A stretch of 55,515 nucleotides of DNA from Candidatus Magasanikiibacteriota bacterium (GTDB lineage Bacteria; Patescibacteriota; Patescibacteriia; Magasanikbacterales; UBA922). Below are positions 1 through 55,515 of this stretch, piece by piece. Location of the stretch: contig JAAZJX010000002.1 of assembly GCA_012800155.1 (NCBI GenBank), positions 1-55,515 of the forward strand. Reading direction: 5' to 3'. Every line of letters starts with the position of its first letter. Positions within the stretch are counted from its first letter, which is position 1. The translations under genes were made by a program, and so were the position numbers. The notes under the pieces were generated by a model. The model did no database searches. It was not told the origin of the DNA and saw only the letters and a list, made by a program, of their open reading frames with translations.

Positions 1-442
1 CTCGGCGCAATTTTTGACGCAACCCTCTTTTAGTATTCTCTGAAAGATTATCAACAAAGTATTTTGATTGCCCAAAAGCGATATTCAACATGAATTTGCC
101 TTGCGGGGTCGGCTCAAACCAAAATGTCGGGGATTTTAGCGCTCTGATTTTTCCGGTGTCTATCAAGAAAATTATCCGTCCGCCGTCTATGCTGTTTCTC
201 GCCAATCTGTCGGGGTGCCACGCTAAAATCCCCTCGGCCTCGCCGCGCTCCATTCGTTTGAGCATATCGTTGAAAATCGGTCTGCCCGGCTCTTTGGCGG
301 TTTGTGATTCGCGGAATGTCGCGGCGATCGACAAATTTTCCCGCAAGGCAAATTCTTTCAGTTCTGTTTCTTGCGCGTCTAGCGATAAAACTTGTCTGTC
401 GTCTTCGTCGGTTGATTTTCTAATGTATAAAAAGTATTTCAT
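1..442 (-). CDS. Serine recombinase (resolvase/invertase-type catalytic domain); C-terminal part lies beyond the window start
   Basis: Absent from the ORF track because it runs off the window. My translation of the reverse complement of 442..1 reads MKYFLYIRKSTDEDDRQVLSLDAQETELKEFALRENLSIAATFRESQTAKEPGRPIFNDMLKRMERGEAEGILAWHPDRLARNSIDGGRIIFLIDTGKIRALKSPTFWFEPTPQGKFMLNIAFGQSKYFVDNLSENTKRGLRQKLRR. It has the Y-x-R-x-S nucleophile motif, S-x-x-x-Q, and DRLARN, as in the resolvase N-terminal domain. The ATG is at 442-440. G+C is far higher than in the rest of the window. Confidence 0.85.
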   Translation of the reverse strand, partial: MKYFLYIRKSTDEDDRQVLSLDAQETELKEFALRENLSIAATFRESQTAKEPGRPIFNDMLKRMERGEAEGILAWHPDRLARNSIDGGRIIFLIDTGKIRALKSPTFWFEPTPQGKFMLNIAFGQSKYFVDNLSENTKRGLRQKLRR

Positions 443-661
443 ATTGCTTTTGGGCTATTAAAAATTATCGCTTTGCTTTCCGCCACAGGCGGAAGAAAAA
501 GGATTGGCTCATAAACTTCGTTTATCCGTTGCTTCGCAACGGCGAACCGTGTTTTGCTTTCGCAAAAGGTGGCGATTGAACCTAAAAAATCTTGGCAAAT
601 ACTATACAATCTGCCTGCCGAGGCGCGAAGCGCCGAGGCAATAAACTCGCAACATACAATT
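1..661. mobile_element. Edge of an integrated element (genomic island or prophage) abutting the 3' end of tRNA-Gln
   Basis: G+C in hand-counted 60-nt lines is about 45-60%, against about 23-30% elsewhere. The recombinase gene is the first gene inside the boundary. The composition shift coincides with the tRNA 3' end at 662. The other end of the element is outside the window. Confidence 0.55.
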
Positions 662-735
662 TGGCTCCGAGACATGGATTCGAACCATGATATTCGCCTC
701 CAGAGGGCGAAGTCCTACCATTAGACGATCTCGGA
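662..735 (-). tRNA. tRNA-Gln (anticodon CUG), CCA encoded
   Basis: Manual cloverleaf on the minus strand: acceptor UCCGAGA/UCUCGGA (7 bp, U1-A72), D arm GUCU-AAUGGUA-GGAC, anticodon arm UCGCC-CUCUGGA-GGCGA (anticodon CUG), variable AUAU, T arm CAUGG-UUCGAAU-CCAUG, discriminator G, then CCA. Length 74 nt. Confidence 0.9.
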
Positions 736-764
736 ATTAGTTTATATTTTTGTAAAAGTTAATG

Positions 765-2363
765 TTAAGATATTATTTCGCCACCAAAACTGGAAGCTAA
801 ATTTTGAATATCGTTTTTATCTTGATTTATTTCTTTTTCTTGAACAACTGCTTCTATACGAATTTTATGTCCGAGAATATCTGACATAATATTTTCTAGA
901 TTTCTTTGACAAATTTTATCATTCAATTTATTAGCATGAAAAGAGTATTGTACACCAATTTTTAATAAATTATTTTCTAAATTTAAAATTTCAGACATTT
1001 TGAGAATAAAAATAAGAGAAGGATGTTCTTTTTCTACTTGAGAAATAAAATTGGTCCATTTTTTTTCTATATCAATTAAAGAAAATTCAATTGGTTTGTT
1101 AACAATATTTTTTACTTTTTCGGTAAAAGAAGTTTTTTTATTTTCTTTTGTTAAAGAAGCCTTATTGTTTGTTGATTCTTTATTTTCTTTAGTGATTGGT
1201 TCTTTTTTAGTTACTTCTTTTTTTTCGTTGTTAGATTTATTTGGAGTAGTAAAATTATTATCATCTTGGTTATTTTCTTTTTTTTCACACCATTCTAAAA
1301 GCACTAATTGCAAAGGCAGTTCAGGAATGGGGGAAAGACGGATTTGTTGACTGCGTTTCATTATTAAATCAATTAAAATAATTAAATCTGTATAACTAAT
1401 TTGTTGATTAATTTTATCAATTTCTTTTTTTACTTTGTCATTAACATCAAGAATAAAAGCAGCTTGAGGATCAGCTTTATTTATCATCATTGCGTGTAAT
1501 AATTCTAATAAATCAATATTAAATTGATTAAAATTAATTCCATCATCTACTAAACTTTTTATTAAATTCATTCCATTTTCAATATCTTTGTTTATCAAAG
1601 AAGAAACAAAAGTAAAGGTTTTTTCAATATTAGTGTTGGGAAGTACAAGACTGGCTGTTTCAGAATCTATATTTTTTTCACCAGTAGCCATAAGTTGGTC
1701 AAGCAAGCTAATCGCATCGCGAGCGCAACCATCACTTTTGTTAATAATTCTTTCTAATACTTCTTTGGTGATTTTAATTTTTTCTGCTTTGGCAATATTT
1801 TCTAAATGTTTATTCATAGTTTCATGCGGAATCTTTTTGAAAGCAAATCGTTGACAGCGGGAAATAATAGTAGCTGGAAGTTTATGAAGTTCAGTAGTAG
1901 CTAGAATAAAAATAATATGTTCTGGTGGTTCTTCTAAAGTTTTTAGTAAAGCATTAAAAGCGCTGGTAGATAACATGTGGACTTCATCAATAATAAATAC
2001 TTTGTATTTAGATTTAGTAGGTTTGAATTGTACATTGTCAATAATATTTTCTTTGACATTATCTACTCCAGTATGAGAAGCTGCGTCAATTTCAATCACA
2101 TCAATAGCTCGAGAATGAGTAATTTCTTGACAAGAAGAACATTGATTGCAAGGATCAAAATTTTTATCTTGGCGATTTTCACAATTTACTGCTTTGGCAA
2201 TAACTCTAGCTAAAGTTGTTTTTCCTACACCTCTGGGACCAGAAAAAAGATAAGCATGATTTATCTTATTATGAATAATTTGATTGGAAATAGTTTTGAC
2301 AATATGTTCTTGACCAATAATAGAAGAAAAATCTTGAGGTCGATATTTTAAATATAGAGCCAT
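765..2363 (-). CDS. dnaX: DNA polymerase III subunit gamma/tau
   Basis: Walker A GPRGVGKTT, DEVHMLS, Zn module CNQCSSCQEI, and the SRCQRF sensor box. The AAA+ clamp-loader N-terminus is followed by a Lys/Asn/Glu-rich linker and a C-terminal domain. Confidence 0.92.
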   Translation of the reverse strand: MALYLKYRPQDFSSIIGQEHIVKTISNQIIHNKINHAYLFSGPRGVGKTTLARVIAKAVNCENRQDKNFDPCNQCSSCQEITHSRAIDVIEIDAASHTGVDNVKENIIDNVQFKPTKSKYKVFIIDEVHMLSTSAFNALLKTLEEPPEHIIFILATTELHKLPATIISRCQRFAFKKIPHETMNKHLENIAKAEKIKITKEVLERIINKSDGCARDAISLLDQLMATGEKNIDSETASLVLPNTNIEKTFTFVSSLINKDIENGMNLIKSLVDDGINFNQFNIDLLELLHAMMINKADPQAAFILDVNDKVKKEIDKINQQISYTDLIILIDLIMKRSQQIRLSPIPELPLQLVLLEWCEKKENNQDDNNFTTPNKSNNEKKEVTKKEPITKENKESTNNKASLTKENKKTSFTEKVKNIVNKPIEFSLIDIEKKWTNFISQVEKEHPSLIFILKMSEILNLENNLLKIGVQYSFHANKLNDKICQRNLENIMSDILGHKIRIEAVVQEKEINQDKNDIQNLASSFGGEIIS

Positions 2364-2476
2364 AATAATTGTTTTTTTCTAAAAAAGTTATTTAAACTAT
2401 CAATATTATATAATAATTATTCTTGACAGTAAAGATGGCTTGTGTAGATGAGATATACACAATTTGAGATTTTCTA

Positions 2477-2505
2477 TTGCCAGAAGTATCAGTTTATGCT
2501 ATAAT
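2477..2505 (+). promoter_or_regulatory. Sigma-70-like promoter for the SWIB gene
   Basis: TTGCCA (2477-2482), 17-nt spacer, TATAAT (2500-2505), about 40 nt upstream of the ATG at 2547. Confidence 0.55.
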
Positions 2506-2546
2506 GTTACTGTTAATTTAAATTTTAGTCATTTAACTAAAAAATT

Positions 2547-2801
2547 ATGCCAAGAAAAATCAATCCAGCTTTGATGAAACCTATGACAGTTTCTTCTGAG
2601 CTAGAAGCCGTTGTCGGCAAAGGACCAATGCCTCGTGCACAAGTAGTAAAAAAACTTTGGGAATATATTAAGAAAAATAATTTGCAAAATCCAGAAAATA
2701 AGAGAAATATTTTTGCAGATGATAAATTATTACCAATTTTCGGTAAGAAAGAAGTAAATATGTTTGAAATGACTAAATTAGTTTCCAAACATTTATCATA
2801 A
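2547..2801 (+). CDS. SWIB/MDM2 domain protein (84 aa)
   Basis: The whole protein matches the SWIB fold pattern: ...PSELEAVVGKGPMPRAQVVKKLWEYIKKNNLQNPENKRNIFADDKLLPIFGKKEVNMFEMTKLVSKHL. Confidence 0.8.
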   Translation: MPRKINPALMKPMTVSSELEAVVGKGPMPRAQVVKKLWEYIKKNNLQNPENKRNIFADDKLLPIFGKKEVNMFEMTKLVSKHLS

Positions 2802-2810
2802 ATAGATAAG

Positions 2811-2850
2811 AAAAATCCCTCCGCTATAATAGCGGAGGGATTTTGTTTTT
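2811..2850. terminator. Bidirectional rho-independent terminator
   Basis: Perfect 10-bp stem TCCCTCCGCT (2816-2825) / AGCGGAGGGA (2831-2840) with loop ATAAT. An A-run lies upstream and a T-run downstream. It sits between convergent genes. Confidence 0.85.
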
Positions 2851-2865
2851 ATTATATTAAAAATT

Positions 2866-4194
2866 TTAATATTCCATTTCAAAAATTCCTAAGATATTAG
2901 CAATTTTACCAAAAAAATAAATTTTTCTATTTTTGATATTATTTCCAATACTATAAATTTCAATATTTTTTAGAAGTTCATGATTGGTGAAATATCGAGA
3001 ATTGAAACCAACTAGACGATTGTTATATAAAATTAAAGTAGTGTCATTATTTTCTGTAGATAAAATATTTTTGATAACTTCACTAGTGCGAGTATATAGT
3101 TCATATTCACCATTTTCTTTTAGAGACCACATTTCCCAAGGTGTCCAAGCAAACCAACCATTATTATCAGAATAAGGTATGAGATTATCAATATTTATTT
3201 CATAATTAATAATAACATGGGAATCTTTCAAAGTACCAGCAAGCACTTTTTCTTCTTTTTTCATTAAGATAAATTTATTTTTAAAATAAATTATTTTTTG
3301 AATATTTGGTTCAGATAAATGAAAAAAATCAAGATTATTTTTTATTAATTTTTTGTTTTCTAAAATCCAAATATTTTCTTGATTATCTACATACCAGACA
3401 GAGGAAGTAGTTGTAGCTAAATTATTTTTGTTTTTATTACTTAATTTTATTATTTTATTATTTTGATTTACAAATAAAATTCCTGAATGTTGATTGTTGG
3501 ACCATTGATAAGAATTTATATCTTTATTAAAAGAATAATTTTCTGATAATTCTGGATTATTTGGATTAAAAATTTCAATATTTATTTTATTTTTTTTAAT
3601 AGTTTTTATCATGGCAAAATCACTATATTGAGACCAATTAACTTCTAGATTGTCAGTCATAACTTCTTCACGAATAATTTGATTTATTTTTTTATTGTTA
3701 GTGTTGTATAAGAATAATTCAAAAATTGAATCTTTTTTTGTGAGAATGATAATATAAACACCATTGCGATTAGGATAAATATTTTGAATGTTTGAGGGAT
3801 CTATATCTTCTAAAATTTTAATTGGTAAACTTTGTTTAAAAAGTGTGATATCTTTGATATAAGTAGTTTTTTTACTTTCTATATTTACATCTTTGATCCA
3901 GTCATGATAGCCTTCTTTTTGAATTTTTACATTATAAATACCAGGAGCACGATTATTTAATTTAATAGGAATAGTTTGGTTTATTTTTATATTATTTAAA
4001 TAAATACTTGAATCTTTGGGTTTGATATCAATGTTGATTACTCCAGTTTGTCTAATTTCTCGTTTTTTCCAATCATAACGATAACCAACAGTATAAGAAA
4101 TAACAATTGGTGAAATAACAAAAAAAGAAAAAATAAAGAATGACATTATAATTATGCGTACTCGGCGATTTAAATTTGTTTTAGGATAATCCAT
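2866..4194 (-). CDS. Membrane-anchored PEGA-domain-like protein
   Basis: N-terminal TM helix (IIIMSFFIFSFFVISPIVISY), then a PEGA-like beta domain (IDIKPKDSSIYLNNIKINQTIPIKLNNRAPGIYNVKIQKEGYHDW). The remainder resembles no family I recognise. Confidence 0.45.
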   Translation of the reverse strand: MDYPKTNLNRRVRIIIMSFFIFSFFVISPIVISYTVGYRYDWKKREIRQTGVINIDIKPKDSSIYLNNIKINQTIPIKLNNRAPGIYNVKIQKEGYHDWIKDVNIESKKTTYIKDITLFKQSLPIKILEDIDPSNIQNIYPNRNGVYIIILTKKDSIFELFLYNTNNKKINQIIREEVMTDNLEVNWSQYSDFAMIKTIKKNKINIEIFNPNNPELSENYSFNKDINSYQWSNNQHSGILFVNQNNKIIKLSNKNKNNLATTTSSVWYVDNQENIWILENKKLIKNNLDFFHLSEPNIQKIIYFKNKFILMKKEEKVLAGTLKDSHVIINYEINIDNLIPYSDNNGWFAWTPWEMWSLKENGEYELYTRTSEVIKNILSTENNDTTLILYNNRLVGFNSRYFTNHELLKNIEIYSIGNNIKNRKIYFFGKIANILGIFEMEY

Positions 4195-4272
4195 AAAAAA
4201 TTCAACTTGATTATGTTTGTTTTTTGCTATACAATAATACTACTGTAAATTATCTATAAAATCAACTTTTTT

Positions 4273-5529
4273 ATGGGGAAATATATTATTCAGGGAGGAA
4301 AAACTTTGTCAGGAGTTTTGCCAGTTAGTGGAGCTAAAAATGCTACTTTACCAATTTTAGCTTGTACTTTAATTGCTGAAGGAACATATTTTTTAAATAA
4401 TGTTCCAGCTTTAAAAGATGTGGAAGTTATGATTAAATTGTTGGAACATTTTGGTTTAAAAATTGAAAAAATTGCTCAAAATTCTTATAAAATAATAAAT
4501 AATGGATTGCAAACTTTGGAAGCGCCTTATGAATTAGTTAGTATTATGAGAGCTTCTTTTTTAGTTATGGGACCACTCTTGGCTCATCGAGGTGAAGCTC
4601 GTGTATCTATGCCCGGCGGTTGTGCGATTGGTAATCGACCAATAGATATTCATCTAAAAGGTTTTGAACAATTAGGAGCAACTATAAAAACTGAACATGG
4701 ATTTATTTCAGCCAAAGCTAAAAATTTGATTGGTAAAGAAATTTATCTTGATTTTCCTACTGTTACAGGCACAGAAAATCTTATTATGGCAGCTGTTTTA
4801 TCCAAAGGAATAACTATTTTGAATAATGCTGCGCGCGAACCAGAAGTAGAAGATTTAGGTAATTTTTTAAATAAAATGGGAGCGAAGATTACTGGTTTGG
4901 GCACAGATAGAATTATTATTGAAGGAGTAGAAAAATTATTTCCTTGTGAATATAATATTATTCCTGATCGAATTGAAGCTGGAACTTTTTTAATTTTATC
5001 TGCTTTGACTGGAGGAAATATTGTGATTAAGGGAGTTAATATGGAACATTTAACTAGTTTTAAAACTAAATTAGAAGAAATAGGCATAAATTTTAAAATT
5101 AATGGTGATGAAGTTCAAGTTCAAGCTGATCTTAATAATTTTAAACCAACTAATATAATAACTTTACCTTATCCTGGTTTTCCAACTGATCTTCAAGCTC
5201 AAACAATTGTTTTACTTGCTATGATTAAAGGAAATAGTGAGATGAAAGAAACAATTTTTGAAAATCGTTTTAGACATGTTCCTGAACTCAATCGTATGGG
5301 CGCAAATATAAAAATAGAAGGCAATGTAGCCAGTATTAACGGACCAACAAATTTTCAAGGTGCTGAAGTTGAAGCTACTGATTTAAGAGCTGGCGCTTGT
5401 CTTGTGATTGCTGGATTGATTTCTTCTAATACTACAATTCTTAATAATATTGAACACATTGAACGCGGTTATGAAAATTTAGTAGAAAGATTACAAGCAA
5501 TTGGCGCAGAAATTAAAAAAAGTGAATAA
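4273..5529 (+). CDS. murA: UDP-N-acetylglucosamine 1-carboxyvinyltransferase
   Basis: [23 protein letters not shown]-terminus, active-site loop [12 protein letters not shown] with the catalytic Cys, and the C-terminal HIERGYE motif. Confidence 0.95.
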
Positions 5530-5541
5530 ATTATAAAATAT

Positions 5542-6174
5542 ATGAAACAAGATTATACTTCTGAACAAAAAAATTTTATTAATTATATTTCTAAAAAAGT
5601 GAGAAATTTATTTTTAAATTATCCTGAACCAGCTCATGGAATAGATCATATTGAAAGAGTTGTGAATTGGGCTAAAGAAATTGCTAAAAAAGAAAATGCT
5701 CGTAGTATTTTTTTGTGTGAATTATCTGCTTGGTTGCATGATATTGGACGAACAAGAGAAGATAATCCAGGAGAAAATACTAGAAAACATCATGAATTAT
5801 CTTATGAAATGTTACGAGAATGGTTTCGTGAAGATGAAAATTTTGCTATTTTGAATGATGAAGAAAAGAAAGAATTATTATATGCAGTTAGATATCATTG
5901 GAATAATGCTGCTGATGATTATGATACAGCTTGGATTTTACGCGATGCAGATAAATTAGATATTTTTGGTAAACAAGGTCTTGATCGAGCTTGGAAATTT
6001 ATGAAAGATAATGATGCGCTTTGGAATCAACATTTACGCAATATGTCAGATTATTTTGCTTATGTACACACTGATACAGCTAAAAAAATTATTAAAGACA
6101 ATAATTTTCAAACTATGAGTAAGGAAGTTTATAGAGATTATTTGAAATCAAAGATAAAACCAGTTGAATTATGA
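5542..6174 (+). CDS. HD-domain metal-dependent phosphohydrolase
   Basis: H...HD signature (HGIDHIERV ... WLHDIGR) with downstream His/Asp ligands (RKHHE, RDADKLD). Confidence 0.7.
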   Translation: MKQDYTSEQKNFINYISKKVRNLFLNYPEPAHGIDHIERVVNWAKEIAKKENARSIFLCELSAWLHDIGRTREDNPGENTRKHHELSYEMLREWFREDENFAILNDEEKKELLYAVRYHWNNAADDYDTAWILRDADKLDIFGKQGLDRAWKFMKDNDALWNQHLRNMSDYFAYVHTDTAKKIIKDNNFQTMSKEVYRDYLKSKIKPVEL

Positions 6175-7229
6175 AGTCAAGAGGGAAAATTTTAGTAGCA
6201 ATGTCTGGTGGTGTGGATTCTTCGGTTGTTGCAGCTTTATTAGTAAAACAAGGTTATGATGTTACTGGCGCTTTTATGATTAATTATAATGAAACTGATG
6301 GTGATTGTTGGCGTGGAGATTATCAAGATGCAGTGCGAGTGGCAGCAAAATTAAATATTCCCTTATTACGATTAGATTTTACTAAAGAATATAAAGAAAA
6401 AGTTTTGGATTACATGTATGCTGAATATGAAAAAGGACGAACACCAAATCCAGATGTACTTTGTAATAAATTTGTTAAATTTGGAGTATGGCTGGATAAA
6501 ATAAAAGAATTAGGTTTTGATAAAATTGCGACTGGACATTATGCTACTATAAAACAAAAATTTTCAAAGTCAAAAGTTAAAATTTACAATCTAATTAGAG
6601 CTAAAGATGAGAATAAAGATCAAACTTATTTTTTACACCAACTCAATCAAGAACAATTAAGTCAAATTTTGTTTCCTTTGGGAAAATATACCAAATCAGA
6701 GGTGCGTAAATTAGCTAAGAAATTTGCTTTACCAACTTCAACTAAAGAAGAGAGTATGGGAATTTGTTTTATAGGAGAAGTACCAATAAAAGAATTTTTA
6801 GAAAATAAAATAAAAACAAAATCTGGTGATATTATATTATCTACTACTGGAGAAAAAATTGGTGAACATGATGGATTAGCTTTTTATACGCTTGGACAAC
6901 GACATGGTTTTTCTCAAACTGGTGGCACTAAACCATTATTTGTAGTAGGAAAAGATCAGACGACTAATCAATTATTAGTTGGCTATGAAGATGATTCTAG
7001 ATTATGGACAAAAGAAATTGAAGTGGAAGATTTTCATTGGATTGCTGGAATTAAACCAAAATTTCCTTTACCAGTTAAAGTTAGATTGCGTCATCGTCAA
7101 GAATTACAAAATTGTATTGTAGAAAATAATAAAATTATTTTTAAAAAATCTCAACGCGCAGCTACTCCAGGTCAATTTGCGGTTATTTACAAAAACCGAG
7201 TTTGTCTGGGCGGGGGAGTAATAAAATAA
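6171..7229 (+). CDS. mnmA: tRNA-specific 2-thiouridylase (tRNA U34 2-thiolation)
   Basis: PP-loop VAMSGGVDSSV, catalytic Cys motifs PNPDVLCNK and MGICFIGE. The ATGA start overlaps the upstream stop. Confidence 0.92.
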   Translation: MKSRGKILVAMSGGVDSSVVAALLVKQGYDVTGAFMINYNETDGDCWRGDYQDAVRVAAKLNIPLLRLDFTKEYKEKVLDYMYAEYEKGRTPNPDVLCNKFVKFGVWLDKIKELGFDKIATGHYATIKQKFSKSKVKIYNLIRAKDENKDQTYFLHQLNQEQLSQILFPLGKYTKSEVRKLAKKFALPTSTKEESMGICFIGEVPIKEFLENKIKTKSGDIILSTTGEKIGEHDGLAFYTLGQRHGFSQTGGTKPLFVVGKDQTTNQLLVGYEDDSRLWTKEIEVEDFHWIAGIKPKFPLPVKVRLRHRQELQNCIVENNKIIFKKSQRAATPGQFAVIYKNRVCLGGGVIK

Positions 7230-7233
7230 AAAT

Positions 7234-7362
7234 ATGAATACTGTAAATTATGTTGGCGTAGAGCAGCCATCATTAGTTCCTAATATGTTAGTCTCTGGTT
7301 TGGGAATATTTTTGTTGGTGGGAGTAATAATTTTTATTGCTTTCAAATATATAAAAGATTAA
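7234..7362 (+). CDS. Small hypothetical membrane peptide (42 aa), below the ORF-track size cutoff
   Basis: The ATG at 7234 is 5 nt after the mnmA stop. Translation is MNTVNYVGVEQPSLVPNMLVSGLGIFLLVGVIIFIAFKYIKD, with one clear TM helix and a positively charged C-terminus. There is no homology evidence. Confidence 0.3.
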   Translation: MNTVNYVGVEQPSLVPNMLVSGLGIFLLVGVIIFIAFKYIKD

Positions 7363-7586
7363 ATATTGTTATTTTGAATAAAGTGAGTTGAATGAAATTA
7401 TTGTGTTTAAAAATAAGCAAGAAAGATCTTCTATATATTTTTTAATAAAAGACTTTTAAGTTTTACTTTGTTTTGCTCAGGATGACAGGGTAACTATTTT
7501 GACTTTATTAGATAAACTGGCTAAGATATAATAAAATTAAAAAATAAAAAATTAATCATATTATAAATAATTTGAATAAGTAATTT

Positions 7587-9506
7587 ATGCTTACTTCTAA
7601 ACAACTTCGTCAAAAATATTTAGAATTTTTTAAATCTAAGGGTCATGCGATTATTCCTTCAGCTTCTTTGATTCCTGAAAATGATCCTACGACACTTTTT
7701 ACTAGCGCTGGAATGCAACCAATGATTCCTTTTTTGTTAGGAGAAAGTCATCCAGCTGGTAAAAGAATTGCTGATTCTCAAAAGTGTTTTCGTACTCAAG
7801 ATATTGAGGCTGTGGGTGATAATCGTCACACTATATTTTTTGAAATGTTAGGAAATTGGTCTTTGGGAGATTATTTTAAAAAAGAACAAATTGATTGGAT
7901 GTTTGAATTTTTGATAAAAGAAATTGGTCTTGATCCTAATAAATTATTTATTACTTGTTTTCGAGGAGATGCAGAAATTAATATTCCTCGTGATGAGGAA
8001 GCAGCTAAATTATGGCAAGATAAATTTACTAGTATTGGTATAGAAGCTAAAATTGTTGATAATGCTGAAGAAAAAGGTTTGCAAGATGGAAAAATATTTT
8101 ATTATGATGCTACAAAAAATTGGTGGAGTCGCGCTGGTATTCCAGAAAAAATGCCAATTGGTGAGCCGGGTGGTCCAGATAGTGAAATGTTTTGGGATTT
8201 TGGTTCAGCGTTAGGTTTACACGAAAAATCTTTATGGAAAGATCAGCCTTGCCATGTTAATTGTGATTGTGGTCGTTTTATGGAAATTGGTAATAATGTT
8301 TTTATGCAATATATAAGAACAGCTGAGGGTTTTGAAGAACTAAAACAAAAAAATATTGATTTTGGTGGAGGATTGGAGAGAATAATGGCTGCTTTGAATA
8401 ATAATTCAGATATGTTTGCTATTGATTTATTTACTAAAGTTAAAAATAAATTAGAAGAACTAACTAACAAAAAATATAATGAAAGTGAAAAAATCACTTA
8501 TGCTTTTCGGGTTATTTTGGATCATTTACGAGCAGCTACTTTTTTGATTGCTGATGGAGCGATTCCTTCAAATAAAGATCAAGGTTATTTTACTAGACGA
8601 ATAATTCGTCGTTCAGTTCGCTTTGCTCGAGATCTAGGTATTAATAATAATTTTTGTTCAGAAATTTCTAAACTTTATATTGAAGAATATCAAGAAGCTT
8701 ATCCAGATTTAATAAAGAAAAAAGATTATATTTTGCGTGAATTACAAACTGAAGAAGAAAAGTTTAGAAAAACTTTGGAAGATGGTTTGAAAGAATTTGA
8801 AAAATTATTAAAAGGTTTTCAAATAGCTCAAGAAAAAACTGGTCAAAAAATTACTGAGATTTCTGGTAAACAGGCTTTCAAACTTTATGATACTTATGGT
8901 TTCCCTTTGGAAATGACTGAAGAATTAGCTAAAGAAAATAATTTAATTATTGATAAAAAAGGTTTTGCTGAAGCTTTTGCCAAACATCAAGAACTTTCTC
9001 GTGTTGGCGCTGAACAAAAATTTAAAGGCGGTCTAGCAGATGATTCAGAACAATCTACTAAATATCATACTGCCACACACTTACTTTTGGCTGCACTTCG
9101 TCATGTATTAGGAGCAGATATTGTTCAAAAAGGAAGTAACATTACTGCTGAGCGTTTGCGTTTTGATTTTAATTGGCCAGAAAAATTGACCACTGAACAA
9201 ATTAAAGCTGTAGAAGATTTAGTTAATCAAAAAATTGCTGAAAAAATTCCTGTTACTATGATGGAAATGCCTAAAACTGAAGCTAAAGATATTGTTACTG
9301 TAAGATCATTTGATTTAGAAAAATATGGTGAGATGGTGAAAGTATATAAGATTAGTGATCCTTTAGCAGGTTCGGAGCAGGTTTTCAGTGCAGAATTTTG
9401 TGGTGGTCCTCATGTAGAAAATACTGGTGTACTTGGTCATTTTAAAATTATTAAAGAAGAAGCTTCTAGTGCTGGAGTGAGAAGGATTAAGGCGATATTA
9501 GAGTAA
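7587..9506 (+). CDS. alaS: Alanine--tRNA ligase (short form, no C-Ala domain)
   Basis: Class II AlaRS N-terminus (FTSAGMQPMIPF, NWSLGDYFK). Editing-domain metal motifs HxxxH (TATHLLLAALRH) and CxxxH (FCGGPHV). The protein ends at residue 639, just after the editing domain. Confidence 0.9.
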   Translation: MLTSKQLRQKYLEFFKSKGHAIIPSASLIPENDPTTLFTSAGMQPMIPFLLGESHPAGKRIADSQKCFRTQDIEAVGDNRHTIFFEMLGNWSLGDYFKKEQIDWMFEFLIKEIGLDPNKLFITCFRGDAEINIPRDEEAAKLWQDKFTSIGIEAKIVDNAEEKGLQDGKIFYYDATKNWWSRAGIPEKMPIGEPGGPDSEMFWDFGSALGLHEKSLWKDQPCHVNCDCGRFMEIGNNVFMQYIRTAEGFEELKQKNIDFGGGLERIMAALNNNSDMFAIDLFTKVKNKLEELTNKKYNESEKITYAFRVILDHLRAATFLIADGAIPSNKDQGYFTRRIIRRSVRFARDLGINNNFCSEISKLYIEEYQEAYPDLIKKKDYILRELQTEEEKFRKTLEDGLKEFEKLLKGFQIAQEKTGQKITEISGKQAFKLYDTYGFPLEMTEELAKENNLIIDKKGFAEAFAKHQELSRVGAEQKFKGGLADDSEQSTKYHTATHLLLAALRHVLGADIVQKGSNITAERLRFDFNWPEKLTTEQIKAVEDLVNQKIAEKIPVTMMEMPKTEAKDIVTVRSFDLEKYGEMVKVYKISDPLAGSEQVFSAEFCGGPHVENTGVLGHFKIIKEEASSAGVRRIKAILE

Positions 9507-9588
9507 AGTTTATTGATGATTTTTGATTTATAAAAATTAAAATTTTTACTTTATGTGTTTTTTTGAAAGAGTTTTTAGGTTTATCAAG

Positions 9589-9597
9589 TTATCCACA
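9589..9597 (+). promoter_or_regulatory. Perfect DnaA-box 9-mer TTATCCACA
   Basis: Exact match to the TTATCCACA consensus, in a 438-bp AT-rich intergenic region. Confidence 0.4.
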
Positions 9598-9830
9598 TTT
9601 ATAGTATAATTTGTTCAGAGGTAAAAATAAAATGAAACCTTTTTTAATTATCTTTATTCATTTCGTCATTAATTTACTAAATATTTTATAGTTGGTTTTT
9701 CTGGAATTTCTTTTTATATAAATATTAGGTCTATAAACAAGATATAAAATAAATTGAAAAAAATATAAAATAGAGTTTTTATTATTTAATAAATAAAAAA
9801 TTGAAATTAATAAAAATTAGCTAAATTAAC

Positions 9831-9839
9831 TTATTCACA
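9831..9839 (+). promoter_or_regulatory. DnaA-box-like 9-mer TTATTCACA
   Basis: Fits the relaxed consensus TTATNCACA. Confidence 0.35.
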
Positions 9840-9859
9840 GCCTAGCTCTTTATATTCTC

Positions 9860-9888
9860 TTGACATAGTTTTAAGATTAATGTAAAAT
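9860..9888 (+). promoter_or_regulatory. Sigma-70-like promoter for infA
   Basis: TTGACA (9860-9865), 17-nt spacer, TAAAAT (9883-9888), about 55 nt upstream of the infA ATG. Confidence 0.6.
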
Positions 9889-9898
9889 GTCGCTAGGT

Positions 9899-9931
9899 TT
9901 ATCCACTCTAATCAAAATTGACAGTGGATTA
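9899..9931 (+). promoter_or_regulatory. Inverted pair of DnaA-box-like sequences, or a 5'-UTR hairpin, in the infA leader
   Basis: TTATCCACT (9899-9907) and AGTGGATTA (9923-9931, reverse complement TAATCCACT). ATCCACT/AGTGGAT forms a 7-bp inverted repeat with a 15-nt spacer, downstream of the predicted -10. Confidence 0.35.
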
Positions 9932-9944
9932 AAATTACCTTGTC

Positions 9945-10163
9945 ATGTCAAAAAATACAGAAGTAGTGGAAGTCAGAGGAACAATTGAAGAATTGTTACC
10001 CGGTGCCACTTTTCGTTTAAAATTAGAAAACGACCATGAGATTATTGCTCATTTGTCTGGAAAAATGAGAATGAATAGAATCAGATTATCAGTCGGAGAT
10101 GAAGTCAAAGTTGAAATTACTCCTTACGATTTAACTAAAGGTCGGATTACTTACAGATTTTAA
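9945..10163 (+). CDS. infA: Translation initiation factor IF-1
   Basis: 72-aa S1/OB-fold protein: [65 protein letters not shown]. Confidence 0.95.
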
Positions 10164-10170
10164 AGATTAT

Positions 10171-10237
10171 CAACCAGTGCGGTGTAGTTGGACATTTGGT
10201 CTGACGTCGATATCGCGGCAGTGGTTGGTATTTTTTT
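10171..10237 (+). terminator. GC-rich imperfect hairpin plus T-run between infA and rpmJ (terminator or attenuator)
   Basis: CAACCA (10171-10176) pairs with TGGTTG (10222-10227). The stem continues with mismatches (GTGCGGTG / CGCGGCAG), then TTTTTTT (10231-10237). Locally it is much more GC-rich than its surroundings. Confidence 0.5.
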
Positions 10238-10261
10238 ACACTATAAAATAAATTGATAAAT

Positions 10262-10399
10262 ATGAAAGTTAGATCTTCTGCAAAAGTAAGATGTCCAAAA
10301 TGTAAAACCGTTAGACGAAGAGGTGTAGTTTATGTTATTTGTGAAGTACCAAAACATAAACAAAGACAAGGTACTAAGCAGAGAAAAAAAGTTGCTTAA
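10262..10399 (+). CDS. rpmJ: 50S ribosomal protein L36 (bL36), with a short basic C-terminal extension
   Basis: Below the ORF-track cutoff. Translation is [45 protein letters not shown], carrying the C-x2-C...C-x-x-x-x-H zinc-ribbon pattern of L36. It sits in the canonical position between infA and rpsM. Confidence 0.88.
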
Positions 10400-10413
10400 T
10401 TAATTATATTATT

Positions 10414-10800
10414 ATGAGAGTATCAGGCATAAATATTCCAAAAGAAAAACAAATTGAGACCGCCTTGACCTATGTGTATGGTATTGGTCTTACAACTTCC
10501 AAGAAAATTTTAGCATTGGCTAATGTTAATCCTACAACTAGAGTTAAAGATCTTACCACTGAACAAGAAGATTTGATTCGTAATATTGTTGAAAAACAAA
10601 ATAAGACTGAAGGTGATTTACGTCGTGAAGTAGCTAGTAATATTAAACGATTGAAAGATATTAAATGTTATCGTGGTATTAGACATACCAAGCGTTTGCC
10701 AGTTCGTGGACAAAGAACAAAGACTAATAATCGTACAATTCGTGGTAACAAAAGAAATTTAGCAACCAGTGGTAAAAAACCACCTGCTCAAAAGACTTAA
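10414..10800 (+). CDS. rpsM: 30S ribosomal protein S13 (uS13)
   Basis: [33 protein letters not shown]..., with CYRGIRH and a basic tail. Position in the operon is conserved. Confidence 0.95.
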
Positions 10801-10834
10801 TTTTAATGTTAAAGAATTTTGAAGAATAATAAAT

Positions 10835-11233
10835 ATGGCTAAGCAAGTAAAGAAAAATATTTCTAAAAAGAAAAAAGTTACTCGTCAAGTTAGTCACGGT
10901 AGAGCTTATATTCAAGCAACTTTTAATAATACAATAGTTTCTGTTACTGATCAAAATGGTGATGTTTTAGGTTGGGCTAGCGCTGGTATGGCTGGTTTTA
11001 AAGGTCCAAAAAAAGCCACACCTTATGCTGCTGGACAAGTTGTTAAAAAAGTTTTAGAAGCTATTGAACCAGTTGGTATCAAAGAAGTTAATGTATATGT
11101 AAAAGGAATTGGTGGTGGTCGAGAAGGAGCAATTAGAGCTTTTAATTCTAATGGTGTTCAAGTATTATCCATTAAAGATGTTACTCCGATTCCACATAAT
11201 GGTTGTCGTCCACCAAAGAGACGCAGAGTTTAA
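10835..11233 (+). CDS. rpsK: 30S ribosomal protein S11 (uS11)
   Basis: GRAYIQATFNNTIVSVTDQNGDVLGWASAGMAGFKG ... TPIPHNGCRPPKRRRV. Confidence 0.95.
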   Translation: MAKQVKKNISKKKKVTRQVSHGRAYIQATFNNTIVSVTDQNGDVLGWASAGMAGFKGPKKATPYAAGQVVKKVLEAIEPVGIKEVNVYVKGIGGGREGAIRAFNSNGVQVLSIKDVTPIPHNGCRPPKRRRV

Positions 11234-11244
11234 TTTTGAATATT

Positions 11245-11868
11245 ATGGGAAAATATATTGGTCCAAAAAATAAAATTGCAAGACGTTTCGGCGTTAATTT
11301 AGGTTTAAAAAGTGAAGCTACAAAAGTAGCTCGTCGTTTAGGACAAATGCCTGGTGTGCATGGTCCAAAGAAAAGAGCCAAAGGCGGTTCTTCTTATTCC
11401 AAACAATTAATTGAAAAACAAAAAGCAAAATTTATTTATGGTATTCGTGAAGCTCAGTTTAGTCGTTATGTAAAAGAAGCTAGTAGTATGAAAGGTGATT
11501 CTGGTGTTAATTTACAAACTATTTTAGAAACCAGATTAGATAATGTAATTTATCGTATGGGATTTGCTCTTACAAGAGCACAAGCCAGACAAATGGTCAA
11601 TCATGGTATGTTTACAGTTAATGGCAAAAATTTAAATATCCCTTCTCATATTGTGAAAGTAGGGGATGTAATTGCTGTTCGTGATAAAAAATTAAAAAAA
11701 TCTTTGTTCTTAGATCTTGAAGAAAAATTAACTAAAGTTCAATTACCAAGTTGGATTAGTGTTGATCCAAAAACTAAATCTGGAAAAATTTTAAATTTAC
11801 CAACTGAACAAGATTTTGATAAAATTTTTGATGTGAAACTCATTATTGAGTATTTCTCAACTCGTTAA
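11245..11868 (+). CDS. rpsD: 30S ribosomal protein S4 (uS4)
   Basis: I moved the start from the ORF-track 11203 to the ATG at 11245 (MGKYIGPKNKIARRFG...). The upstream extension overlaps the rpsK 3' end. S4 domain YRMGFALTRAQARQMVNHGMFTVNG. Confidence 0.9.
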   Translation: MGKYIGPKNKIARRFGVNLGLKSEATKVARRLGQMPGVHGPKKRAKGGSSYSKQLIEKQKAKFIYGIREAQFSRYVKEASSMKGDSGVNLQTILETRLDNVIYRMGFALTRAQARQMVNHGMFTVNGKNLNIPSHIVKVGDVIAVRDKKLKKSLFLDLEEKLTKVQLPSWISVDPKTKSGKILNLPTEQDFDKIFDVKLIIEYFSTR

Positions 11869-11905
11869 TTAGCCAAATTATTTGGCGCTAACATATAATA
11901 ATTAT

Positions 11906-12676
11906 ATGGAGGATATACTTTTACCGACTACAATTGAATTTACAGATGGTGAACAACCAAATATTGGAAAAGTGGTAATAACACCCTGTCAAAAAGGTTA
12001 TGGTACAACTTTGGGAAACGCGCTAAGAAGAGTTTTGTTATCATCCTTACCAGGAGCAGCTATTGAATCTGTAAAAATTGATGGTGTACAACATGAATTT
12101 TCAGCGATTGATGGTGTTCAAGAAGATGTTGTAGAAATAATTTTAAATTTAAAACAAGTAGCTGTTCGTTGTTTTTCAGATGAGCCTGTAGTTTTATCTC
12201 TTACCAAAAAAGGTAAAGGTGATATTACTGCTGCTGATTTTGAAAAAAATTCTGATATAGAAATTGTCAATCCAGATTTGAAAATTATGACTGTTACCGA
12301 TGCAAAGAAAGAAATTAATATGGAAGTTGTTATTGGAAAGGGTCGTGGTTATGTTCCAGTAGAAGAAAAAGATTCCAAAAATATGGATTTAGGAACAATT
12401 GTTATTGACTCACTCTATACACCAATTAGAGATATTGGTTATAATGTAGAATCTACTCGTGTGGGAGATGTAGTTGATTATGAAAAATTAGTTTTGAATA
12501 TTGAAACTAATGGCACAATTACTCCTAAAAAAGCTATTGAGCAGTCTACTAAAATTTTAATGGATCATTTTTCTTTAATTTTGGACATGGCTAGTGATAT
12601 GAGTCATACAGAAACAGAAGAAGTTATTGAAGAAAAACCAAAAAAGAGTACTAAGAAATCTAAAAAAGCTGAATAA
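11906..12676 (+). CDS. rpoA: DNA-directed RNA polymerase subunit alpha, N-terminal (assembly) domain only
   Basis: I moved the start to the ATG at 11906 (MEDILLPTTIEF...). Alpha-NTD motifs are present (GTTLGNALRRVLLSSLPGAA, GRGYVP, TPIRDIGY). The protein ends after about 256 aa with a Glu/Lys-rich tail. No alpha-CTD-like sequence is visible. Confidence 0.88.
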   Translation: MEDILLPTTIEFTDGEQPNIGKVVITPCQKGYGTTLGNALRRVLLSSLPGAAIESVKIDGVQHEFSAIDGVQEDVVEIILNLKQVAVRCFSDEPVVLSLTKKGKGDITAADFEKNSDIEIVNPDLKIMTVTDAKKEINMEVVIGKGRGYVPVEEKDSKNMDLGTIVIDSLYTPIRDIGYNVESTRVGDVVDYEKLVLNIETNGTITPKKAIEQSTKILMDHFSLILDMASDMSHTETEEVIEEKPKKSTKKSKKAE

Positions 12677-12679
12677 TAT

Positions 12680-13030
12680 ATGCGTCATAAATGTCAAAAA
12701 GTAACTTTAGGAAGGGAAAAGTCTCCACGAGAAGCTTTGTTTCGAAATCAAGCAGAAAGTTTGATTCTTCATGGTAGTATTCGTACCACTGAAGCAAAAG
12801 CTAAAGCTTTGCGTAGTATTATTGAACCATTAATTACTAAAGCTAGAAAAAATACTTTAGCTGCTCGTCGTGAAGTGATGAAAGTTTTGTATACTGAAGA
12901 AGCAATTAAGAAATTGTTTACTGAAATTGCTCCCAAGTATAAAGATAGACAAGGTGGTTATACTAGAATAATTAAAATTGCTCCACGAGCAAATGATGCT
13001 GCTAAAATGGCGCGTATTGAATTTGTATAA
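12680..13030 (+). CDS. rplQ: 50S ribosomal protein L17 (bL17)
   Basis: MRHKCQKVTLGREKSPREALFRNQAESLILHGSIRTTEAKAKALR... Canonical position after rpoA. Confidence 0.93.
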   Translation: MRHKCQKVTLGREKSPREALFRNQAESLILHGSIRTTEAKAKALRSIIEPLITKARKNTLAARREVMKVLYTEEAIKKLFTEIAPKYKDRQGGYTRIIKIAPRANDAAKMARIEFV

Positions 13031-13031
13031 T

Positions 13032-13397
13032 ATGACTAAAAAAGAAATTATAAGAAAAAATATTGAAATTGATGCCACAGGCAAAGCTGTTGGTAGATTG
13101 GCTACTGAGATTGCAATTATTTTGCGTGGTAAAAATAAACCAGGTTTTGTTCCTCATATAGATAGTGGAGATTTTGTTACAGTTATCAATCCTGATAAAG
13201 TAAAATTTACTGGTAGAAAATTAGTTCAAAAAGATTATTATCATTATACTGGTTATCCAGGAGGAATAATTCGTACTCCAATGAAAAGAGTTTTTGATAA
13301 TAATCCCGCCGAAGTCATTCGTCGTGCAGTCATTGGTATGTTACCAAAAAATAGACTACGAGATGGTATGATGAAGCGGTTGACAATAAAAGTATAA
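13032..13397 (+). CDS. rplM: 50S ribosomal protein L13 (uL13)
   Basis: I moved the start to the ATG at 13032 (MTKKEIIRKNIEIDATGKAVGRLATEIAIILRGKNKP...). The ORF-track extension overlaps rplQ. Confidence 0.92.
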   Translation: MTKKEIIRKNIEIDATGKAVGRLATEIAIILRGKNKPGFVPHIDSGDFVTVINPDKVKFTGRKLVQKDYYHYTGYPGGIIRTPMKRVFDNNPAEVIRRAVIGMLPKNRLRDGMMKRLTIKV

Positions 13398-13401
13398 TTT
13401 T

Positions 13402-13809
13402 ATGGTAGTTAAAAAAGAAGACAATTCAATGGTTCGTACTGTTGGTAGACGCAAAACTGCTACAGCTCGTGTTCGTTTATCTCCTGGTAAAGGAATTATT
13501 ATAATTAATGACAAACCATTTACAGAATTTTTTCCAATTGAATTATGGAGTGATAAAGTAATTGCTCCTCTGAAGATTGTTAGTCGAGAAAAAGATTTTG
13601 ATATTTCAGTAAAGATTGTTGGTGGTGGTGTTAATTCTCAAGCTGAAGCTGTACGACATGGTATTGCTCGTGCTTTGATAAAATGGGATGAAACTTTAAG
13701 ACCAATTTTAAAAGCAGAAGGTTTTCTAACTCGTGATTCTAGAGGAAAAGAAAGAAAGAAATTCGGTTTACATAAAGCTCGTCGAGCTCATCAATGGAGA
13801 AAGCGTTAA
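13402..13809 (+). CDS. rpsI: 30S ribosomal protein S9 (uS9)
   Basis: GRRKTATARVRL ... GGGVNSQAEAVRHGIARAL ... RDSRGKERKKFGLHKARRAHQWRKR. An internal ATG (MVRTVGRRK) is an alternative start. Confidence 0.92.
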   Translation: MVVKKEDNSMVRTVGRRKTATARVRLSPGKGIIIINDKPFTEFFPIELWSDKVIAPLKIVSREKDFDISVKIVGGGVNSQAEAVRHGIARALIKWDETLRPILKAEGFLTRDSRGKERKKFGLHKARRAHQWRKR

Positions 13810-13818
13810 TACATATTC

Positions 13819-13846
13819 AAAAATCCACCGTTTGGTGGATTTTTTA
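13819..13846 (+). terminator. Rho-independent terminator after rpsI
   Basis: ATCCACC (13823-13829) / GGTGGAT (13834-13840), loop GTTT, followed by TTTTT. Confidence 0.85.
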
Positions 13847-13885
13847 TTTGTCTTTTCTTCATTTTTCAGGTAAAATAAGTGCATT

Positions 13886-15331
13886 ATGTCTCAGTCAGTT
13901 GCTAGAAATACTGCTTTTATCACTTTTGCTTCTATTGCGCAAAAAGTGATTTCTTTTGTTTATTTTACTTTGATTGCTCGCAATATTGGCGCTGAAAATA
14001 CTGGAAAATATATTTTTGCTTTATCTTTTACTACTATATTTGTAGTTTTTGTAGATTTAGGATTAAATCAAGTTTTAATTCGTGAAGGAGCTAAGAATAA
14101 AGAAAATTTACAAAAATATTTATCTTCAGTTTTGTTTATTAAATTATTTTTAGGTATATTTACTTATATCACAGCAGTAGTAACTATCAATTTAATGGGC
14201 TATCCAATTGAAACTAGACAGTTGGTATATTTATCAGCTGTAACGATGTTATTTGATTCTTTACATCTTAGTATTTATGGAGTATTACGAGCTTATGGAA
14301 ATTTGAAATATGAAGCTTGGGGGATTGTTATGACCCAAGCTCTAACATTAATTATGGGAACAATTTTTTTATATTTAAAATTTCCTTTAATTTTTTTGAT
14401 TTTAGCTTTTACTATTCCAAGTTTTATTAATGTTTGTTATGCAACTATCATTTTATTTATTAAATATCATATTAGTTTGCGTCTTAAATGGGATAAAGTT
14501 GTAATGAAATTTTTTTTGAAAATAACTATTCCTTTTGCTTTAGCGGCAATTTTTGCGCGAGTTTATTCTTATATTGATTCTATTTTATTATCAAAATTGA
14601 TGGGAGATAAAGAAGTTGGTTGGTATAGTATTCCTTATAAAATTACTTATGCCTTTCAATTTATTCCTTCGGCTTTAGTAGCAGTTCTTTATCCAAAGTT
14701 TAGTGAATATTTTGTTCAAGATAAAAATAAATCAGTTTATATTTTAGAAAGAGGAATAAAATATCTTTTAATTATTGTTTTTCCTATTGTTTTTGGTATA
14801 AGTATTTTGGCAAAAGATATTGTTTTATCTCTTTATACAAGTGAATATTTGAATTCAATTTTACCTTTAAAAATTTTATTAGTTGGATTAATTTTTTCAT
14901 TTATTAGTTTTCCTTTGGGTGCTTTTTTAAATGCTTGTAATAAACAGGTTTCTCAGACAGTAATTGTTTTTTTTATAATGTTAATAAACATAATTTCAAA
15001 TTTGATTTTAATTCCTAGATTGGGAGTAGTTGGAGCAGCTATTTCAGCGCTTATTGGTAATTTTTGTTTAGTATTATTTAGTTTATTTATTATTCCCAAA
15101 ATTGCCAAAATTTCTCATAGTTTTATTTTTAAAAGTTTAATTCAAATTTTATTAGCTACTTTGGTGATGAGTGTGGTAGTTTGGTATACTAATTTACATT
15201 TTCATTATTTAATAGCTGTTATTGTTGGCGGAGTAGTTTATATCTTAGCTTTATTTATTTTTCGAGTTATTACTAAAACACAACTTAAAGAAGTTTATTT
15301 ACTTATTAATAAAAAATCATCGTCAGCTTAA
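13886..15331 (+). CDS. Polysaccharide/oligosaccharide flippase (MOP/Wzx-type, polytopic membrane protein)
   Basis: About 12-14 predicted TM helices and a length of 481 aa. The N-terminal pattern (ARNTAFITFASIAQKVISFVYFTLIARNIG) is typical of polysaccharide biosynthesis (Wzx/RfbX) exporters. Glycosyltransferases are adjacent. Confidence 0.7.
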   Translation: MSQSVARNTAFITFASIAQKVISFVYFTLIARNIGAENTGKYIFALSFTTIFVVFVDLGLNQVLIREGAKNKENLQKYLSSVLFIKLFLGIFTYITAVVTINLMGYPIETRQLVYLSAVTMLFDSLHLSIYGVLRAYGNLKYEAWGIVMTQALTLIMGTIFLYLKFPLIFLILAFTIPSFINVCYATIILFIKYHISLRLKWDKVVMKFFLKITIPFALAAIFARVYSYIDSILLSKLMGDKEVGWYSIPYKITYAFQFIPSALVAVLYPKFSEYFVQDKNKSVYILERGIKYLLIIVFPIVFGISILAKDIVLSLYTSEYLNSILPLKILLVGLIFSFISFPLGAFLNACNKQVSQTVIVFFIMLINIISNLILIPRLGVVGAAISALIGNFCLVLFSLFIIPKIAKISHSFIFKSLIQILLATLVMSVVVWYTNLHFHYLIAVIVGGVVYILALFIFRVITKTQLKEVYLLINKKSSSA

Positions 15332-15389
15332 GCGTAGCAAAGGATTTTATTTTACTTTGCTATACTTAAAATAACTATATTGTTACTAT

Positions 15390-16556
15390 ATGAAAAAAAC
15401 TTTAATTATTACTTTAGAATTTCCACCCCAAGTTGGAGGGATTGCTACTTATGTAGAACAACAGGCTATTCATTTAGATTTAACTAAAACTATAATTTTA
15501 GCACCAAAAAATATTCAGGCTAAAGAATGGGATAAACAACAAAAATATAAAATTTATCGCAAAAAATTTTTTTGGTTTTTATGGCCTCGTTGGTTTAGAT
15601 TGTTATGGCAAGTATTTTGGCTTTGTCGCAAAGAAAAAATTGAGATGATTTTAGTTCATCATGTTTTACCAGTTGGTTATATTGCTGTAATAATGAAAAA
15701 ATTAAAAAAAATTCCTTTTATTGTTTTTTCTCATGGTACAGATATTGTTTATGCAACCCGTTCTAAACATAAGATTAGATTATTAAAAAAAGTTATTCAG
15801 AAAAGCGAAAAAGTATTTTTTAATAGTCAATCATTGAGAAATAGATTTTTACGAGTAATACCAGAATTAGAATCAAAAACTGATATTATTTATCCTTGTC
15901 CAGATAAAGATTTTTTGATTGCTCCTGATAAAAATGATTTGGATTTATTGCGTGCCAAACTTGCTCTTGAAGGTAAAAAAGTTATGCTTACAGTTTCTAG
16001 AATTGATGAAGGTAAAGGTGTTACTCATATTACTAGATTGTTACCAGATATTTTAAAAAAAGAACCAAATTTAGTTTGGGTTTTAATTGGTGATGGACCT
16101 AAACGATCATTAATTATTAAGGAAATTCAAAAACACAATTTACAAAATGTAGTGCGTTATCTTGGTTCTATACCACATGATCAATTAAAAAATTATTATT
16201 ATTTGGCAGATATTTTTGTTTTATTATGTCATCCAGATGAAGGTAGAGAAGAAGGTTTAGGTTTAGTATTTTTGGAATCTGCAGCTTGTGGAATTCCTGC
16301 TGTAGCTGGAAGGAGTGGAGGAGTGGAAGAAGCTGTAGTTCATACTCAAACAGGTTTAGTAGTAGATGTTTATCAACAAATGACAGTAGTTAGCGCTATA
16401 ACAGAATTATTGGCAAATAATGATTATCGTCAAAAATTAGGTATTCATGCTCAAGAAAGAATTAAAGCAAATTTTAATTGGACAAATCAATTAAGCAAAC
16501 TAGATGAATTTTTGAATTTATCAGAAATAAATAATCAAATTGATCTGAAATTTTAA
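15390..16556 (+). CDS. Glycosyltransferase family 4 (GT-B, GT1 clan)
   Basis: C-terminal EX7E-type motif region EEGLGLVFLESAACGIPAVAGRSGGVEEAV, and N-terminal GGIATYV. Confidence 0.8.
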   Translation: MKKTLIITLEFPPQVGGIATYVEQQAIHLDLTKTIILAPKNIQAKEWDKQQKYKIYRKKFFWFLWPRWFRLLWQVFWLCRKEKIEMILVHHVLPVGYIAVIMKKLKKIPFIVFSHGTDIVYATRSKHKIRLLKKVIQKSEKVFFNSQSLRNRFLRVIPELESKTDIIYPCPDKDFLIAPDKNDLDLLRAKLALEGKKVMLTVSRIDEGKGVTHITRLLPDILKKEPNLVWVLIGDGPKRSLIIKEIQKHNLQNVVRYLGSIPHDQLKNYYYLADIFVLLCHPDEGREEGLGLVFLESAACGIPAVAGRSGGVEEAVVHTQTGLVVDVYQQMTVVSAITELLANNDYRQKLGIHAQERIKANFNWTNQLSKLDEFLNLSEINNQIDLKF

Positions 16557-16558
16557 TT

Positions 16559-17197
16559 ATGATAAATAAATTAGTTAGTATTATTATTCCTGTTTATAAA
16601 CATGAGCGTGAGCTTGAATTAGCTTTAGTATCTATAAAAAATCAGACTTATAAAAATATAGAAATTATTATAGAAAGAGATGAAAAACATGAAGGCGCGC
16701 CAGTAATGAGAAATCGTGGATTTAAGAAAGCTAAAGGTGAATATATAATATTTTGGGATGCAGATATTGTAGCTAAATCAGAAATGATTGAAAAAATGGT
16801 TGATAAATTAAATCAAAATCTTGATAAAGATTTTGTATATTGTAATCATTATTTTGGATTTAAAAAAATACCAGCTAGAGAATTTAATCTTCAAACTTTA
16901 CAACAAAATAATTACATTCATTCTACTAGTTTAGTTCGTCGTGAAGCTGTGGTAAAATGGGATAAAAATTTACATCGTTTCCAAGATTGGGATTTTTGGT
17001 TGACTTTGTCAGAAAAAGGAAGTAAAGGAATTTGGCTTAATGAATATTTATTTAAAATAATTTCACATGGTACTATGAGTTCTTGGTTGCCAAGTTTTGC
17101 TTATAAAAAACCTTGGAAATGGCTTCCCGGTATAAGTAAAAAAGTAAAAAAATATGAAATTTCTAAACAAATTGTAAAAAATAAACATTCAATTTAA
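16559..17197 (+). CDS. Glycosyltransferase family 2
   Basis: VSIIIPVYK N-terminus and the DxD motif (FWDADI), typical of a GT-A fold. Confidence 0.75.
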   Translation: MINKLVSIIIPVYKHERELELALVSIKNQTYKNIEIIIERDEKHEGAPVMRNRGFKKAKGEYIIFWDADIVAKSEMIEKMVDKLNQNLDKDFVYCNHYFGFKKIPAREFNLQTLQQNNYIHSTSLVRREAVVKWDKNLHRFQDWDFWLTLSEKGSKGIWLNEYLFKIISHGTMSSWLPSFAYKKPWKWLPGISKKVKKYEISKQIVKNKHSI

Positions 17198-17207
17198 TTG
17201 AATGTTT
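17183..17207. terminator. Perfect 25-nt AT-rich palindrome at a convergent gene junction (probable bidirectional terminator)
   Basis: AAACATTCAATTTAATTGAATGTTT is a perfect palindrome that overlaps the GT2 stop codon. It is closely related to the palindrome at 25081-25105. Confidence 0.45.
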
Positions 17208-17229
17208 AAAAGCTTTAAGAATTTTTAAT

Positions 17230-18660
17230 TTAATTATATTTATATTTTTTAATTATTACTAAAATAAAAACAAAATAAAGAATACCAAAACCTTGAAATA
17301 AAGCGGGAGTAGTAATATTGATTATAAATAAAGAAATAGCTCCAGCTAACAATCCTTGTAAAAAAGGATTTTTTGTTGACTGATTTTTAAAATAAGCTAA
17401 TTTAAATAAATAATAAAGAATAATTCCAATAGTACCAATAAAAATTGCAGTACCAATAAAACCTAGTTCAGCTATCATTTCCAAATAACCCCAATCAAAT
17501 TGAGTACGACTGACTGTCTCATGAGTTAAAGGATCTGGATAAGATACTGTTGTGGCTAATCCAGAACCAAAATAAGGATGTGTTTTAATAGTATTAAAAA
17601 TATCTGGTAGCATGGCCATTCGGATAGCTCCACTTAAATCAGCTTCTGGTGTTTTAATAGCGTTAATTTTTATTCCCCATAATTCTAATCCTAAAGAAGT
17701 AAATTGACTAGCTATTAAATTTAATGATAAAAAAATTGTGATTGTCAAAATACCAATAATAAACATGGTCTTAATCCAGGATTTAAAAGAGTTTTTGTAA
17801 ATTAAAATTAAAGAGCCAATCGCTAAAGCTAAAAAATAAATTCTAGAAAAATTTAAATTAAGAATAATTAACAAAGTAATTAACAAACTCCAAGCTAATT
17901 TATTTTTGGTATTTTGAATTAATTGAGCTGTTAAAATTAAAATTAAAGGAATAATAAAAAGTTGTTCTGGTAAAACTATTCTAAAAAAATTATTTCCTAA
18001 ATCAGTAATTTTTCCTGAAGCAATATTACGAAACCAGTGATAATAAAAATCTGGTAAATTTCCTAAATGACTGGAATAAATAATAAAACTTATAAGAGAA
18101 AAAATTGCTGTTCCAATAATAAAAGTTTTTATTAAATTTATGAAAAAATTTTTATTTATTTTATCTTCTTGCTCTAAAGCTGGTAAAAATAAAAGTAAAA
18201 AGAAATATAATATAGCATCTTGTAAAACTAATTTCAAACCATGTCCATGGATTATTCCTAATAAAATAGATAAAATAATTATTATTCCTGAAATACTTAA
18301 ACCAATTAAAATTGGTTTGGGTAATTTTATTTCTATTTTTTGTTTTTTTATTTTTTGAATTAACCAAGTTATAGCTAATATTCCCAAAAGCCAAGTACGA
18401 ATTATCAATCCTTGAAATTCTAGAAAATGTCCTGCGCCATTTAATAATAATTCTGTTATCAAGATTGTCCAAGCTTGAGTAAAATTTTTAAAAGCAATAA
18501 AACAAAACAAGATTATTAAAAAACAAGTGACAACTTGATTTGGAAGTGGATGGTGGTAAGTAATTAAAGAAAAAATTCTTATTAAAAAATAAACCCCTAA
18601 TAGCCAAATAGCGGGTTTTTGTATGAAAAATAATTTAAGCTTATTAAATAAATTTTGCAT
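17230..18660 (-). CDS. O-antigen ligase / O-antigen polymerase family (Wzy_C-like) membrane protein
   Basis: At least 10 TM helices with one larger loop (PEADLSGAIRMAMLPDIFNTIKTHPYFGSGLATT), typical of the Wzy_C/WaaL family. It lies next to the flippase and GT cluster. Confidence 0.6.
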   Translation of the reverse strand: MQNLFNKLKLFFIQKPAIWLLGVYFLIRIFSLITYHHPLPNQVVTCFLIILFCFIAFKNFTQAWTILITELLLNGAGHFLEFQGLIIRTWLLGILAITWLIQKIKKQKIEIKLPKPILIGLSISGIIIILSILLGIIHGHGLKLVLQDAILYFFLLLFLPALEQEDKINKNFFINLIKTFIIGTAIFSLISFIIYSSHLGNLPDFYYHWFRNIASGKITDLGNNFFRIVLPEQLFIIPLILILTAQLIQNTKNKLAWSLLITLLIILNLNFSRIYFLALAIGSLILIYKNSFKSWIKTMFIIGILTITIFLSLNLIASQFTSLGLELWGIKINAIKTPEADLSGAIRMAMLPDIFNTIKTHPYFGSGLATTVSYPDPLTHETVSRTQFDWGYLEMIAELGFIGTAIFIGTIGIILYYLFKLAYFKNQSTKNPFLQGLLAGAISLFIINITTPALFQGFGILYFVFILVIIKKYKYN

Positions 18661-18667
18661 AATTAAT

Positions 18668-19603
18668 TTATTTGTTTTTTATAAAACCATTGATAAAATT
18701 TTGAGCACTCATTGGTTTATTACCTTCAAGTTGCAATTCTAAAATTTCTATTGATTCATTATTTCCACAGCCAATAAACAATTTATTATTTTCAATTTTT
18801 ATTTTTTTATTTTCTAGTTGTTGTTTTGATGGTTTTATTTTTAATAATTTTATTCTTTTGTTTTTTGGTAAATTAGATTTTAATTCATCGGTCATCGTCC
18901 AAATTCCTGGCCAAGGTGTTAGACCTCGATATTGATTATAAATTGTTTGAGCAGATAAAAACCAATTTATTTTACCATCAGTTCGATTAAATTCTCGACA
19001 AAAAGTAGCTTGAGCATTATTTTGAGTTTGAGGTTTTAATTTACCTTCAATATAAGGAAAAATAGCCTCAGAAAGGCTTAAAATTGCGATTTGAGAGAGT
19101 TTTTGTTCTAAATCAAGGAAAGTATCATCTGGTTCTATGGGAAGGCTTTTTTGTAAAATAATTGGTCCAGTATCTAAACCTTTATCCATTTTCATAATAG
19201 TAATACCAGTTTTAGTTTCATTGTTTAATAAAGCTGATTGAATAGGTGAAGCGCCTCGATATTTTGGCAATAGGGAAGTGTGGACATTTAGAATACCAAA
19301 TTTTGGTGTGTCTAAAATATGTTGTGGAATAAGTAGACCATATTGAGCACAAATACCTAAATCAAAAGTTCCTAAAGTTTTTAAAGCAAAAGTTTTAAGT
19401 GAAGTTGGTTGTAGTATTTTTAAATTATATTTTTCTGCTAAAATTTTTACAGGTGGGGGAGTTATTATTTTTTTTCTTCCACTTGGTTTATCTGGTTGAG
19501 TAATTACCAAATCAATAGAAAGTTGAGGATTATCAATTAGACTTTGTAATATTTTGACTGCAAAATCATGAGTACCAAAAAAAATTGTAGATATTTTATT
19601 CAT
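18668..19603 (-). CDS. fmt: Methionyl-tRNA formyltransferase
   Basis: I moved the start to the ATG at 19603 (MNKISTIFFGTHDFAV...), which removes the overlap with def. Motifs: GILNVHTSLLPKYRGASPIQ (formyltransferase HxSLLP motif) and the C-terminal Fmt domain. Confidence 0.9.
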   Translation of the reverse strand: MNKISTIFFGTHDFAVKILQSLIDNPQLSIDLVITQPDKPSGRKKIITPPPVKILAEKYNLKILQPTSLKTFALKTLGTFDLGICAQYGLLIPQHILDTPKFGILNVHTSLLPKYRGASPIQSALLNNETKTGITIMKMDKGLDTGPIILQKSLPIEPDDTFLDLEQKLSQIAILSLSEAIFPYIEGKLKPQTQNNAQATFCREFNRTDGKINWFLSAQTIYNQYRGLTPWPGIWTMTDELKSNLPKNKRIKLLKIKPSKQQLENKKIKIENNKLFIGCGNNESIEILELQLEGNKPMSAQNFINGFIKNK

Positions 19604-19607
19604 TTCA

Positions 19608-20087
19608 TTAATCAATAGTATAAATTCCTCGAGCTTTATCAATAAATAATATTCCGTCTAGATGATCTATTTCATGTTGAATTACTCTAGCAAAAAAATT
19701 ATGAGCTTCAAATTTAATTTCTTCACCTTTTTCATTCCAAGCTTTTACTAAAATATCTTTGTAACGAGTTACTTTACCATAGGTTTTTGGTACGGAAAGA
19801 CAGCCTTCTAAATCAGTTTCTTTTTTTCTTGAAATTTTTTCAAAAATTGGATTGATTAAAATTAGATCATTTTTTTTATCTGGTGTAGCTTGTCGTCCAA
19901 TAATACAAAAACGGATATTTTGACCAACTTGAGGAGCAGCAATACCAATACCGTCATCGTGATACATAGTGGAAATAATATTTTTTAATAAATTTTTAAA
20001 TTCTTTACTATTTAAAAAATTTTTTTCAATTTCTTTTGAACGCTGACGAAGAGAAGTAGCAGGTAAAGTAACAATTGGTAAGATCAT
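19608..20087 (-). CDS. def: Peptide deformylase
   Basis: The three metal-binding motifs are present: GIGIAAPQVG, EGCLS, HEIDHLDG. Confidence 0.93.
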   Translation of the reverse strand: MILPIVTLPATSLRQRSKEIEKNFLNSKEFKNLLKNIISTMYHDDGIGIAAPQVGQNIRFCIIGRQATPDKKNDLILINPIFEKISRKKETDLEGCLSVPKTYGKVTRYKDILVKAWNEKGEEIKFEAHNFFARVIQHEIDHLDGILFIDKARGIYTID

Positions 20088-20362
20088 ATTTTTTTATTTT
20101 TTGTTTTGGCTTGATTTATTTGTTTAGCTTTCCAGAAAAATAATTTACCCGGACTAGTAACCTTTGAATCTTTAATTTCTGCAAAAATTCTTCTCGCTTC
20201 AGTAACACCAATTTTATTTATTAAACCTAAATACATGGCAAATTTTTTTCTTTCACCAAAAGCTGATGAAATAACATCAGTCCAATAGTGAACTTCAGAA
20301 TGAATATTTTTATTTTTTTTAGGAGTAATTTTATTATCTAAAATTTTTGAAATATCTTCCAT
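20084..20362 (-). CDS. Hypothetical protein (92 aa), translationally coupled to def
   Basis: Clean ORF whose stop overlaps the def start (ATGA). No motif I recognise. Confidence 0.4.
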   Translation of the reverse strand: MEDISKILDNKITPKKNKNIHSEVHYWTDVISSAFGERKKFAMYLGLINKIGVTEARRIFAEIKDSKVTSPGKLFFWKAKQINQAKTKNKKI

Positions 20363-20382
20363 ACTTTCTAATTAATAATTAA

Positions 20383-21171
20383 TTAGAAAACAAAATTTCC
20401 TACTAAATAACCAACTCCAAAAGGGAATTCGTAAGAATAATTTTTGAATTCATAATCCATATTTTTGAGTACTCCAAGTAAAATTAAAATAGAACGATAA
20501 CCACATTGAGCAGCGTCTTCTACAAATTTTTCATCCATATTAACAATACCAGCAGTATTTCTAGTTTCTAAAAGTTCAATCAATTTATTATCAAATTCTT
20601 TTCCTGTAGGAGCAATTCCTGCTGGAGAATTTTCTGTTAGACCATGAGAGAGGTCAGCAGAAGCAATCACGGCAACACGTTTTTCAGTATTCATAATTAT
20701 TTCTTTGAGCATATAACCAAAATCAAGATGTTTTTTATTACTCAATTGTGAATAGCCAATTGGTAAAATTTTTACATTAGGGAGATGTTTAGTTAACAAA
20801 AATAAAGGAACCGCAGAGCCATGGTCTAAAATTTCTTCGCCAATCATACGCAAAGGTGTTTGATTTTTATTATAGCCATAGTCTATTTTAGAAATTATTT
20901 CTAAATCTCCAGACCATTCTTTTTTTGTCTCTAAATCTCCAAATTCTTTAAAATTAGAAACAAAATTAGTATGAGCATTGATAGTAAAAGCATCGGCAAA
21001 ATAACTACCGTGGGGGGAGATAATAAAAATAATATCTGGTTTAGCAAGATAAAGATCTTGTTCTAGTTTTTCTAAAGCTAAACTAGTTTTTTTTACTTTT
21101 TCTGTTTCCTCTTTTCCAATATTTGGTATAAGTAATGGTGGATGAGGAGTGATAGCAGCGAAGACTAACAT
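20383..21171 (-). CDS. Class III extradiol dioxygenase / MEMO-like (LigB superfamily) protein
   Basis: The N-terminal AAITPHPPLLIP motif and downstream His/Asp ligand candidates (SPHGS, LDHGSAVP, ADLSHG) resemble the LigB/AmmeMemoRadiSam-B superfamily. The assignment is tentative. Confidence 0.45.
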   Translation of the reverse strand: MLVFAAITPHPPLLIPNIGKEETEKVKKTSLALEKLEQDLYLAKPDIIFIISPHGSYFADAFTINAHTNFVSNFKEFGDLETKKEWSGDLEIISKIDYGYNKNQTPLRMIGEEILDHGSAVPLFLLTKHLPNVKILPIGYSQLSNKKHLDFGYMLKEIIMNTEKRVAVIASADLSHGLTENSPAGIAPTGKEFDNKLIELLETRNTAGIVNMDEKFVEDAAQCGYRSILILLGVLKNMDYEFKNYSYEFPFGVGYLVGNFVF

Positions 21172-21195
21172 ATAAAAATATTTAAAAATAATAAT

Positions 21196-23427
21196 TTATA
21201 ATTTTTCCATTGTCCAGAGGGATAATCTTTCTGGTTCTGCAAAACGGTTTTTATAATCAGGATTACCCATTGTAATAATAATAAATTTTTTATTATCACT
21301 TTTTCTTTCTATAATCATTGCTAAACAAGCGCCTGCTTCATTTAAATATCCAGTTTTGCTAGTAATAATATTAAAAGGTAAACCATCTTTGTTCATTAGT
21401 TCATTACTATTATAATCATAATGTCTAGGTTTATTGTCAAGATCTTTGATTTCATTATAATCATAATATTTTGTTCCTAAATATTTTTTCATGTCAATAT
21501 TTTTAGAAACATTTTTGAAAATTTTTAGATATTCTCTAGCTGTAGTAACATTACCAAGATCATAACCAGAAACATCAGTAAATTTTGTTTTGTTCAATCC
21601 CCAGTCAATAGCTTGTTTATTCATTTCTTTGATAAATAGTTTTTCATCTGGCTCTACATAATTGACTAGCATTTTGGCAGGGGTATTGATAGAGGAGACT
21701 AACATAGAATTTAACAAATCTTTATTATAAATTTGTTCACCTTCAACAATTCTAAAATTATGGTAAACAGATTGATGACGATCAGCTTGATAAGTATTTT
21801 TTCCTTCTATATTTATTCCTTTTTTAAATAATAAATAACCAGTCATTACTTTAGTAAAACTAGCCATAGGTCTTATTTCATCAATATTTTTTCCAGTTAA
21901 AATTTCTTCAGTTTCATAATCAGCTACTAAATAAGTGTTTATATCAGTAACAAAACCATTATTTATGTAAACACTTTCTTCTTCTGGAGTAAGGTTTATT
22001 TTAGTAGTATCTGATTTAGTGAGAGTGTTAATTTCTTTAGTAATCATTCTAGAAGGAAGATAAAGAGGCTGTCCAGTAGGAATATTTATACCTGTTAATT
22101 GATCTATCCAAACAATATTAGTCCATTTGAATCCATAAGCATTAAAAACCTGTTCATCAAAAATATGTCTTTTTTTACCATTTTCTACTACATAAATTTT
22201 ATTATCATTTTCAATACCAAAAATACTTCCATCTTTTAATTTTACTAATTCACCAATTTTATAATTAGTTAATTCTTTTAAATTTATTTTTTCTTCAATT
22301 AAATTTGGAAAATTTACTTTGGCAATATCAGGATCAGTGATAGGGAAGAGAGTATTATCTTTGAGATAATATAAATTATTATTTTCTTTTACACGCAAAA
22401 GTTTACCAACAAAATTTGTAGTATCCACAGTAATTTTTTGTCCTATAATATAGCCAGCTAAATCAGATTCATTAACATCTAAAATTTCATCAGGATGATA
22501 GCCTAAAGTTTTTACAGTATTTGCATTTTCAAAAGGACGAATAGTATCAAAGTCAACTAAATAATATTGTGAATTTTGTCTGAGAATAGAATAATTTGGA
22601 AAATTAAGTTCAATTCCATCTGGGTAATTAGCTAGTTCAGAATCACTTACTTCTATTACCATTTTGATATCAAAACGGCTCAAAAGTACACTCATATTTT
22701 TTATATTGCGTTTTTTACCATCTTGGATTAAATAAATATTTGCAGAAGTTTGAGCTTTTAACAAAGAACCATCAGGATATACTTGACTAAACCAATCATT
22801 CCAGAGTTTCCAAAAATTTTTATTACCCTGTATATGTGGTGTATAAGTATATAAAAATGCCGTAGCTTTATTTTTTGGTATTATTAATTGATTATCTATA
22901 ATATAAGAAATATTTGGTCTTTTAATCCAAATTTCTTTGGACATATTTTCATAATACCAGCGTATAATACCTGCGGCAGCATCAATTTGTTTTCCAAAAC
23001 CAATGTTATTTAAATAAGTTGTACAGGTCCAACCACAACCATCAGATATTCCATAACCAGTTGCTCCATTTAATTGTTTTTCTGTGGGATTTTTAGCAGT
23101 AATGAGACTTTGTTCTTTTTGAAGTTTAACTAAAAGATATTTTGGATTTATTTGATGTTCTCGAGCTGCGCGAGCGATAATATCTGAGGCAGTTCTGGTA
23201 ATTCCTTCTTTATCTTTAGTTTTATAATTAGCTAAAAAACTATTTTTATCTACTAAAAAAGCCTGTATATCAGCTCTTTCCATAGATTGCCAATTTTGCA
23301 TTTCTTCGTCAGAAATAAGATTGTGAGGATTGAAATTATCTTCAGTTGTAGCTAAAATATGGGTAGGAAAAATAAAAAAACCCAACAATATAATAAATAA
23401 AGTTATTTTTTTAGCTAATTTATACAT
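21196..23427 (-). CDS. Secreted D-alanyl-D-alanine carboxypeptidase (peptidase S11, PBP5-like) with a large N-terminal extension
   Basis: I moved the start to the ATG at 23427 (MYKLAKKITLFIILLGFFIFPTHILA signal peptide). The C-terminal roughly 240 aa carry SxxK (MASFTKVM), SxN (VSSINTP) and KTG (SKTGYLNEAG). The N-terminal roughly 480 aa are unassigned. Confidence 0.75.
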   Translation of the reverse strand: MYKLAKKITLFIILLGFFIFPTHILATTEDNFNPHNLISDEEMQNWQSMERADIQAFLVDKNSFLANYKTKDKEGITRTASDIIARAAREHQINPKYLLVKLQKEQSLITAKNPTEKQLNGATGYGISDGCGWTCTTYLNNIGFGKQIDAAAGIIRWYYENMSKEIWIKRPNISYIIDNQLIIPKNKATAFLYTYTPHIQGNKNFWKLWNDWFSQVYPDGSLLKAQTSANIYLIQDGKKRNIKNMSVLLSRFDIKMVIEVSDSELANYPDGIELNFPNYSILRQNSQYYLVDFDTIRPFENANTVKTLGYHPDEILDVNESDLAGYIIGQKITVDTTNFVGKLLRVKENNNLYYLKDNTLFPITDPDIAKVNFPNLIEEKINLKELTNYKIGELVKLKDGSIFGIENDNKIYVVENGKKRHIFDEQVFNAYGFKWTNIVWIDQLTGINIPTGQPLYLPSRMITKEINTLTKSDTTKINLTPEEESVYINNGFVTDINTYLVADYETEEILTGKNIDEIRPMASFTKVMTGYLLFKKGINIEGKNTYQADRHQSVYHNFRIVEGEQIYNKDLLNSMLVSSINTPAKMLVNYVEPDEKLFIKEMNKQAIDWGLNKTKFTDVSGYDLGNVTTAREYLKIFKNVSKNIDMKKYLGTKYYDYNEIKDLDNKPRHYDYNSNELMNKDGLPFNIITSKTGYLNEAGACLAMIIERKSDNKKFIIITMGNPDYKNRFAEPERLSLWTMEKL

Positions 23428-23497
23428 ATTTTTTACTAAGATATTATAACAAATTTTAACAGTTTTGTGAACTGTGAACAAAATTTATTTAAGTTAC

Positions 23498-23526
23498 TTG
23501 ACAATGAACTTGAAAAATGCTATTTT
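23498..23526 (+). promoter_or_regulatory. Extended -10 sigma-70-like promoter of the GC-rich insert gene
   Basis: TTGACA (23498-23503), 17-nt spacer ending in TGC (TGn extension), then TATTTT (23521-23526). Confidence 0.55.
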
Positions 23527-23530
23527 AAAG

Positions 23531-23549
23531 TGTTACTATGTATGTAACA
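23531..23549 (+). promoter_or_regulatory. Operator-like inverted repeat at the predicted transcription start
   Basis: TGTTAC (23531-23536), 7-nt spacer, GTAACA (23544-23549). It lies immediately downstream of the -10, the classic position for a repressor. Confidence 0.4.
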
Positions 23550-23611
23550 TTTTGTTTTTGTTCTTTTTATTTTTGCGTAAAAATAATACGCTTAACCAAT
23601 GGAGGTAAAAA

Positions 23612-24943
23612 ATGAATAGTCAGCTACTGAACGGACAATTTCCTTATCTTCAGTCTGGTCAGGTTTATGCTGACTGGACTGGAGCGGCTTTGCCACCCGT
23701 GTCTTTAATTGACGAGTGGTCAGATCATTTACGTAATATTCTGTTAGGAAATCCTCATTCTGGTCACGAACCATCATTGCGGGCAGCTGAAGAAATTGAA
23801 GCAGCTCGGGAAGCTGTACTTCAGTTTTTAAATGCAGACCCAAAAGAATATGAGGTTATTTTCACTAGCGGAGCAACGGAAGCCATCAGACTCTTAGAGC
23901 ATTACAACTTTGGGGTTGGTGGACAGCTTCTTCTTACGGCTGATAATCATAATTCAATAAATGGATTACGAGAAACAGCTAAGAGATCTGGAGCTATATT
24001 TACTTATGCTCCGATCAAAGGTGTAGGAGAAGGATTGGTTCTTGACACGCAGGAATTAACCCGTCTGCTCAATTATCCACGTTCTAGATATGGAAATAGA
24101 CTTTTTGCTTATCCTGCAAAGAGCAATTATTCCGGTAATTTGCATTCTTTGCATTGGGTAGATTATGCCCATAGACGTGGATGGGATGTCCTTTTGGACG
24201 CAGCAGCTTTCTTGGCTAATGATCAGTTGGATTTAAGTCAGGTGAAACCTGATTTTGTTCCGATCAGTTTTTATAAGCTGTTTGGATTTCCAACTGGTGT
24301 TGGGGCTTTGGTGATTCATCGTCGGATGTTTACCAAGCTTCACAAGAAATGGTTCACGGGTGGTCCCATCATGTTGGTATCAGTTCAACGTGATTTCTTT
24401 GTACCAGATGCTCGTGGAGCAACTCGGTATGAAGATGGTAGCCCGAACTTCGGGATGATTGGGGCTGTGAAGAACGGACTGGATTTTCTAAATTCTCTTG
24501 GAGGAGATCGCAAAGCTCATGCAGTAGCAATAGCAAATGATGTCTGGGATATTCTTTATGAAACAAAAGAAAATAGTAATGCCCAGATTATCATTCATAC
24601 TCCTAGAGGAAATGATATTATCGCCTTCAGTGTGGTGAAGGATGGTAAGATTATTAATCCAGGACTGTTTGAAAAAATGACAAGTGATAGGGGTTTTTTT
24701 GTTCGCGTGGGTTGTTTTTGTAATCCAGGCGTCAACGAAAAAATACATGGATACTCTGTAGATGAAGTTATTCCGCGTGCAACTGACGAAGTTATTTTTG
24801 GTTTGGAAGAAATCAAAAGAAGGCGTCAATATTTTGCGAGAACAGCGGTAGGCTCTATTAGAGCATCCTTTGGTTATTCTAATAGCACTATTGATGTTAT
24901 TAGAATTTCAGGACATATGAAAAATATCTTGCGAGAGATTTAA
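23612..24943 (+). CDS. Class V aminotransferase-fold PLP enzyme resembling the N-terminal (cysteine-desulfurase-like) domain of molybdenum cofactor sulfurase; no MOSC domain
   Basis: Strong SD (GGAGG, 23601-23605) ahead of the ATG at 23612. Motifs: LGNPHSGHEPS, VIFTSGATEAIRLL, NHNSINGLRE, YPAKSNYSG, LLDAAAF, PISFYKLFGFPTGVGALVIH (Schiff-base Lys) and GSIRASFGY. G+C is far above the flanking DNA. Confidence 0.75.
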   Translation: MNSQLLNGQFPYLQSGQVYADWTGAALPPVSLIDEWSDHLRNILLGNPHSGHEPSLRAAEEIEAAREAVLQFLNADPKEYEVIFTSGATEAIRLLEHYNFGVGGQLLLTADNHNSINGLRETAKRSGAIFTYAPIKGVGEGLVLDTQELTRLLNYPRSRYGNRLFAYPAKSNYSGNLHSLHWVDYAHRRGWDVLLDAAAFLANDQLDLSQVKPDFVPISFYKLFGFPTGVGALVIHRRMFTKLHKKWFTGGPIMLVSVQRDFFVPDARGATRYEDGSPNFGMIGAVKNGLDFLNSLGGDRKAHAVAIANDVWDILYETKENSNAQIIIHTPRGNDIIAFSVVKDGKIINPGLFEKMTSDRGFFVRVGCFCNPGVNEKIHGYSVDEVIPRATDEVIFGLEEIKRRRQYFARTAVGSIRASFGYSNSTIDVIRISGHMKNILREI

Positions 24944-24974
24944 TTTCTCTTACTTTCATTGGTTGAAAAAGGGG

Positions 24975-25003
24975 AAAGAGTGTTCCACACAAACACTTTT
25001 TCT
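24975..25003 (+). terminator. Weak hairpin plus T-run in the 3' UTR of the insert gene (leaky terminator or 3' stabiliser)
   Basis: AGTGTT (24979-24984) / AACACT (24992-24997), loop CCACACA. The stem is extended by A-T pairs, and TTTTT overlaps its 3' side. Confidence 0.35.
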
Positions 25004-25008
25004 CCTAC

Positions 25009-25072
25009 AACCTCTAACAATGATTTTGTTACTGATGAGTCCAAAAAAGTTTAAGATAAAGGACGAAAGGTT
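25009..25072 (+). ncRNA. Hammerhead self-cleaving ribozyme, type III topology
   Basis: Layout: stem III AACCU (25009-25013) / AGGUU (25068-72); cleavage-site C17 at 25014; stem I UAACAA (25015-20) / UUGUUA (25026-31) with loop UGAUU; core CUGAUGA (25032-38); stem II GUCC (25039-42) / GGAC (25061-64) with an 18-nt A-rich loop; GAA (25065-67). All invariant core positions are satisfied, along with A15.1-U16.1, G10.1-C11.1 and an NUH triplet (CUC). Confidence 0.85.
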
Positions 25073-25076
25073 AATT

Positions 25077-25112
25077 AAAAAACATCTTAATTTAATTAAG
25101 ATGTTTTTTGTT
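25077..25112. terminator. Bidirectional rho-independent terminator between the insert and the histidine kinase gene
   Basis: Perfect 25-nt palindrome AACATCTTAATTTAATTAAGATGTT (25081-25105), flanked by an A-run (25077-80) and a T-run (25106-11). Confidence 0.75.
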
Positions 25113-25117
25113 TTTTA

Positions 25118-26317
25118 TTATTTTTTAATTGGTAAAAAGATAGTAAATTTTGTACCTTTGTTTAATTTACTTTCTACTGTAATTTTTCCATGATGACCAT
25201 CTATAATTTTCTTTATAATAAATAATTCTAAACCACTACCATCAGTATACATATTTTTAGCATTAGAAGCTCGGCTAAATTTTTTGAACATTTTTTTGAG
25301 TTCTTTTTGTGGTATTCCTATACCATTATCACTTACAGTAAAAGAAATATATTTGTTGTCTGATTTTGTTTCAATTTTAATTTTACCTTGTTTCGTTCGT
25401 ACATCTCTTGTTTCAGGAGTAGTACCAATTGAAGGAGTGTATTTTAAAGCATTATCTATTAAATTGAAGATTGCTTGACTTAAATATTGTTCATAGCCAA
25501 GAATAATTGGTAATTTTTGTTTAGGTTTTTTCCATTCAATAATTGTTTGTCTTTTTTCAGCTTCAAATTTTATTTCAGTAATAGCTTTTTTTATTAAGTT
25601 TTCTAGTTGTATTTCTTGAGCATCTTTTTTATTGATTGCCAAACCAACAGTATCTAATTCTGAAGTTACTAAAATATCAGAAATAATTTGTTGAAGTTTT
25701 TTACTTTTTTCAAAAGCATTATTAATATAAATTTTCTTTTCTTTTGAAGAAATTTTATCAAAATCACCTTCATTCATCATTTCCATTGTATTTTTAATTA
25801 CACTTACTGGTGTACGAAGTTGATGAGAAGCTACATCTAAAAATTCTGAACGCATTTTTAATAATTTTTCTAAATGTAAATTTTTCTTTTTTAAACTACG
25901 AGTTTGTTCTTCAACTTTATCTTCTAATTTTTCAGTTAATTCTTCTAAAGCTTCTTTGGCTTTTTTTTCAGAAAAGCTTGATTCAATAATTTTCTCTGTA
26001 CTTTTGTTAAAAAAATATCCATAAACAGTAGCAAAAACAAAAATAGTAATAATTACTGATTTTAAAATTTCACCATCTATGATTAAAGATATAATTAATA
26101 ATATAGAAACAAGTAATATAGTAATTACTAAATATTGGAAAAAAAGACATTGATTAAATTTAGAAGTACAATATTGACATCTTTTTGATGGAGGAGCATT
26201 TAATGTTCTGGCTGTAAAACAATTTTTATTTACATAATTTGGACAACCTAATTTATTGGAAGAACAATTTTCAGAACAATTAATACAATTTGAATTATTA
26301 TTTGTTAGGGGTTTCAT
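25118..26317 (-). CDS. Sensor histidine kinase with a Cys-rich N-terminal segment and two TM helices; no cognate response regulator in the window
   Basis: HisKA H-box (ASHQLRTPVSVI). HATPase N/G boxes (IDNALKYTP, DNGIGIP, GSGLELF). Coiled-coil linker. The N-terminal 57 aa hold 8 Cys (C11, 14, 18, 25, 33, 47, 50, 57; CINCSENC...GCP). Confidence 0.85.
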   Translation of the reverse strand: MKPLTNNNSNCINCSENCSSNKLGCPNYVNKNCFTARTLNAPPSKRCQYCTSKFNQCLFFQYLVITILLVSILLIISLIIDGEILKSVIITIFVFATVYGYFFNKSTEKIIESSFSEKKAKEALEELTEKLEDKVEEQTRSLKKKNLHLEKLLKMRSEFLDVASHQLRTPVSVIKNTMEMMNEGDFDKISSKEKKIYINNAFEKSKKLQQIISDILVTSELDTVGLAINKKDAQEIQLENLIKKAITEIKFEAEKRQTIIEWKKPKQKLPIILGYEQYLSQAIFNLIDNALKYTPSIGTTPETRDVRTKQGKIKIETKSDNKYISFTVSDNGIGIPQKELKKMFKKFSRASNAKNMYTDGSGLELFIIKKIIDGHHGKITVESKLNKGTKFTIFLPIKK

Positions 26318-26747
26318 TTTTTTGTTTTTTTAGAAGTTTTACAAAGAGAGCATAACTAAGAGTTGCTACACAAAAACCAGCAAAACAAGCTAAAAATAAT
26401 AATAATGACATAATTAAAAGCCAAATCCATCCCAAAGTAGTAAATTTATTAAAATAAACAGCTAAGAATCCAAGTAATAATAAAATTGCTGTCATACCTG
26501 AAACAAAATTTAATTCAGTAGATTCTTTTTGGATTATGAGAGTTTGTTTTTTGAGAATTTTTTTAACAAAGAAAACATGAATTTGATAAGGGATATTTAA
26601 TTTTATATTAATAGTTCCTAAAGCTAACATAATTATAACTGCTAAAACATACCAAGGATTTTTAGTAAAAAAACCAATAATAATTAAAATTCCATAAAGA
26701 GCTCGAGAAAATCTTAAAGATTTATCATAGATAGAACATTGGGGCAT
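26298..26747 (-). CDS. Polytopic membrane protein (about 4 TM, possibly DUF4395-like), translationally coupled to the kinase
   Basis: Four hydrophobic helices. The 3' end overlaps the kinase start by 20 nt. The family assignment is from memory only. Confidence 0.4.
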   Translation of the reverse strand: MPQCSIYDKSLRFSRALYGILIIIGFFTKNPWYVLAVIIMLALGTINIKLNIPYQIHVFFVKKILKKQTLIIQKESTELNFVSGMTAILLLLGFLAVYFNKFTTLGWIWLLIMSLLLFLACFAGFCVATLSYALFVKLLKKQKNETPNK

Positions 26748-26807
26748 ATATTTTTATTAATTAAATTAATTTTTATAATTATATCTTTTTAAATTTAATT
26801 TGTAAAT

Positions 26808-27416
26808 TTATTGTTTATTATTTTGTTCAGCAAAAAGATCACCAAAACATTGAGCAACATCTGTTATTGATAAAGAGGAATAATCATTATTTGACCAGTG
26901 ATTAATTAAATTTTTTAGATCAGTTGTATAATCAAAAAAGCAGTAACCATCTTTACCATTATAATTAATTTCAGCTTCTTTATTGCCTACATTTTCGTAT
27001 TCTTGAATTTGTTTTTCTGTCATACCTTGATTAAGTAATAAAGTTTTTATTTCTTTACTATACTTGGCAGTTAGAGTATTAGTTTTCATATAAAATAAAC
27101 ATTTTTCTCCAACTAAACCTTTAATTTCATAATGATCATTAAAATTTAAATTAATTCCCAGATTATTAATTGTATAAGAATTTTTAACTTTAGCTAATTG
27201 ACAAGTGTCGGCTGCTTTTTCAAAACAAAATAAATCAGTTTGACAATCTTTTATATTTTCATTTTTTATAATTATTTCTTTTGGAGTTTCAGCTTCTATT
27301 TTAATATCAATTGGAAGAGATAAATTTATATTTGGAAGATTTTTTTGCAGACTACAACCAATTCCTAAAATAAAAAATATAGAAAATAATAAAAAATAAA
27401 AAGAAAATTTTTTCAT
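26808..27416 (-). CDS. Hypothetical Cys-rich lipoprotein
   Basis: Signal peptide with a lipobox-like ILGIGC. The mature part contains 7 further Cys (CQTDLFCFEKAADTCQ, GEKC, GYCF, AQCF). Confidence 0.5.
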   Translation of the reverse strand: MKKFSFYFLLFSIFFILGIGCSLQKNLPNINLSLPIDIKIEAETPKEIIIKNENIKDCQTDLFCFEKAADTCQLAKVKNSYTINNLGINLNFNDHYEIKGLVGEKCLFYMKTNTLTAKYSKEIKTLLLNQGMTEKQIQEYENVGNKEAEINYNGKDGYCFFDYTTDLKNLINHWSNNDYSSLSITDVAQCFGDLFAEQNNKQ

Positions 27417-27475
27417 AAAAATAATTTAACTTTAAAAATTATAGCAGATTATAATTTAAAATTAAAGTCCTAAAT

Positions 27476-27505
27476 TAAAAACACCTGTGATAAACAAGTG
27501 CTTTT
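27476..27505 (-). terminator. Rho-independent terminator after clpB
   Basis: On the minus strand: GCACTTGT / ACAGGTGT stem (one G-U pair), loop TTATC, followed by TTTTT. Confidence 0.55.
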
Positions 27506-27518
27506 AATTTTTAATATT

Positions 27519-30155
27519 TTATTTTATAATTATTTTATTTTTTTCTATATCCACTTTTACTTTTTTGCCATCATAAATTTTTCCTTCAATGATAAGCATG
27601 GCAAGAGGATTAAGAAGTTCAGTTTGTATTACTCGTTTAAGTGGACGAGCTCCTAAATTTGGATCATAACCTTTTTTAGCTAACCAATCTTTGGCTTTTT
27701 TACTAACTTCAAGTTCAATTCTTTTTTCTTGCAAGCGTTGCTCAACTAAATTTAGTTGTAAATCTACAATTAAACGAATTTCTTTTTCATTAAGTGGGTG
27801 AAACATAATAATTTCATCAACTCGATTCAAAAATTCTGGTTTGAATCTTTCTCTCAAACTTTCCATTATTTTTTCTTTAATTTTTTCTTCTTTTTGTTGA
27901 TTGGATTTATTTTTACCATCAGCAAAACCAAAATCACCTGTTTTTCTCATTTTCATTATCATGTCTGAGCCAATATTACTAGTCATAACAATAACTGTGT
28001 TTTTGAAATTTACTTTTCTACCTTTAGCATCAGTTAAATGACCGTCATCTAAAATTTGTAACATCATATTAAAAACATCGGGATGAGCTTTTTCAATTTC
28101 ATCAAAAAGAATTACAGAATAAGGGCGACGACGAATTATTTCTGTTAATTGTCCACCTTCATCATAACCAATATAGCCGGGAGGGGAGCCAATCATTTTA
28201 CTAACAGTATGTTTTTCCATATATTCACTCATGTCTATACGAACAAGAGATTCTTCATTATTAAACATAAATTCAGCTAAAGCTTTGGCTAATTCAGTTT
28301 TTCCAACTCCAGTTGGTCCCATAAAAATAAATGAACCGATTGGGCGTTTTTCTTCATTAATTCCTGCTCGAGAACGACGAATTGCATTAGACATAGCAAC
28401 TATAGCTTCTTTTTGTCCAATTACGCGTTTTCCTAATTCTTCTTCCATACGAGCAAGTTTTTTAATTTCATCTTCTAGCATTTTGGAAACAGGAATTCCA
28501 GTCCAACGAGCAACAACTTGAGCAATATCTTGTTCAGTTACTTCTTCTTTAAGAATAATTCTACCTTTTTGAATATCTGCTAATTTATTTTCTTGTTTTT
28601 TTATTGCTTCTTCTGTAATAGGAATTTGACCATAACGAATTTCGGCCACTTTTTGTAAATTGCCACGGCGTTCTTCAATTTCAGCTTGTTGTTTTAATTT
28701 ATCAATTTCTTTTTTATGATTACGAATATTAGTAATAATTTCTTTTTCATTATGCCAATGAGTTTCTAATTCAGAACTTTTTTCTTTCAAATTAGCTAAA
28801 CGCTCTTTTAATTTATTCATTCTTTCTTTAGATTCTTCATCAGATTCTTTTTTCAAAGCGCGAATTTCAATATCTGTTTTCATCATTTCTCGTTTCATTT
28901 TATCTAATTCATCAGGCATTGAATCTATTTCCATACGCAGAGCTGAAGTGGCTTCGTCAATTAAATCAATAGCTTTATCTGGTAAAAATCTATCAGTAAT
29001 GTAACGATTAGAAAGCTCAACCGCAGCGATAATCGCGGGATCAGTGATACGCACACCATGATGAACTTCATATTTTTCTTTAATACCGCGTAAAATTGCA
29101 ACAGCATCATCAATACTTGGTTCATAAACTATTACTGGTTGAAAACGACGCTCAAAGGCTGCATCTTTTTCAATGTATTTTTGATATTCTTTGAGAGTGG
29201 TTGCTCCAATAGTATTAAGTTCACCACGAGCTAAAGCTGGTTTTAACATATTGCTAGCATCAATCGCACCTTCACTAGAACCAGCTCCTACAATAGTATG
29301 AAGTTCATCAATAAATAAAATTATTTTTCCATCAGATTCTGTTATTTCTTTCAAAACTGCTTTGAAACGTTCTTCAAATTCGCCTCGAAATTTTGTTCCT
29401 GCTACCAAAGCTCCAACATCAAGAGCTACAACTTCTTTATCTTTTAAACTTTCTGGAACATCACCATTGATAATTCTTTGAGCTAAACCTTCAGCAATTG
29501 CTGTTTTACCAACTCCAGGTTCACCAATCAGAACAGGATTATTTTTTGTTCGTCTAGTTAAAACTTGCATTACTCGACGAATTTCATCATCACGACCAAT
29601 CACTGGATCAAGTTTTTCTTTACGCGCAAGATCAGTTAAATTTTTACTATATTTTTCTAAAGCTTGATATTTATTTTCTGGTTCTGGACTATCTACTTTT
29701 TGAGTTCCGCGCACTAAAGCTAAAATTTTCAAAACATCATCATATTGAATATTTTGTTTTCCTAAAGCATCACTAATTGGATTTTTATTAGTTAAAAAAG
29801 ATAAAAGTAAATGTTCAACACTAATATAATCATCTCCCATTTTTTTAGATTCATTGGCTGCATTTTGAATAATATACATCATTGCTTGTCCCATAAGAAT
29901 TTGTCCTAAACCAGCTCCGGGCATTGGTCCATTTTGTTTAGGTAGAGAATTAATCATTTTTTGAACATCATCACGCAATTGTTTTATATTAGCATTAAGT
30001 TTTTTGAAAACAGAAATTACCACACCTTCTTCTTGTTCAAGTAAAGCAAAAAATAAATGAGGTGGTTCTACTTGTGGTTGACCATTTTCATTAGCAATTA
30101 TTGAAGCTCTTTGTAAAGCTTCTTGAGATTTATTAGTAAAATTTTGTGGATTCAT
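27519..30155 (-). CDS. clpB: ATP-dependent chaperone / protein disaggregase ClpB
   Basis: Clp_N repeats, two AAA+ modules ([10 protein letters not shown] and [10 protein letters not shown]), and a long coiled-coil M-domain between them. Length 878 aa. Confidence 0.95.
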
Positions 30156-30180
30156 ATTTTTAAATTAACATTCTTTTTAA

Positions 30181-30207
30181 TTATCACTCTTTATACCTGA
30201 GTGATAA
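30181..30207 (-). promoter_or_regulatory. CIRCE-like inverted repeat (putative HrcA operator) in the clpB promoter/leader
   Basis: TTATCACTC-N9-GAGTGATAA against the CIRCE consensus TTAGCACTC-N9-GAGTGCTAA. There is one symmetric substitution per half-site, so the perfect 9-bp dyad is retained. It lies 26 nt upstream of the clpB ATG. Confidence 0.65.
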
Positions 30208-30208
30208 T

Positions 30209-30236
30209 AGTATACTATATTGCAAATTTTTGTCAA
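30209..30236 (-). promoter_or_regulatory. Sigma-70-like promoter of clpB
   Basis: On the minus strand: TTGACA (30236-30231), 16-nt spacer, TATACT (30214-30209), directly abutting the CIRCE-like dyad. Confidence 0.55.
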
Positions 30237-30272
30237 ATACTTTATACTATAAAGCATAAATTTAGCTAAATT

Positions 30273-31022
30273 ATGAATATTTTAGGTGTAAGAGTAGATA
30301 ATTTTAATACTCAGGAAATACTTAAAAAATTAAGTTATTTTTTGGATAGCAATCTTTCTCATAAAATTTTTACTCCTAATCCAGAAATGTTAGTAGATGC
30401 TCAAAAAGATCATTATTTTAAAGAAGTTTTAAATAGTGGAGATTTAAATGTTTGTGACGGTTTTGGTTTATCATTAGTGAGTGGAGCTAAGCGTTTGCCA
30501 GGAGTAGATTTAATGATGTTAATTTGTCAAATAGCTGAAAGTAAAAATAAAAGTATTTATTTATTAGGATCAGGAAGTCAAGAAGTTATTGAAGGATCTA
30601 AAAATTTTTTAGAAAAAAAATTCCCTCAATTAAAAATTGTTGGGGGACATCCTGGTTTAGAAATAAGCAAAATTAAAGCTGATGAAAAAAATATTATAGT
30701 TTATGATAAAGAAAAAAATGATGATTTAATTAGTGAGATTATTATGTCTGCGCCAGATGTTTTGTTGGTGGCTTTTGGTCATGTAAAACAAGAAAAATGG
30801 ATTACTGAAAATTTGCGTGATTTACCTAGTGTAAAAATTGCTATTGGTTTGGGTGGATCATTTGATTTTATATCTGGAAAAATAAAACGAGCGCCAAAAT
30901 TTTTACGTTTAATTGGTTTAGAATGGTTATATCGTTTAATTAGACAACCAAGTAGAATCAAAAGAATTTGGAAAGCAACTGTAGTATTTTTATTTTTAGT
31001 TTTGAAAAATAAAAAAGTTTAA
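30273..31022 (+). CDS. WecB/TagA/CpsF-family glycosyltransferase (GT26)
   Basis: FTPNPEMLVDAQKD, DGFGLSL, GHVKQEKWI and the C-terminal GLEWLYRLIRQPSRIKR, all typical of TagA/WecG enzymes. Confidence 0.85.
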   Translation: MNILGVRVDNFNTQEILKKLSYFLDSNLSHKIFTPNPEMLVDAQKDHYFKEVLNSGDLNVCDGFGLSLVSGAKRLPGVDLMMLICQIAESKNKSIYLLGSGSQEVIEGSKNFLEKKFPQLKIVGGHPGLEISKIKADEKNIIVYDKEKNDDLISEIIMSAPDVLLVAFGHVKQEKWITENLRDLPSVKIAIGLGGSFDFISGKIKRAPKFLRLIGLEWLYRLIRQPSRIKRIWKATVVFLFLVLKNKKV

Positions 31023-31026
31023 TTTT

Positions 31027-31788
31027 ATGTTAGCAAAAAAAATTATTCAACATATCAATCAACTTCAGCAAAAGAAAATTCGTATTAAAGATAAAGAATT
31101 TTTAATTGAAGGAATTAAAGGTGTTAATGAAGCTTTAGATTCAAATTTGGAAGTTATTTTAATTGTAATTGAAGGAAGTCGTCGTGATGAAAAAGAATTT
31201 ATTGATTTAATTAAAAAAGCTGAGAAAAAAACAGTTTTTATAGAATTTTGTGGTCGAAAAGATATTAAAGATATAAAAACAACTGATACTTTTCCGGGAG
31301 TACTTGCGATTGTCAATCAACCAGAATTTAATATTCATGATTTACTTGATGATAAAATAATTTGTCTTGATGGTATCAAAGATCCAGGAAATTTAGGTAC
31401 AATTATTCGAACAGCAGACTGGTTTGGAATAAAAAATATTTTATTATCTGAAGATTGTGTTGATGTTTTTAATCCTAAAGTAGTTAGAAGTACTATGGGA
31501 TCAATCTTTCGAATGAAAATAATGGAAAGTAAAAATTTAATTAAAGATTTACTTTATTTACAAAAACAATATCATTATAAAATTTATTGTTTAACTATGA
31601 ACGGTAAAGATCTAGACACTTTAAAATTTAAACCAGAATTAATTTTTGTTATTGGAAGCGAGTCTCAGGGAATTAGACCAGAGATTGAAAAAATTTCTGA
31701 TGACCAGTATACTATATTTGGAAAAGGAAAAGCAGAATCGCTCAATGCCGCGATTGCAGCTGGTATTTTAATATCAAAAATAAGTTAA
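31027..31788 (+). CDS. TrmH/SpoU-family RNA 2'-O-methyltransferase
   Basis: SPOUT motifs are present: DGIKDPGNLGTIIRTADWFG, VIGSESQGI, ESLNAAIAAGILI. Confidence 0.85.
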   Translation: MLAKKIIQHINQLQQKKIRIKDKEFLIEGIKGVNEALDSNLEVILIVIEGSRRDEKEFIDLIKKAEKKTVFIEFCGRKDIKDIKTTDTFPGVLAIVNQPEFNIHDLLDDKIICLDGIKDPGNLGTIIRTADWFGIKNILLSEDCVDVFNPKVVRSTMGSIFRMKIMESKNLIKDLLYLQKQYHYKIYCLTMNGKDLDTLKFKPELIFVIGSESQGIRPEIEKISDDQYTIFGKGKAESLNAAIAAGILISKIS

Positions 31789-31791
31789 TTT

Positions 31792-33261
31792 ATGATAAAA
31801 ACACGTTTTGCGCCTTCACCAACTGGTTATTTACATGTAGGAGGATTGAGAACAGCTTTATACGCTTATTTAATTGCTAAAAAAAATAATGGTAATTTTA
31901 TTTTACGAATTGAAGATACTGATAGAGAAAGATTTGTTGAAGGAGCTACTGAAAATTTATTAAGATCTTTAGCTTGGGCTGGTATTAAACCTGATGAAGG
32001 AGTAATTTTTTCAGAAGATAAGAAAAGAATAGAACAAATTGGAAAAAATGGACCCTATATTCAATCTGAAAGATTAGAAATTTATAAAAAGTATGTTGAC
32101 CAATTGATTAGTGAAGAAAAAGCTTATTATTGTTTTTGTTCCAAAGAAAGATTAGAAGAATTAAGAAAAATTCAAGAAGTAAATAAGCAACCAACTGGTT
32201 ATGATGGATATTGTCGTAATTTATCTTTAGAAGAAGTAAAAAAAAGAATTGCTAATAATGAAAAATATGTTATTCGCATGAAAATGCCTCGAGAAGGAAT
32301 TACCAAATTTACTGATCTAATTCGTGGTGAAATAGAATTTAAAAATGAATTAATTGATGATCAAGTAATTTTTAAAGCTGATGGTTTTCCAACTTATCAT
32401 TTAGCAGTTGTAATAGATGATCATTTAATGGAGATTACTCAGGTAATTCGTGGTGAAGAATGGCTATCATCTACACCTAAACATTTAGTTTTATATAAAA
32501 TGTTTGGTTGGCAACCTCCACAATTTGCGCATTTACCATTATTATTAAATCCTGATAAATCAAAATTAAGTAAGCGTCAAGGTGATGTAGCAGTTGAAGA
32601 TTATCGTGATAAAGGTTATTTACCAGAAGCTTTATTAAATTTTGTAGCTTTTTTAGGTTGGAATCCGGGTACAGAAAAAGAAATATTTAGTTTAGCTGAA
32701 TTAATTCAAAATTTTAGTTTAGAACGAGTTAATAAAGCTGGAGCAGTATTTAATTTAGACAAATTAAATTGGTATAATAAAGAATATTTAAAAATAATTG
32801 ATGAAAAAAGATTATTAGATTTATGTGGACCTTTGTTAGAAGAAAAATATTCTATTTCTAATTCACAATTTTCAATTTCCAAAGTTATTGCTTTAGAAAA
32901 AGAAAGAGCTACAACTTTATTAGAATTAGTAAAAAATTTACGCTTTATTTTTGAAGATTTACCTTATGAAAGTGATGTTTTAGTATGGAAAAAAGATAAT
33001 CAAGAAGGTACAAAAAATAAACTTCAAGAACTTTATAATTATTTGAATACATTAAGTGTTCAAGAATGGACTAAAGATAATTTAGATAAGAAAGTAGGGG
33101 AGTGGATAAAAGAAAAAGATTATGGAGTAGGTAATGTGCTTTGGCCAATGCGAGTAGCTTTAGCAGGTCAAAAAAATTCTCCCGGACCATACGAAATTGC
33201 AGAAGTTCTTGGTAGAGAAAAAAGTTTAGAAAGAATTAATAAAGCAATTAAAAAATTGTGA
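31792..33261 (+). CDS. gltX: Glutamate--tRNA ligase
   Basis: RFAPSPTGYLHVGGLRTALY (HIGH region), KLSKRQG (KMSKS), and a C-terminal anticodon-binding domain. Confidence 0.93.
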   Translation: MIKTRFAPSPTGYLHVGGLRTALYAYLIAKKNNGNFILRIEDTDRERFVEGATENLLRSLAWAGIKPDEGVIFSEDKKRIEQIGKNGPYIQSERLEIYKKYVDQLISEEKAYYCFCSKERLEELRKIQEVNKQPTGYDGYCRNLSLEEVKKRIANNEKYVIRMKMPREGITKFTDLIRGEIEFKNELIDDQVIFKADGFPTYHLAVVIDDHLMEITQVIRGEEWLSSTPKHLVLYKMFGWQPPQFAHLPLLLNPDKSKLSKRQGDVAVEDYRDKGYLPEALLNFVAFLGWNPGTEKEIFSLAELIQNFSLERVNKAGAVFNLDKLNWYNKEYLKIIDEKRLLDLCGPLLEEKYSISNSQFSISKVIALEKERATTLLELVKNLRFIFEDLPYESDVLVWKKDNQEGTKNKLQELYNYLNTLSVQEWTKDNLDKKVGEWIKEKDYGVGNVLWPMRVALAGQKNSPGPYEIAEVLGREKSLERINKAIKKL

Positions 33262-33274
33262 GATAATAAATAAC

Positions 33275-34513
33275 ATGAAAAAATTTTTATTATTTATATT
33301 ATTATTTAGTGGGTTTATTTTTGGACCTAATTTTGTATTTTCACAAATTAATGAAGTGGGTGGTAATACAGCAGAAATTGAACAACTTAATAAAGCTATT
33401 GCTGAAAAGAAAGCCAAAATAAAAGATTTAGAAGACAGTATTATTGTTTATAAAGAAAAAATAAAACAAACTCAATTAGAATCAACATCTTTGAAAAATC
33501 AAATGTCTTTGATAAGTAATCGTATTGCTAAAGTTGAATTAGATATAAAAGCTAGTGAAGAAAGGTTAGAATTTATAAATTTAGAAATTGAAGTACTTTC
33601 CTTAGAAATTGAAAATAAAGAAAATTTAATAAAAAAACAAAAAATGATTTTAGGAGAAATGATTAGAACATTATATTATAATGGAAATAAAAATTATTTA
33701 GAAATAGCAGCTACCTATGATAATTTTTCTGATTTTTATAGTGAATTGCAATATTTAAGAACTGTAGAACAAAGTTTAGGTAAAAATGTTACTAGTTTGC
33801 AAATTGCTACTAATGATTTACAGAATAAAAAAACACAAAATGAAGAAAAGAAAAAAAGTTATGAAAATCTTAAACAAGAATTATTAGAAAAGAAAAAAGA
33901 TTATAATGATCAAAAATTTCTTAAACAAGATTTATTAAATAAATCAAAGTCTAATGAAAAAACTTATAGTGCATTATTAAATAATTTAAATACTCAATAT
34001 CGACAAATTGAAAATGAAATATCTTCTATAGAAGCAGAAGTGAGGCGTAAATTAGCAGAACAAAATAAATTAAGTAAAATTAATGATGATATTACCAAAC
34101 TTTCTTGGCCTACACAAAGTCGTTATATTACTGCTTATTTTCATGATCCTGATTATCCATATCGTCATATATTTGAACATAGTGGAATAGATATTCGAGC
34201 TGCTCAAGGAACACCGATTAAAGCAACTGCTTCTGGGTATGTTGGTACAGCTAAATATTGTAGTTCAGCTTCATGTTATTCTTATGTATTATTGATACAT
34301 TCTAATGGTTTAGCTACTTTATATGGACATTTGAGTAAAATTATTGTTTCTGCTGATAAATTTGTTACCAGAGGTGATATTATTGGTTATTCTGGTGGAA
34401 CACCAGGCACAGTTGGTGCTGGTCCATTTGTTACCGGTCCTCATTTACATTTTGAAGTTAGAAAAAATGGTATTCCAACTAATCCTTTGAATTATTTAGT
34501 TAAAGATTATTAA
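33275..34513 (+). CDS. Secreted M23 metallopeptidase with an N-terminal coiled coil (EnvC-like murein hydrolase/activator)
   Basis: Signal peptide, about 250 aa of coiled coil, then M23 motifs HSGIDIRAAQGTPIKA and GPHLHFEVRKNG. Confidence 0.85.
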   Translation: MKKFLLFILLFSGFIFGPNFVFSQINEVGGNTAEIEQLNKAIAEKKAKIKDLEDSIIVYKEKIKQTQLESTSLKNQMSLISNRIAKVELDIKASEERLEFINLEIEVLSLEIENKENLIKKQKMILGEMIRTLYYNGNKNYLEIAATYDNFSDFYSELQYLRTVEQSLGKNVTSLQIATNDLQNKKTQNEEKKKSYENLKQELLEKKKDYNDQKFLKQDLLNKSKSNEKTYSALLNNLNTQYRQIENEISSIEAEVRRKLAEQNKLSKINDDITKLSWPTQSRYITAYFHDPDYPYRHIFEHSGIDIRAAQGTPIKATASGYVGTAKYCSSASCYSYVLLIHSNGLATLYGHLSKIIVSADKFVTRGDIIGYSGGTPGTVGAGPFVTGPHLHFEVRKNGIPTNPLNYLVKDY

Positions 34514-34515
34514 TT

Positions 34516-35037
34516 ATGAAAAAACTTTATTCTAACAATTTAATTTTTTTTGATACTGAATTTACCAATTTGAATATAGAAAAAGCTCAATTATTATCAA
34601 TTGGTTTGATTAAAAATAATGGAAAAAAATTATATTTAGAATTTAAATATGATGATAAAGATGTTCATCCTTGGGTAAAGAAAAAAGTTTTACCTTATCT
34701 CAAAGGTAAGAAAATTAGTTTAGAACAGGGGAGAGAAAAGATTTGGGATTTTATTGGACGAGATCAAAAAGATAAACCATTTTTAATAGCTTATGTGAAT
34801 CAATTTGACGCTATGTTTTGGTATAAGATTTTTGGTGATCCACAAAAACATCCAGCTTTTTGGATACCAATAGATTTTGCTAGTATTTTATTTGCTTATG
34901 GTTATAGTCCAGAAAGCATGAGATATAAGAAATTTTACAATGACTTAAAAATTGATACTAGTAAATATCAAGATCATAATGCTCTTGAAGATGCTAAAAA
35001 ATTGCGTGATGTTTATCAAGCTTTTATTAAGGAATAG
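34516..35037 (+). CDS. DEDDh-type 3'-5' exonuclease domain protein
   Basis: Exo I FFDTEFT, Exo II VNQFDAMF, Exo III HNALEDA. Confidence 0.6.
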   Translation: MKKLYSNNLIFFDTEFTNLNIEKAQLLSIGLIKNNGKKLYLEFKYDDKDVHPWVKKKVLPYLKGKKISLEQGREKIWDFIGRDQKDKPFLIAYVNQFDAMFWYKIFGDPQKHPAFWIPIDFASILFAYGYSPESMRYKKFYNDLKIDTSKYQDHNALEDAKKLRDVYQAFIKE

Positions 35038-35047
35038 ATTATATAGC

Positions 35048-35060
35048 GTCGCACAATATA
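35048..35060. repeat. Left copy of a 13-bp inverted repeat bounding the 430-bp AT-rich gap
   Basis: GTCGCACAATATA, preceded by TAGC. The exact reverse complement lies at 35395-35407. The 8-mer TAGCGTCG (35044-35051) is also directly repeated at 35380-35387. Confidence 0.7.
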
Positions 35061-35112
35061 AAGCAGGGGAATTACTTAAAAGGTAGAGGATAGTAGAATA
35101 AATAATAAATAG

Positions 35113-35134
35113 AACCAAATTAATTGGTTTTTTT
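35113..35134 (+). terminator. Rho-independent terminator after the exonuclease gene
   Basis: AACCAA (35113-18) / TTGGTT (35124-29), loop ATTAA, followed by TTTTT. Confidence 0.55.
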
Positions 35135-35394
35135 ATTTATCTGCAAATTTATTAATTAAAAATAGAAAATTAATTTAGTAATTAAATTTTTAAATAATTT
35201 ACTTTATAAAATAAATATATTTAAATAATGAGTTATTTTAAATTAAATATTATTTACTAAATAAAAAAGGAGAGAGTTTGTTATTTTTGAATAAAATATA
35301 AAGTAATTAGCTAATTAAAGCTAAAATAATGGTAAATTAGTGGTATTAGATTACCTTGTGTTTTAAAAGGCTTGTTTTGTAGCGTCGTATAAGA

Positions 35395-35407
35395 TATATT
35401 GTGCGAC
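35395..35407. repeat. Right copy of the 13-bp inverted repeat
   Basis: TATATTGTGCGAC is the reverse complement of 35048-35060. Locally, GTCGTA (35384-89) and TGCGAC (35402-07) also form a small hairpin. Confidence 0.7.
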
Positions 35408-35466
35408 ATTCAACTATATCTTAAACCTATCTAATTTAATATTAAAATGAGTAATTTACTTATTCT

Positions 35467-36483
35467 CTATTTCCAATATACTCTTCCAGAATATCTTAGA
35501 TCTATATAACTTAAATTGTTTTTATCAATTTTATTTTTCAAAAGATATTCTAATTCATTAAATTGATTTGTTATGTCAGTAGTAATTTTTACTTTTATTT
35601 CCCAACCATCACTAGTTTTTATTATCCCCTCGCCAAAATCATTTTCAATAAAAAAATAAGTAAAATTAATATCAGTTCTTTTTTCTAATAAATTAAACCA
35701 TTGAATTATTCCTGAAATTTTATTCTGATTTAATACCAAATCATTTATTTTTAGATCATCCCCGTCATTCTGCCTATAAATAATAGGATAATCCCCCATT
35801 TCTTGAGTAATTTTATTTATAGAAATTTTAGGTTTTCTTGCAATTTCTTTTTCTGTAATTATTTCTTCACCAAGTTCATTAGTAGAAGTAACACTTTTTT
35901 TTGTTATCAGCCATTCATCTTCTCCTACATAACGTAATATCTCTATGACTTTTCCAGTTTCATCTAAATAAGTGTAAATTCTACCATCATTATAAATTAT
36001 TTTGGATATTTTTTCTTCTACCTCTACTTTTATTTTATCAGGAAATATTTTTTGAATAGTTATATTTTGAATTGGGTATTTTTGTTTTAAAATAAAAATA
36101 ATTTCATTTAAATCAATTGTAAAATAATTATTTTTGGGAATAATTAAAAAACTTTTATAATTAGTTATATTAGTAATATTTTCAATTAATTCTTGATTAT
36201 TTATTCTTTTTAAACCAGAAATTTCTATATTTTTTATTTTAAAAAATGAACTGTATATAATAGTTATAAAAGTAGCTAAAATAGTAAAAATTAATAAAAA
36301 AATTTCTATTCTTTTTTTCCAATTTATTTCAGTTGTTTTTTTGAAAGGATTTGATTTTGGTTTTCTCCAATCATAATCTTTATGTTTATTAATTTGATTA
36401 TAAGAAAAAACAAACTTAGAAGCACTTTGAATTTGTCTTCCTAATTTTCTTTTTAATTTGTATCGATTAAAAAATTTTTTCAC
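35467..36483 (-). CDS. FtsQ/DivIB-like cell-division protein (TM anchor plus POTRA)
   Basis: Basic N-terminus, one TM helix (IEIFLLIFTILATFITIIYSSFF), then a POTRA-like segment (KIKNIEISGLKRINNQELIENI). It sits in a cell-wall gene neighbourhood. Confidence 0.6.
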   Translation of the reverse strand: MKKFFNRYKLKRKLGRQIQSASKFVFSYNQINKHKDYDWRKPKSNPFKKTTEINWKKRIEIFLLIFTILATFITIIYSSFFKIKNIEISGLKRINNQELIENITNITNYKSFLIIPKNNYFTIDLNEIIFILKQKYPIQNITIQKIFPDKIKVEVEEKISKIIYNDGRIYTYLDETGKVIEILRYVGEDEWLITKKSVTSTNELGEEIITEKEIARKPKISINKITQEMGDYPIIYRQNDGDDLKINDLVLNQNKISGIIQWFNLLEKRTDINFTYFFIENDFGEGIIKTSDGWEIKVKITTDITNQFNELEYLLKNKIDKNNLSYIDLRYSGRVYWK

Positions 36484-36488
36484 AATTT

Positions 36489-37511
36489 TTACTTAAAACC
36501 ACGCTTTATACTTCGTAAAGTTTCTATTAACCAATTTATTTTATAACGCCAAGAAATAGGAAGATCTTGACAATGTAATAAATTTTTTTGATAACCACCA
36601 AAACCTTTTTTAAAATGAGTTATTCCCTTAAAAGGATGATTGGTAGAAGAATTTTCTGGAGCAATACCCCAAAAATTATAATATTTTAAACCACGTTTTT
36701 TTGCTTCTTTTATAGCTTCCCATTGTAATAAATATGAAGTTGGAATTTGTTTTATTAAATTTAATGAAGCTCCGTGACGATAGACTGCAGTATTTCCATA
36801 TAACATAATAATAGCTGAAGAATCTAATTGTTTATTTTCTAAATATCCATTAAATATTAAAGCCTGATTATTATTTTTAAAAGATAAAAATTCTTGATCA
36901 ATATAATTTTTGGAAAATCTATGAAAATTATGTCTTTTAGCTGTTATATCATGTAAATTATTAAAATCATTCAATGCTTTTTCAGTAATTGATTTGTCAA
37001 TAAAAACATTTTCACGCTGACAACGACTAATTAAATTACGATGATTTTTATTCATTTTACTAAGCAATTCTTCTTCAGTTGGTTCTAAATTTAAAATCCA
37101 AGTAGTCTCAGCTAAAATATGAATAGGAGCATCTTTGAATCCTAGTGATTTAAAATTTTTTTTATTATTTTCATTATCTTCTATAAAAGGAGAAATTCTA
37201 ACGAAATCATAATTATTTTCTTTAGCAAATTTTTTAATAAAATTACTAAATTCTTTTAATTTTAAATTATTACTAAAATCTAATATTGGACCATAAGGAA
37301 TAAATAAAAAATTACCTCTTTTGGCATGCACACTAACAACCAAAGCACCACCAATTAAATTGTTATTTTCATATAAACCAAAAATCCAATAGTTCTCCTC
37401 TATTTTTTTATAAAACTCACCATATTGAAAAGATTGAACAAATAAAGTATCTGGTTGACTTAAGACAAATTTTTCCCATTCTTCTTTATTTTTTATTTGT
37501 TTTATTTCCAT
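36489..37511 (-). CDS. FemAB-family peptidoglycan interpeptide-bridge aminoacyltransferase
   Basis: The N-terminus EWEKFVLSQPDTLFVQSFQYGEFYKK and the later YRHGAS, YLLQWEAIKEAKKRGLKYYNFWGI are typical of FemX/FemAB (GNAT-pair fold). Confidence 0.75.
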   Translation of the reverse strand: MEIKQIKNKEEWEKFVLSQPDTLFVQSFQYGEFYKKIEENYWIFGLYENNNLIGGALVVSVHAKRGNFLFIPYGPILDFSNNLKLKEFSNFIKKFAKENNYDFVRISPFIEDNENNKKNFKSLGFKDAPIHILAETTWILNLEPTEEELLSKMNKNHRNLISRCQRENVFIDKSITEKALNDFNNLHDITAKRHNFHRFSKNYIDQEFLSFKNNNQALIFNGYLENKQLDSSAIIMLYGNTAVYRHGASLNLIKQIPTSYLLQWEAIKEAKKRGLKYYNFWGIAPENSSTNHPFKGITHFKKGFGGYQKNLLHCQDLPISWRYKINWLIETLRSIKRGFK

Positions 37512-37516
37512 AATAA

Positions 37517-38764
37517 TTATAAATTGTTAATAATTTTTACTATTTTTCTAGCGTCTTTTATTTTTATAAAATGATTAGTGGGTAGATTTATTGATTTAGA
37601 AGATAAAATTTCAGCATTTGGACATTGATTTGGTGTGTATCCAGTTTTACTTAAATCAATATTTTTTGGAGCAATAGGAGTATTATACCAATTTCCTAAA
37701 ATTATACCTTGTTTTTTTGCTTTTAAATGTAATACAGATGGTTCTTCCATAAGAATTGTATAGCGCAACCAAACTGAATCTTCATTCCATTCTGGTTTAC
37801 TAATTTTTTTATTATTTATATTATCATTATAAAATCTAGCTATTTCTCTGCGATGACGATTGAAATATTCTAAATTATCAATTTGAAAAAAAAGTATTTT
37901 AGCTAAAGAATTAGCTAATTTACTAGGATAAAATTTTGTGGGAAAACCAAATTTTTCTTCTTTATAAATAATTTTGTTTATAATATTAAATTTTTTTGCT
38001 AAAAATAAAATTAATTTTCCTATACCAATATTGTATAATGGTTTAGAAAAAGAAAATAAAGGATAGTGCAATAAATGTTGAATAGTTCTAATTAATTTTG
38101 GATTAGGTAAATTATTTTTAAGATTTTTTATTTTTATAGCAATATTTTTGTTATTAGTTATTAAAGCTCCACCTCTTACACAAGAAATTATTTTATCACT
38201 ACCAAAACTAAACATACCAATATCTCCAAAAGTTCCTAAAAATTGATCGTTTAATTTTGCTCCTAAAGAATGAGCACAATCTTCTATAACTAAAAGATTA
38301 TTTTCTTTAGCCCAAGTAATAATTTTTTCTAATTCACTAATTGATTTACCAAAAGTATGTTGAATAATAATCGCTTTGGTTTTAGTAGTCTTTTTATTTT
38401 TAAGCTCTTCAAAATTTAAATTAAAATCATTTTGAATATCTATAAAAACTGGTTTTGCTTTGGACCAATTTATAGCATTAGTAACCACTACACAAGTATA
38501 AGCTTGAACTAGAACTTCATCTCCCTCCCCTATTCCAGAAGCTTCCAAAGCAAATTGTAAAGCTGATCTACCACTATCAAAAAGACAGACATTTGATACA
38601 TTAAAATAATTTTTAAATTTTTCTTCTACTTTTTTTTCCCAAAAACCTTTATTTAAAAAAGGCCAATTCCAAGGTAGAAATAAAAAAGATAAAGCAATAA
38701 AATTATCCTTTTTAGTAATATTTGGTCCAAAACCAGTAAAAATTGGTTTACGAAAAAAATTCAT
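37517..38764 (-). CDS. DegT/DnrJ/EryC1/StrS-family PLP-dependent aminotransferase
   Basis: SGRSALQFALEASGIGEGDEVLVQAYTCV, EDCAHSLGA, and SFGSDKIIS (PLP Lys). Confidence 0.8.
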   Translation of the reverse strand: MNFFRKPIFTGFGPNITKKDNFIALSFLFLPWNWPFLNKGFWEKKVEEKFKNYFNVSNVCLFDSGRSALQFALEASGIGEGDEVLVQAYTCVVVTNAINWSKAKPVFIDIQNDFNLNFEELKNKKTTKTKAIIIQHTFGKSISELEKIITWAKENNLLVIEDCAHSLGAKLNDQFLGTFGDIGMFSFGSDKIISCVRGGALITNNKNIAIKIKNLKNNLPNPKLIRTIQHLLHYPLFSFSKPLYNIGIGKLILFLAKKFNIINKIIYKEEKFGFPTKFYPSKLANSLAKILFFQIDNLEYFNRHRREIARFYNDNINNKKISKPEWNEDSVWLRYTILMEEPSVLHLKAKKQGIILGNWYNTPIAPKNIDLSKTGYTPNQCPNAEILSSKSINLPTNHFIKIKDARKIVKIINNL

Positions 38765-38768
38765 AAAT

Positions 38769-40352
38769 TTATTTCTTATTATTTCTTAATTCATCCATAA
38801 CAATTTGAGGTATCCGATTTTCTAATAAAATAACACAATTTTTATTTTTTATATTTTTAATATAATTTAATAAATCTTGATGTTCAAATTTTTCAATAAT
38901 ATTTATTCGATACTTTTTTAAAGCATTTTCTTTAAAAAGTTTAAAAAAATCTGGAGTAATAACAACTAATTCATCTGCAATAAAAGAAATTTCTTCTATA
39001 ATATTTTTATGAAGATTTTCACTTTCTTTTCCTAATTCTAACATGCCTCTAGTAATAATTATTCTTTTTTTATCTGAAGGAAATTTGTTTAAAATATCTA
39101 AAACTGCTTTAAAACCATCGGGATTAGAATTATAACTATCATTGATAATTTTACAATTACCATATTCAAAAAATTCTAAATTATTTGGTAAAGTTTTTAT
39201 TTGTTTTCTTATTTCTTCTAAATTTAATCCTAAAAAAATAGCTACCAATACACAAGGAGCAATATTCATCACATTAAATTCTCCAATTAAATTTGTCTGC
39301 ACATTATATTCTTTACCATTTATCAATCCTTTACAATGCAAACCATCTAAATTTGCTTGAATATCTTTTATAAGGCAAGTTGGATTATTTTCTGAATTTA
39401 AACCAAAAGTTTGAACATTAGTATTTAATTCATTAATAAATTCTCTAGTATAATTATTATCCATATTTACCACTGCTAAACCGTCAACAGGAAGAGAGCG
39501 TAACAATTCATATTTTGTGTTTTGAGTAGTTTTAATATCACCAAATAAAGACAAATGTTGTTCATTGATTGCGCTTAAAATACCTATTTTAGGATTAACC
39601 ATGTCACAAATTAATTTAATTTCTCCTTTTTTATAAGCACCCATTTCTACAATAAAAATATCTTGATCAGAAAAATCATTTTTTAAAATAAATTGAGCTA
39701 TACCAATTTCAGTATTTATATTTTTAGGTGTAGAAATTACTTTATATTTAACTGATAATATTTGAGTTAAAAATTTTTTAATAGAAGTTTTTCCATAACT
39801 ACCAGTTATCCCAATAACTATTAAATTATTATATTTTTGAATTTTTTGAGTAGCTTTTTTAATAAAATATTTCTTTATTAAATTAGACAATAAATTTATA
39901 ATTTTTACTATTAAACTAATTAATAAAAATCTAACTAGTAAAAGTATTATTAATGCCATCCAATCTCTTTTTAATACAAACAATAAACCTTCTAAAAAAA
40001 TTGCCAAACCAATAATTAAAGTTGCTTTATAAGTAAAATTTGGTCTATAGAATTTTTTAATTATGATTTTGTATAAATTATATAATAAATCAATACTAAA
40101 AATAGCAATTAAAACATATTTTACATAAATTATTTCATTTATTGGCCAAAATAATATAAGGATAACAAATAAACTTCTCCAAAAAAAATTATATCTCAAT
40201 AAATAATTTTTCCCTTGTTTAGTAGAAAGAAAATCACGAAATCTATCCCAACGATATTCTTTTAATTGAAAAATAAAAGTATGATCTGTATAATCAGCAA
40301 AAGCGCTCAAAAACCATAAAATAAAAATTGTAATATTAATTAATGAAATCAT
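38769..40352 (-). CDS. murF: Mur ligase (MurF-like) with a polytopic membrane N-terminal domain
   Basis: GITGSYGKTSIK P-loop, EMGAYKKGEI, NDSYNSNP (MurF-type DDSYNANP), and a C-terminal Mur_ligase_C region. Residues 1 to about 165 are 4-5 TM helices rather than the usual soluble N-domain. Confidence 0.7.
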   Translation of the reverse strand: MISLINITIFILWFLSAFADYTDHTFIFQLKEYRWDRFRDFLSTKQGKNYLLRYNFFWRSLFVILILFWPINEIIYVKYVLIAIFSIDLLYNLYKIIIKKFYRPNFTYKATLIIGLAIFLEGLLFVLKRDWMALIILLLVRFLLISLIVKIINLLSNLIKKYFIKKATQKIQKYNNLIVIGITGSYGKTSIKKFLTQILSVKYKVISTPKNINTEIGIAQFILKNDFSDQDIFIVEMGAYKKGEIKLICDMVNPKIGILSAINEQHLSLFGDIKTTQNTKYELLRSLPVDGLAVVNMDNNYTREFINELNTNVQTFGLNSENNPTCLIKDIQANLDGLHCKGLINGKEYNVQTNLIGEFNVMNIAPCVLVAIFLGLNLEEIRKQIKTLPNNLEFFEYGNCKIINDSYNSNPDGFKAVLDILNKFPSDKKRIIITRGMLELGKESENLHKNIIEEISFIADELVVITPDFFKLFKENALKKYRINIIEKFEHQDLLNYIKNIKNKNCVILLENRIPQIVMDELRNNKK

Positions 40353-41049
40353 AAATTATTTTAAATAATTCTTTTGGCATTTGTAAATGTAAGCCATGTT
40401 TTCCTTTTGGAAAAATTTCTATTTTTGCTCCTGAAATTAATTTAGCAATTTTTTTACCTTTAGCAATTGGAACATAATTATCTTTTTTGCCCCAAACTAC
40501 CAAAGTAGGAACTTTTATTTTTGGTAAAATTTTTTCTAAATCTTGACGAATAACTTTTTTAAAAATTTCTCTTTTTACTCCCTGAGTGTGAGTATAATCA
40601 GGAGAATTAGCAATCTTGTAAATTAATTTTCGGGATTGAACGCTGTATTTTTTGAGAATTGGTAATTTAAAAATTAGTTTACCAAGTCTTGCAATTTTAA
40701 AATAAATAGTTCTTTTTAATAATTTAGCTGGTCTAAAAACAGCTGCTCCACTTAAAATTAATTTTTCAACCATTTCGGGATAATGAACTGTAAAATAAGT
40801 AGCCACTTGACCACCAAAAGAATGTCCTAATAATATTACTGGTTTGTCAGTAATAGTTTTTATTTTATTTTTTACAAATTCAGCATACTCTTCTATTCCC
40901 CAAACTTCTGTTGGGCAAGGTTCTAAACCAAAACAAGGTAAATCAATTACTTGAGTATTTATTTTATTTTCCGAAATATCTGTAAATTTTATCCAAGTTT
41001 GAGTATTTCCTCCCCAACCAGGTAAAATTATGAGAAATTTATCTTTCAT
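40336..41049 (-). CDS. Alpha/beta-fold hydrolase
   Basis: Nucleophile elbow GHSFGG, a late Asp (GKKDNYV), and His (GKHGLHLQ). Its 3' end overlaps the murF-like start by 17 nt. Confidence 0.7.
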   Translation of the reverse strand: MKDKFLIILPGWGGNTQTWIKFTDISENKINTQVIDLPCFGLEPCPTEVWGIEEYAEFVKNKIKTITDKPVILLGHSFGGQVATYFTVHYPEMVEKLILSGAAVFRPAKLLKRTIYFKIARLGKLIFKLPILKKYSVQSRKLIYKIANSPDYTHTQGVKREIFKKVIRQDLEKILPKIKVPTLVVWGKKDNYVPIAKGKKIAKLISGAKIEIFPKGKHGLHLQMPKELFKIIYDFIN

Positions 41050-41052
41050 AAT

Positions 41053-42282
41053 TTATTTAATTATTTCTTTACCCATAAATTTTTGTAAAACTTTTGGTAT
41101 TAATACACTGCCATCAGCTTGCTGAAATTGTTCTAAAATAGCTGGAATTAATCTACTAGTAGCTAAACCTGAAGCATTGAGAGTGTGTACATATTTATTA
41201 ACATTTTCTGTTTTATAACGAATATTTCCTCTTCTAGCTTGATAATCAAGAGCATTAGAAATACTACTAACTTCTTTATAAATATTCATACTAGGAATCC
41301 AAACTTCTACATCTATGGTTTTTGCCATAGCTGCTGAAGCATCTCCAGCTGCCAAAAGTGAAGTTTGAAAATGTAAACCTAAATCTTCTACTAATTTTTC
41401 TACAGAATTTTTCATTTCTTCAAAAGCTATCCAAGACTGATCTTCTTTGGTAAATTGGAACATTTCAATTTTATTAAATTGATGTCCACGAACCATACCT
41501 CTTTCTTCTTTTCTATAACTGCCCGCTTCTCTTCTGAAACAAGTTGAATAAGCATAATATTTTATTGGTAAATTATTTTCATCTAAAATTTCATCACGAT
41601 GATAATTTCCCAACATCATTTCTGAAGTAGCATTTAAACAATTTCCATCTTGTGTCCAATAAAGATCATCTCTAAATTTTGGCAAATGTCCTGAAACATA
41701 AGCTGAATCTTCATTTAATAAAAATGGTGGAATTATAAATGTATAACCATTATTTCGGTGAAATTCTATAAAATAATTTAAAAGCGCCCATTCAAGTAAA
41801 GCTCCATCTCCTTTATAAATCCAAAAACCACTTCCAGACATTTTAGCAGCGCGTTTATAATCAATAAGATTTAATGAAGTTGCTAATTCTACATGATCTT
41901 TTGGTGTAAAATTAAATTTTGGTTTTTCAGCAAAAGTTTTTATAACTTTATTATTTTCTTTACCTCCAGCAGGAACATCATCAGCTGGTATGTTTGGCAA
42001 TTCTCCCATTTTTTCTTTTAATTTTTCTTCTAGATTTTTAAGTTCTTCATCTAGTTTTTTTATTTCTTCACTTAAAGTTTTCATTTTTTTAATTTCCTCT
42101 GGATCAGGTTTACCTTTACTACCTTTATTTCTTTCTGCTTTCATTTTATCTACTTTGGTAATTAAAATTTTTCGTTCATCATCAAGTTTAATAATTGATT
42201 CTAAATTAACACTATCTATGCGTTTTAAAAGTGCTTTTTCTACTTCTTTTGTTTTTTCACGAATAAGATTTATATCTAACAT
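41053..42282 (-). CDS. serS: Serine--tRNA ligase
   Basis: N-terminal coiled-coil tRNA-binding arm. Class II core motifs (FRREAGSYRKEERGMVRGHQFNKIE, NASGLATSRL). Confidence 0.93.
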   Translation of the reverse strand: MLDINLIREKTKEVEKALLKRIDSVNLESIIKLDDERKILITKVDKMKAERNKGSKGKPDPEEIKKMKTLSEEIKKLDEELKNLEEKLKEKMGELPNIPADDVPAGGKENNKVIKTFAEKPKFNFTPKDHVELATSLNLIDYKRAAKMSGSGFWIYKGDGALLEWALLNYFIEFHRNNGYTFIIPPFLLNEDSAYVSGHLPKFRDDLYWTQDGNCLNATSEMMLGNYHRDEILDENNLPIKYYAYSTCFRREAGSYRKEERGMVRGHQFNKIEMFQFTKEDQSWIAFEEMKNSVEKLVEDLGLHFQTSLLAAGDASAAMAKTIDVEVWIPSMNIYKEVSSISNALDYQARRGNIRYKTENVNKYVHTLNASGLATSRLIPAILEQFQQADGSVLIPKVLQKFMGKEIIK

Positions 42283-42283
42283 A

Positions 42284-43327
42284 TTATAATTTATATTTAT
42301 TAATAATTTCTTTTATTTGAGGAATAATTTTATCCATCATAACTTTATTATTAGCCACATAATCAAAATTTAAATATTCATCAGGATCAATCCATTTTAT
42401 TTCTATAACTTCACTATCATTTATTTCTCCAACTTTTTCTATAATTTTACATACTAAGGGTACTAAATAAACTTGATATTCAAAATCATTACTTTTACGA
42501 TCTTGAATATGTAAATAATTTATTTTTTCTATTATTTCTATTTTATAACCAAGTTCTTCTCTAACTTCTTTAATTAAATTACTTTCTAAAGTCTCCCCTA
42601 TTTCCATTATTCCACCAGATAATTCCCATTTACCATGAAATTCAGGATTATGTGGATCATAGCGTTTTGCAAGTAAAATTTTACCATTTTCAATAATTAC
42701 AGCTACTGAAACAATAATATGTTTAGCGCTAAATTCATGATTGAGATAATAAGCCATTTTTTTAAGAGCTTTACCGCGTTGACTAATAGAATTTTTTTCA
42801 GAAAGGGTCATTTCTGAAAAAGCTTTATTTAATTCTGGTACAAAGAAAAGTGAATTATAACCAAAATTTAAATCATTAATTTTTGCTTCTTGATTTAAGA
42901 TTTTACCTTTTATTTCACCAAAGCTTAAAAAAGTATTTTGATTATTTGGATTATAGCAAGCAGCACAAGTCTTAAAAAAGGCAGATCTCTTTTCATGGGA
43001 AATATTTTTCATTTTTTCTAACAAAATTTTTCTTCTTTCTTCATCATTATTTCCTATCCGAGCGGCTTTTATACCCGGCCAACCATTTAAACTATCTATG
43101 AACAAACCTGTATCTTCTGAAATAGTAATCATATTAGATTTATCCCCATAATATTTAGCTTTCAAAATAGCATTAGCTTCTAAGGTCTTACCTATTTCTT
43201 CTGGCTCAGAAAATTTTTCTGATAAATCAGTTAAAGATAAGAATTCAAATGGTAAATCTCCTAAAAGATGAGTAATTTCTTTAAATTTACCTTGATTAGA
43301 TGTGGCAATCAAAATTTTTTGTTTCAT
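42284..43327 (-). CDS. Fusion protein: RdgB/HAM1-type non-canonical purine NTP pyrophosphatase plus Nudix hydrolase
   Basis: N-terminal ILIATSNQGKFKEI ... EDTGLFIDSLNGWPGIK ... GYNSLF (Ham1 family). The C-terminal Nudix box is GKWELSGGIMEIGETLESNLIKEVREELGY. Confidence 0.8.
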   Translation of the reverse strand: MKQKILIATSNQGKFKEITHLLGDLPFEFLSLTDLSEKFSEPEEIGKTLEANAILKAKYYGDKSNMITISEDTGLFIDSLNGWPGIKAARIGNNDEERRKILLEKMKNISHEKRSAFFKTCAACYNPNNQNTFLSFGEIKGKILNQEAKINDLNFGYNSLFFVPELNKAFSEMTLSEKNSISQRGKALKKMAYYLNHEFSAKHIIVSVAVIIENGKILLAKRYDPHNPEFHGKWELSGGIMEIGETLESNLIKEVREELGYKIEIIEKINYLHIQDRKSNDFEYQVYLVPLVCKIIEKVGEINDSEVIEIKWIDPDEYLNFDYVANNKVMMDKIIPQIKEIINKYKL

Positions 43328-43743
43328 ATCATACTTTCAATATAATTGCGAACTTTATGACTTTTTAATCTTTGTGGTTGGTAAGCTTTTAAACGAATAA
43401 TTTTTGCTTTCAAATTATTTTTTTTCAAAAATTCTTCAAGTCCTGGACCACAATCTTTTTGATCATAGCCTAAAGCGATTATATCTGGTTTATTTTTTAA
43501 AATAACTTGATAATAATCTTTTTTATTTCCTAAGATCACCTTATCTATTAAAATAATATTTTTTAACATTTTTATTCGTTCTCTTTGATTAAATATTGTT
43601 TGATGTTTTTTATTTTTTTTAACATTAACATCTTGAGCCACAACTACTGTTAAAATATCAGCATGCTTTTTGGCTTGTTCAAACAAATTAATATGTCCCG
43701 GATGTAAAATATCAAAAGTACCAAAAAGCATTATCATTTTCAT
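43324..43743 (-). CDS. Cytidylyltransferase-like (HxGH) nucleotidyltransferase
   Basis: GTFDILHPGHINLF signature. The size (139 aa) resembles RibL/TagD-like small nucleotidyltransferases. The substrate cannot be deduced. Confidence 0.6.
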   Translation of the reverse strand: MKMIMLFGTFDILHPGHINLFEQAKKHADILTVVVAQDVNVKKNKKHQTIFNQRERIKMLKNIILIDKVILGNKKDYYQVILKNKPDIIALGYDQKDCGPGLEEFLKKNNLKAKIIRLKAYQPQRLKSHKVRNYIESMI

Positions 43744-43777
43744 ATTATTTTAATTCTAAATTTTTTAAAATATAAAA

Positions 43778-45265
43778 TTATTTATCTTCTGTTTCTGTCT
43801 TTTTTGGTTTCATTAAAGGAAAAGCTGTTACTTCTCGTAAAGTATGAGAACCAGTAATTAAAGCTGTAAAACGATCAATACCAATTCCTGTGCCTGTTGC
43901 TGGTGGCATACCATGTTCCATAGCTTCTACAAAATCCCAATCATTTTCCATAGCTTCTTCATCACCTTGAGATTTATTTTTAGCTTGTTCTTCAAATCTT
44001 TGACGCTGATCAATAGGATCATTTAATTCAGTATAAGAATTACTTAATTCAAAACCATTAACAATCAATTGAAACATTTCTGTATATCTTGGATCAGCAG
44101 CTTTTTTAGCCAAAGGCTTAAGTTCAATTGGATAATCAGTTACAAATGTTGGTTGAATAATCTTTGGTCGAGTTGATTGTTTGTATAAATTATCAATTAT
44201 TTTTCCTCTTTCTGTTAAATTTCCTGGATCATAACCTTTTTCTATCATTATTTTTTTAAGAGAATCTACATCAGGATAATCATTAATATCTATACCTGAA
44301 TGTTTTAAAACTGCATCATGAAAAGAAATTCTAGCATATGGTGGAGTAAAATTTATTTTTTTTCCATCAATTTCTACTTCTAATTTTCCAATAGAATTTT
44401 GTACTACAAAAGGAATTAATTTTTCATGAAATTTTGCATTTTCTTTACTATCAGCAAAAGCCCAATAATATTCTATCATGGTAAATTCAGGATTATGTTG
44501 ATGATCTACTCCTTCATTACGAAAAGCTCTACCAAGTTCAAAAATTTTTTCAAAACCTCCAACTAACAATCTTTTTTGCCATAATTCTCCCATACAAATA
44601 CGCAAATGCACATCAAGATCATAAGCATTTAAATGAGTATTAAAAGTTTTAGCCATTGCACCAGATGAAATTGTTTCTAAAACTGGAGTTTCTATTTCTA
44701 TAAAACCAGCCTGATACATAAATTCACGCATATATCTCAACACTCTAGATCTGACTAAAATCTTTTCTTTTTGTTCAGGGTTAATTAAAAAATCTAAATA
44801 GCGTTTACGATATCTCAATTCTTCATCATTCAAACCATGAAATTTATCAGGTAAAGGTAATAAAGCTTTGGATAATAAAGTCCATTTTTTAACTAAAATG
44901 GATTTTTCACCTTTATGAGTCATAAATCTTTCGCCCTCTATGGAAATAATATCTCCAGAATCAATTTTTTTGGTAAAAAGTTTATATGAATCTGTTCCAA
45001 TAATATCCTGTTTAAAAGCAATTTGTATTTTTCCTGTTTCATCTTGTAAATGACAAAAAGTAAGTTTACCCATTTCACGCTTAGTCATAATTCTTCCTGC
45101 TACTGTAACAATCTCTCCGTCAGACTTCTCTAAAGCTTGTTTTAAAGTAAAATTACGAATAGTTTGAGCTGGATAAGGATTTATTCCAGATTTACTTAAA
45201 TCAGCTAATTTTTTTAATCTAATTTTACGCTCATCATTAATATTAATTTCTTCTTGATTGTTCAT
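43778..45265 (-). CDS. lysS: Lysine--tRNA ligase (class II)
   Basis: N-terminal OB anticodon-binding domain and class II motifs (FRNEGVDHQHNPEFTMIE, GIGIDRF). Confidence 0.95.
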   Translation of the reverse strand: MNNQEEININDERKIRLKKLADLSKSGINPYPAQTIRNFTLKQALEKSDGEIVTVAGRIMTKREMGKLTFCHLQDETGKIQIAFKQDIIGTDSYKLFTKKIDSGDIISIEGERFMTHKGEKSILVKKWTLLSKALLPLPDKFHGLNDEELRYRKRYLDFLINPEQKEKILVRSRVLRYMREFMYQAGFIEIETPVLETISSGAMAKTFNTHLNAYDLDVHLRICMGELWQKRLLVGGFEKIFELGRAFRNEGVDHQHNPEFTMIEYYWAFADSKENAKFHEKLIPFVVQNSIGKLEVEIDGKKINFTPPYARISFHDAVLKHSGIDINDYPDVDSLKKIMIEKGYDPGNLTERGKIIDNLYKQSTRPKIIQPTFVTDYPIELKPLAKKAADPRYTEMFQLIVNGFELSNSYTELNDPIDQRQRFEEQAKNKSQGDEEAMENDWDFVEAMEHGMPPATGTGIGIDRFTALITGSHTLREVTAFPLMKPKKTETEDK

Positions 45266-45309
45266 ATAAAAAAGTTAAATATTTCTCTTATTGTAGCAAA
45301 TAAATAGAA

Positions 45310-45350
45310 AAAATACAAATACTCCTTTTTTGCAGGAGTATTATTTATTT
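45310..45350 (-). terminator. Rho-independent terminator after greA
   Basis: 9-bp stem AATACTCCT (45318-26) / AGGAGTATT (45334-42), with T-runs on the minus-strand 3' side. Confidence 0.6.
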
Positions 45351-45361
45351 TTTAACCTAAA

Positions 45362-45826
45362 TTAGTTAATTTTTACAATTTTATAATTTTGAAGACCTGA
45401 AGGTGTTTTAACCTCAACAATTTCACCTTTCTTTTTACCTAAAAAAGCACTACCCAAAGGTGATTCATTAGAAATTTTTCCTTTTAAAGGATCAGCTTCT
45501 TGAGCTCCAACTATCATATATTCTTTTTCTTTTTTATTAACTTCAACAACAATCGTAGAACCAATTTGTACAAAATCCAGTTTTTTTTCATTTGCAGTGA
45601 TAATTTCAGCATTATCTAAAATATTTTTAATTTCTAAAATTCTGGATTGAGTCCAAGCCAATTCTTCTCTAGCAGCATGATATTCAGCATTTTCAGATAA
45701 ATCACCCATTTGTCTAGCTTCATCAATTCTTTTTCTTAAATTTACAGCTTTAATTTCTCTCAATTCTTTTAATTCAGTTTCTAATTCTTCTCTTGTTTGT
45801 TGAGACATGTATTGTGTTTCAGACAT
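45362..45826 (-). CDS. greA: Transcription elongation factor GreA
   Basis: N-terminal coiled coil with the acidic tip (GDLSENAEYHAAREE), plus a C-terminal FKBP-like domain. Confidence 0.93.
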   Translation of the reverse strand: MSETQYMSQQTREELETELKELREIKAVNLRKRIDEARQMGDLSENAEYHAAREELAWTQSRILEIKNILDNAEIITANEKKLDFVQIGSTIVVEVNKKEKEYMIVGAQEADPLKGKISNESPLGSAFLGKKKGEIVEVKTPSGLQNYKIVKIN

Positions 45827-45920
45827 AAAATAAAAAATATTAAACCCAGGTCAAAGCCTGGAATCTTATAGATAGTATAACAAAAAATAATTATTTTAAT
45901 AGAAAGTTATCCACAATAAA

Positions 45921-47936
45921 TTATAATTCATTTTTATAACTCCACCACCATTGATAAAAATCATAAGCAATTGGAACAGAAATAGCACTTCCCTCTTCCC
46001 CTTCTTCTACTAAAACTGTTAAAACAATTTCTGGATTATCATAAGGAGCAAAAGAAGTAAACCAAGCATGATTAGCTTTATTTTTATTCCACTGAGCTGT
46101 ACCCGTTTTTCCTCCAGTAGAAAACGGCAAAAGAGATAAACGGCGACAAGAACCATAATCAACACAATCTTTCATACCTAATTTAACAATATTTAAATTA
46201 ACAGAAGAAATAAAATTTTCATTTAAAATTTCTACTGGAATATTAGTTTTTTCTTCTGTTATTGGATTGATAATTGACTTAACAATATGTGGTTGATAAA
46301 GTTTACCTCCATTAGTAAATACTGCAGTCATATTAGCAATTTGCAAAGGTGTTACTAATAAATCTCCTTGTCCTATAGAAAGATTATAAGTATCTCCAAT
46401 ATACCAGCGTTCTCCTTTAACTTTTTCTTTCCATTCTTTAGAAGGTAAAAATCCTATTTTTTCACCAGTAGTATCTATATTAGTTTTATTTCCAAAACCA
46501 AATTCTTGTAAATAATCTATCATTTTTTCTACTCCTAAACCTACAAAATCATTATAACCACCACCAATATAATAAAAAAAAGTATTAACTGACCAAGCTA
46601 AAGCTCGACGCACATTTGTTACTCCATGACCACCTACTTGCCAATCAGGAAAAAACCATTGACTAACTCGTAAACCACCATTACTTAAAAAACTAGTTTT
46701 AGAATTAATAATTTTTTCTTCCAAAGCAGCAGCAGCAAAAGCAGTTTTAATTACAGAACCAGAAGGATAAAGACCACTCACAGCGCGATTAAAAAGAGGT
46801 TGATCTTCATTATTTAAATATTTTTGATATTTAGTAAAAGCAATTCCTCCTGAAAAATCATTATTATCAAAAGCTGGTAAACTAACCATTGCTAAAACTT
46901 CACCATTACGAGGATCAAGAGCTACTGCTGCCGCTCTTTTTTTGTTATTAGTTTTTAAATAATGATTTACTATTTCTTCTAATTTATTTTGTATTTTAGA
47001 ATCTATTGACATTTCTAAATGAAACCCAGCTTCTGGTGCTTCTTGAGCTAAAATATTTTGTTCTTTTCCCAAAGAATCAACTTCAATTCTTTTTTTACCA
47101 TAAACACCGCGTAAAAATGATTCATAAGTTTTTTCTAAACCAGTTTTACCAATATTATCTGAAGATAAATATCCCTTAGCGCGTTTTTCTATGTATTCTT
47201 CTTTATTTAATTTTCCAATATAACCTAAAATATGTGATAATGAATGATTAGTTGAAGTATTAAATTCATTACCAAAATCATCTAAATAAAGACGCTTGCT
47301 GCCTCGTAATATTTCAATTCCCGGTAATTCACTTGTTTGAATAATAATATTTAAAGCTGTATCATAATCTAAATTTTCTTGAATTACTACTGACTCATAA
47401 CTATAAGAACCATATTCATCTAAAATATTAGAAAGTTCTTCTTCAGATTTATTGATTAAAATTGCTAATTTATTAATAATAGGAATTCTTTGTTCTTTTT
47501 TTCTAGGTAAATCTTGAGGAATAATTGCTAAAGAAAAATTCGGTATATTCTTAGTTAATTGAATACCTTGTCTATCAAAAATTAAACCTCTCTCAGAAGG
47601 AATAGAAATAATTCTTTGACGATTATTTTCTGCTGAAACACGATAACTACTTCCTTTAATAATTTGTAAATAAAAAAATCTACTAATTAACAATAAAAAA
47701 AATACTAATAAAAAAATAAAAAAAATATTTATCTTTTTATTAGTAAAACTAGTTCCAACATAATTGAAACTCTGAGGAGAAGCTACTTGTTTACCTTTAC
47801 TTTCTTCAAAAAAAAGAGAGTCTTCAATCCAAGATTTTTTATATTTGCCTTTTATATTTTTACTATCAAAAAGTTCAGCTTCTATTCCAAATAAATTTTT
47901 TTTATTTTCTTTCATACCTGAAAATTGAAGATTCAA
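45921..47936 (-). CDS. mrdA: Penicillin-binding protein 2 (elongasome transpeptidase)
   Basis: TM anchor, PBP dimerisation domain, and transpeptidase motifs SGSVIK (SxxK), SIGQG, KTGTAQ. It directly follows mreBCD. The start could alternatively be the ATG at 47915. Confidence 0.88.
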   Translation of the reverse strand: MNLQFSGMKENKKNLFGIEAELFDSKNIKGKYKKSWIEDSLFFEESKGKQVASPQSFNYVGTSFTNKKINIFFIFLLVFFLLLISRFFYLQIIKGSSYRVSAENNRQRIISIPSERGLIFDRQGIQLTKNIPNFSLAIIPQDLPRKKEQRIPIINKLAILINKSEEELSNILDEYGSYSYESVVIQENLDYDTALNIIIQTSELPGIEILRGSKRLYLDDFGNEFNTSTNHSLSHILGYIGKLNKEEYIEKRAKGYLSSDNIGKTGLEKTYESFLRGVYGKKRIEVDSLGKEQNILAQEAPEAGFHLEMSIDSKIQNKLEEIVNHYLKTNNKKRAAAVALDPRNGEVLAMVSLPAFDNNDFSGGIAFTKYQKYLNNEDQPLFNRAVSGLYPSGSVIKTAFAAAALEEKIINSKTSFLSNGGLRVSQWFFPDWQVGGHGVTNVRRALAWSVNTFFYYIGGGYNDFVGLGVEKMIDYLQEFGFGNKTNIDTTGEKIGFLPSKEWKEKVKGERWYIGDTYNLSIGQGDLLVTPLQIANMTAVFTNGGKLYQPHIVKSIINPITEEKTNIPVEILNENFISSVNLNIVKLGMKDCVDYGSCRRLSLLPFSTGGKTGTAQWNKNKANHAWFTSFAPYDNPEIVLTVLVEEGEEGSAISVPIAYDFYQWWWSYKNEL

Positions 47937-48456
47937 CTACAGAAGATTTAAATTTTTTTGTAAATACTGAAAAAATAAAATAAAAAATACTTACTAAAAT
48001 TGTAGTAAACAATATTTCCCATAAAGAAGTAATAAAAATTAATTTCCAAGGTACATAACTAACCATACTAAAAATTTTCAAAATAAACATAATTACAATA
48101 TAAAATAATCTATAAATAAATATAGTAAAAGCTGTCAATACTAAAGCGGCATAAATAGAACGATTAGTAAAAAAATTTTGATATAACCAATAAGCTATTA
48201 ACACGCTAATTGTAGAAGAAAATAAAACCACTCCATAAGGTGAAACTGTAAAAAGTTCAATAAATAAATTTGAAAAAAAACTTATCCAAACAATTACACC
48301 AGAATTATACCAAAGTAAAAGTAAAATAATAACTGTAAAAATAATATTCACTTTAGAAATTGGATAAGGTAATAAATAAGAAAAACCTACATGAAAAGCT
48401 ACTACCAAAACTAAAGCTAAAAAAATTAACAATATTTTTAAAATACGATTCAACAT
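47902..48456 (-). CDS. mreD: Rod shape-determining protein MreD
   Basis: Small polytopic membrane protein in the canonical mreB-mreC-mreD position. Confidence 0.7.
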   Translation of the reverse strand: MLNRILKILLIFLALVLVVAFHVGFSYLLPYPISKVNIIFTVIILLLLWYNSGVIVWISFFSNLFIELFTVSPYGVVLFSSTISVLIAYWLYQNFFTNRSIYAALVLTAFTIFIYRLFYIVIMFILKIFSMVSYVPWKLIFITSLWEILFTTILVSIFYFIFSVFTKKFKSSVVESSIFRYERK

Positions 48457-48459
48457 AAT

Positions 48460-49266
48460 TTAAAATTCAGTTATTACTAAAACTTGTTTTATTTTTGTTA
48501 AATCAACACTAGGAGTAATGACTGCTTTTTGAAATGGCTGATAAGCTTCTTTTTCAACTGCTTCAATAACACCTATCAAAAGTCCAGAAGGAACATTTTC
48601 TTCTAATCCAGAAGTTATTACCATATCTCCTACTTTTATAATTTCATTTTGTGGAATATAATTCATACGAATACTAATTCCATAACCACCTTCTACAACT
48701 CCAATACTTTTACTTTGATTTATAAGCGCACTTGCTACTTTACTTTGATTGTCATTGATGAGACGTACTACTGAAGTCTTATCTTCTACTCGCACAATTT
48801 TTCCAATCATCACTCCTTCTCCAACTATTACTGGATTATTTTTAGTTATGCCAGAATTACTACCTCTATCTAAAATTAAAGTATTACCCAAAGGATCAAT
48901 ATTTTTGCCAATTACTTTTGCTCCCACAGTAAGCATATCTTTTTTTTCAATATAATTTAACTGTTTTTTTAATTCTTCATTTTCTTGTTTCAAAATTTGA
49001 AAAGCAGCCATATCTATTTTATTATTAATATCATTTTCTAAACAGCTAAGATAAGCTTCTTTTAAATCCTCCACATTTTTAAATAATTCATTTTGTTCAT
49101 TAAAATTTATACTAATATCATACATTCCTTCAATACCCGGTTTAATAATTGCTCGAAAATAATTTTCAATTGGACGTAATAAACCTACAAAATGTAAAAT
49201 AATAAAAATTAAGATAATAAAAACTATCCCTAAGAAAGTTTGTTGCTTTCTTTTTGACATAAGCAT
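48460..49266 (-). CDS. mreC: Rod shape-determining protein MreC
   Basis: N-terminal TM helix, coiled coil (ENEELKKQLN), and C-terminal beta domains (GMPVITGEGV-like GVMIGKIV, SGLLIGVI). Confidence 0.85.
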   Translation of the reverse strand: MLMSKRKQQTFLGIVFIILIFIILHFVGLLRPIENYFRAIIKPGIEGMYDISINFNEQNELFKNVEDLKEAYLSCLENDINNKIDMAAFQILKQENEELKKQLNYIEKKDMLTVGAKVIGKNIDPLGNTLILDRGSNSGITKNNPVIVGEGVMIGKIVRVEDKTSVVRLINDNQSKVASALINQSKSIGVVEGGYGISIRMNYIPQNEIIKVGDMVITSGLEENVPSGLLIGVIEAVEKEAYQPFQKAVITPSVDLTKIKQVLVITEF

Positions 49267-49272
49267 TAAAAA

Positions 49273-50316
49273 TTATTTTATTCTAGCTGAAGGTAAAGTA
49301 ATTGTTTTTAAAAGTTCTTCATCTTCTAATAAAATTCCTGTCCCTCTGATAACGGCGGTAAGAGGATCATCAGCAATACGCACTGGAATATCTGCTGATT
49401 GAGAAATTACCTGATCTAAACCCTTTAACATTGAACCTCCTCCTGTTAAAAGAATTCCTCGTTCATGAATATCAGCAGTTAATTCTGGTGGAGTAATTTC
49501 TAAAGTAGTTTTAATTAAATCAACAATAGCATCTACAGATTTTTTTAAAGCTTCACGAATATGCGCATCAGTTACCATTATTTCTCGTGGTAAACCAGTC
49601 ATAACATCACGACCACGCATAGGAAATTCTGTTTTTTCTCCCATGTCAATAGCTGAACCAACTCTAATTTTTATTTGCTCAGCTTGAGTTTCTCCAATAA
49701 AAAGATTAAAAACTTCTTTGGCATATTGCATAATATTACGATTCATTTCATCTCCAGCTATAGAGGTAGATTTCCAATCAACTACTCCACTTAAAGAAAT
49801 GACTGCTACTTCTGTATTTCCTCCACCAATATTTACTACCATATTGCCAATAGGATCTTGAATTGGCATACGCGCTCCAATAGCTGCAGTCATAGGCTCT
49901 TGTATTACAAAAACTTCTTTAGCTCCAGCCGAAATAACCGCATCTTCTACAGCTTTTATTTCTACTTCAGTAACTTCTAAAGGTACAGAAATAACTACCT
50001 TTGGTCTAGATAAAATACCTAAACCTTCTTCATGAACTTTTTCAATAAAATAGCGTAACATTTTTTCTGCTACTTCATAATCAGAAATAATCCCTCCAGT
50101 CAAAGGTTTAGTAACTTCAATATGTGGAGGTGTTTTACCTAACATATTTTTAGCTTCATTACCGACTGCTAAAATTTGTTCGGTACGAGTATTAATTGCA
50201 ACTACCGAAGGTTCATCAACTACAATACCTTTTCCTTTCACATAAATCATAGTATTGGAAGTTCCTAAATCAATTCCAATTTCTTTACTAAACTTATTAA
50301 AAATTTTTTTAAACAT
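49273..50316 (-). CDS. mreB: Rod shape-determining protein MreB (actin homologue)
   Basis: IGIDLGTSNTMIYV, VVNIGGGNTEVAVISL, ILLTGGGSMLKGLD. Confidence 0.96.
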   Translation of the reverse strand: MFKKIFNKFSKEIGIDLGTSNTMIYVKGKGIVVDEPSVVAINTRTEQILAVGNEAKNMLGKTPPHIEVTKPLTGGIISDYEVAEKMLRYFIEKVHEEGLGILSRPKVVISVPLEVTEVEIKAVEDAVISAGAKEVFVIQEPMTAAIGARMPIQDPIGNMVVNIGGGNTEVAVISLSGVVDWKSTSIAGDEMNRNIMQYAKEVFNLFIGETQAEQIKIRVGSAIDMGEKTEFPMRGRDVMTGLPREIMVTDAHIREALKKSVDAIVDLIKTTLEITPPELTADIHERGILLTGGGSMLKGLDQVISQSADIPVRIADDPLTAVIRGTGILLEDEELLKTITLPSARIK

Positions 50317-50333
50317 AAAATCTTAACAATAAT

Positions 50334-51572
50334 TTATTTAAGATCAGCTATTTTTATAATTTTTGTTTCTCCAGTTTTTCTTTCTTTAATTTCAATAGAT
50401 TCTTCAGCTAAAGTTTTAGTACTAACAATATATTTAAGTGGAATACCAATCAAATCACTATCAGCAAATTTTTGTCCAGCAGAAAGATTTTCTCGATCAT
50501 CAAATAAAACTTCTTGACCTAAAGATAATAATTTTTGATAAATTTCTTCAGTTCTTTCTTTTTCTTCAATTGTTTTAGCAAGAGAAATTAGATGAATCTG
50601 ATAAGGAGCAATTTCTTTTGGCCAAATCATTCCTTTATCATCACAATTAACTTCTACTATTGCACCCATTACTCTTCCTGGACCAATACCATAACTTCCC
50701 ATAATTACAGATTGTTGTTTACCTTCTTCATCAAGATATTTTAATCCTAAAGGTTCAGAATATTTTTTACCTAAACTAAATATATTTCCTACTTCAATTG
50801 CTTTTTCTTCTATTAAATTATTTTTTTCTAAACCCAATTCAGTTAAAATTTCCTCACTGTAAACTTCTTTATTAATGGCAATTTTTTTGTTCTTATCTAC
50901 ATAAATTAAATCCTCTCCAGCATCAGATAAAGTCTGAAATTCATGAGAATATTTTGAAAAAACACCACCAGAAGCAAAAGTAAGATAAGTTTTCTCACCC
51001 AAACCTAGTCTAGTAAAAATTTTCATATATGCTTCTTTTGATTTTTCATAAAAATTATTGTGTTCATCTTGAGTTCTAGAAAAAGAATATAAATCTTTCA
51101 TAAGAAATTCTCGACAACGCATAATTCCACTTTTTGGACGCAATTCATTTCTAAATTTTGTTTGAATTTGATAAACATAACAAGGTAAATCTTTATAAGA
51201 TTTAACATGATTTTTCATAATACTTGTAACCGCTTCTTCATGAGTAAAACCTAAACCTAATTCTATATCATTTTTTAATCTAGTTTTAAACCAATTATCT
51301 ACAATTTCATCACTCCAACGTTCTGTTTTTTGCCAAATTTCTGGATTTTGTAAACAAGTCATAAAAATTTCTTGTCCTCCAATAGCATTCATTTCTTCAC
51401 TAATAATATTATTTATTTTATTCAAAACTCTAAGACCCAAAGGTAAATAACTATAAACTCCAGCCATTTCTTTATAAATAAATCCAGCACGAATAAGTAA
51501 TTCAGCATTTTTTGATTTCTCATCTTTAGGAATTTCTTTTAAAGTTTTAGTAAATAATTCAGACTGACGCAT
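50334..51572 (-). CDS. proS: Proline--tRNA ligase (short form without the INS editing insertion)
   Basis: MRQSELFTKTLKE...AELLIRAGFI...GVYSYLPLG, class II motifs (FRNELRPKSGIMRCREFLMKD, SYGIGPGR), and a C-terminal anticodon-binding domain. Only 412 aa. Confidence 0.88.
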   Translation of the reverse strand: MRQSELFTKTLKEIPKDEKSKNAELLIRAGFIYKEMAGVYSYLPLGLRVLNKINNIISEEMNAIGGQEIFMTCLQNPEIWQKTERWSDEIVDNWFKTRLKNDIELGLGFTHEEAVTSIMKNHVKSYKDLPCYVYQIQTKFRNELRPKSGIMRCREFLMKDLYSFSRTQDEHNNFYEKSKEAYMKIFTRLGLGEKTYLTFASGGVFSKYSHEFQTLSDAGEDLIYVDKNKKIAINKEVYSEEILTELGLEKNNLIEEKAIEVGNIFSLGKKYSEPLGLKYLDEEGKQQSVIMGSYGIGPGRVMGAIVEVNCDDKGMIWPKEIAPYQIHLISLAKTIEEKERTEEIYQKLLSLGQEVLFDDRENLSAGQKFADSDLIGIPLKYIVSTKTLAEESIEIKERKTGETKIIKIADLK

Positions 51573-51577
51573 AAATA

Positions 51578-51979
51578 TTATTTTAAATTTAAATTTTCAT
51601 TATTATTTTTAGATGACCATAAAAATATTACACCTAATAAAATAGCAAACAAAAAAATTATTACATTCCAAGAATTTAAATAATTTTGACCTTGTAAAAA
51701 TAACATTAATACAATTAAACTAGAAATAATCAAAGAATCTTTGAAACTTTTTTGAATATGACGAAACATTGGTAAATTTTTTTTACTAAAACTATTTCTT
51801 AATAAAAAAGAAATAACTGAAATAGTACCAATTAAAGCTAACAACAAACTAAAATAAAAAAAAGTAAAACCAATGCCAGAATCTTGAAAAGGATCAATAT
51901 TAATAATAACAAAAACCCAAGATATCCAACAAAATACTGTACCTAAAAGCATAATTATTAAATATTGTTTTAAATTCAT
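51578..51979 (-). CDS. Hypothetical membrane protein (4 TM)
   Basis: Four hydrophobic helices and no recognisable motif. Confidence 0.45.
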   Translation of the reverse strand: MNLKQYLIIMLLGTVFCWISWVFVIINIDPFQDSGIGFTFFYFSLLLALIGTISVISFLLRNSFSKKNLPMFRHIQKSFKDSLIISSLIVLMLFLQGQNYLNSWNVIIFLFAILLGVIFLWSSKNNNENLNLK

Positions 51980-52058
51980 AAAAATTACCTATTTAAAAAA
52001 AGTAGTAATTAACTACTTTATTTTACACTTTTTAGCTTTTTTTCGCAATAGATAAACT

Positions 52059-52316
52059 TTAAGTTAAATAACGAACCCTATCTATCTCATTTTTACCTAA
52101 TTTTTCATTAATTTTGTCAACAATTTCTTGTTGACGCTGACCAATCTCTTGAGCAGCTAAAGAATTTGAACAACTGATAGTCAAAGTTCTATTTTTCAAA
52201 AATAATGGACGAGTTAAAATAACTATTTCTGCTGGTAAAACTTCTTGTAAAATTTTTTCAGTTGCCTGAAGTACTTTTTCATCTAATTGTTTATTTTTAT
52301 TAATATTATCACTCAT
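52059..52316 (-). CDS. DUF721 / DciA-like small protein
   Basis: The 85-aa pattern ...LFLKNRTLTISCSNSLAAQEIGQRQQEIVDKINEKLGKNEIDRVRY resembles the DUF721 core (L-x-I-x-v-x-s-s-x-w-a-x-E-l ... i-l-x-x-l-N). The assignment is tentative. Confidence 0.45.
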   Translation of the reverse strand: MSDNINKNKQLDEKVLQATEKILQEVLPAEIVILTRPLFLKNRTLTISCSNSLAAQEIGQRQQEIVDKINEKLGKNEIDRVRYLT

Positions 52317-52355
52317 ACTTATTTATAATAACATTTTTTAAATAAAAAACCAAAC

Positions 52356-55301
52356 TTATATTTTTCTATATTCACAAATATCACGAAAATCACATTTTTT
52401 ACAAATAAACTGATTTGGTTTAGCTTTAAAATTATTACTTTTTATTTCCTCAATAGTTTTAATAATTTTCTCTTTATGATTTTCTAAATCTTTTTCTTTT
52501 CCAATAAACTCTAACTTTGTTCCATCTTCTAAATAATAAAATGATAATTTTCCAACTTCACCAATATTTTTATATTGTGGCAAACTTTGAGCAGCGATTT
52601 GATAAATTAATAATTGATTTTTATCATCACCAACCAGATTTTCTTTAGCTTTTCCAGTTTTATAATCAATAATTTCTAAAGATCCATCAGCTAATTGATC
52701 AATACGATCAATTCTACCATTGATAAAATAATCCCCTACTTTAATTTTAAACCAACCTTCCAAAGAAACAGGAATAGTCCAATTATTTTCTTGTGATTTA
52801 TAAAAAATTTTTAAAATATTTTTACCTTTTTTATAATATAATTCTCGTTGACGAGTACTCTCATACCAATCATCTATCCAAGATTCTTCATATAAACTTA
52901 ATAGATCTTCAAGAGTTGGTACTTTAATTTGACCAGTTTTACTTTCTGTTTTTTTTACCGTATTAAACAAAGATTCTTGTTTAATACTATTCATTTCTAT
53001 TACTTTATTATAAAATTTATGTAAAGTATTATGTATACTTTGACCAAAACTTAAACTAGCTGATCCTTTGGTGGGAATTTTTAAAACATGAGCCAATTTA
53101 TATTGATATGGACAATGTTGGTAAGAATTAATTTGTGAATAAGAAAATTTATCTGGCAATTCATAAATATTTTTTTCTAAGCTGGTGGTTTTTGTTTTCT
53201 TTTTGATAAAATTATCAATAATTTTAATTTTTTCTTTTATATTTTTAAAATTATTTTTAACAAAATCAATTTCTGATAAAAAACGACTAATTTTTTTACT
53301 TCTTGTTCCACCATAATCTTCAGCGCTAGAAAAAAATAATTTTTCTTTAGCTCTAGTAACTGCAACATAGAACAGTCGACGCTCTTCTTGAATATGAAAA
53401 TCTCCTTCTGGTAAACTTTCTCTTATTAATTCAGTTGGTAATTCTATAGCTTCACCTCGTCGTCTAGTAGGAAATCTTTCTTCAACCATATTTACTATAA
53501 AAACATATTTAGCTTTTAAACCTTTAGCGCCATGAATAGTCATTATATTTACTGATTCCGGAGTATCATTTGGTTGATAGAGAGCACCTTCATCACCTGC
53601 TTGAACTACATAATTATAATATTCTATAAAATCAACTACTCTAGCTTCTGGATTATTTTCTTCAAATTTTTTTAAATAAGAAAAAAATTCTTTTAATTGA
53701 TATATTTGTTTAATAACTTTTTGATTATTTTTTTTCTCTTGTTTAATTAAATAAGAAAAATAACCACTATTTTCAAAAAAATCTAAAAGTAAAGTAGTTG
53801 GTTTGTGACTTTTGGCATTTTTCATTCCCTCTTTTAATAAATTTAAAAGTCGTGTAGTCATTTTAGCAGTATTTTCTGATACCCCAGCTTCAAAAGCACG
53901 TTTTAAAACATCAAAATATGAAATTGATTTTTTCTTAGCAAAATAAGTAATTTTTTGTAAGTCTTCTTCATTAATATTTAAAAAAGGCAAAAGAAGTAAA
54001 CGATATAATGATGATGATTCACGATATTGATCTATAACTTTCAAAAAATTAATAGCATCCATTACAATCGGTTGATGAAATAAGCCTGAAGAAGCTAAAA
54101 ATTCAAAAGGAATACCACGCTTTTCAAACTCAGCAATAAATGGTTCAACATGACTATTCGCTCGAGCAAGAATTAAAAAATCATCCCAACTAGCTACTTC
54201 ATTTTTCTTAATTTCCAAAATTTTTTCAGCTACTTTTTCTGCTTCTTCTTCTAAAGTTAAACCTTGTAAATGTTCAATCTTACTTCCTTTTTTATTAGAA
54301 ATTAATCGTTTATTTAAATTTAATTTTACTTCCAATCGATCAGGATTATTATTTTGAATAGACTGATAAGCCAAATCTAAAATTTCTTGTCCGGAACGAT
54401 AATTTTCTGTCAAAACTATTTCTTTACTATTCACAAAATCATCTTTAAAACGCAATATATTGGAAACACTAGCTCCACGAAAAGCATAAATACTTTGGTC
54501 ATCATCACCAACAACAGTTAACTGATTAAATTCTTTATTAAATAATAAATTAACTAATTCATATTGAGCATGATTTACATCTTGAAATTCATCTACTAAA
54601 ATATATTTAAATTGTTTTTGTAAAAATTTTAAAATGTTTTTTCTTTTTTGCAAAAGTTTCACTGTGTAAAAAATTAAATCTCCAAAATCCAAAGAATTAT
54701 TATCCAATAAAACTTGATTATAAACCTGATAAGCATTGGCAATTTCTATTAAACGAATTTTTTCATCTTTATTTACTTCAGCTGTAGATAATTTTATACT
54801 TTTTGCATAATTCAAATATTCTTGTGGAGTAATTAATTCATCTTTACACTTTGAAAAATGTTTAATTAATTCATGAATATGTCGTGTTGGATTACCTAAT
54901 GGTCGATAATAGTCTAAATTAAATTTATTTAAATTTTCCCGAATCAAAAGCCAAGCATCAATTTGGTTGAGTCTTTTAAATTGATTAGGTAAACCAATAT
55001 CTAAAGCATAATTTTCTAAGATTCTTTGACAAAAAGCATGAAAAGTTGAAATTTGCATTTCTGTATAACCAATATCCAAAAGATTGCTTACACGATCTTC
55101 CATTTCTTCTGCTGCTTTTTCAGTAAAAGTTAAAGCCAAAATTTCTTCTGGTTTTGCTAAATTATTTTTTATTAAATAAGCAATTTTTTCAGTGATTACA
55201 GTTGTTTTACCTGTACCCGCACCAGCCACAATTAAAAGTGGACCAGAAATATATTCTATTGCTTCTTTTTGATTTTGATTTAAAGAATGTTTTTTTGTCA
55301 T
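52356..55301 (-). CDS. UvrD/PcrA-family SF1 helicase fused to a C-terminal PD-(D/E)XK nuclease with a 4-Cys (Cas4/AddB-type) cluster
   Basis: I moved the start to the ATG at 55301 (MTKKHSLNQNQKEAIEY), because the ORF-track start at 55373 lies inside the upstream terminator hairpin. Helicase motifs: AGAGTGKTT, DEFQDVN, NYRSGQ, TIHGAKGL, VAVTRAK. The C-terminus has CPYQYK ... GRIDRID ... EIIDYKTGK ... CKKCDFRDIC. Confidence 0.88.
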   Translation of the reverse strand: MTKKHSLNQNQKEAIEYISGPLLIVAGAGTGKTTVITEKIAYLIKNNLAKPEEILALTFTEKAAEEMEDRVSNLLDIGYTEMQISTFHAFCQRILENYALDIGLPNQFKRLNQIDAWLLIRENLNKFNLDYYRPLGNPTRHIHELIKHFSKCKDELITPQEYLNYAKSIKLSTAEVNKDEKIRLIEIANAYQVYNQVLLDNNSLDFGDLIFYTVKLLQKRKNILKFLQKQFKYILVDEFQDVNHAQYELVNLLFNKEFNQLTVVGDDDQSIYAFRGASVSNILRFKDDFVNSKEIVLTENYRSGQEILDLAYQSIQNNNPDRLEVKLNLNKRLISNKKGSKIEHLQGLTLEEEAEKVAEKILEIKKNEVASWDDFLILARANSHVEPFIAEFEKRGIPFEFLASSGLFHQPIVMDAINFLKVIDQYRESSSLYRLLLLPFLNINEEDLQKITYFAKKKSISYFDVLKRAFEAGVSENTAKMTTRLLNLLKEGMKNAKSHKPTTLLLDFFENSGYFSYLIKQEKKNNQKVIKQIYQLKEFFSYLKKFEENNPEARVVDFIEYYNYVVQAGDEGALYQPNDTPESVNIMTIHGAKGLKAKYVFIVNMVEERFPTRRRGEAIELPTELIRESLPEGDFHIQEERRLFYVAVTRAKEKLFFSSAEDYGGTRSKKISRFLSEIDFVKNNFKNIKEKIKIIDNFIKKKTKTTSLEKNIYELPDKFSYSQINSYQHCPYQYKLAHVLKIPTKGSASLSFGQSIHNTLHKFYNKVIEMNSIKQESLFNTVKKTESKTGQIKVPTLEDLLSLYEESWIDDWYESTRQRELYYKKGKNILKIFYKSQENNWTIPVSLEGWFKIKVGDYFINGRIDRIDQLADGSLEIIDYKTGKAKENLVGDDKNQLLIYQIAAQSLPQYKNIGEVGKLSFYYLEDGTKLEFIGKEKDLENHKEKIIKTIEEIKSNNFKAKPNQFICKKCDFRDICEYRKI

Positions 55302-55357
55302 GTTAATTAAAAATTTAAAACACAAATATATTACCATTTTTTTTACTTTTATACAAA

Positions 55358-55391
55358 TAAAAACAACCGACATTAGTGTCGGTTGTTTTTA
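55358..55391 (-). terminator. Rho-independent terminator of the upstream (partial) gene
   Basis: Stem ACAACCGACA (55363-72) / TGTCGGTTGT (55377-86), loop TTAG, with A/T runs on both sides. It begins right after the stop codon at 55392-94. Confidence 0.8.
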
Positions 55392-55515
55392 TTATTGTTC
55401 ATCTAAATCATCGTCTTCTTCATCCTCTTCGTTTTCATAGCAAGTACAACAATCAGCGCAACCTTCACATTTTGAACAAATTTCATCTTCTAATAATACT
55501 GCGTCACAATATGGA
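55392..55515 (-). CDS. C-terminal fragment of a Cys-rich protein with an acidic tail (N-terminus outside the window)
   Basis: My translation of the minus strand is ...PYCDAVLLEDEICSKCEGCADCCTCYENEEDEEDDDLDEQ*. It contains a CxxCxxCxxCC pattern reminiscent of Fe-S or zinc-binding motifs. It is too short to name. Confidence 0.4.
   Translation of the reverse strand, partial: PYCDAVLLEDEICSKCEGCADCCTCYENEEDEEDDDLDEQ

Follow-up and report, generated by a model that had tools for sequence, protein, structure and literature searches.

Positions 23498-25112 of the window (the whole 55,515-nucleotide stretch of DNA analysed, from a Candidatus Magasanikiibacteriota bacterium) probably form a self-contained transcription unit around an acquired gene, in the AT-rich chromosome of a member of the Patescibacteria (candidate phyla radiation, CPR), in which the 3' end of the mRNA would be made by ribozyme cleavage. 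The first-pass annotation of this DNA had described a single-gene unit with a promoter-like site, a hammerhead motif and a terminator of its own; scans and folds bear out that architecture (Table 1). It had listed the hammerhead as an accessory: the motif is real, but proves to be the most informative part of the unit.

The favored history runs as follows. A gene from a source of about 52-54% GC would have been taken up by an ancestor common to four or more related lineages and come to lie between a DD-carboxypeptidase gene and an operon of DUF4395-histidine kinase(-response regulator); in the lineage of the window it would have drifted furthest towards host composition. The transcript would pass a conserved stem-loop, then enter a type III hammerhead that would cleave after C25014; cleavage would leave an mRNA ending 8 nt beyond the stem-loop in a 2',3'-cyclic phosphate, and release a fragment carrying ribozyme and terminator.

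Table 1. Features of the unit, in window coordinates
Feature	Position	Strand	Basis or remark
Sigma-70-type promoter TTGACA, 17 nt, TGc-TATTTT (extended -10)	23498-23526	+	consensus scan, 10/12 + TG
Dyad TGTTAC-N7-GTAACA at predicted transcript start	23531-23549	+	1 match vs 0 expected (100 shuffles)
5'-leader hairpin GCGTA-AAAATAA-TACGC	23575-23591	+	just 5' of ribosome-binding site
5' box AACCAATGGAGG, including Shine-Dalgarno GGAGG (23601-23605)	23594-23605	+	invariant in four lineages
443-aa stand-alone NifS-like PLP enzyme, MOCOS/ABA3 N-domain type	23612-24943	+	Pfam Aminotran_5
3' box TCATTGGTTGAA (TCCATTGGTTGAA in relatives)	24956-24967	+	invariant, just past stop codon
3' stem-loop: 15-bp stem, loop CCACACA	24970-25006	+	dG -21.6 kcal/mol, z -5.9
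Type III hammerhead (candidate ribozyme)	25008-25072	+	canonical core, covariation
Hammerhead stem III	25009-25013 / 25068-25072	+	
Hammerhead C17	25014	+	predicted cleavage between 25014 and 25015
Hammerhead stem I	25015-25020 / 25026-25031	+	
Hammerhead core CUGAUGA	25032-25038	+	
Hammerhead stem II	25039-25042 / 25061-25064	+	
Hammerhead core GAA	25065-25067	+	
A/T-flanked hairpin terminator, shared with convergent histidine-kinase gene	25076-25110	.	perfect arms, MFE fold

A GC-rich gene at a shared locus

The open reading frame is 40.8% GC, compared with 27.3% for the window; 1332-nt stretches of the window average 27.2% (sd 3.4), and the ORF ranks top among them. Its third codon positions (GC3 0.295) lie outside the range of the 46 other ORFs (0.08-0.21, about 0.12). 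The rise in GC begins at about 23590-23615 and tapers off between 24950 and 25075. Both measures uphold the earlier claim of a compositionally foreign gene, and the G+C of the four 60-nt lines that had been counted by hand was exact (53.3, 48.3, 38.3 and 23.3%). The unit displays the marks of a horizontally acquired islet: deviant composition and a patchy, context-independent distribution. Foreign genes are common in small symbiont genomes.

The arrangement is not peculiar to one assembly. No fewer than 24 contigs, from independent assemblies or different projects, carry the identical protein with the same neighbours, so that a possible misassembly, raised in the first-pass annotation, is contradicted without any mapping of reads. 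Three related lineages (loci L003-5, L007-8 and L009) carry the gene between the same neighbours, with flanking proteins 77-93% identical, and the trees of the gene and of its flanking genes are compatible. In these lineages the gene is 49-53% GC within flanks and hosts of 29-30%; GC3 descends from 0.60 in L006 (a copy on a GC-rich contig, discussed below) through 0.59 (L007), 0.53 (L003) and 0.49 (L009) to 0.30 in the window. The unit was thus rightly called foreign, but its insertion between host genes is not specific to this genome, since three lineages share the locus. Host-like relatives at the same locus had been named as the observation that would speak against foreign origin: the same gene at the same locus was found, but its composition there is less host-like. 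Because the copies of the syntenic relatives are less host-like, we read the event as an older shared acquisition, with the window copy the most ameliorated.

Beyond these lineages the association dissolves. Eighteen more distant CPR loci with the DUF4395-histidine kinase module (L017-L034) have no such gene beside it, and the non-syntenic homologues each lie in a different neighbourhood. No empty site was recovered: the histidine-kinase scan of genome contigs gave a best identity of 61%, where synteny is already broken. As in the initial reading, the window shows no flanking direct repeat longer than chance; it has no target-site duplication, and its only recombinase-like ORF, a serine-recombinase-like fragment, lies about 23 kb off at the left end. 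One feature sits awkwardly with simple one-off acquisition and neutral amelioration: these do not predict that values of 0.49-0.59 should persist in three lineages although dS between them is at least 1.

The transcript and its 3' end

The promoter described at the outset was found by consensus scan and is conserved in relatives: its hexamers and the AAAGTGTTACT that follows are kept in L003 and L007. Its function as a promoter is a predicted one. It is 24% GC, a host-like value. The 5' regions of distant homologues show no convincing homology when aligned; hence we make no claim that promoter and gene move together. The dyad is present, but L007 and L009 have GTATAC in place of its right arm and L003 lacks that arm; the dyad is thus specific to the window, and the operator role proposed for it is unsupported. 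The leader hairpin, the sole pairing in the centroid fold, has counterparts with compensatory changes: GCGCAC/GTGCGC (L007), GTGCAC/GTGCAC (L009) and GCGCA/TGCGC (L003). The GGAGG Shine-Dalgarno noted earlier is present, within a 5' box that is 87% complementary over 15 nt to positions 24950-24964 of the 3' UTR.

There the complementary 3' box TCATTGGTTGAA is unchanged across the window, L003, L007, L009 and the 52%-GC copy L006; in the MFE fold its GGTTG pairs with CAACC (25008-25012). The stem-loop that follows has a stem that covaries among relatives, is retained in L006, and ends 8 nt before the predicted ribozyme cleavage site.

The hammerhead motif noticed at first is confirmed as type III by its core and by covariation: the CUGAUGA and GAA segments, the A15.1-U16.1 pair and C17 are all canonical (25013-25014, 25032-25038, 25065-25068), stems I and II are closed and stem III is open. 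In an alignment of 12 sequences all 180 of 180 base-pair cells are paired (24-49% in slid-partner controls) and 7 of 15 pairs have changed on both sides (5 of 6 in stem I, 2 of 4 in stem II), counts to be read with the fact that the search pattern itself fixed stem II and the 3' strand of stem III in 6 of the 12. Our own covariance model gives the window hammerhead 81.8 bits. The Rfam model RF00008 gives it 16.5 bits in E-value mode, against a gathering score of 48.5, and 29.6-35.1 bits to the hammerheads of relatives; in gathering mode Rfam reports only a tRNA in the window. The Rfam thresholds miss a whole subgroup of hammerheads, an annotation gap. When loops I and II were compared by eye for a pseudoknot, no consistent complementarity appeared. 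The same ribozyme lies 3' of homologues only 52-53% identical, at the unrelated loci L044 and L045, and all 12 cases show a hairpin whose end lies 6-11 nt ahead of the cleavage site. From this fixed geometry of stem-loop, spacer and cleavage site one would predict an mRNA with a precise 3' end protected by a hairpin.

The terminator, also claimed from the outset, has perfect 16-nt arms (25077-25092 and 25094-25109), appears in the MFE fold and covaries in L003, L007 and L009; with fewer than three G-C pairs in its stem, it escaped a generic terminator scan. A terminator directly behind a ribozyme is considered atypical for self-cleaving RNAs (PMC5737381). Moreover, when the whole 3' UTR is folded, the MFE structure has alternative pairings in place of stem III of the hammerhead; therefore cleavage may be conditional or inefficient. 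Composition, synteny, family assignment and the structure of the hammerhead are shown by the data; that the motif cleaves, that cleavage shapes the mRNA and which acceptor takes the sulfur are what we infer. Our literature search found no report linking hammerheads with CPR or with cysteine desulfurases.

The encoded enzyme

The assignment of the protein to the class V aminotransferases, with the N-terminal domain of MOCOS as its type, stands. Pfam finds a single domain, Aminotran_5 (PF00266; E 1.8e-33, residues 18-429), and BLASTP aligns the protein with rat MOCOS (P0128) over the whole domain at 33% identity (E 3e-55). All the motifs on which that assignment was based, GNPHS, FTSGAT, PISFYKLFGFPTGVGALV and GSIRASFGY, occur in the protein and line up with their counterparts in authentic MOCOS; K222, the PLP lysine, and C370, the catalytic cysteine, do not vary among 55 homologues and 4 MOCOS proteins. 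As had been stated, there is no MOSC domain: the protein stops at residue 443, and PF03473 and PF03476 are absent from all 120 nearest homologues. Most of the named homologues belong to Patescibacteria. A dN/dS of 0.05-0.12 indicates that the gene remains under strong purifying selection.

The AF2 model (pLDDT 91.5) shows a SufS-like, fold-type I PLP fold and has SufS, CsdB, CsdA or Nfs2 as all of its top 50 Foldseek matches (E 1e-30, TM 0.80/0.87; best in PDB, SufS/CsdB). In sequence the SufS/CsdA/CsdB group matches at E of about 1e-20 over residues 6-292, with about 21% identity. All 13 NCBIfam desulfurase models stay below their cutoffs, the best being TIGR01979 sufS (103.7 bits versus 475.1). 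To our knowledge no stand-alone member of the MOCOS-type family has been assayed.

By analogy with the family, desulfurase chemistry is expected. Most likely PLP would be held on K222, sulfur (or selenium) taken from cysteine (or selenocysteine), and a persulfide formed on C370. The predicted acceptors would be other than Moco, because the protein has no MOSC domain and no Moco pathway is visible in the window; tRNA thiolation (MnmA) or Fe-S assembly may be among them, and one might speculate on the MnmA gene at 6171-7229. The ORFs annotated between 765 and 50316 include no Moco or molybdoenzyme gene, as the earlier survey had found, and no SUF or ISC gene; no sulfur acceptor or partner gene linked to the locus was found. 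CPR bacteria generally have minimal sulfur and cofactor metabolism. A stand-alone desulfurase of MOCOS type is widespread among them, and its acceptor could reveal how sulfur is mobilised there.

Competing explanations and known systems

A different setting for the gene is seen in L006, a contig of 51.6% GC, where a copy 75-88% identical, itself 53.9% GC, has native-like composition. This copy is one unit of a tandem array and is bounded exactly by identical 37-nt palindromic repeats GTAAGCGTCAGTTCCCAGAACGCGCATTCTGGGAAC; six of these occur, one per intergenic gap, with a single gene between gaps. Homology between L006 and the window clade spans exactly from repeat to repeat, and the start of the hammerhead coincides with the start of the 3' repeat. 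Elsewhere the same module of stem-loop and hammerhead stands behind a DeoC-type aldolase (L013) and behind small ORFs (L012, L015, L016); L012 resembles an integron cassette array and holds a hairpin-hammerhead unit. As to the taxon of the donor, the AMP-binding neighbour in L006 has matches of only 40%, in MAGs of Deltaproteobacteria and Spirochaetes. Neither the hammerhead pattern nor the L006 repeat was matched in viral contigs. Carriage by a phage or plasmid was considered and is unsupported, the collections searched having yielded no close homologue (best 36% identity, on a Streptomyces megaplasmid).

How the gene came to its present place can be explained in other ways. An assembly chimera, or a very recent insertion in this genome alone, would account for the sharpness of the compositional contrast, but is hardly credible given identical protein and neighbours on at least 24 contigs, synteny in three diverged lineages and GC3 already partly ameliorated. 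The gene might instead be native to CPR, its high GC an intrinsic property of the family maintained by selection on codon choice or on the structure of the mRNA. At each of the 11 family loci examined GC exceeds that of the host, by 2 to 24 points, GC3 is retained past a dS of 1, and the named homologues are mostly Patescibacteria; we nevertheless think this improbable, since homologues outside the locus all have different neighbourhoods, more distant relatives lack the gene beside the same kinase module, the copies in L006 and L010 are at native-like composition, and unrelated GC-rich genes bear the same 3' module. High GC is moreover not required, because the window copy has decayed to a GC3 of 0.30. 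A further proposal makes the unit a cassette of site-specific or array-based shuffling, whether integron-like or delimited by palindromic repeats, that a GC-rich pool of cassettes would repeatedly re-seed or replace, with the hammerhead or repeat marking its 3' boundary. Re-seeding would explain the retained GC3; the six repeats of L006 with one gene between each, the homology that runs from repeat to repeat with the hammerhead beginning at the 3' one, the L012 array, and a divergence break adjoining the cassette all fit. This too we hold to be unlikely: no repeat, attC-like site or integrase was found near the unit in the window, the unit has its own promoter, divergences of gene and flanks are broadly congruent, and only one such array was found. 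Nor does the unit look like an integron cassette, a promoterless ORF expressed from Pc in an array headed by an intI integrase: it has its own consensus promoter, and the annotated ORFs include no integrase. Apart from the stem-loop, hammerhead and terminator it contains no imperfect palindromes. A crude attC scan was negative everywhere, including L012, which looks positive, and hence is not a valid negative.

Acquisition by an ancestor thus being preferred, what ribozyme and enzyme do may still be read otherwise. The hammerhead might be an inert passenger that plays no part in expression of the gene, which would suit the terminator behind it, its absence from 4 of 7 non-syntenic CPR homologue loci, and a fold that disfavors stem III; a passenger would scarcely be expected to keep a perfectly conserved core, compensatory changes in stems I and II despite diverged flanks, a fixed spacing from hairpin to cleavage site in 12 of 12 cases, and its attachment across about 50% protein divergence, and there seems little chance of it. 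The enzyme, for its part, might be another fold-type I PLP enzyme rather than a desulfurase, such as a C-S lyase, aminotransferase or epimerase with a small-molecule substrate. The NCBIfam desulfurase models all fall short of their cutoffs (104 against 475 bits for sufS, the best), no acceptor gene is linked, and the L006 copy adjoins AMP-binding, CER1-like_C and Aminotran_1_2 genes; these neighbours, however, are separate repeat-bounded units, GCFCNPG, the loop of the persulfide cysteine, and the SFYK lysine do not vary and are common to MOCOS, and the top structural matches are all SufS/CsdB/CsdA. A non-desulfurase we hold to be unlikely.

A more ambitious proposal, which we put forward as a long shot, combines these observations: the window would hold one copy of a previously undescribed roaming CPR unit, consisting of a GC-rich single gene with a 3' module of stem-loop and type III hammerhead, stored in repeat- or attC-bounded arrays (L006, L012) and repeatedly seeded into AT-rich genomes, with the ribozyme an integral, portable device for 3'-end formation and insulation, or even part of transfer. 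If that were true, the ribozyme would free expression of a foreign gene from its landing site. The unusual persistence of high GC, together with the L006 array, hints that genes are exchanged by a route not yet recognised.

Among known proteins the closest are the N-terminal NifS-like domains of MOCOS, ABA3 and HxB, which are 30-34% identical to the window protein over the entire domain, share its PLP lysine and catalytic cysteine, and have in common with it GNPHS, (I)FTSGAT, LFxYPAxSNxSG, PISFYK(L/I)FGxPTGxGAL, FEDG, R(T/V)GCFCNxG and GS(I/V)RxSFGY. MOCOS, however, is about 790 aa long with MOSC_N and MOSC domains, whereas the bacterial protein is 443 aa and has neither. SufS, CsdA and CsdB (selenocysteine lyase) resemble it as its best structural matches, but depart from it in the C-terminal part and in an insert around residues 380-410, and no SufE, SufU or CsdE gene lies near.

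As a unit it recalls integron cassettes, likewise single-gene and compositionally foreign; a near-identical gene is part of a repeat-bounded array (L006), as in integrons and chromosomal cassette arrays, and one hairpin-hammerhead unit sits in an attC-like array (L012). In contrast to such cassettes, no attC, repeat or IntI was found in the window, and promoter and terminator both belong to the unit itself; the L006 repeat, unlike attC, is 37 nt, perfectly palindromic and devoid of the GTTRRRY consensus.

For almost all hammerheads of bacteria the biological role is unknown (PMC3088659). Those described in prophages by Perreault et al. 2011 (PMC3088659) are also canonical, adjoin an individual mobile-looking gene or short blocks of genes, and have likewise been proposed to process transcripts to single-gene length. 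Here, in contrast, no integrase or phage genes lie near and the score falls below the Rfam threshold; a chromosomal CPR gene carries a single type III copy in its 3' UTR, in every case behind a stem-loop and, in the window, ahead of a terminator; and the link of the hammerhead to one enzyme family holds over about 50% protein divergence. A hammerhead bound to one enzyme gene across deep divergence and different insertion sites offers a rare clue to function.

A shared GC-rich gene in an AT-rich locus

The window is AT-rich (27.3% G+C). Its gene content is of the housekeeping kind usual in Patescibacteria (CPR), with ribosomal proteins, tRNA synthetases, cell-wall enzymes, MreB/C and ClpB. Within it, the ORF of the 443-aa MOCOS-type enzyme, here the cassette gene, reaches 40.8% G+C, the highest of any 1332-nt stretch (mean 27.2%, sd 3.4), with a GC3 of 0.295 against 0.08–0.21 in 46 other ORFs. 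The shift sets in at ~23590–23615 and declines between ~24950 and 25075; promoter (24%), 5′ leader (25%) and terminator (12.5%) are host-like. The compositional anomaly reported in the first-pass annotation is thus borne out: its four hand counts were exact on recount, and motif, promoter, repeat and dyad checks placed every listed feature where it had been put. A GC island is in itself ordinary.

The locus is neither a chimeric assembly nor a recent insertion: the identical protein recurs in independent assemblies, on 24 contigs or more (a biogas-fermenter metagenome is represented, as is an unrelated sequencing run, with the same neighbours in both), and three more lineages carry the gene at the same position, between a Peptidase_S11 gene and a response regulator–HisKA–DUF4395 operon. 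Their copies are 82% (L003–L005), 75% (L007 and L008) and 77% (L009) identical to the window protein, their flanking proteins 77–93%. A host-like composition in such relatives had been named as evidence against foreign origin; the gene is there, but at 51.6, 53.1 and 48.8% G+C within 29–31% flanks it looks more foreign than in the window (GC3 0.59 in L007, 0.53 in L003, 0.49 in L009, 0.30 in the window). The window copy has the longest protein branch; dN/dS is 0.05–0.12 in every comparison, so the gene is functional. The DUF4395–HK module is widespread across CPR, and at 18 more distant CPR loci (L017–L034) the cassette gene was never found beside it. The simplest history is a single acquisition in the ancestor of the four lineages, with amelioration strongest in that of the window. 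The proposed foreign single-gene unit with a MOCOS-type enzyme stands in kind; its age, its dyad and its emphasis call for correction, the acquisition being older and shared.

One way to understand the composition of these copies is upkeep in place. The three GC-rich syntenic copies are separated by dS of at least 1, and host genes of their lineages have a GC3 of 0.15–0.22; had the copies drifted neutrally towards the host, little of the excess should remain, and in the window part of it has indeed gone. Retention across such divergence may reflect active maintenance of G+C, where selection or biased conversion would uphold the GC-rich state, or else replacement of resident copies. In the latter perspective the gene would have been renewed from an outside, GC-rich pool of cassettes, which would fit both the retained excess and the uneven divergence across the locus: measured against the L003 group, the window's HK and DUF4395 have a dS of 0.36–0.38, its Peptidase_S11 carboxypeptidase 1.1 and its cassette gene 1.5, a pattern suggestive of recombination with a breakpoint at or close to the cassette. 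Such swapping is possible, and we rate it as rather unlikely; a single old acquisition remains the simplest account.

The response-regulator gene lying between cassette and HK in relatives is cleanly deleted in the window, whose 55 kb hold no second copy; the HK, cysteine-rich at its N-terminus, is thereby an orphan. On the other side, the mechanical call of Peptidase_S11 begins at a TTG; as the relatives' proteins have 742–743 aa, a downstream ATG is the likelier start, which gives room for a strong divergent promoter back-to-back with that of the cassette. At the window's left end, a second GC-rich island, with a truncated recombinase-like ORF adjoining a tRNA, resembles an element integrated at a tRNA gene.

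The enzyme

By Pfam, the window protein holds Aminotran_5 alone and no MOSC domain; no NCBIfam desulfurase model hits at cutoff, and in a sequence search of solved structures the match to CsdA/SufS is confined to the first 290 residues. Alignment to rat MOCOS covers the whole NifS-like domain (33% identity, E 3e-55); a human MOCOS sequence served only as a probe to fetch authentic database MOCOS proteins with MOSC domains. MOCOS and the window protein share all the motifs first singled out, the PLP lysine K222 (SFYK) and C370 (GCFCNPG loop), and neither residue varies among 55 prokaryotic homologues. The initial description, a MOCOS-like NifS domain without MOSC, was correct. The AlphaFold model is confident (pLDDT 91.5, pTM 0.92) and finds its best PDB matches exclusively among group II cysteine desulfurases (TM 0.80/0.87). 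Desulfurase chemistry is the likeliest activity. Moco and molybdoenzyme genes were not found in the window; MnmA, its only obvious sulfur consumer, is 16 kb off and unlinked. Directly upstream of DUF4395–HK in L020, L025, L026, L027, L031 and L033, all distant CPR loci, lies a different SufS-like Aminotran_5 gene, 27–30% identical to the window protein, which hints at a functional tie between this sensor module and sulfur mobilisation.

Conserved RNA elements at the two ends

At the 5′ end, the operator-like dyad (TGTTAC-N7-GTAACA) is present in the window, but its right arm is conserved in no relative; what is conserved instead is the promoter, the transcript's first ~11 nt (AAAGTGTTACT) and a covarying leader hairpin.

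At the 3′ end, judged by sequence, lies a canonical type III hammerhead with all core nucleotides placed, although it scores 16.5 bits in Rfam against a gathering score of 48.5. Stem I changes in compensatory fashion among syntenic relatives (AACAA/UUGUU, AGCAA/UUGCU, AGUAA/UUACU). A metagenome scan with a pattern of the core and stems II and III found six further hammerheads in other contigs, and a covariance model built from ten sequences added two (L044, between TsaD and LeuRS; L045, a Komeilibacteria contig), each 3′ of a 52–53% identical homologue at an unrelated locus and with a different stem II (GCUC/GAGC and GCCC/GGGU). Over the 12 sequences, 180/180 pair cells are Watson-Crick or G-U (24–49% in slid controls), and 7 of the 15 pairs are altered on both sides; all 12 have a hairpin of 6–19 bp ending 6–11 nt 5′ of the predicted cleavage site. 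Downstream follows a terminator hairpin whose stem covaries and which is accompanied by A and T tracts.

Cleavage would leave the mRNA ending in the stem-loop and an 8-nt tail; in the role proposed here, the ribozyme would define the 3′ end and insulate the transcript. In the minimum-free-energy fold of the full 3′ UTR, stem III is displaced by GGUUG(24961–24965):CAACC(25008–25012) and CUUUC(24953–24957):GAAAG(25065–69), so cleavage could be modulated. An invariant box 3′ of the stop codon has two complementary partners, the ribosome-binding-site box and, at 24961–24965, the stem III 5′ strand (25008–25012). It could form a three-way switch linking translation and cleavage; covariation is uninformative on the box-to-box pairing, as both boxes are invariant.

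Features of the window and of compared loci
Feature	Coordinates	Remarks
Left-end GC-rich island	1–735	~47–50% G+C
Recombinase-like ORF	from ~440 (−)	MKYFLYIRKSTDEDDRQVLSLDAQ..., serine-recombinase-like N-terminus; truncated by left end
tRNA	665–735 (−)	
MnmA	6171–7229	
Locus compared for dS	21196–26747	
Peptidase_S11 starts	TTG 23481; ATG 23427	761 aa from TTG
Divergent promoter	23471 to 23443	TTCACA-17-TATAAT with TG
Dyad	23531–23549	
Leader hairpin	23575–23591	
Ribosome-binding-site box, complementary stretch	23594–23608	
Cassette ORF	23612–24943 (+)	
Invariant 3′ box, stretch complementary to it	24950–24964	
15-bp stem-loop	24970–25006	conserved with covariation; also kept in L006
Hammerhead	25008–25072	AACCU-C / UAACAA-UGAUU-UUGUUA / CUGAUGA / GUCC-18 nt-GGAC / GAA / AGGUU
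Predicted cleavage	after C25014	
Response-regulator deletion	25073–25120	gene at L004 5380–5790
L006 array	1–8025	37-nt perfect palindrome GTAAGCGTCAGTTCCCAGAACGCGCATTCTGGGAAC: six identical copies, one orientation, every intergenic gap
L010 homologue	8001–9311	57% identical
L012 array	2400–12560	in the unit from 12520, hairpin and hammerhead on opposite strand
L016 region	1740–2640	ORF 1806–2426, GC3 0.88

Related units in other genomes

Homologues 50–57% identical occur as single genes in unrelated neighbourhoods of Magasanikbacteria, Komeilibacteria, Yanofskybacteria and other CPR contigs, each with a consensus-like promoter with extended −10 and each GC-richer than its host (54–60% against 35–47%; GC3 0.62–0.76). 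The 5′ regions of these distant members do not align; therefore, we do not claim the promoter as part of a mobile unit. A homologue in L010, a 64% G+C contig rich in small unannotated ORFs that looks phage- or element-like, matches its surroundings (GC3 0.88).

A donor-like context is offered by L006, an 8-kb contig (~52% G+C) out of a JGI sample of anaerobic-digester type. Its copy (53.9% G+C against 51.6% around it; GC3 0.60) shares 75% identity with the window protein and 85–88% with the three syntenic copies. It forms one unit in a tandem array, whose gaps each part single plus-strand genes, every gene with its own 3′ hairpin; an IS21 IstB-like ORF, read off the sequence, follows. Homology with the window clade spans exactly repeat to repeat, from the ribosome-binding site to a point past the stem-loop, exactly where that clade's hammerhead starts. 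The repeat had no match in Rfam, viral contigs or the other loci compared. This repeat-bounded array and the gene-linked stem-loop–hammerhead module are the parts worth pursuing.

Hairpin–hammerhead units also follow unrelated GC-rich genes within AT-richer contigs: a DeoC-family aldolase in L013 (GC3 ~0.7, contig 43% G+C) and small ORFs in L015 and L016. A GC-rich ORF in L016 has its own TTGACA promoter and lies between two copies of one 32-nt terminator hairpin (AAAACACTTTTGAAACTCAAGAGTGTTTTTT); this could be an insertion at a terminator, with duplication. L012, a 38% G+C contig with several GC-rich islands, bears the marks of an integron-like cassette array. Each of its units opens with GTTAGCTGAAATA... 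and closes with the complementary ...TACATCAGCTAAC, inverted repeats of the sort that mark the boundaries of integron cassettes, and one unit contains a hairpin and hammerhead on the opposite strand.

Follow-up and report, generated by a model that had tools for sequence, protein, structure and literature searches.

Hammerhead ribozymes of types I, II and III have been known in bacterial intergenic regions since 2010-2011; thousands of bacterial examples are on record, and their biological role is still called an open question (PMC6155905, PMC3088659). The majority lie in prophages beside unconserved genes (PMC6155905, PMC3088659), a setting in which hypotheses on their role are hard to frame. 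The prophage-associated hammerheads flank genes and were proposed to split polycistronic transcripts into gene-length mRNAs (PMC3088659). The case described here, found in a 55,515-nt stretch of DNA from a Candidatus Magasanikiibacteriota bacterium (hereafter the window), differs in that one ribozyme accompanies one conserved metabolic gene across deeply diverged lineages of the candidate phyla radiation (CPR), in a housekeeping neighbourhood, and always stands directly after a strong hairpin and an open reading frame (ORF). In one clade it is also flanked by an anti-Shine-Dalgarno (anti-SD) element able to pair with either the 5' UTR or the ribozyme. The motif adds one more example to a ribozyme class already known, and a reading of the window made earlier from its sequence only (the sequence-only reading) overstated its novelty in view of the reports since 2010-2011. 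In open-access text, where absence is weak evidence, no paper was found that joins 'hammerhead ribozyme' with candidate phyla radiation or Patescibacteria, and nothing on a hairpin-hammerhead-terminator layout; the only open-access paper with both hammerhead and Saccharibacteria was unrelated.

The features of the locus are listed in Table 1. Direct reading of the sequence showed all hammerhead core nucleotides and three helices at 25009-25072, with every element where the sequence-only reading had placed it. Stems I and II are closed by loops and stem III is open, which is the type III topology. The cleavage-site context was satisfied by A15.1-U16.1 (U25013-A25068), H17 (C25014) and G10.1-C11.1 (G25039-C25064). 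Loop 1 (UGAUU/UUAUU) and an A-flanked loop 2 were features of the class. Tertiary contacts between loops 1 and 2 are a requirement for fast cleavage at physiological Mg2+. When the variants were inspected by eye, only 3-5 Watson-Crick or wobble pairs were possible between the two loops, and no register for a loop 1-loop 2 pseudoknot held from one variant to the next. A 76-aa ORF overlapping the motif (24963-25193) was judged not to be coding; among relatives, loop 2 and the spacers differ by indels.

Table 1. Features of the aminotransferase-ribozyme locus (positions are those of the window)
Feature	Position	Strand	Evidence
Candidate sigma-70-type promoter	23498..23539	+	consensus scan; conserved block in syntenic relatives (alignment A3)
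5'-UTR hairpin A (GCGUA...UACGC), directly 5' of box 1	23575..23591	+	sequence
Box 1, UUAACCAAUGGAGGUAA	23592..23608	+	complementary to box 1' in the 3' UTR
CDS, 443 aa, class-V PLP aminotransferase, cysteine-desulfurase-like	23612..24943	+	Pfam PF00266, E = 1.8e-33
Box 1', anti-SD element, UUACUUUCAUUGGUUGA	24950..24966	+	pairs with box 1
Hairpin B, 15-bp stem, 7-nt loop	24970..25006	+	folds, covariation
Type III hammerhead ribozyme	25009..25072	+	descriptor, fold, covariation, covariance model
Stem III, 5 bp, AACCU / AGGUU	25009-13 / 25068-72	+	sequence
C17, predicted cleavage	between C25014 and U25015	+	sequence
Stem I, 6 bp, UAACAA / UUGUUA, loop UGAUU	25015-20 / 25026-31	+	sequence
Core C3-A9, CUGAUGA	25032-38	+	sequence
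Stem II, 4 bp, GUCC / GGAC, 18-nt loop	25039-42 / 25061-64	+	sequence
G12 A13 A14, GAA	25065-67	+	sequence
Bidirectional intrinsic terminator: A-tract, 16-bp AU-rich hairpin (25077-25112), U-tract	25077..25118	both	folds

A type III descriptor matched just this one site on both strands of the window, no second hammerhead was found there with either the descriptor or the covariance model R1 described below, and the 5' UTR of the aminotransferase gene gave no ribozyme match. A viroid-like, retrozyme or circular-RNA unit, which needs a pair of ribozymes or repeats on its two sides for a monomer to be cut out and circularised, was rejected on these grounds. With a descriptor of medium stringency (stems of at least 4/3/3 bp plus G10.1-C11.1 and A15.1-U16.1), 0 matches were obtained in 400 simulated windows (44 Mb, first-order Markov), in agreement with the earlier opinion that a chance origin is very unlikely; a lenient descriptor of the core only gave 0.24 matches per simulated window. 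This result stands against a motif without present function, whether arisen by chance or left behind as the decaying relic of a phage or mobile element. The fold itself is compatible with such a relic, being no more stable than shuffles: the minimum free energy (MFE) structure of the isolated 72 nt had the hammerhead shape at -9.2 kcal/mol, an only marginally stable fold of unexceptional stability (z = -0.47).

The Rfam result could also be taken to favour a relic. No match was returned for the motif at the gathering threshold (GA), and Hammerhead_3 (RF00008) gave it 16.5 bits in a local alignment that left out stem III. The GA of this model is 48.5 bits, an operational cut-off of one Rfam model and not a property of ribozymes. 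The low score was attributed to loop 2, which is long, A-rich and closed by only 4 bp. The sequence-only reading had named a score under this threshold as evidence against its claim; the score is indeed lower, but it is uninformative since sister hammerheads fail too. At 20 loci with sister hammerheads no hammerhead reached gathering, and when eight of those loci were re-scanned in the E-value mode of Rfam, the compact sister hammerheads scored 30-47 bits, under GA, and the long-loop ones fell short of E = 0.05. We judge that the Rfam threshold, not the motif, is at fault for this class; a sizeable group with a long loop 2 is missed by the Rfam type III model. For covariance model R1, 16 metagenomic hammerheads from outside the lineage of the window served as seeds, and the 70.4 bits (E = 5e-20; runner-up in the window, 13 bits) that R1 gave the motif count against a relic, with the limitation that these seeds were gathered by a window-derived pattern (CCTCTA...TACTGATGAG...CGAAAGG), so that part of the score is circular.

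Four syntenic relatives and two distant CPR lineages have kept the ribozyme 3' of this aminotransferase gene. The syntenic relatives (L003-6 and L008/9; 75-82% protein identity) carried it with an invariant core, and it was also present in Saccharibacteria (L013; 53%) and Komeilibacteria (L136; 52%). The CUGAUGA/GAA core was invariant in five of the six gene-linked variants; L136, the exception, departs solely at the variable N7 (CUGACGA) and has a G10.1-U11.1 pair instead of G-C. In the synteny-derived alignment A4, 75 of 75 cells were paired and double-sided changes occurred in five pairs, three of stem I and two of stem II. None of 500 shuffles reached the observed pairing, slid controls were 19-48% paired, and G-U pairs appeared on the + strand reading only. 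Stem III had one single-sided change and no double compensatory change in A4, and its AACCU/AGGUU sequence was unusually invariant, L136 included. The search of related genomes that had been proposed earlier thus found the motif retained and covariation in stems I and II; the claim that the 3' UTR holds a type III hammerhead with all its parts, and with a predicted cut after 25014 just past the hairpin, was supported by this conservation with compensatory changes and by the R1 score. Among relatives, neither the sequence of loop 2 nor that of the spacer before the terminator was conserved.

The distribution of the ribozyme among homologs is patchy, as would be expected of a relic: a search of 81 homolog loci with R1 found it in L013 only, and at eight further CPR homolog loci it was seen in L136 only. 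Since most CPR homologs of the gene are without it, the ribozyme is not essential to the gene. Against a relic stand the invariant core and the compensatory stem changes across lineages of 52-82% protein identity, together with the neighbouring genes, which are housekeeping and not phage. A chance or relic origin appears highly improbable and is already contradicted by the comparative data. Instead, purifying selection probably maintains 25009-25072 on the + strand as a true self-cleaving ribozyme of the type III hammerhead kind, which would end a monocistronic cysteine-desulfurase-like mRNA and set a hairpin-capped 3' end.

The NCBIfam matches of the CDS were SufS/CsdA-like, every one under its curated cut-off. 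The GC content of the CDS was 0.42 versus approximately 0.25 in the flanks, and the sequence-only reading had taken the gene for a foreign single-gene cassette. In that form the view found no support, nor is the gene a recent one-off insertion: homologs of the gene are widespread in Patescibacteria, synteny around it is stable in relatives (75-82% amino-acid identity), and its GC excess over the flanking DNA recurred in nearly all of the CPR lineages examined, being smallest in L010. The identical protein was present on contigs from 54 blocks of the assembly collection (24 contigs read; longest, 873 kb). The promoter candidate upstream of the gene consists of a match TTGACA-N17-TATTTT that overlaps with a second, TTGAAA-N18-TACTAT, each of them having a TG, and we infer that the segment may function as a promoter. 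Integron attC sites are imperfect inverted repeats at the 3' end of a cassette, in which the core site RYYYAAC comes before GTTRRRY. An attC cassette was rejected here, as GTTGAAA precedes ACAAC (the wrong order), neither fits the core sites, and the locus is syntenic.

Hairpin B had been described as a weak hairpin at 24975-25003; it is in fact a 15-bp stem of -19.3 kcal/mol at 24970-25006 that ends 2 nt 5' of stem III of the ribozyme, has double compensatory changes at six pairs in relatives and is a hallmark of the class. A stable hairpin ending no more than 5 nt 5' of stem III was present in 30 of 38 distinct hammerheads of the class; among 1175 control windows the share was 13% (Fisher p = 4e-19). 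Similarly, a same-strand ORF ended no more than 150 nt upstream in 17 of 28 class hammerheads versus 19% of random positions, and a terminator-like hairpin was found within approximately 60 nt downstream in 17 of 38. Sister hammerheads occurred 2-4 per metagenome contig on one strand (L099, L120, L129), and the only known ncRNAs that Rfam found upstream of sister hammerheads were tRNAs. As for the strong bidirectional terminator proposed at 25077-25112, the hairpin is real: it folds (-13.8 kcal/mol) and its stem covaries in relatives. With fewer than 3 G-C pairs in its stem, it escaped the consensus scan.

A histidine-kinase gene on the - strand, convergent with the aminotransferase gene and ending at 25118, shares this terminator. 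This arrangement would suit an action on the downstream side, in which cleavage releases a small stable 5'-OH ribozyme-terminator RNA, or insulates the mRNA from read-through or antisense of the convergent kinase operon, and the upstream hairpin is incidental. Elsewhere the class also lies between co-directional genes, much like the hammerheads of prophages for which a role in cutting polycistronic RNAs was proposed (PMC3088659). However, what lies downstream varies across the class (terminator, convergent gene or co-directional gene) and the upstream hairpin is the constant partner. In L136 a co-directional gene without a terminator follows the ribozyme, so that the constant unit is ORF-hairpin-ribozyme, and the unconserved sequence of loop 2 and of the terminator spacer makes a trans-acting seed unlikely. 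We regard an action on the downstream side as a poor prospect, and the preferred reading remains that of a ribozyme that would shape the 3' end of the message upstream of it.

The 5' and 3' UTRs of the gene are linked by complementarity. Box 1 contains the Shine-Dalgarno (SD) sequence GGAGG (23601-05) and lies 3 nt 5' of the ATG at 23612, and at the position of hairpin A relatives have a hairpin of other sequence (GCGCAUUUUGCGC, GUGCACAAAAGUGCAC, GCGCACAUGAGUGCGC). The core of box 1', CAUUGGUUGA, was invariant in all relatives, including L007, which carries the gene in another genomic context and is without the ribozyme. The box 1/box 1' duplex is 17 bp with 3 G-U wobbles in the window and 13-16 bp in relatives; the SD lies within it in each of the four variants of the clade, and the differences between the window and relatives are compensatory or G-C to G-U.

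Boxes that tightly flank the ORF as inverted repeats could act as DNA, as cassette inverted repeats, recombination sites or operators, and the GC excess of the gene in nearly every lineage examined and its different context in L007 are compatible with this. However, G-U wobbles in the stems and in the box duplex are tolerated on + strand RNA only, attC core sites in the required order are absent, synteny is stable across relatives, and a hammerhead core has no rationale at the DNA level. An action as DNA is thus hardly credible, and an RNA reading of the blocks is preferred.

Box 1' can also pair with the ribozyme, GGUUG (24961-65) with CAACC (25007-11) and CUUUC (24953-57) with GAAAG (25065-69). 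This alternative pairing (GGUUG:CAACC plus UUUC:GAAAG) breaks stem III and sequesters G12-A14. For the 3' UTR alone, MFE prediction favoured it by 2.7-3.7 kcal/mol in all four clade variants, although gaps of approximately 3 kcal/mol lie within prediction error, and RNAalifold likewise picked the ribozyme-inactive fold for the 3' UTR of the clade. Cleavage may therefore be slow or conditional. One explanation is a ribozyme gated by circularisation of the mRNA, in which box 1' chooses between the SD region of the 5' UTR and the ribozyme. Bound to the 5' UTR, box 1' would mask the SD and free CAACC, so that stem III could form and the ribozyme cut; with the 5' UTR occupied, for example by initiating ribosomes, box 1' would fold onto CAACC/GAAAG and leave the ribozyme inactive. 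Cleavage would in that case serve as a readout of the translational state of the message, or impose it. The duplex of 13-17 bp over the SD in all four clade variants, with changes that fit + strand RNA pairing only, the fold preference and the invariance of stem III even in L136 speak for such gating. However, L013 and L136 keep both hairpin and ribozyme without the alternative pairing; a long 5'-3' duplex was absent in L136 and no better than shuffles in L013, L010 and L012. Moreover, GGUUG:CAACC is invariant and so without covariation support, and the box 1' of L007 has a 5' partner of just 7 bp. We consider gating of this kind rather unlikely, and the preferred reading remains a ribozyme that forms the 3' end of the message.

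According to the preferred reading, transcription would start at the promoter near 23500 and stop at the terminator (25077-25118). Once stems I-III had formed, the 2'-OH of C25014 would attack its own 3' phosphate. The predicted upstream product is an mRNA ending in the 15-bp hairpin B and an 8-nt tail (ACAACCUC) with a 2',3'-cyclic phosphate; the downstream product would be a 5'-OH fragment of approximately 100 nt comprising the ribozyme body and the terminator. From the sequence consensus we infer catalysis; cleavage would then take place in vivo, and its purpose may be to define or stabilise the 3' end, giving the upstream message a hairpin-capped end, and hence stability, whatever the downstream sequence. 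A 3' end is as a rule protected by its terminator hairpin in any case, and the selective benefit is therefore not obvious. The setting offers a testable idea, that bacterial hammerheads make protected mRNA 3' ends. More tentatively, and with considerable doubt, the G-clamped hairpin and long-loop type III hammerhead may together be a module that forms 3' ends, widespread among uncultured bacteria (for the most part CPR) and so far undescribed; in the Magasanikbacteria-like clade of the window a 5'UTR-3'UTR panhandle switch would be added to it. Such a module would be the ribozyme counterpart of mRNA end formation by an RNase plus a stem-loop, and in the panhandle SD masking and ribozyme activation would be two outcomes of one alternative-pairing switch.

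Among known systems, the closest is the type III hammerhead of Rfam RF00008 (clan CL00010; sTRSV, viroid and bacterial intergenic examples; PMC6155905, PMC3088659), with which the motif has in common an identical core CUGAUGA...GAA, A15.1-U16.1, C17 and G10.1-C11.1, three helices with stem III open, a 6-bp stem I with a short loop, and the predicted 2',3'-cyclic phosphate and 5'-OH products. It differs in its A-rich loop 2 of 12-18 nt closed by only 4 bp, and in being a single copy on a cellular chromosome beside a conserved metabolic gene rather than part of a circular RNA replicon or prophage. The prophage-associated hammerheads (PMC3088659) likewise lie directly 3' of an ORF, have a function that is only proposed, as here, and resemble the sister metagenome hammerheads in their multiple copies per contig. 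In contrast, a single ribozyme here would end a monocistronic message before a terminator in a housekeeping neighbourhood, and it is kept with one specific gene across CPR lineages and tightly coupled to an upstream hairpin. No description of upstream-hairpin coupling of hammerheads was found in a limited literature search.

Pairing between the two UTRs also has precedents. In Staphylococcus aureus icaR, 5'UTR-3'UTR pairing masks the Shine-Dalgarno sequence, and a 5'/3' UTR interaction exists in the hbs mRNA of Bacillus subtilis. As in these, the 3' UTR has an anti-SD stretch that can pair with the SD region of its own mRNA, and this complementarity of 13-17 bp is kept in evolution; the 3' arm here differs in adjoining a predicted self-cleaving ribozyme, with which it can pair instead. 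Self-cleaving ribozymes that alter mRNA fate from a UTR, as predicted here, are represented by the discontinuous 3' UTR hammerheads of rodent Clec2 genes, which are eukaryotic, and by glmS, a metabolite-dependent 5'-UTR ribozyme of another class; neither shows the hairpin-ribozyme-terminator layout. In bacterial operons endonucleolytic processing takes place beside protective stem-loops (REP or intercistronic hairpins), and in the synthetic ribozyme insulator RiboJ a hairpin 3' of the ribozyme serves the downstream 5' UTR. The likeness to both is a cut beside a stable hairpin that yields a hairpin-protected RNA end. Unlike REP-type processing, the cut here would be made by the RNA itself and not by RNase E/Y, and unlike in RiboJ the hairpin lies 5' of the ribozyme.

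The + strand of the window reads AACCU-C-UAACAA-UGAUU-UUGUUA-CUGAUGA-GUCC-(18 nt)-GGAC-GAA-AGGUU at 25009-25072, in exact agreement with the hammerhead elements listed in the sequence-only reading. This site was the sole match of the type III descriptor on both strands of the window, lenient settings included. The chance expectation was estimated from 400 simulated windows (44 Mb in total) with the dinucleotide statistics of the window. No match was obtained in them with a medium-stringency descriptor (minimum stem lengths of 4/3/3 bp, G10.1-C11.1, A15.1-U16.1 and H17), and the core-only lenient descriptor gave 0.24 matches per simulated window. The MFE fold of the isolated 72-nt segment was the hammerhead secondary structure (-9.2 kcal/mol, 30% ensemble frequency), with a stability no better than that of shuffles (z = -0.47). 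The position of the motif in the predicted transcript is listed in the table.

Features of the aminotransferase transcript and its 3' neighbourhood (window coordinates)
Feature	Position	Strand	Remarks
Candidate promoter	23498-23539	+	
Hairpin A	23575-91	+	
Box 1 (5'-UTR segment)	23592-23608	+	contains Shine-Dalgarno (SD) GGAGG
Aminotransferase ORF	23612-24943	+	ATG 23612; stop 24941-43; class-V PLP enzyme, PF00266, E = 1.8e-33
Box 1' (3'-UTR segment)	24950-66	+	just 3' of stop codon
Hairpin B	24970-25006	+	15 bp; covaries
AC spacer	between hairpin B and hammerhead	+	
Hammerhead	25009-72	+	
AAUU spacer	between hammerhead and terminator	+	
Bidirectional terminator	25077-25118		
Stop of convergent histidine-kinase gene	25118	-	

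The aminotransferase ORF resembles SufS/CsdA cysteine desulfurases, and no curated NCBIfam cut-off was passed. Its GC content was 0.42, compared to about 0.25 in the surrounding region, and it had been read as a foreign cassette. ClpB of the window shared about 82% identity with proteins carrying the name Candidatus Magasanikbacteria, and an identical aminotransferase was present on contigs of up to 873 kb, one of them from a biogas-fermenter metagenome. Homologs with 50-57% identity were widespread in Patescibacteria, and proteins with 75-82% identity were found in the syntenic relatives L003-L006 and L008/9 in a conserved order: Peptidase_S11(-), aminotransferase(+), response regulator(-), histidine kinase(-) and DUF4395(-). 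Since such similar proteins occur in the same gene order, the aminotransferase is not a recent single insertion in the window, and the cassette reading is not supported. The response-regulator gene of this order was absent from the window. In the relatives it encodes 122-123 aa and separates the terminator from the histidine-kinase gene (L003 5407-5775, L006 1576-1944, L008 4111-4482); its absence at window 25112-25118 leaves an orphan kinase. The GC content of the aminotransferase gene was higher than that of its flanks in nearly all CPR loci examined (e.g. 0.52 vs 0.30 and 0.55 vs 0.35), the smallest contrast being found in L010 (0.38 vs 0.32-0.35). The excess ranged from about 0.05 to 0.24 in the window and in loci L003, L006, L008, L012, L013, L132 and L136. 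This points to either repeated transfer among CPR genomes or a compositional constraint on the gene.

In the intergenic alignment, the hammerhead was present in every syntenic relative with an invariant core. Stem I showed compensatory changes (A-U to G-C, C-G to U-A or U-G), loop 2 varied and the terminator covaried. More distant cases were sought by a descriptor scan of 89 loci followed by covariance-model searches, and two further ribozymes were found directly 3' of the orthologous gene. The first lies on a Saccharibacteria chromosome (L013; protein 53% identical; stem I UAUUGA/UCAAUA, stem II GCUC/GAGC, stem III of 7 bp) and the second in Komeilibacteria (L136; protein 52% identical; stem I UGUCGA/UCGGCA, core CUGACGA, stem II GCCC/GGGU). 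The motif was missing from all other homolog loci, namely 79 genome-collection loci, L007 and seven CPR loci among L131-L135 and L137-L139. In A4, an alignment of five sequences made from synteny with no fitting to structure, 75 of 75 pair cells were standard and five pairs were changed on both sides; none of 500 shuffles reached this, and slid controls gave 19-48% pairing.

The ribozyme-bearing lineages were scattered in a neighbour-joining protein tree, so the module must either have been lost repeatedly or have spread. The hairpins 5' of the ribozymes in L013 (4278-4346) and L136 (4311-4357) were clearly homologous (GGGAAGAUGG...CCAUCUCCC), whereas the proteins were only 60% identical and not sisters in the tree, so the hairpin-plus-ribozyme unit may travel as a single module. 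In L007 (JGI 3300010353, 3896-5460), the aminotransferase nests inside the window clade (75% identity) in a different gene context of about 50% GC. Box 1' and hairpin B are kept there and the hammerhead is absent, homology ending at ACAA, 4 nt short of the position that corresponds to the cleavage site; copies of a hairpin element, GTTCCCAGAACGCGCATTCTGGGAAC, flank the gene on both sides.

At gathering thresholds (GA), Rfam reported only a tRNA (665-735) in the whole window. The Rfam search suggested earlier as a check therefore returned no hammerhead. In a permissive scan, Hammerhead_3 reached 16.5 bits (GA 48.5) on 25015-25067; its alignment left out stem III and was penalised for an insertion of 10 nt in loop 2. 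Nor was any hammerhead reported at gathering in 20 loci bearing sister metagenome hammerheads. When 8 of these loci were re-scanned in E-value mode, compact members scored 30-47 bits, which was significant yet below GA, and members with a long loop 2 missed E = 0.05. As the sister hammerheads also fall below it, the Hammerhead_3 GA does not discriminate for this class, and the failed Rfam test is uninformative for it.

The class was collected from public collections with the pattern CCTCTA-N(9-25)-TACTGATGAG-N(12-40)-CGAAAGG, derived from positions common to the window and L013. Two viral and 39 metagenome contigs matched, and in 35 of the 41 the descriptor found a full type III hammerhead, the stem interiors being unspecified in the pattern. 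A subset had the architecture of the window, with a 6-7 bp stem I, UGAUU-type loop 1, GUCC/GGAC stem II and an A-flanked loop 2 of 12-22 nt. R1, a covariance model built from 16 metagenomic sequences, none of the window's lineage, matched the window over its full length at 25010-25071 (70.4 bits, E = 5e-20; next-best window match 13 bits), a score in which the pattern-specified positions are not independent because the seeds were pre-selected with the window-derived pattern. All sequence and secondary-structure features of a type III hammerhead were found at 25009-25072, the only shortfall being at the operational cut-off of Rfam. Judged from these comparisons, the motif is very probably a bona fide hammerhead under selection, and its predicted cleavage site after C25014 stands.

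A hairpin with dG of -12 kcal/mol or lower ended at most 5 nt 5' of stem III in 30 of 38 distinct hammerheads, compared to 13% of 1175 random windows of the same loci (Fisher p = 4e-19); many of these hairpins were clamped by G-runs and C-runs. In 17 of 28 hammerheads, an ORF of 80 aa or more on the same strand ended within 150 nt upstream (vs 19% of random positions), and in 17 of 38 a hairpin with T-run followed within about 60 nt downstream. Some contigs carried one-strand clusters of 2-4 type III hammerheads within a few kb (L129 2152-7494, L099 1858-3344, L120 11065-12412, L107 and L112). Contig L111 has ten tRNA genes on one strand (340-7582) and a hammerhead at its end, and may be a phage or tRNA-array region.

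The observed basis for a function is a hammerhead under selection whose catalytic core is complete and which follows an ORF and a strong hairpin. Hairpin B had been described as weak, which its length and covariation contradict. On the - strand it is followed by UUUUUC and resembles an additional terminator that would stop read-through from the kinase operon; L008 does not share this U-run. Established hammerhead chemistry predicts a cut 3' of C25014. The upstream product would be the mRNA, finishing with hairpin B and ACAACCUC and carrying a 2',3'-cyclic phosphate, and the downstream product a 5'-OH fragment of about 100 nt. Such a cut may serve to define the 3' end and protect the upstream message. 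Across lineages, only the ORF and the hairpin were constant partners of the ribozyme, L136 having a downstream gene in place of the terminator, which favours such a role. We consider the full statement, comprising a selected hammerhead, cleavage in vivo and 3'-end definition and protection, likely.

Boxes 1 and 1' are reverse complements of each other, and their duplex (17 bp in the window, 13-16 bp in relatives) covered the SD in every case. Some of the differences between window and relatives were compensatory (5' GGAGGUAA with 3' UUACUUUC in the window vs 5' GGAGAAA with 3' UUUUUCC), and in others G-C had become G-U. These fit pairing of + strand RNA, not a DNA inverted repeat, and suggest an mRNA panhandle that may mask the SD. 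Box 1' can also pair, through 24953-24965, with CAACC at 25007-25011 (5' strand of stem III) and GAAAG at 25065-25069 (G12 to 15.2). RNAalifold picks this ribozyme-inactive fold, and the 3' UTR alone prefers it by 2.7-3.7 kcal/mol in all four variants of the window clade, and this suggests a switch in which 5'-3' pairing masks the SD and at once licenses cleavage. However, we regard a switch as unlikely, because neither the duplex nor the alternative pairing occurs in L013 and L136, the alternative helix is without covariation support and the energy gap between the folds is small. 3'-end definition and protection remains the preferred role.

The novelty claimed for the locus has to be reduced, since publications of 2010-2011 described canonical type I and III hammerheads from intergenic regions of bacteria, along with type II forms, prophage-associated examples and arrays that flank genes, their function still being described as open (PMC6155905, PMC3088659). 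In open-access text we found no report of hammerheads in CPR, Patescibacteria or Saccharibacteria, nor of a hairpin-hammerhead-terminator layout. The CPR host range, the conserved association with a single metabolic gene, the hairpin-ribozyme composite and the 5'-3' panhandle may be new. The class itself is well known, and this conserved example of it offers a testable functional hypothesis; the metagenome contigs with 2-4 hammerheads resemble the gene-flanking arrays of prophages (PMC3088659).
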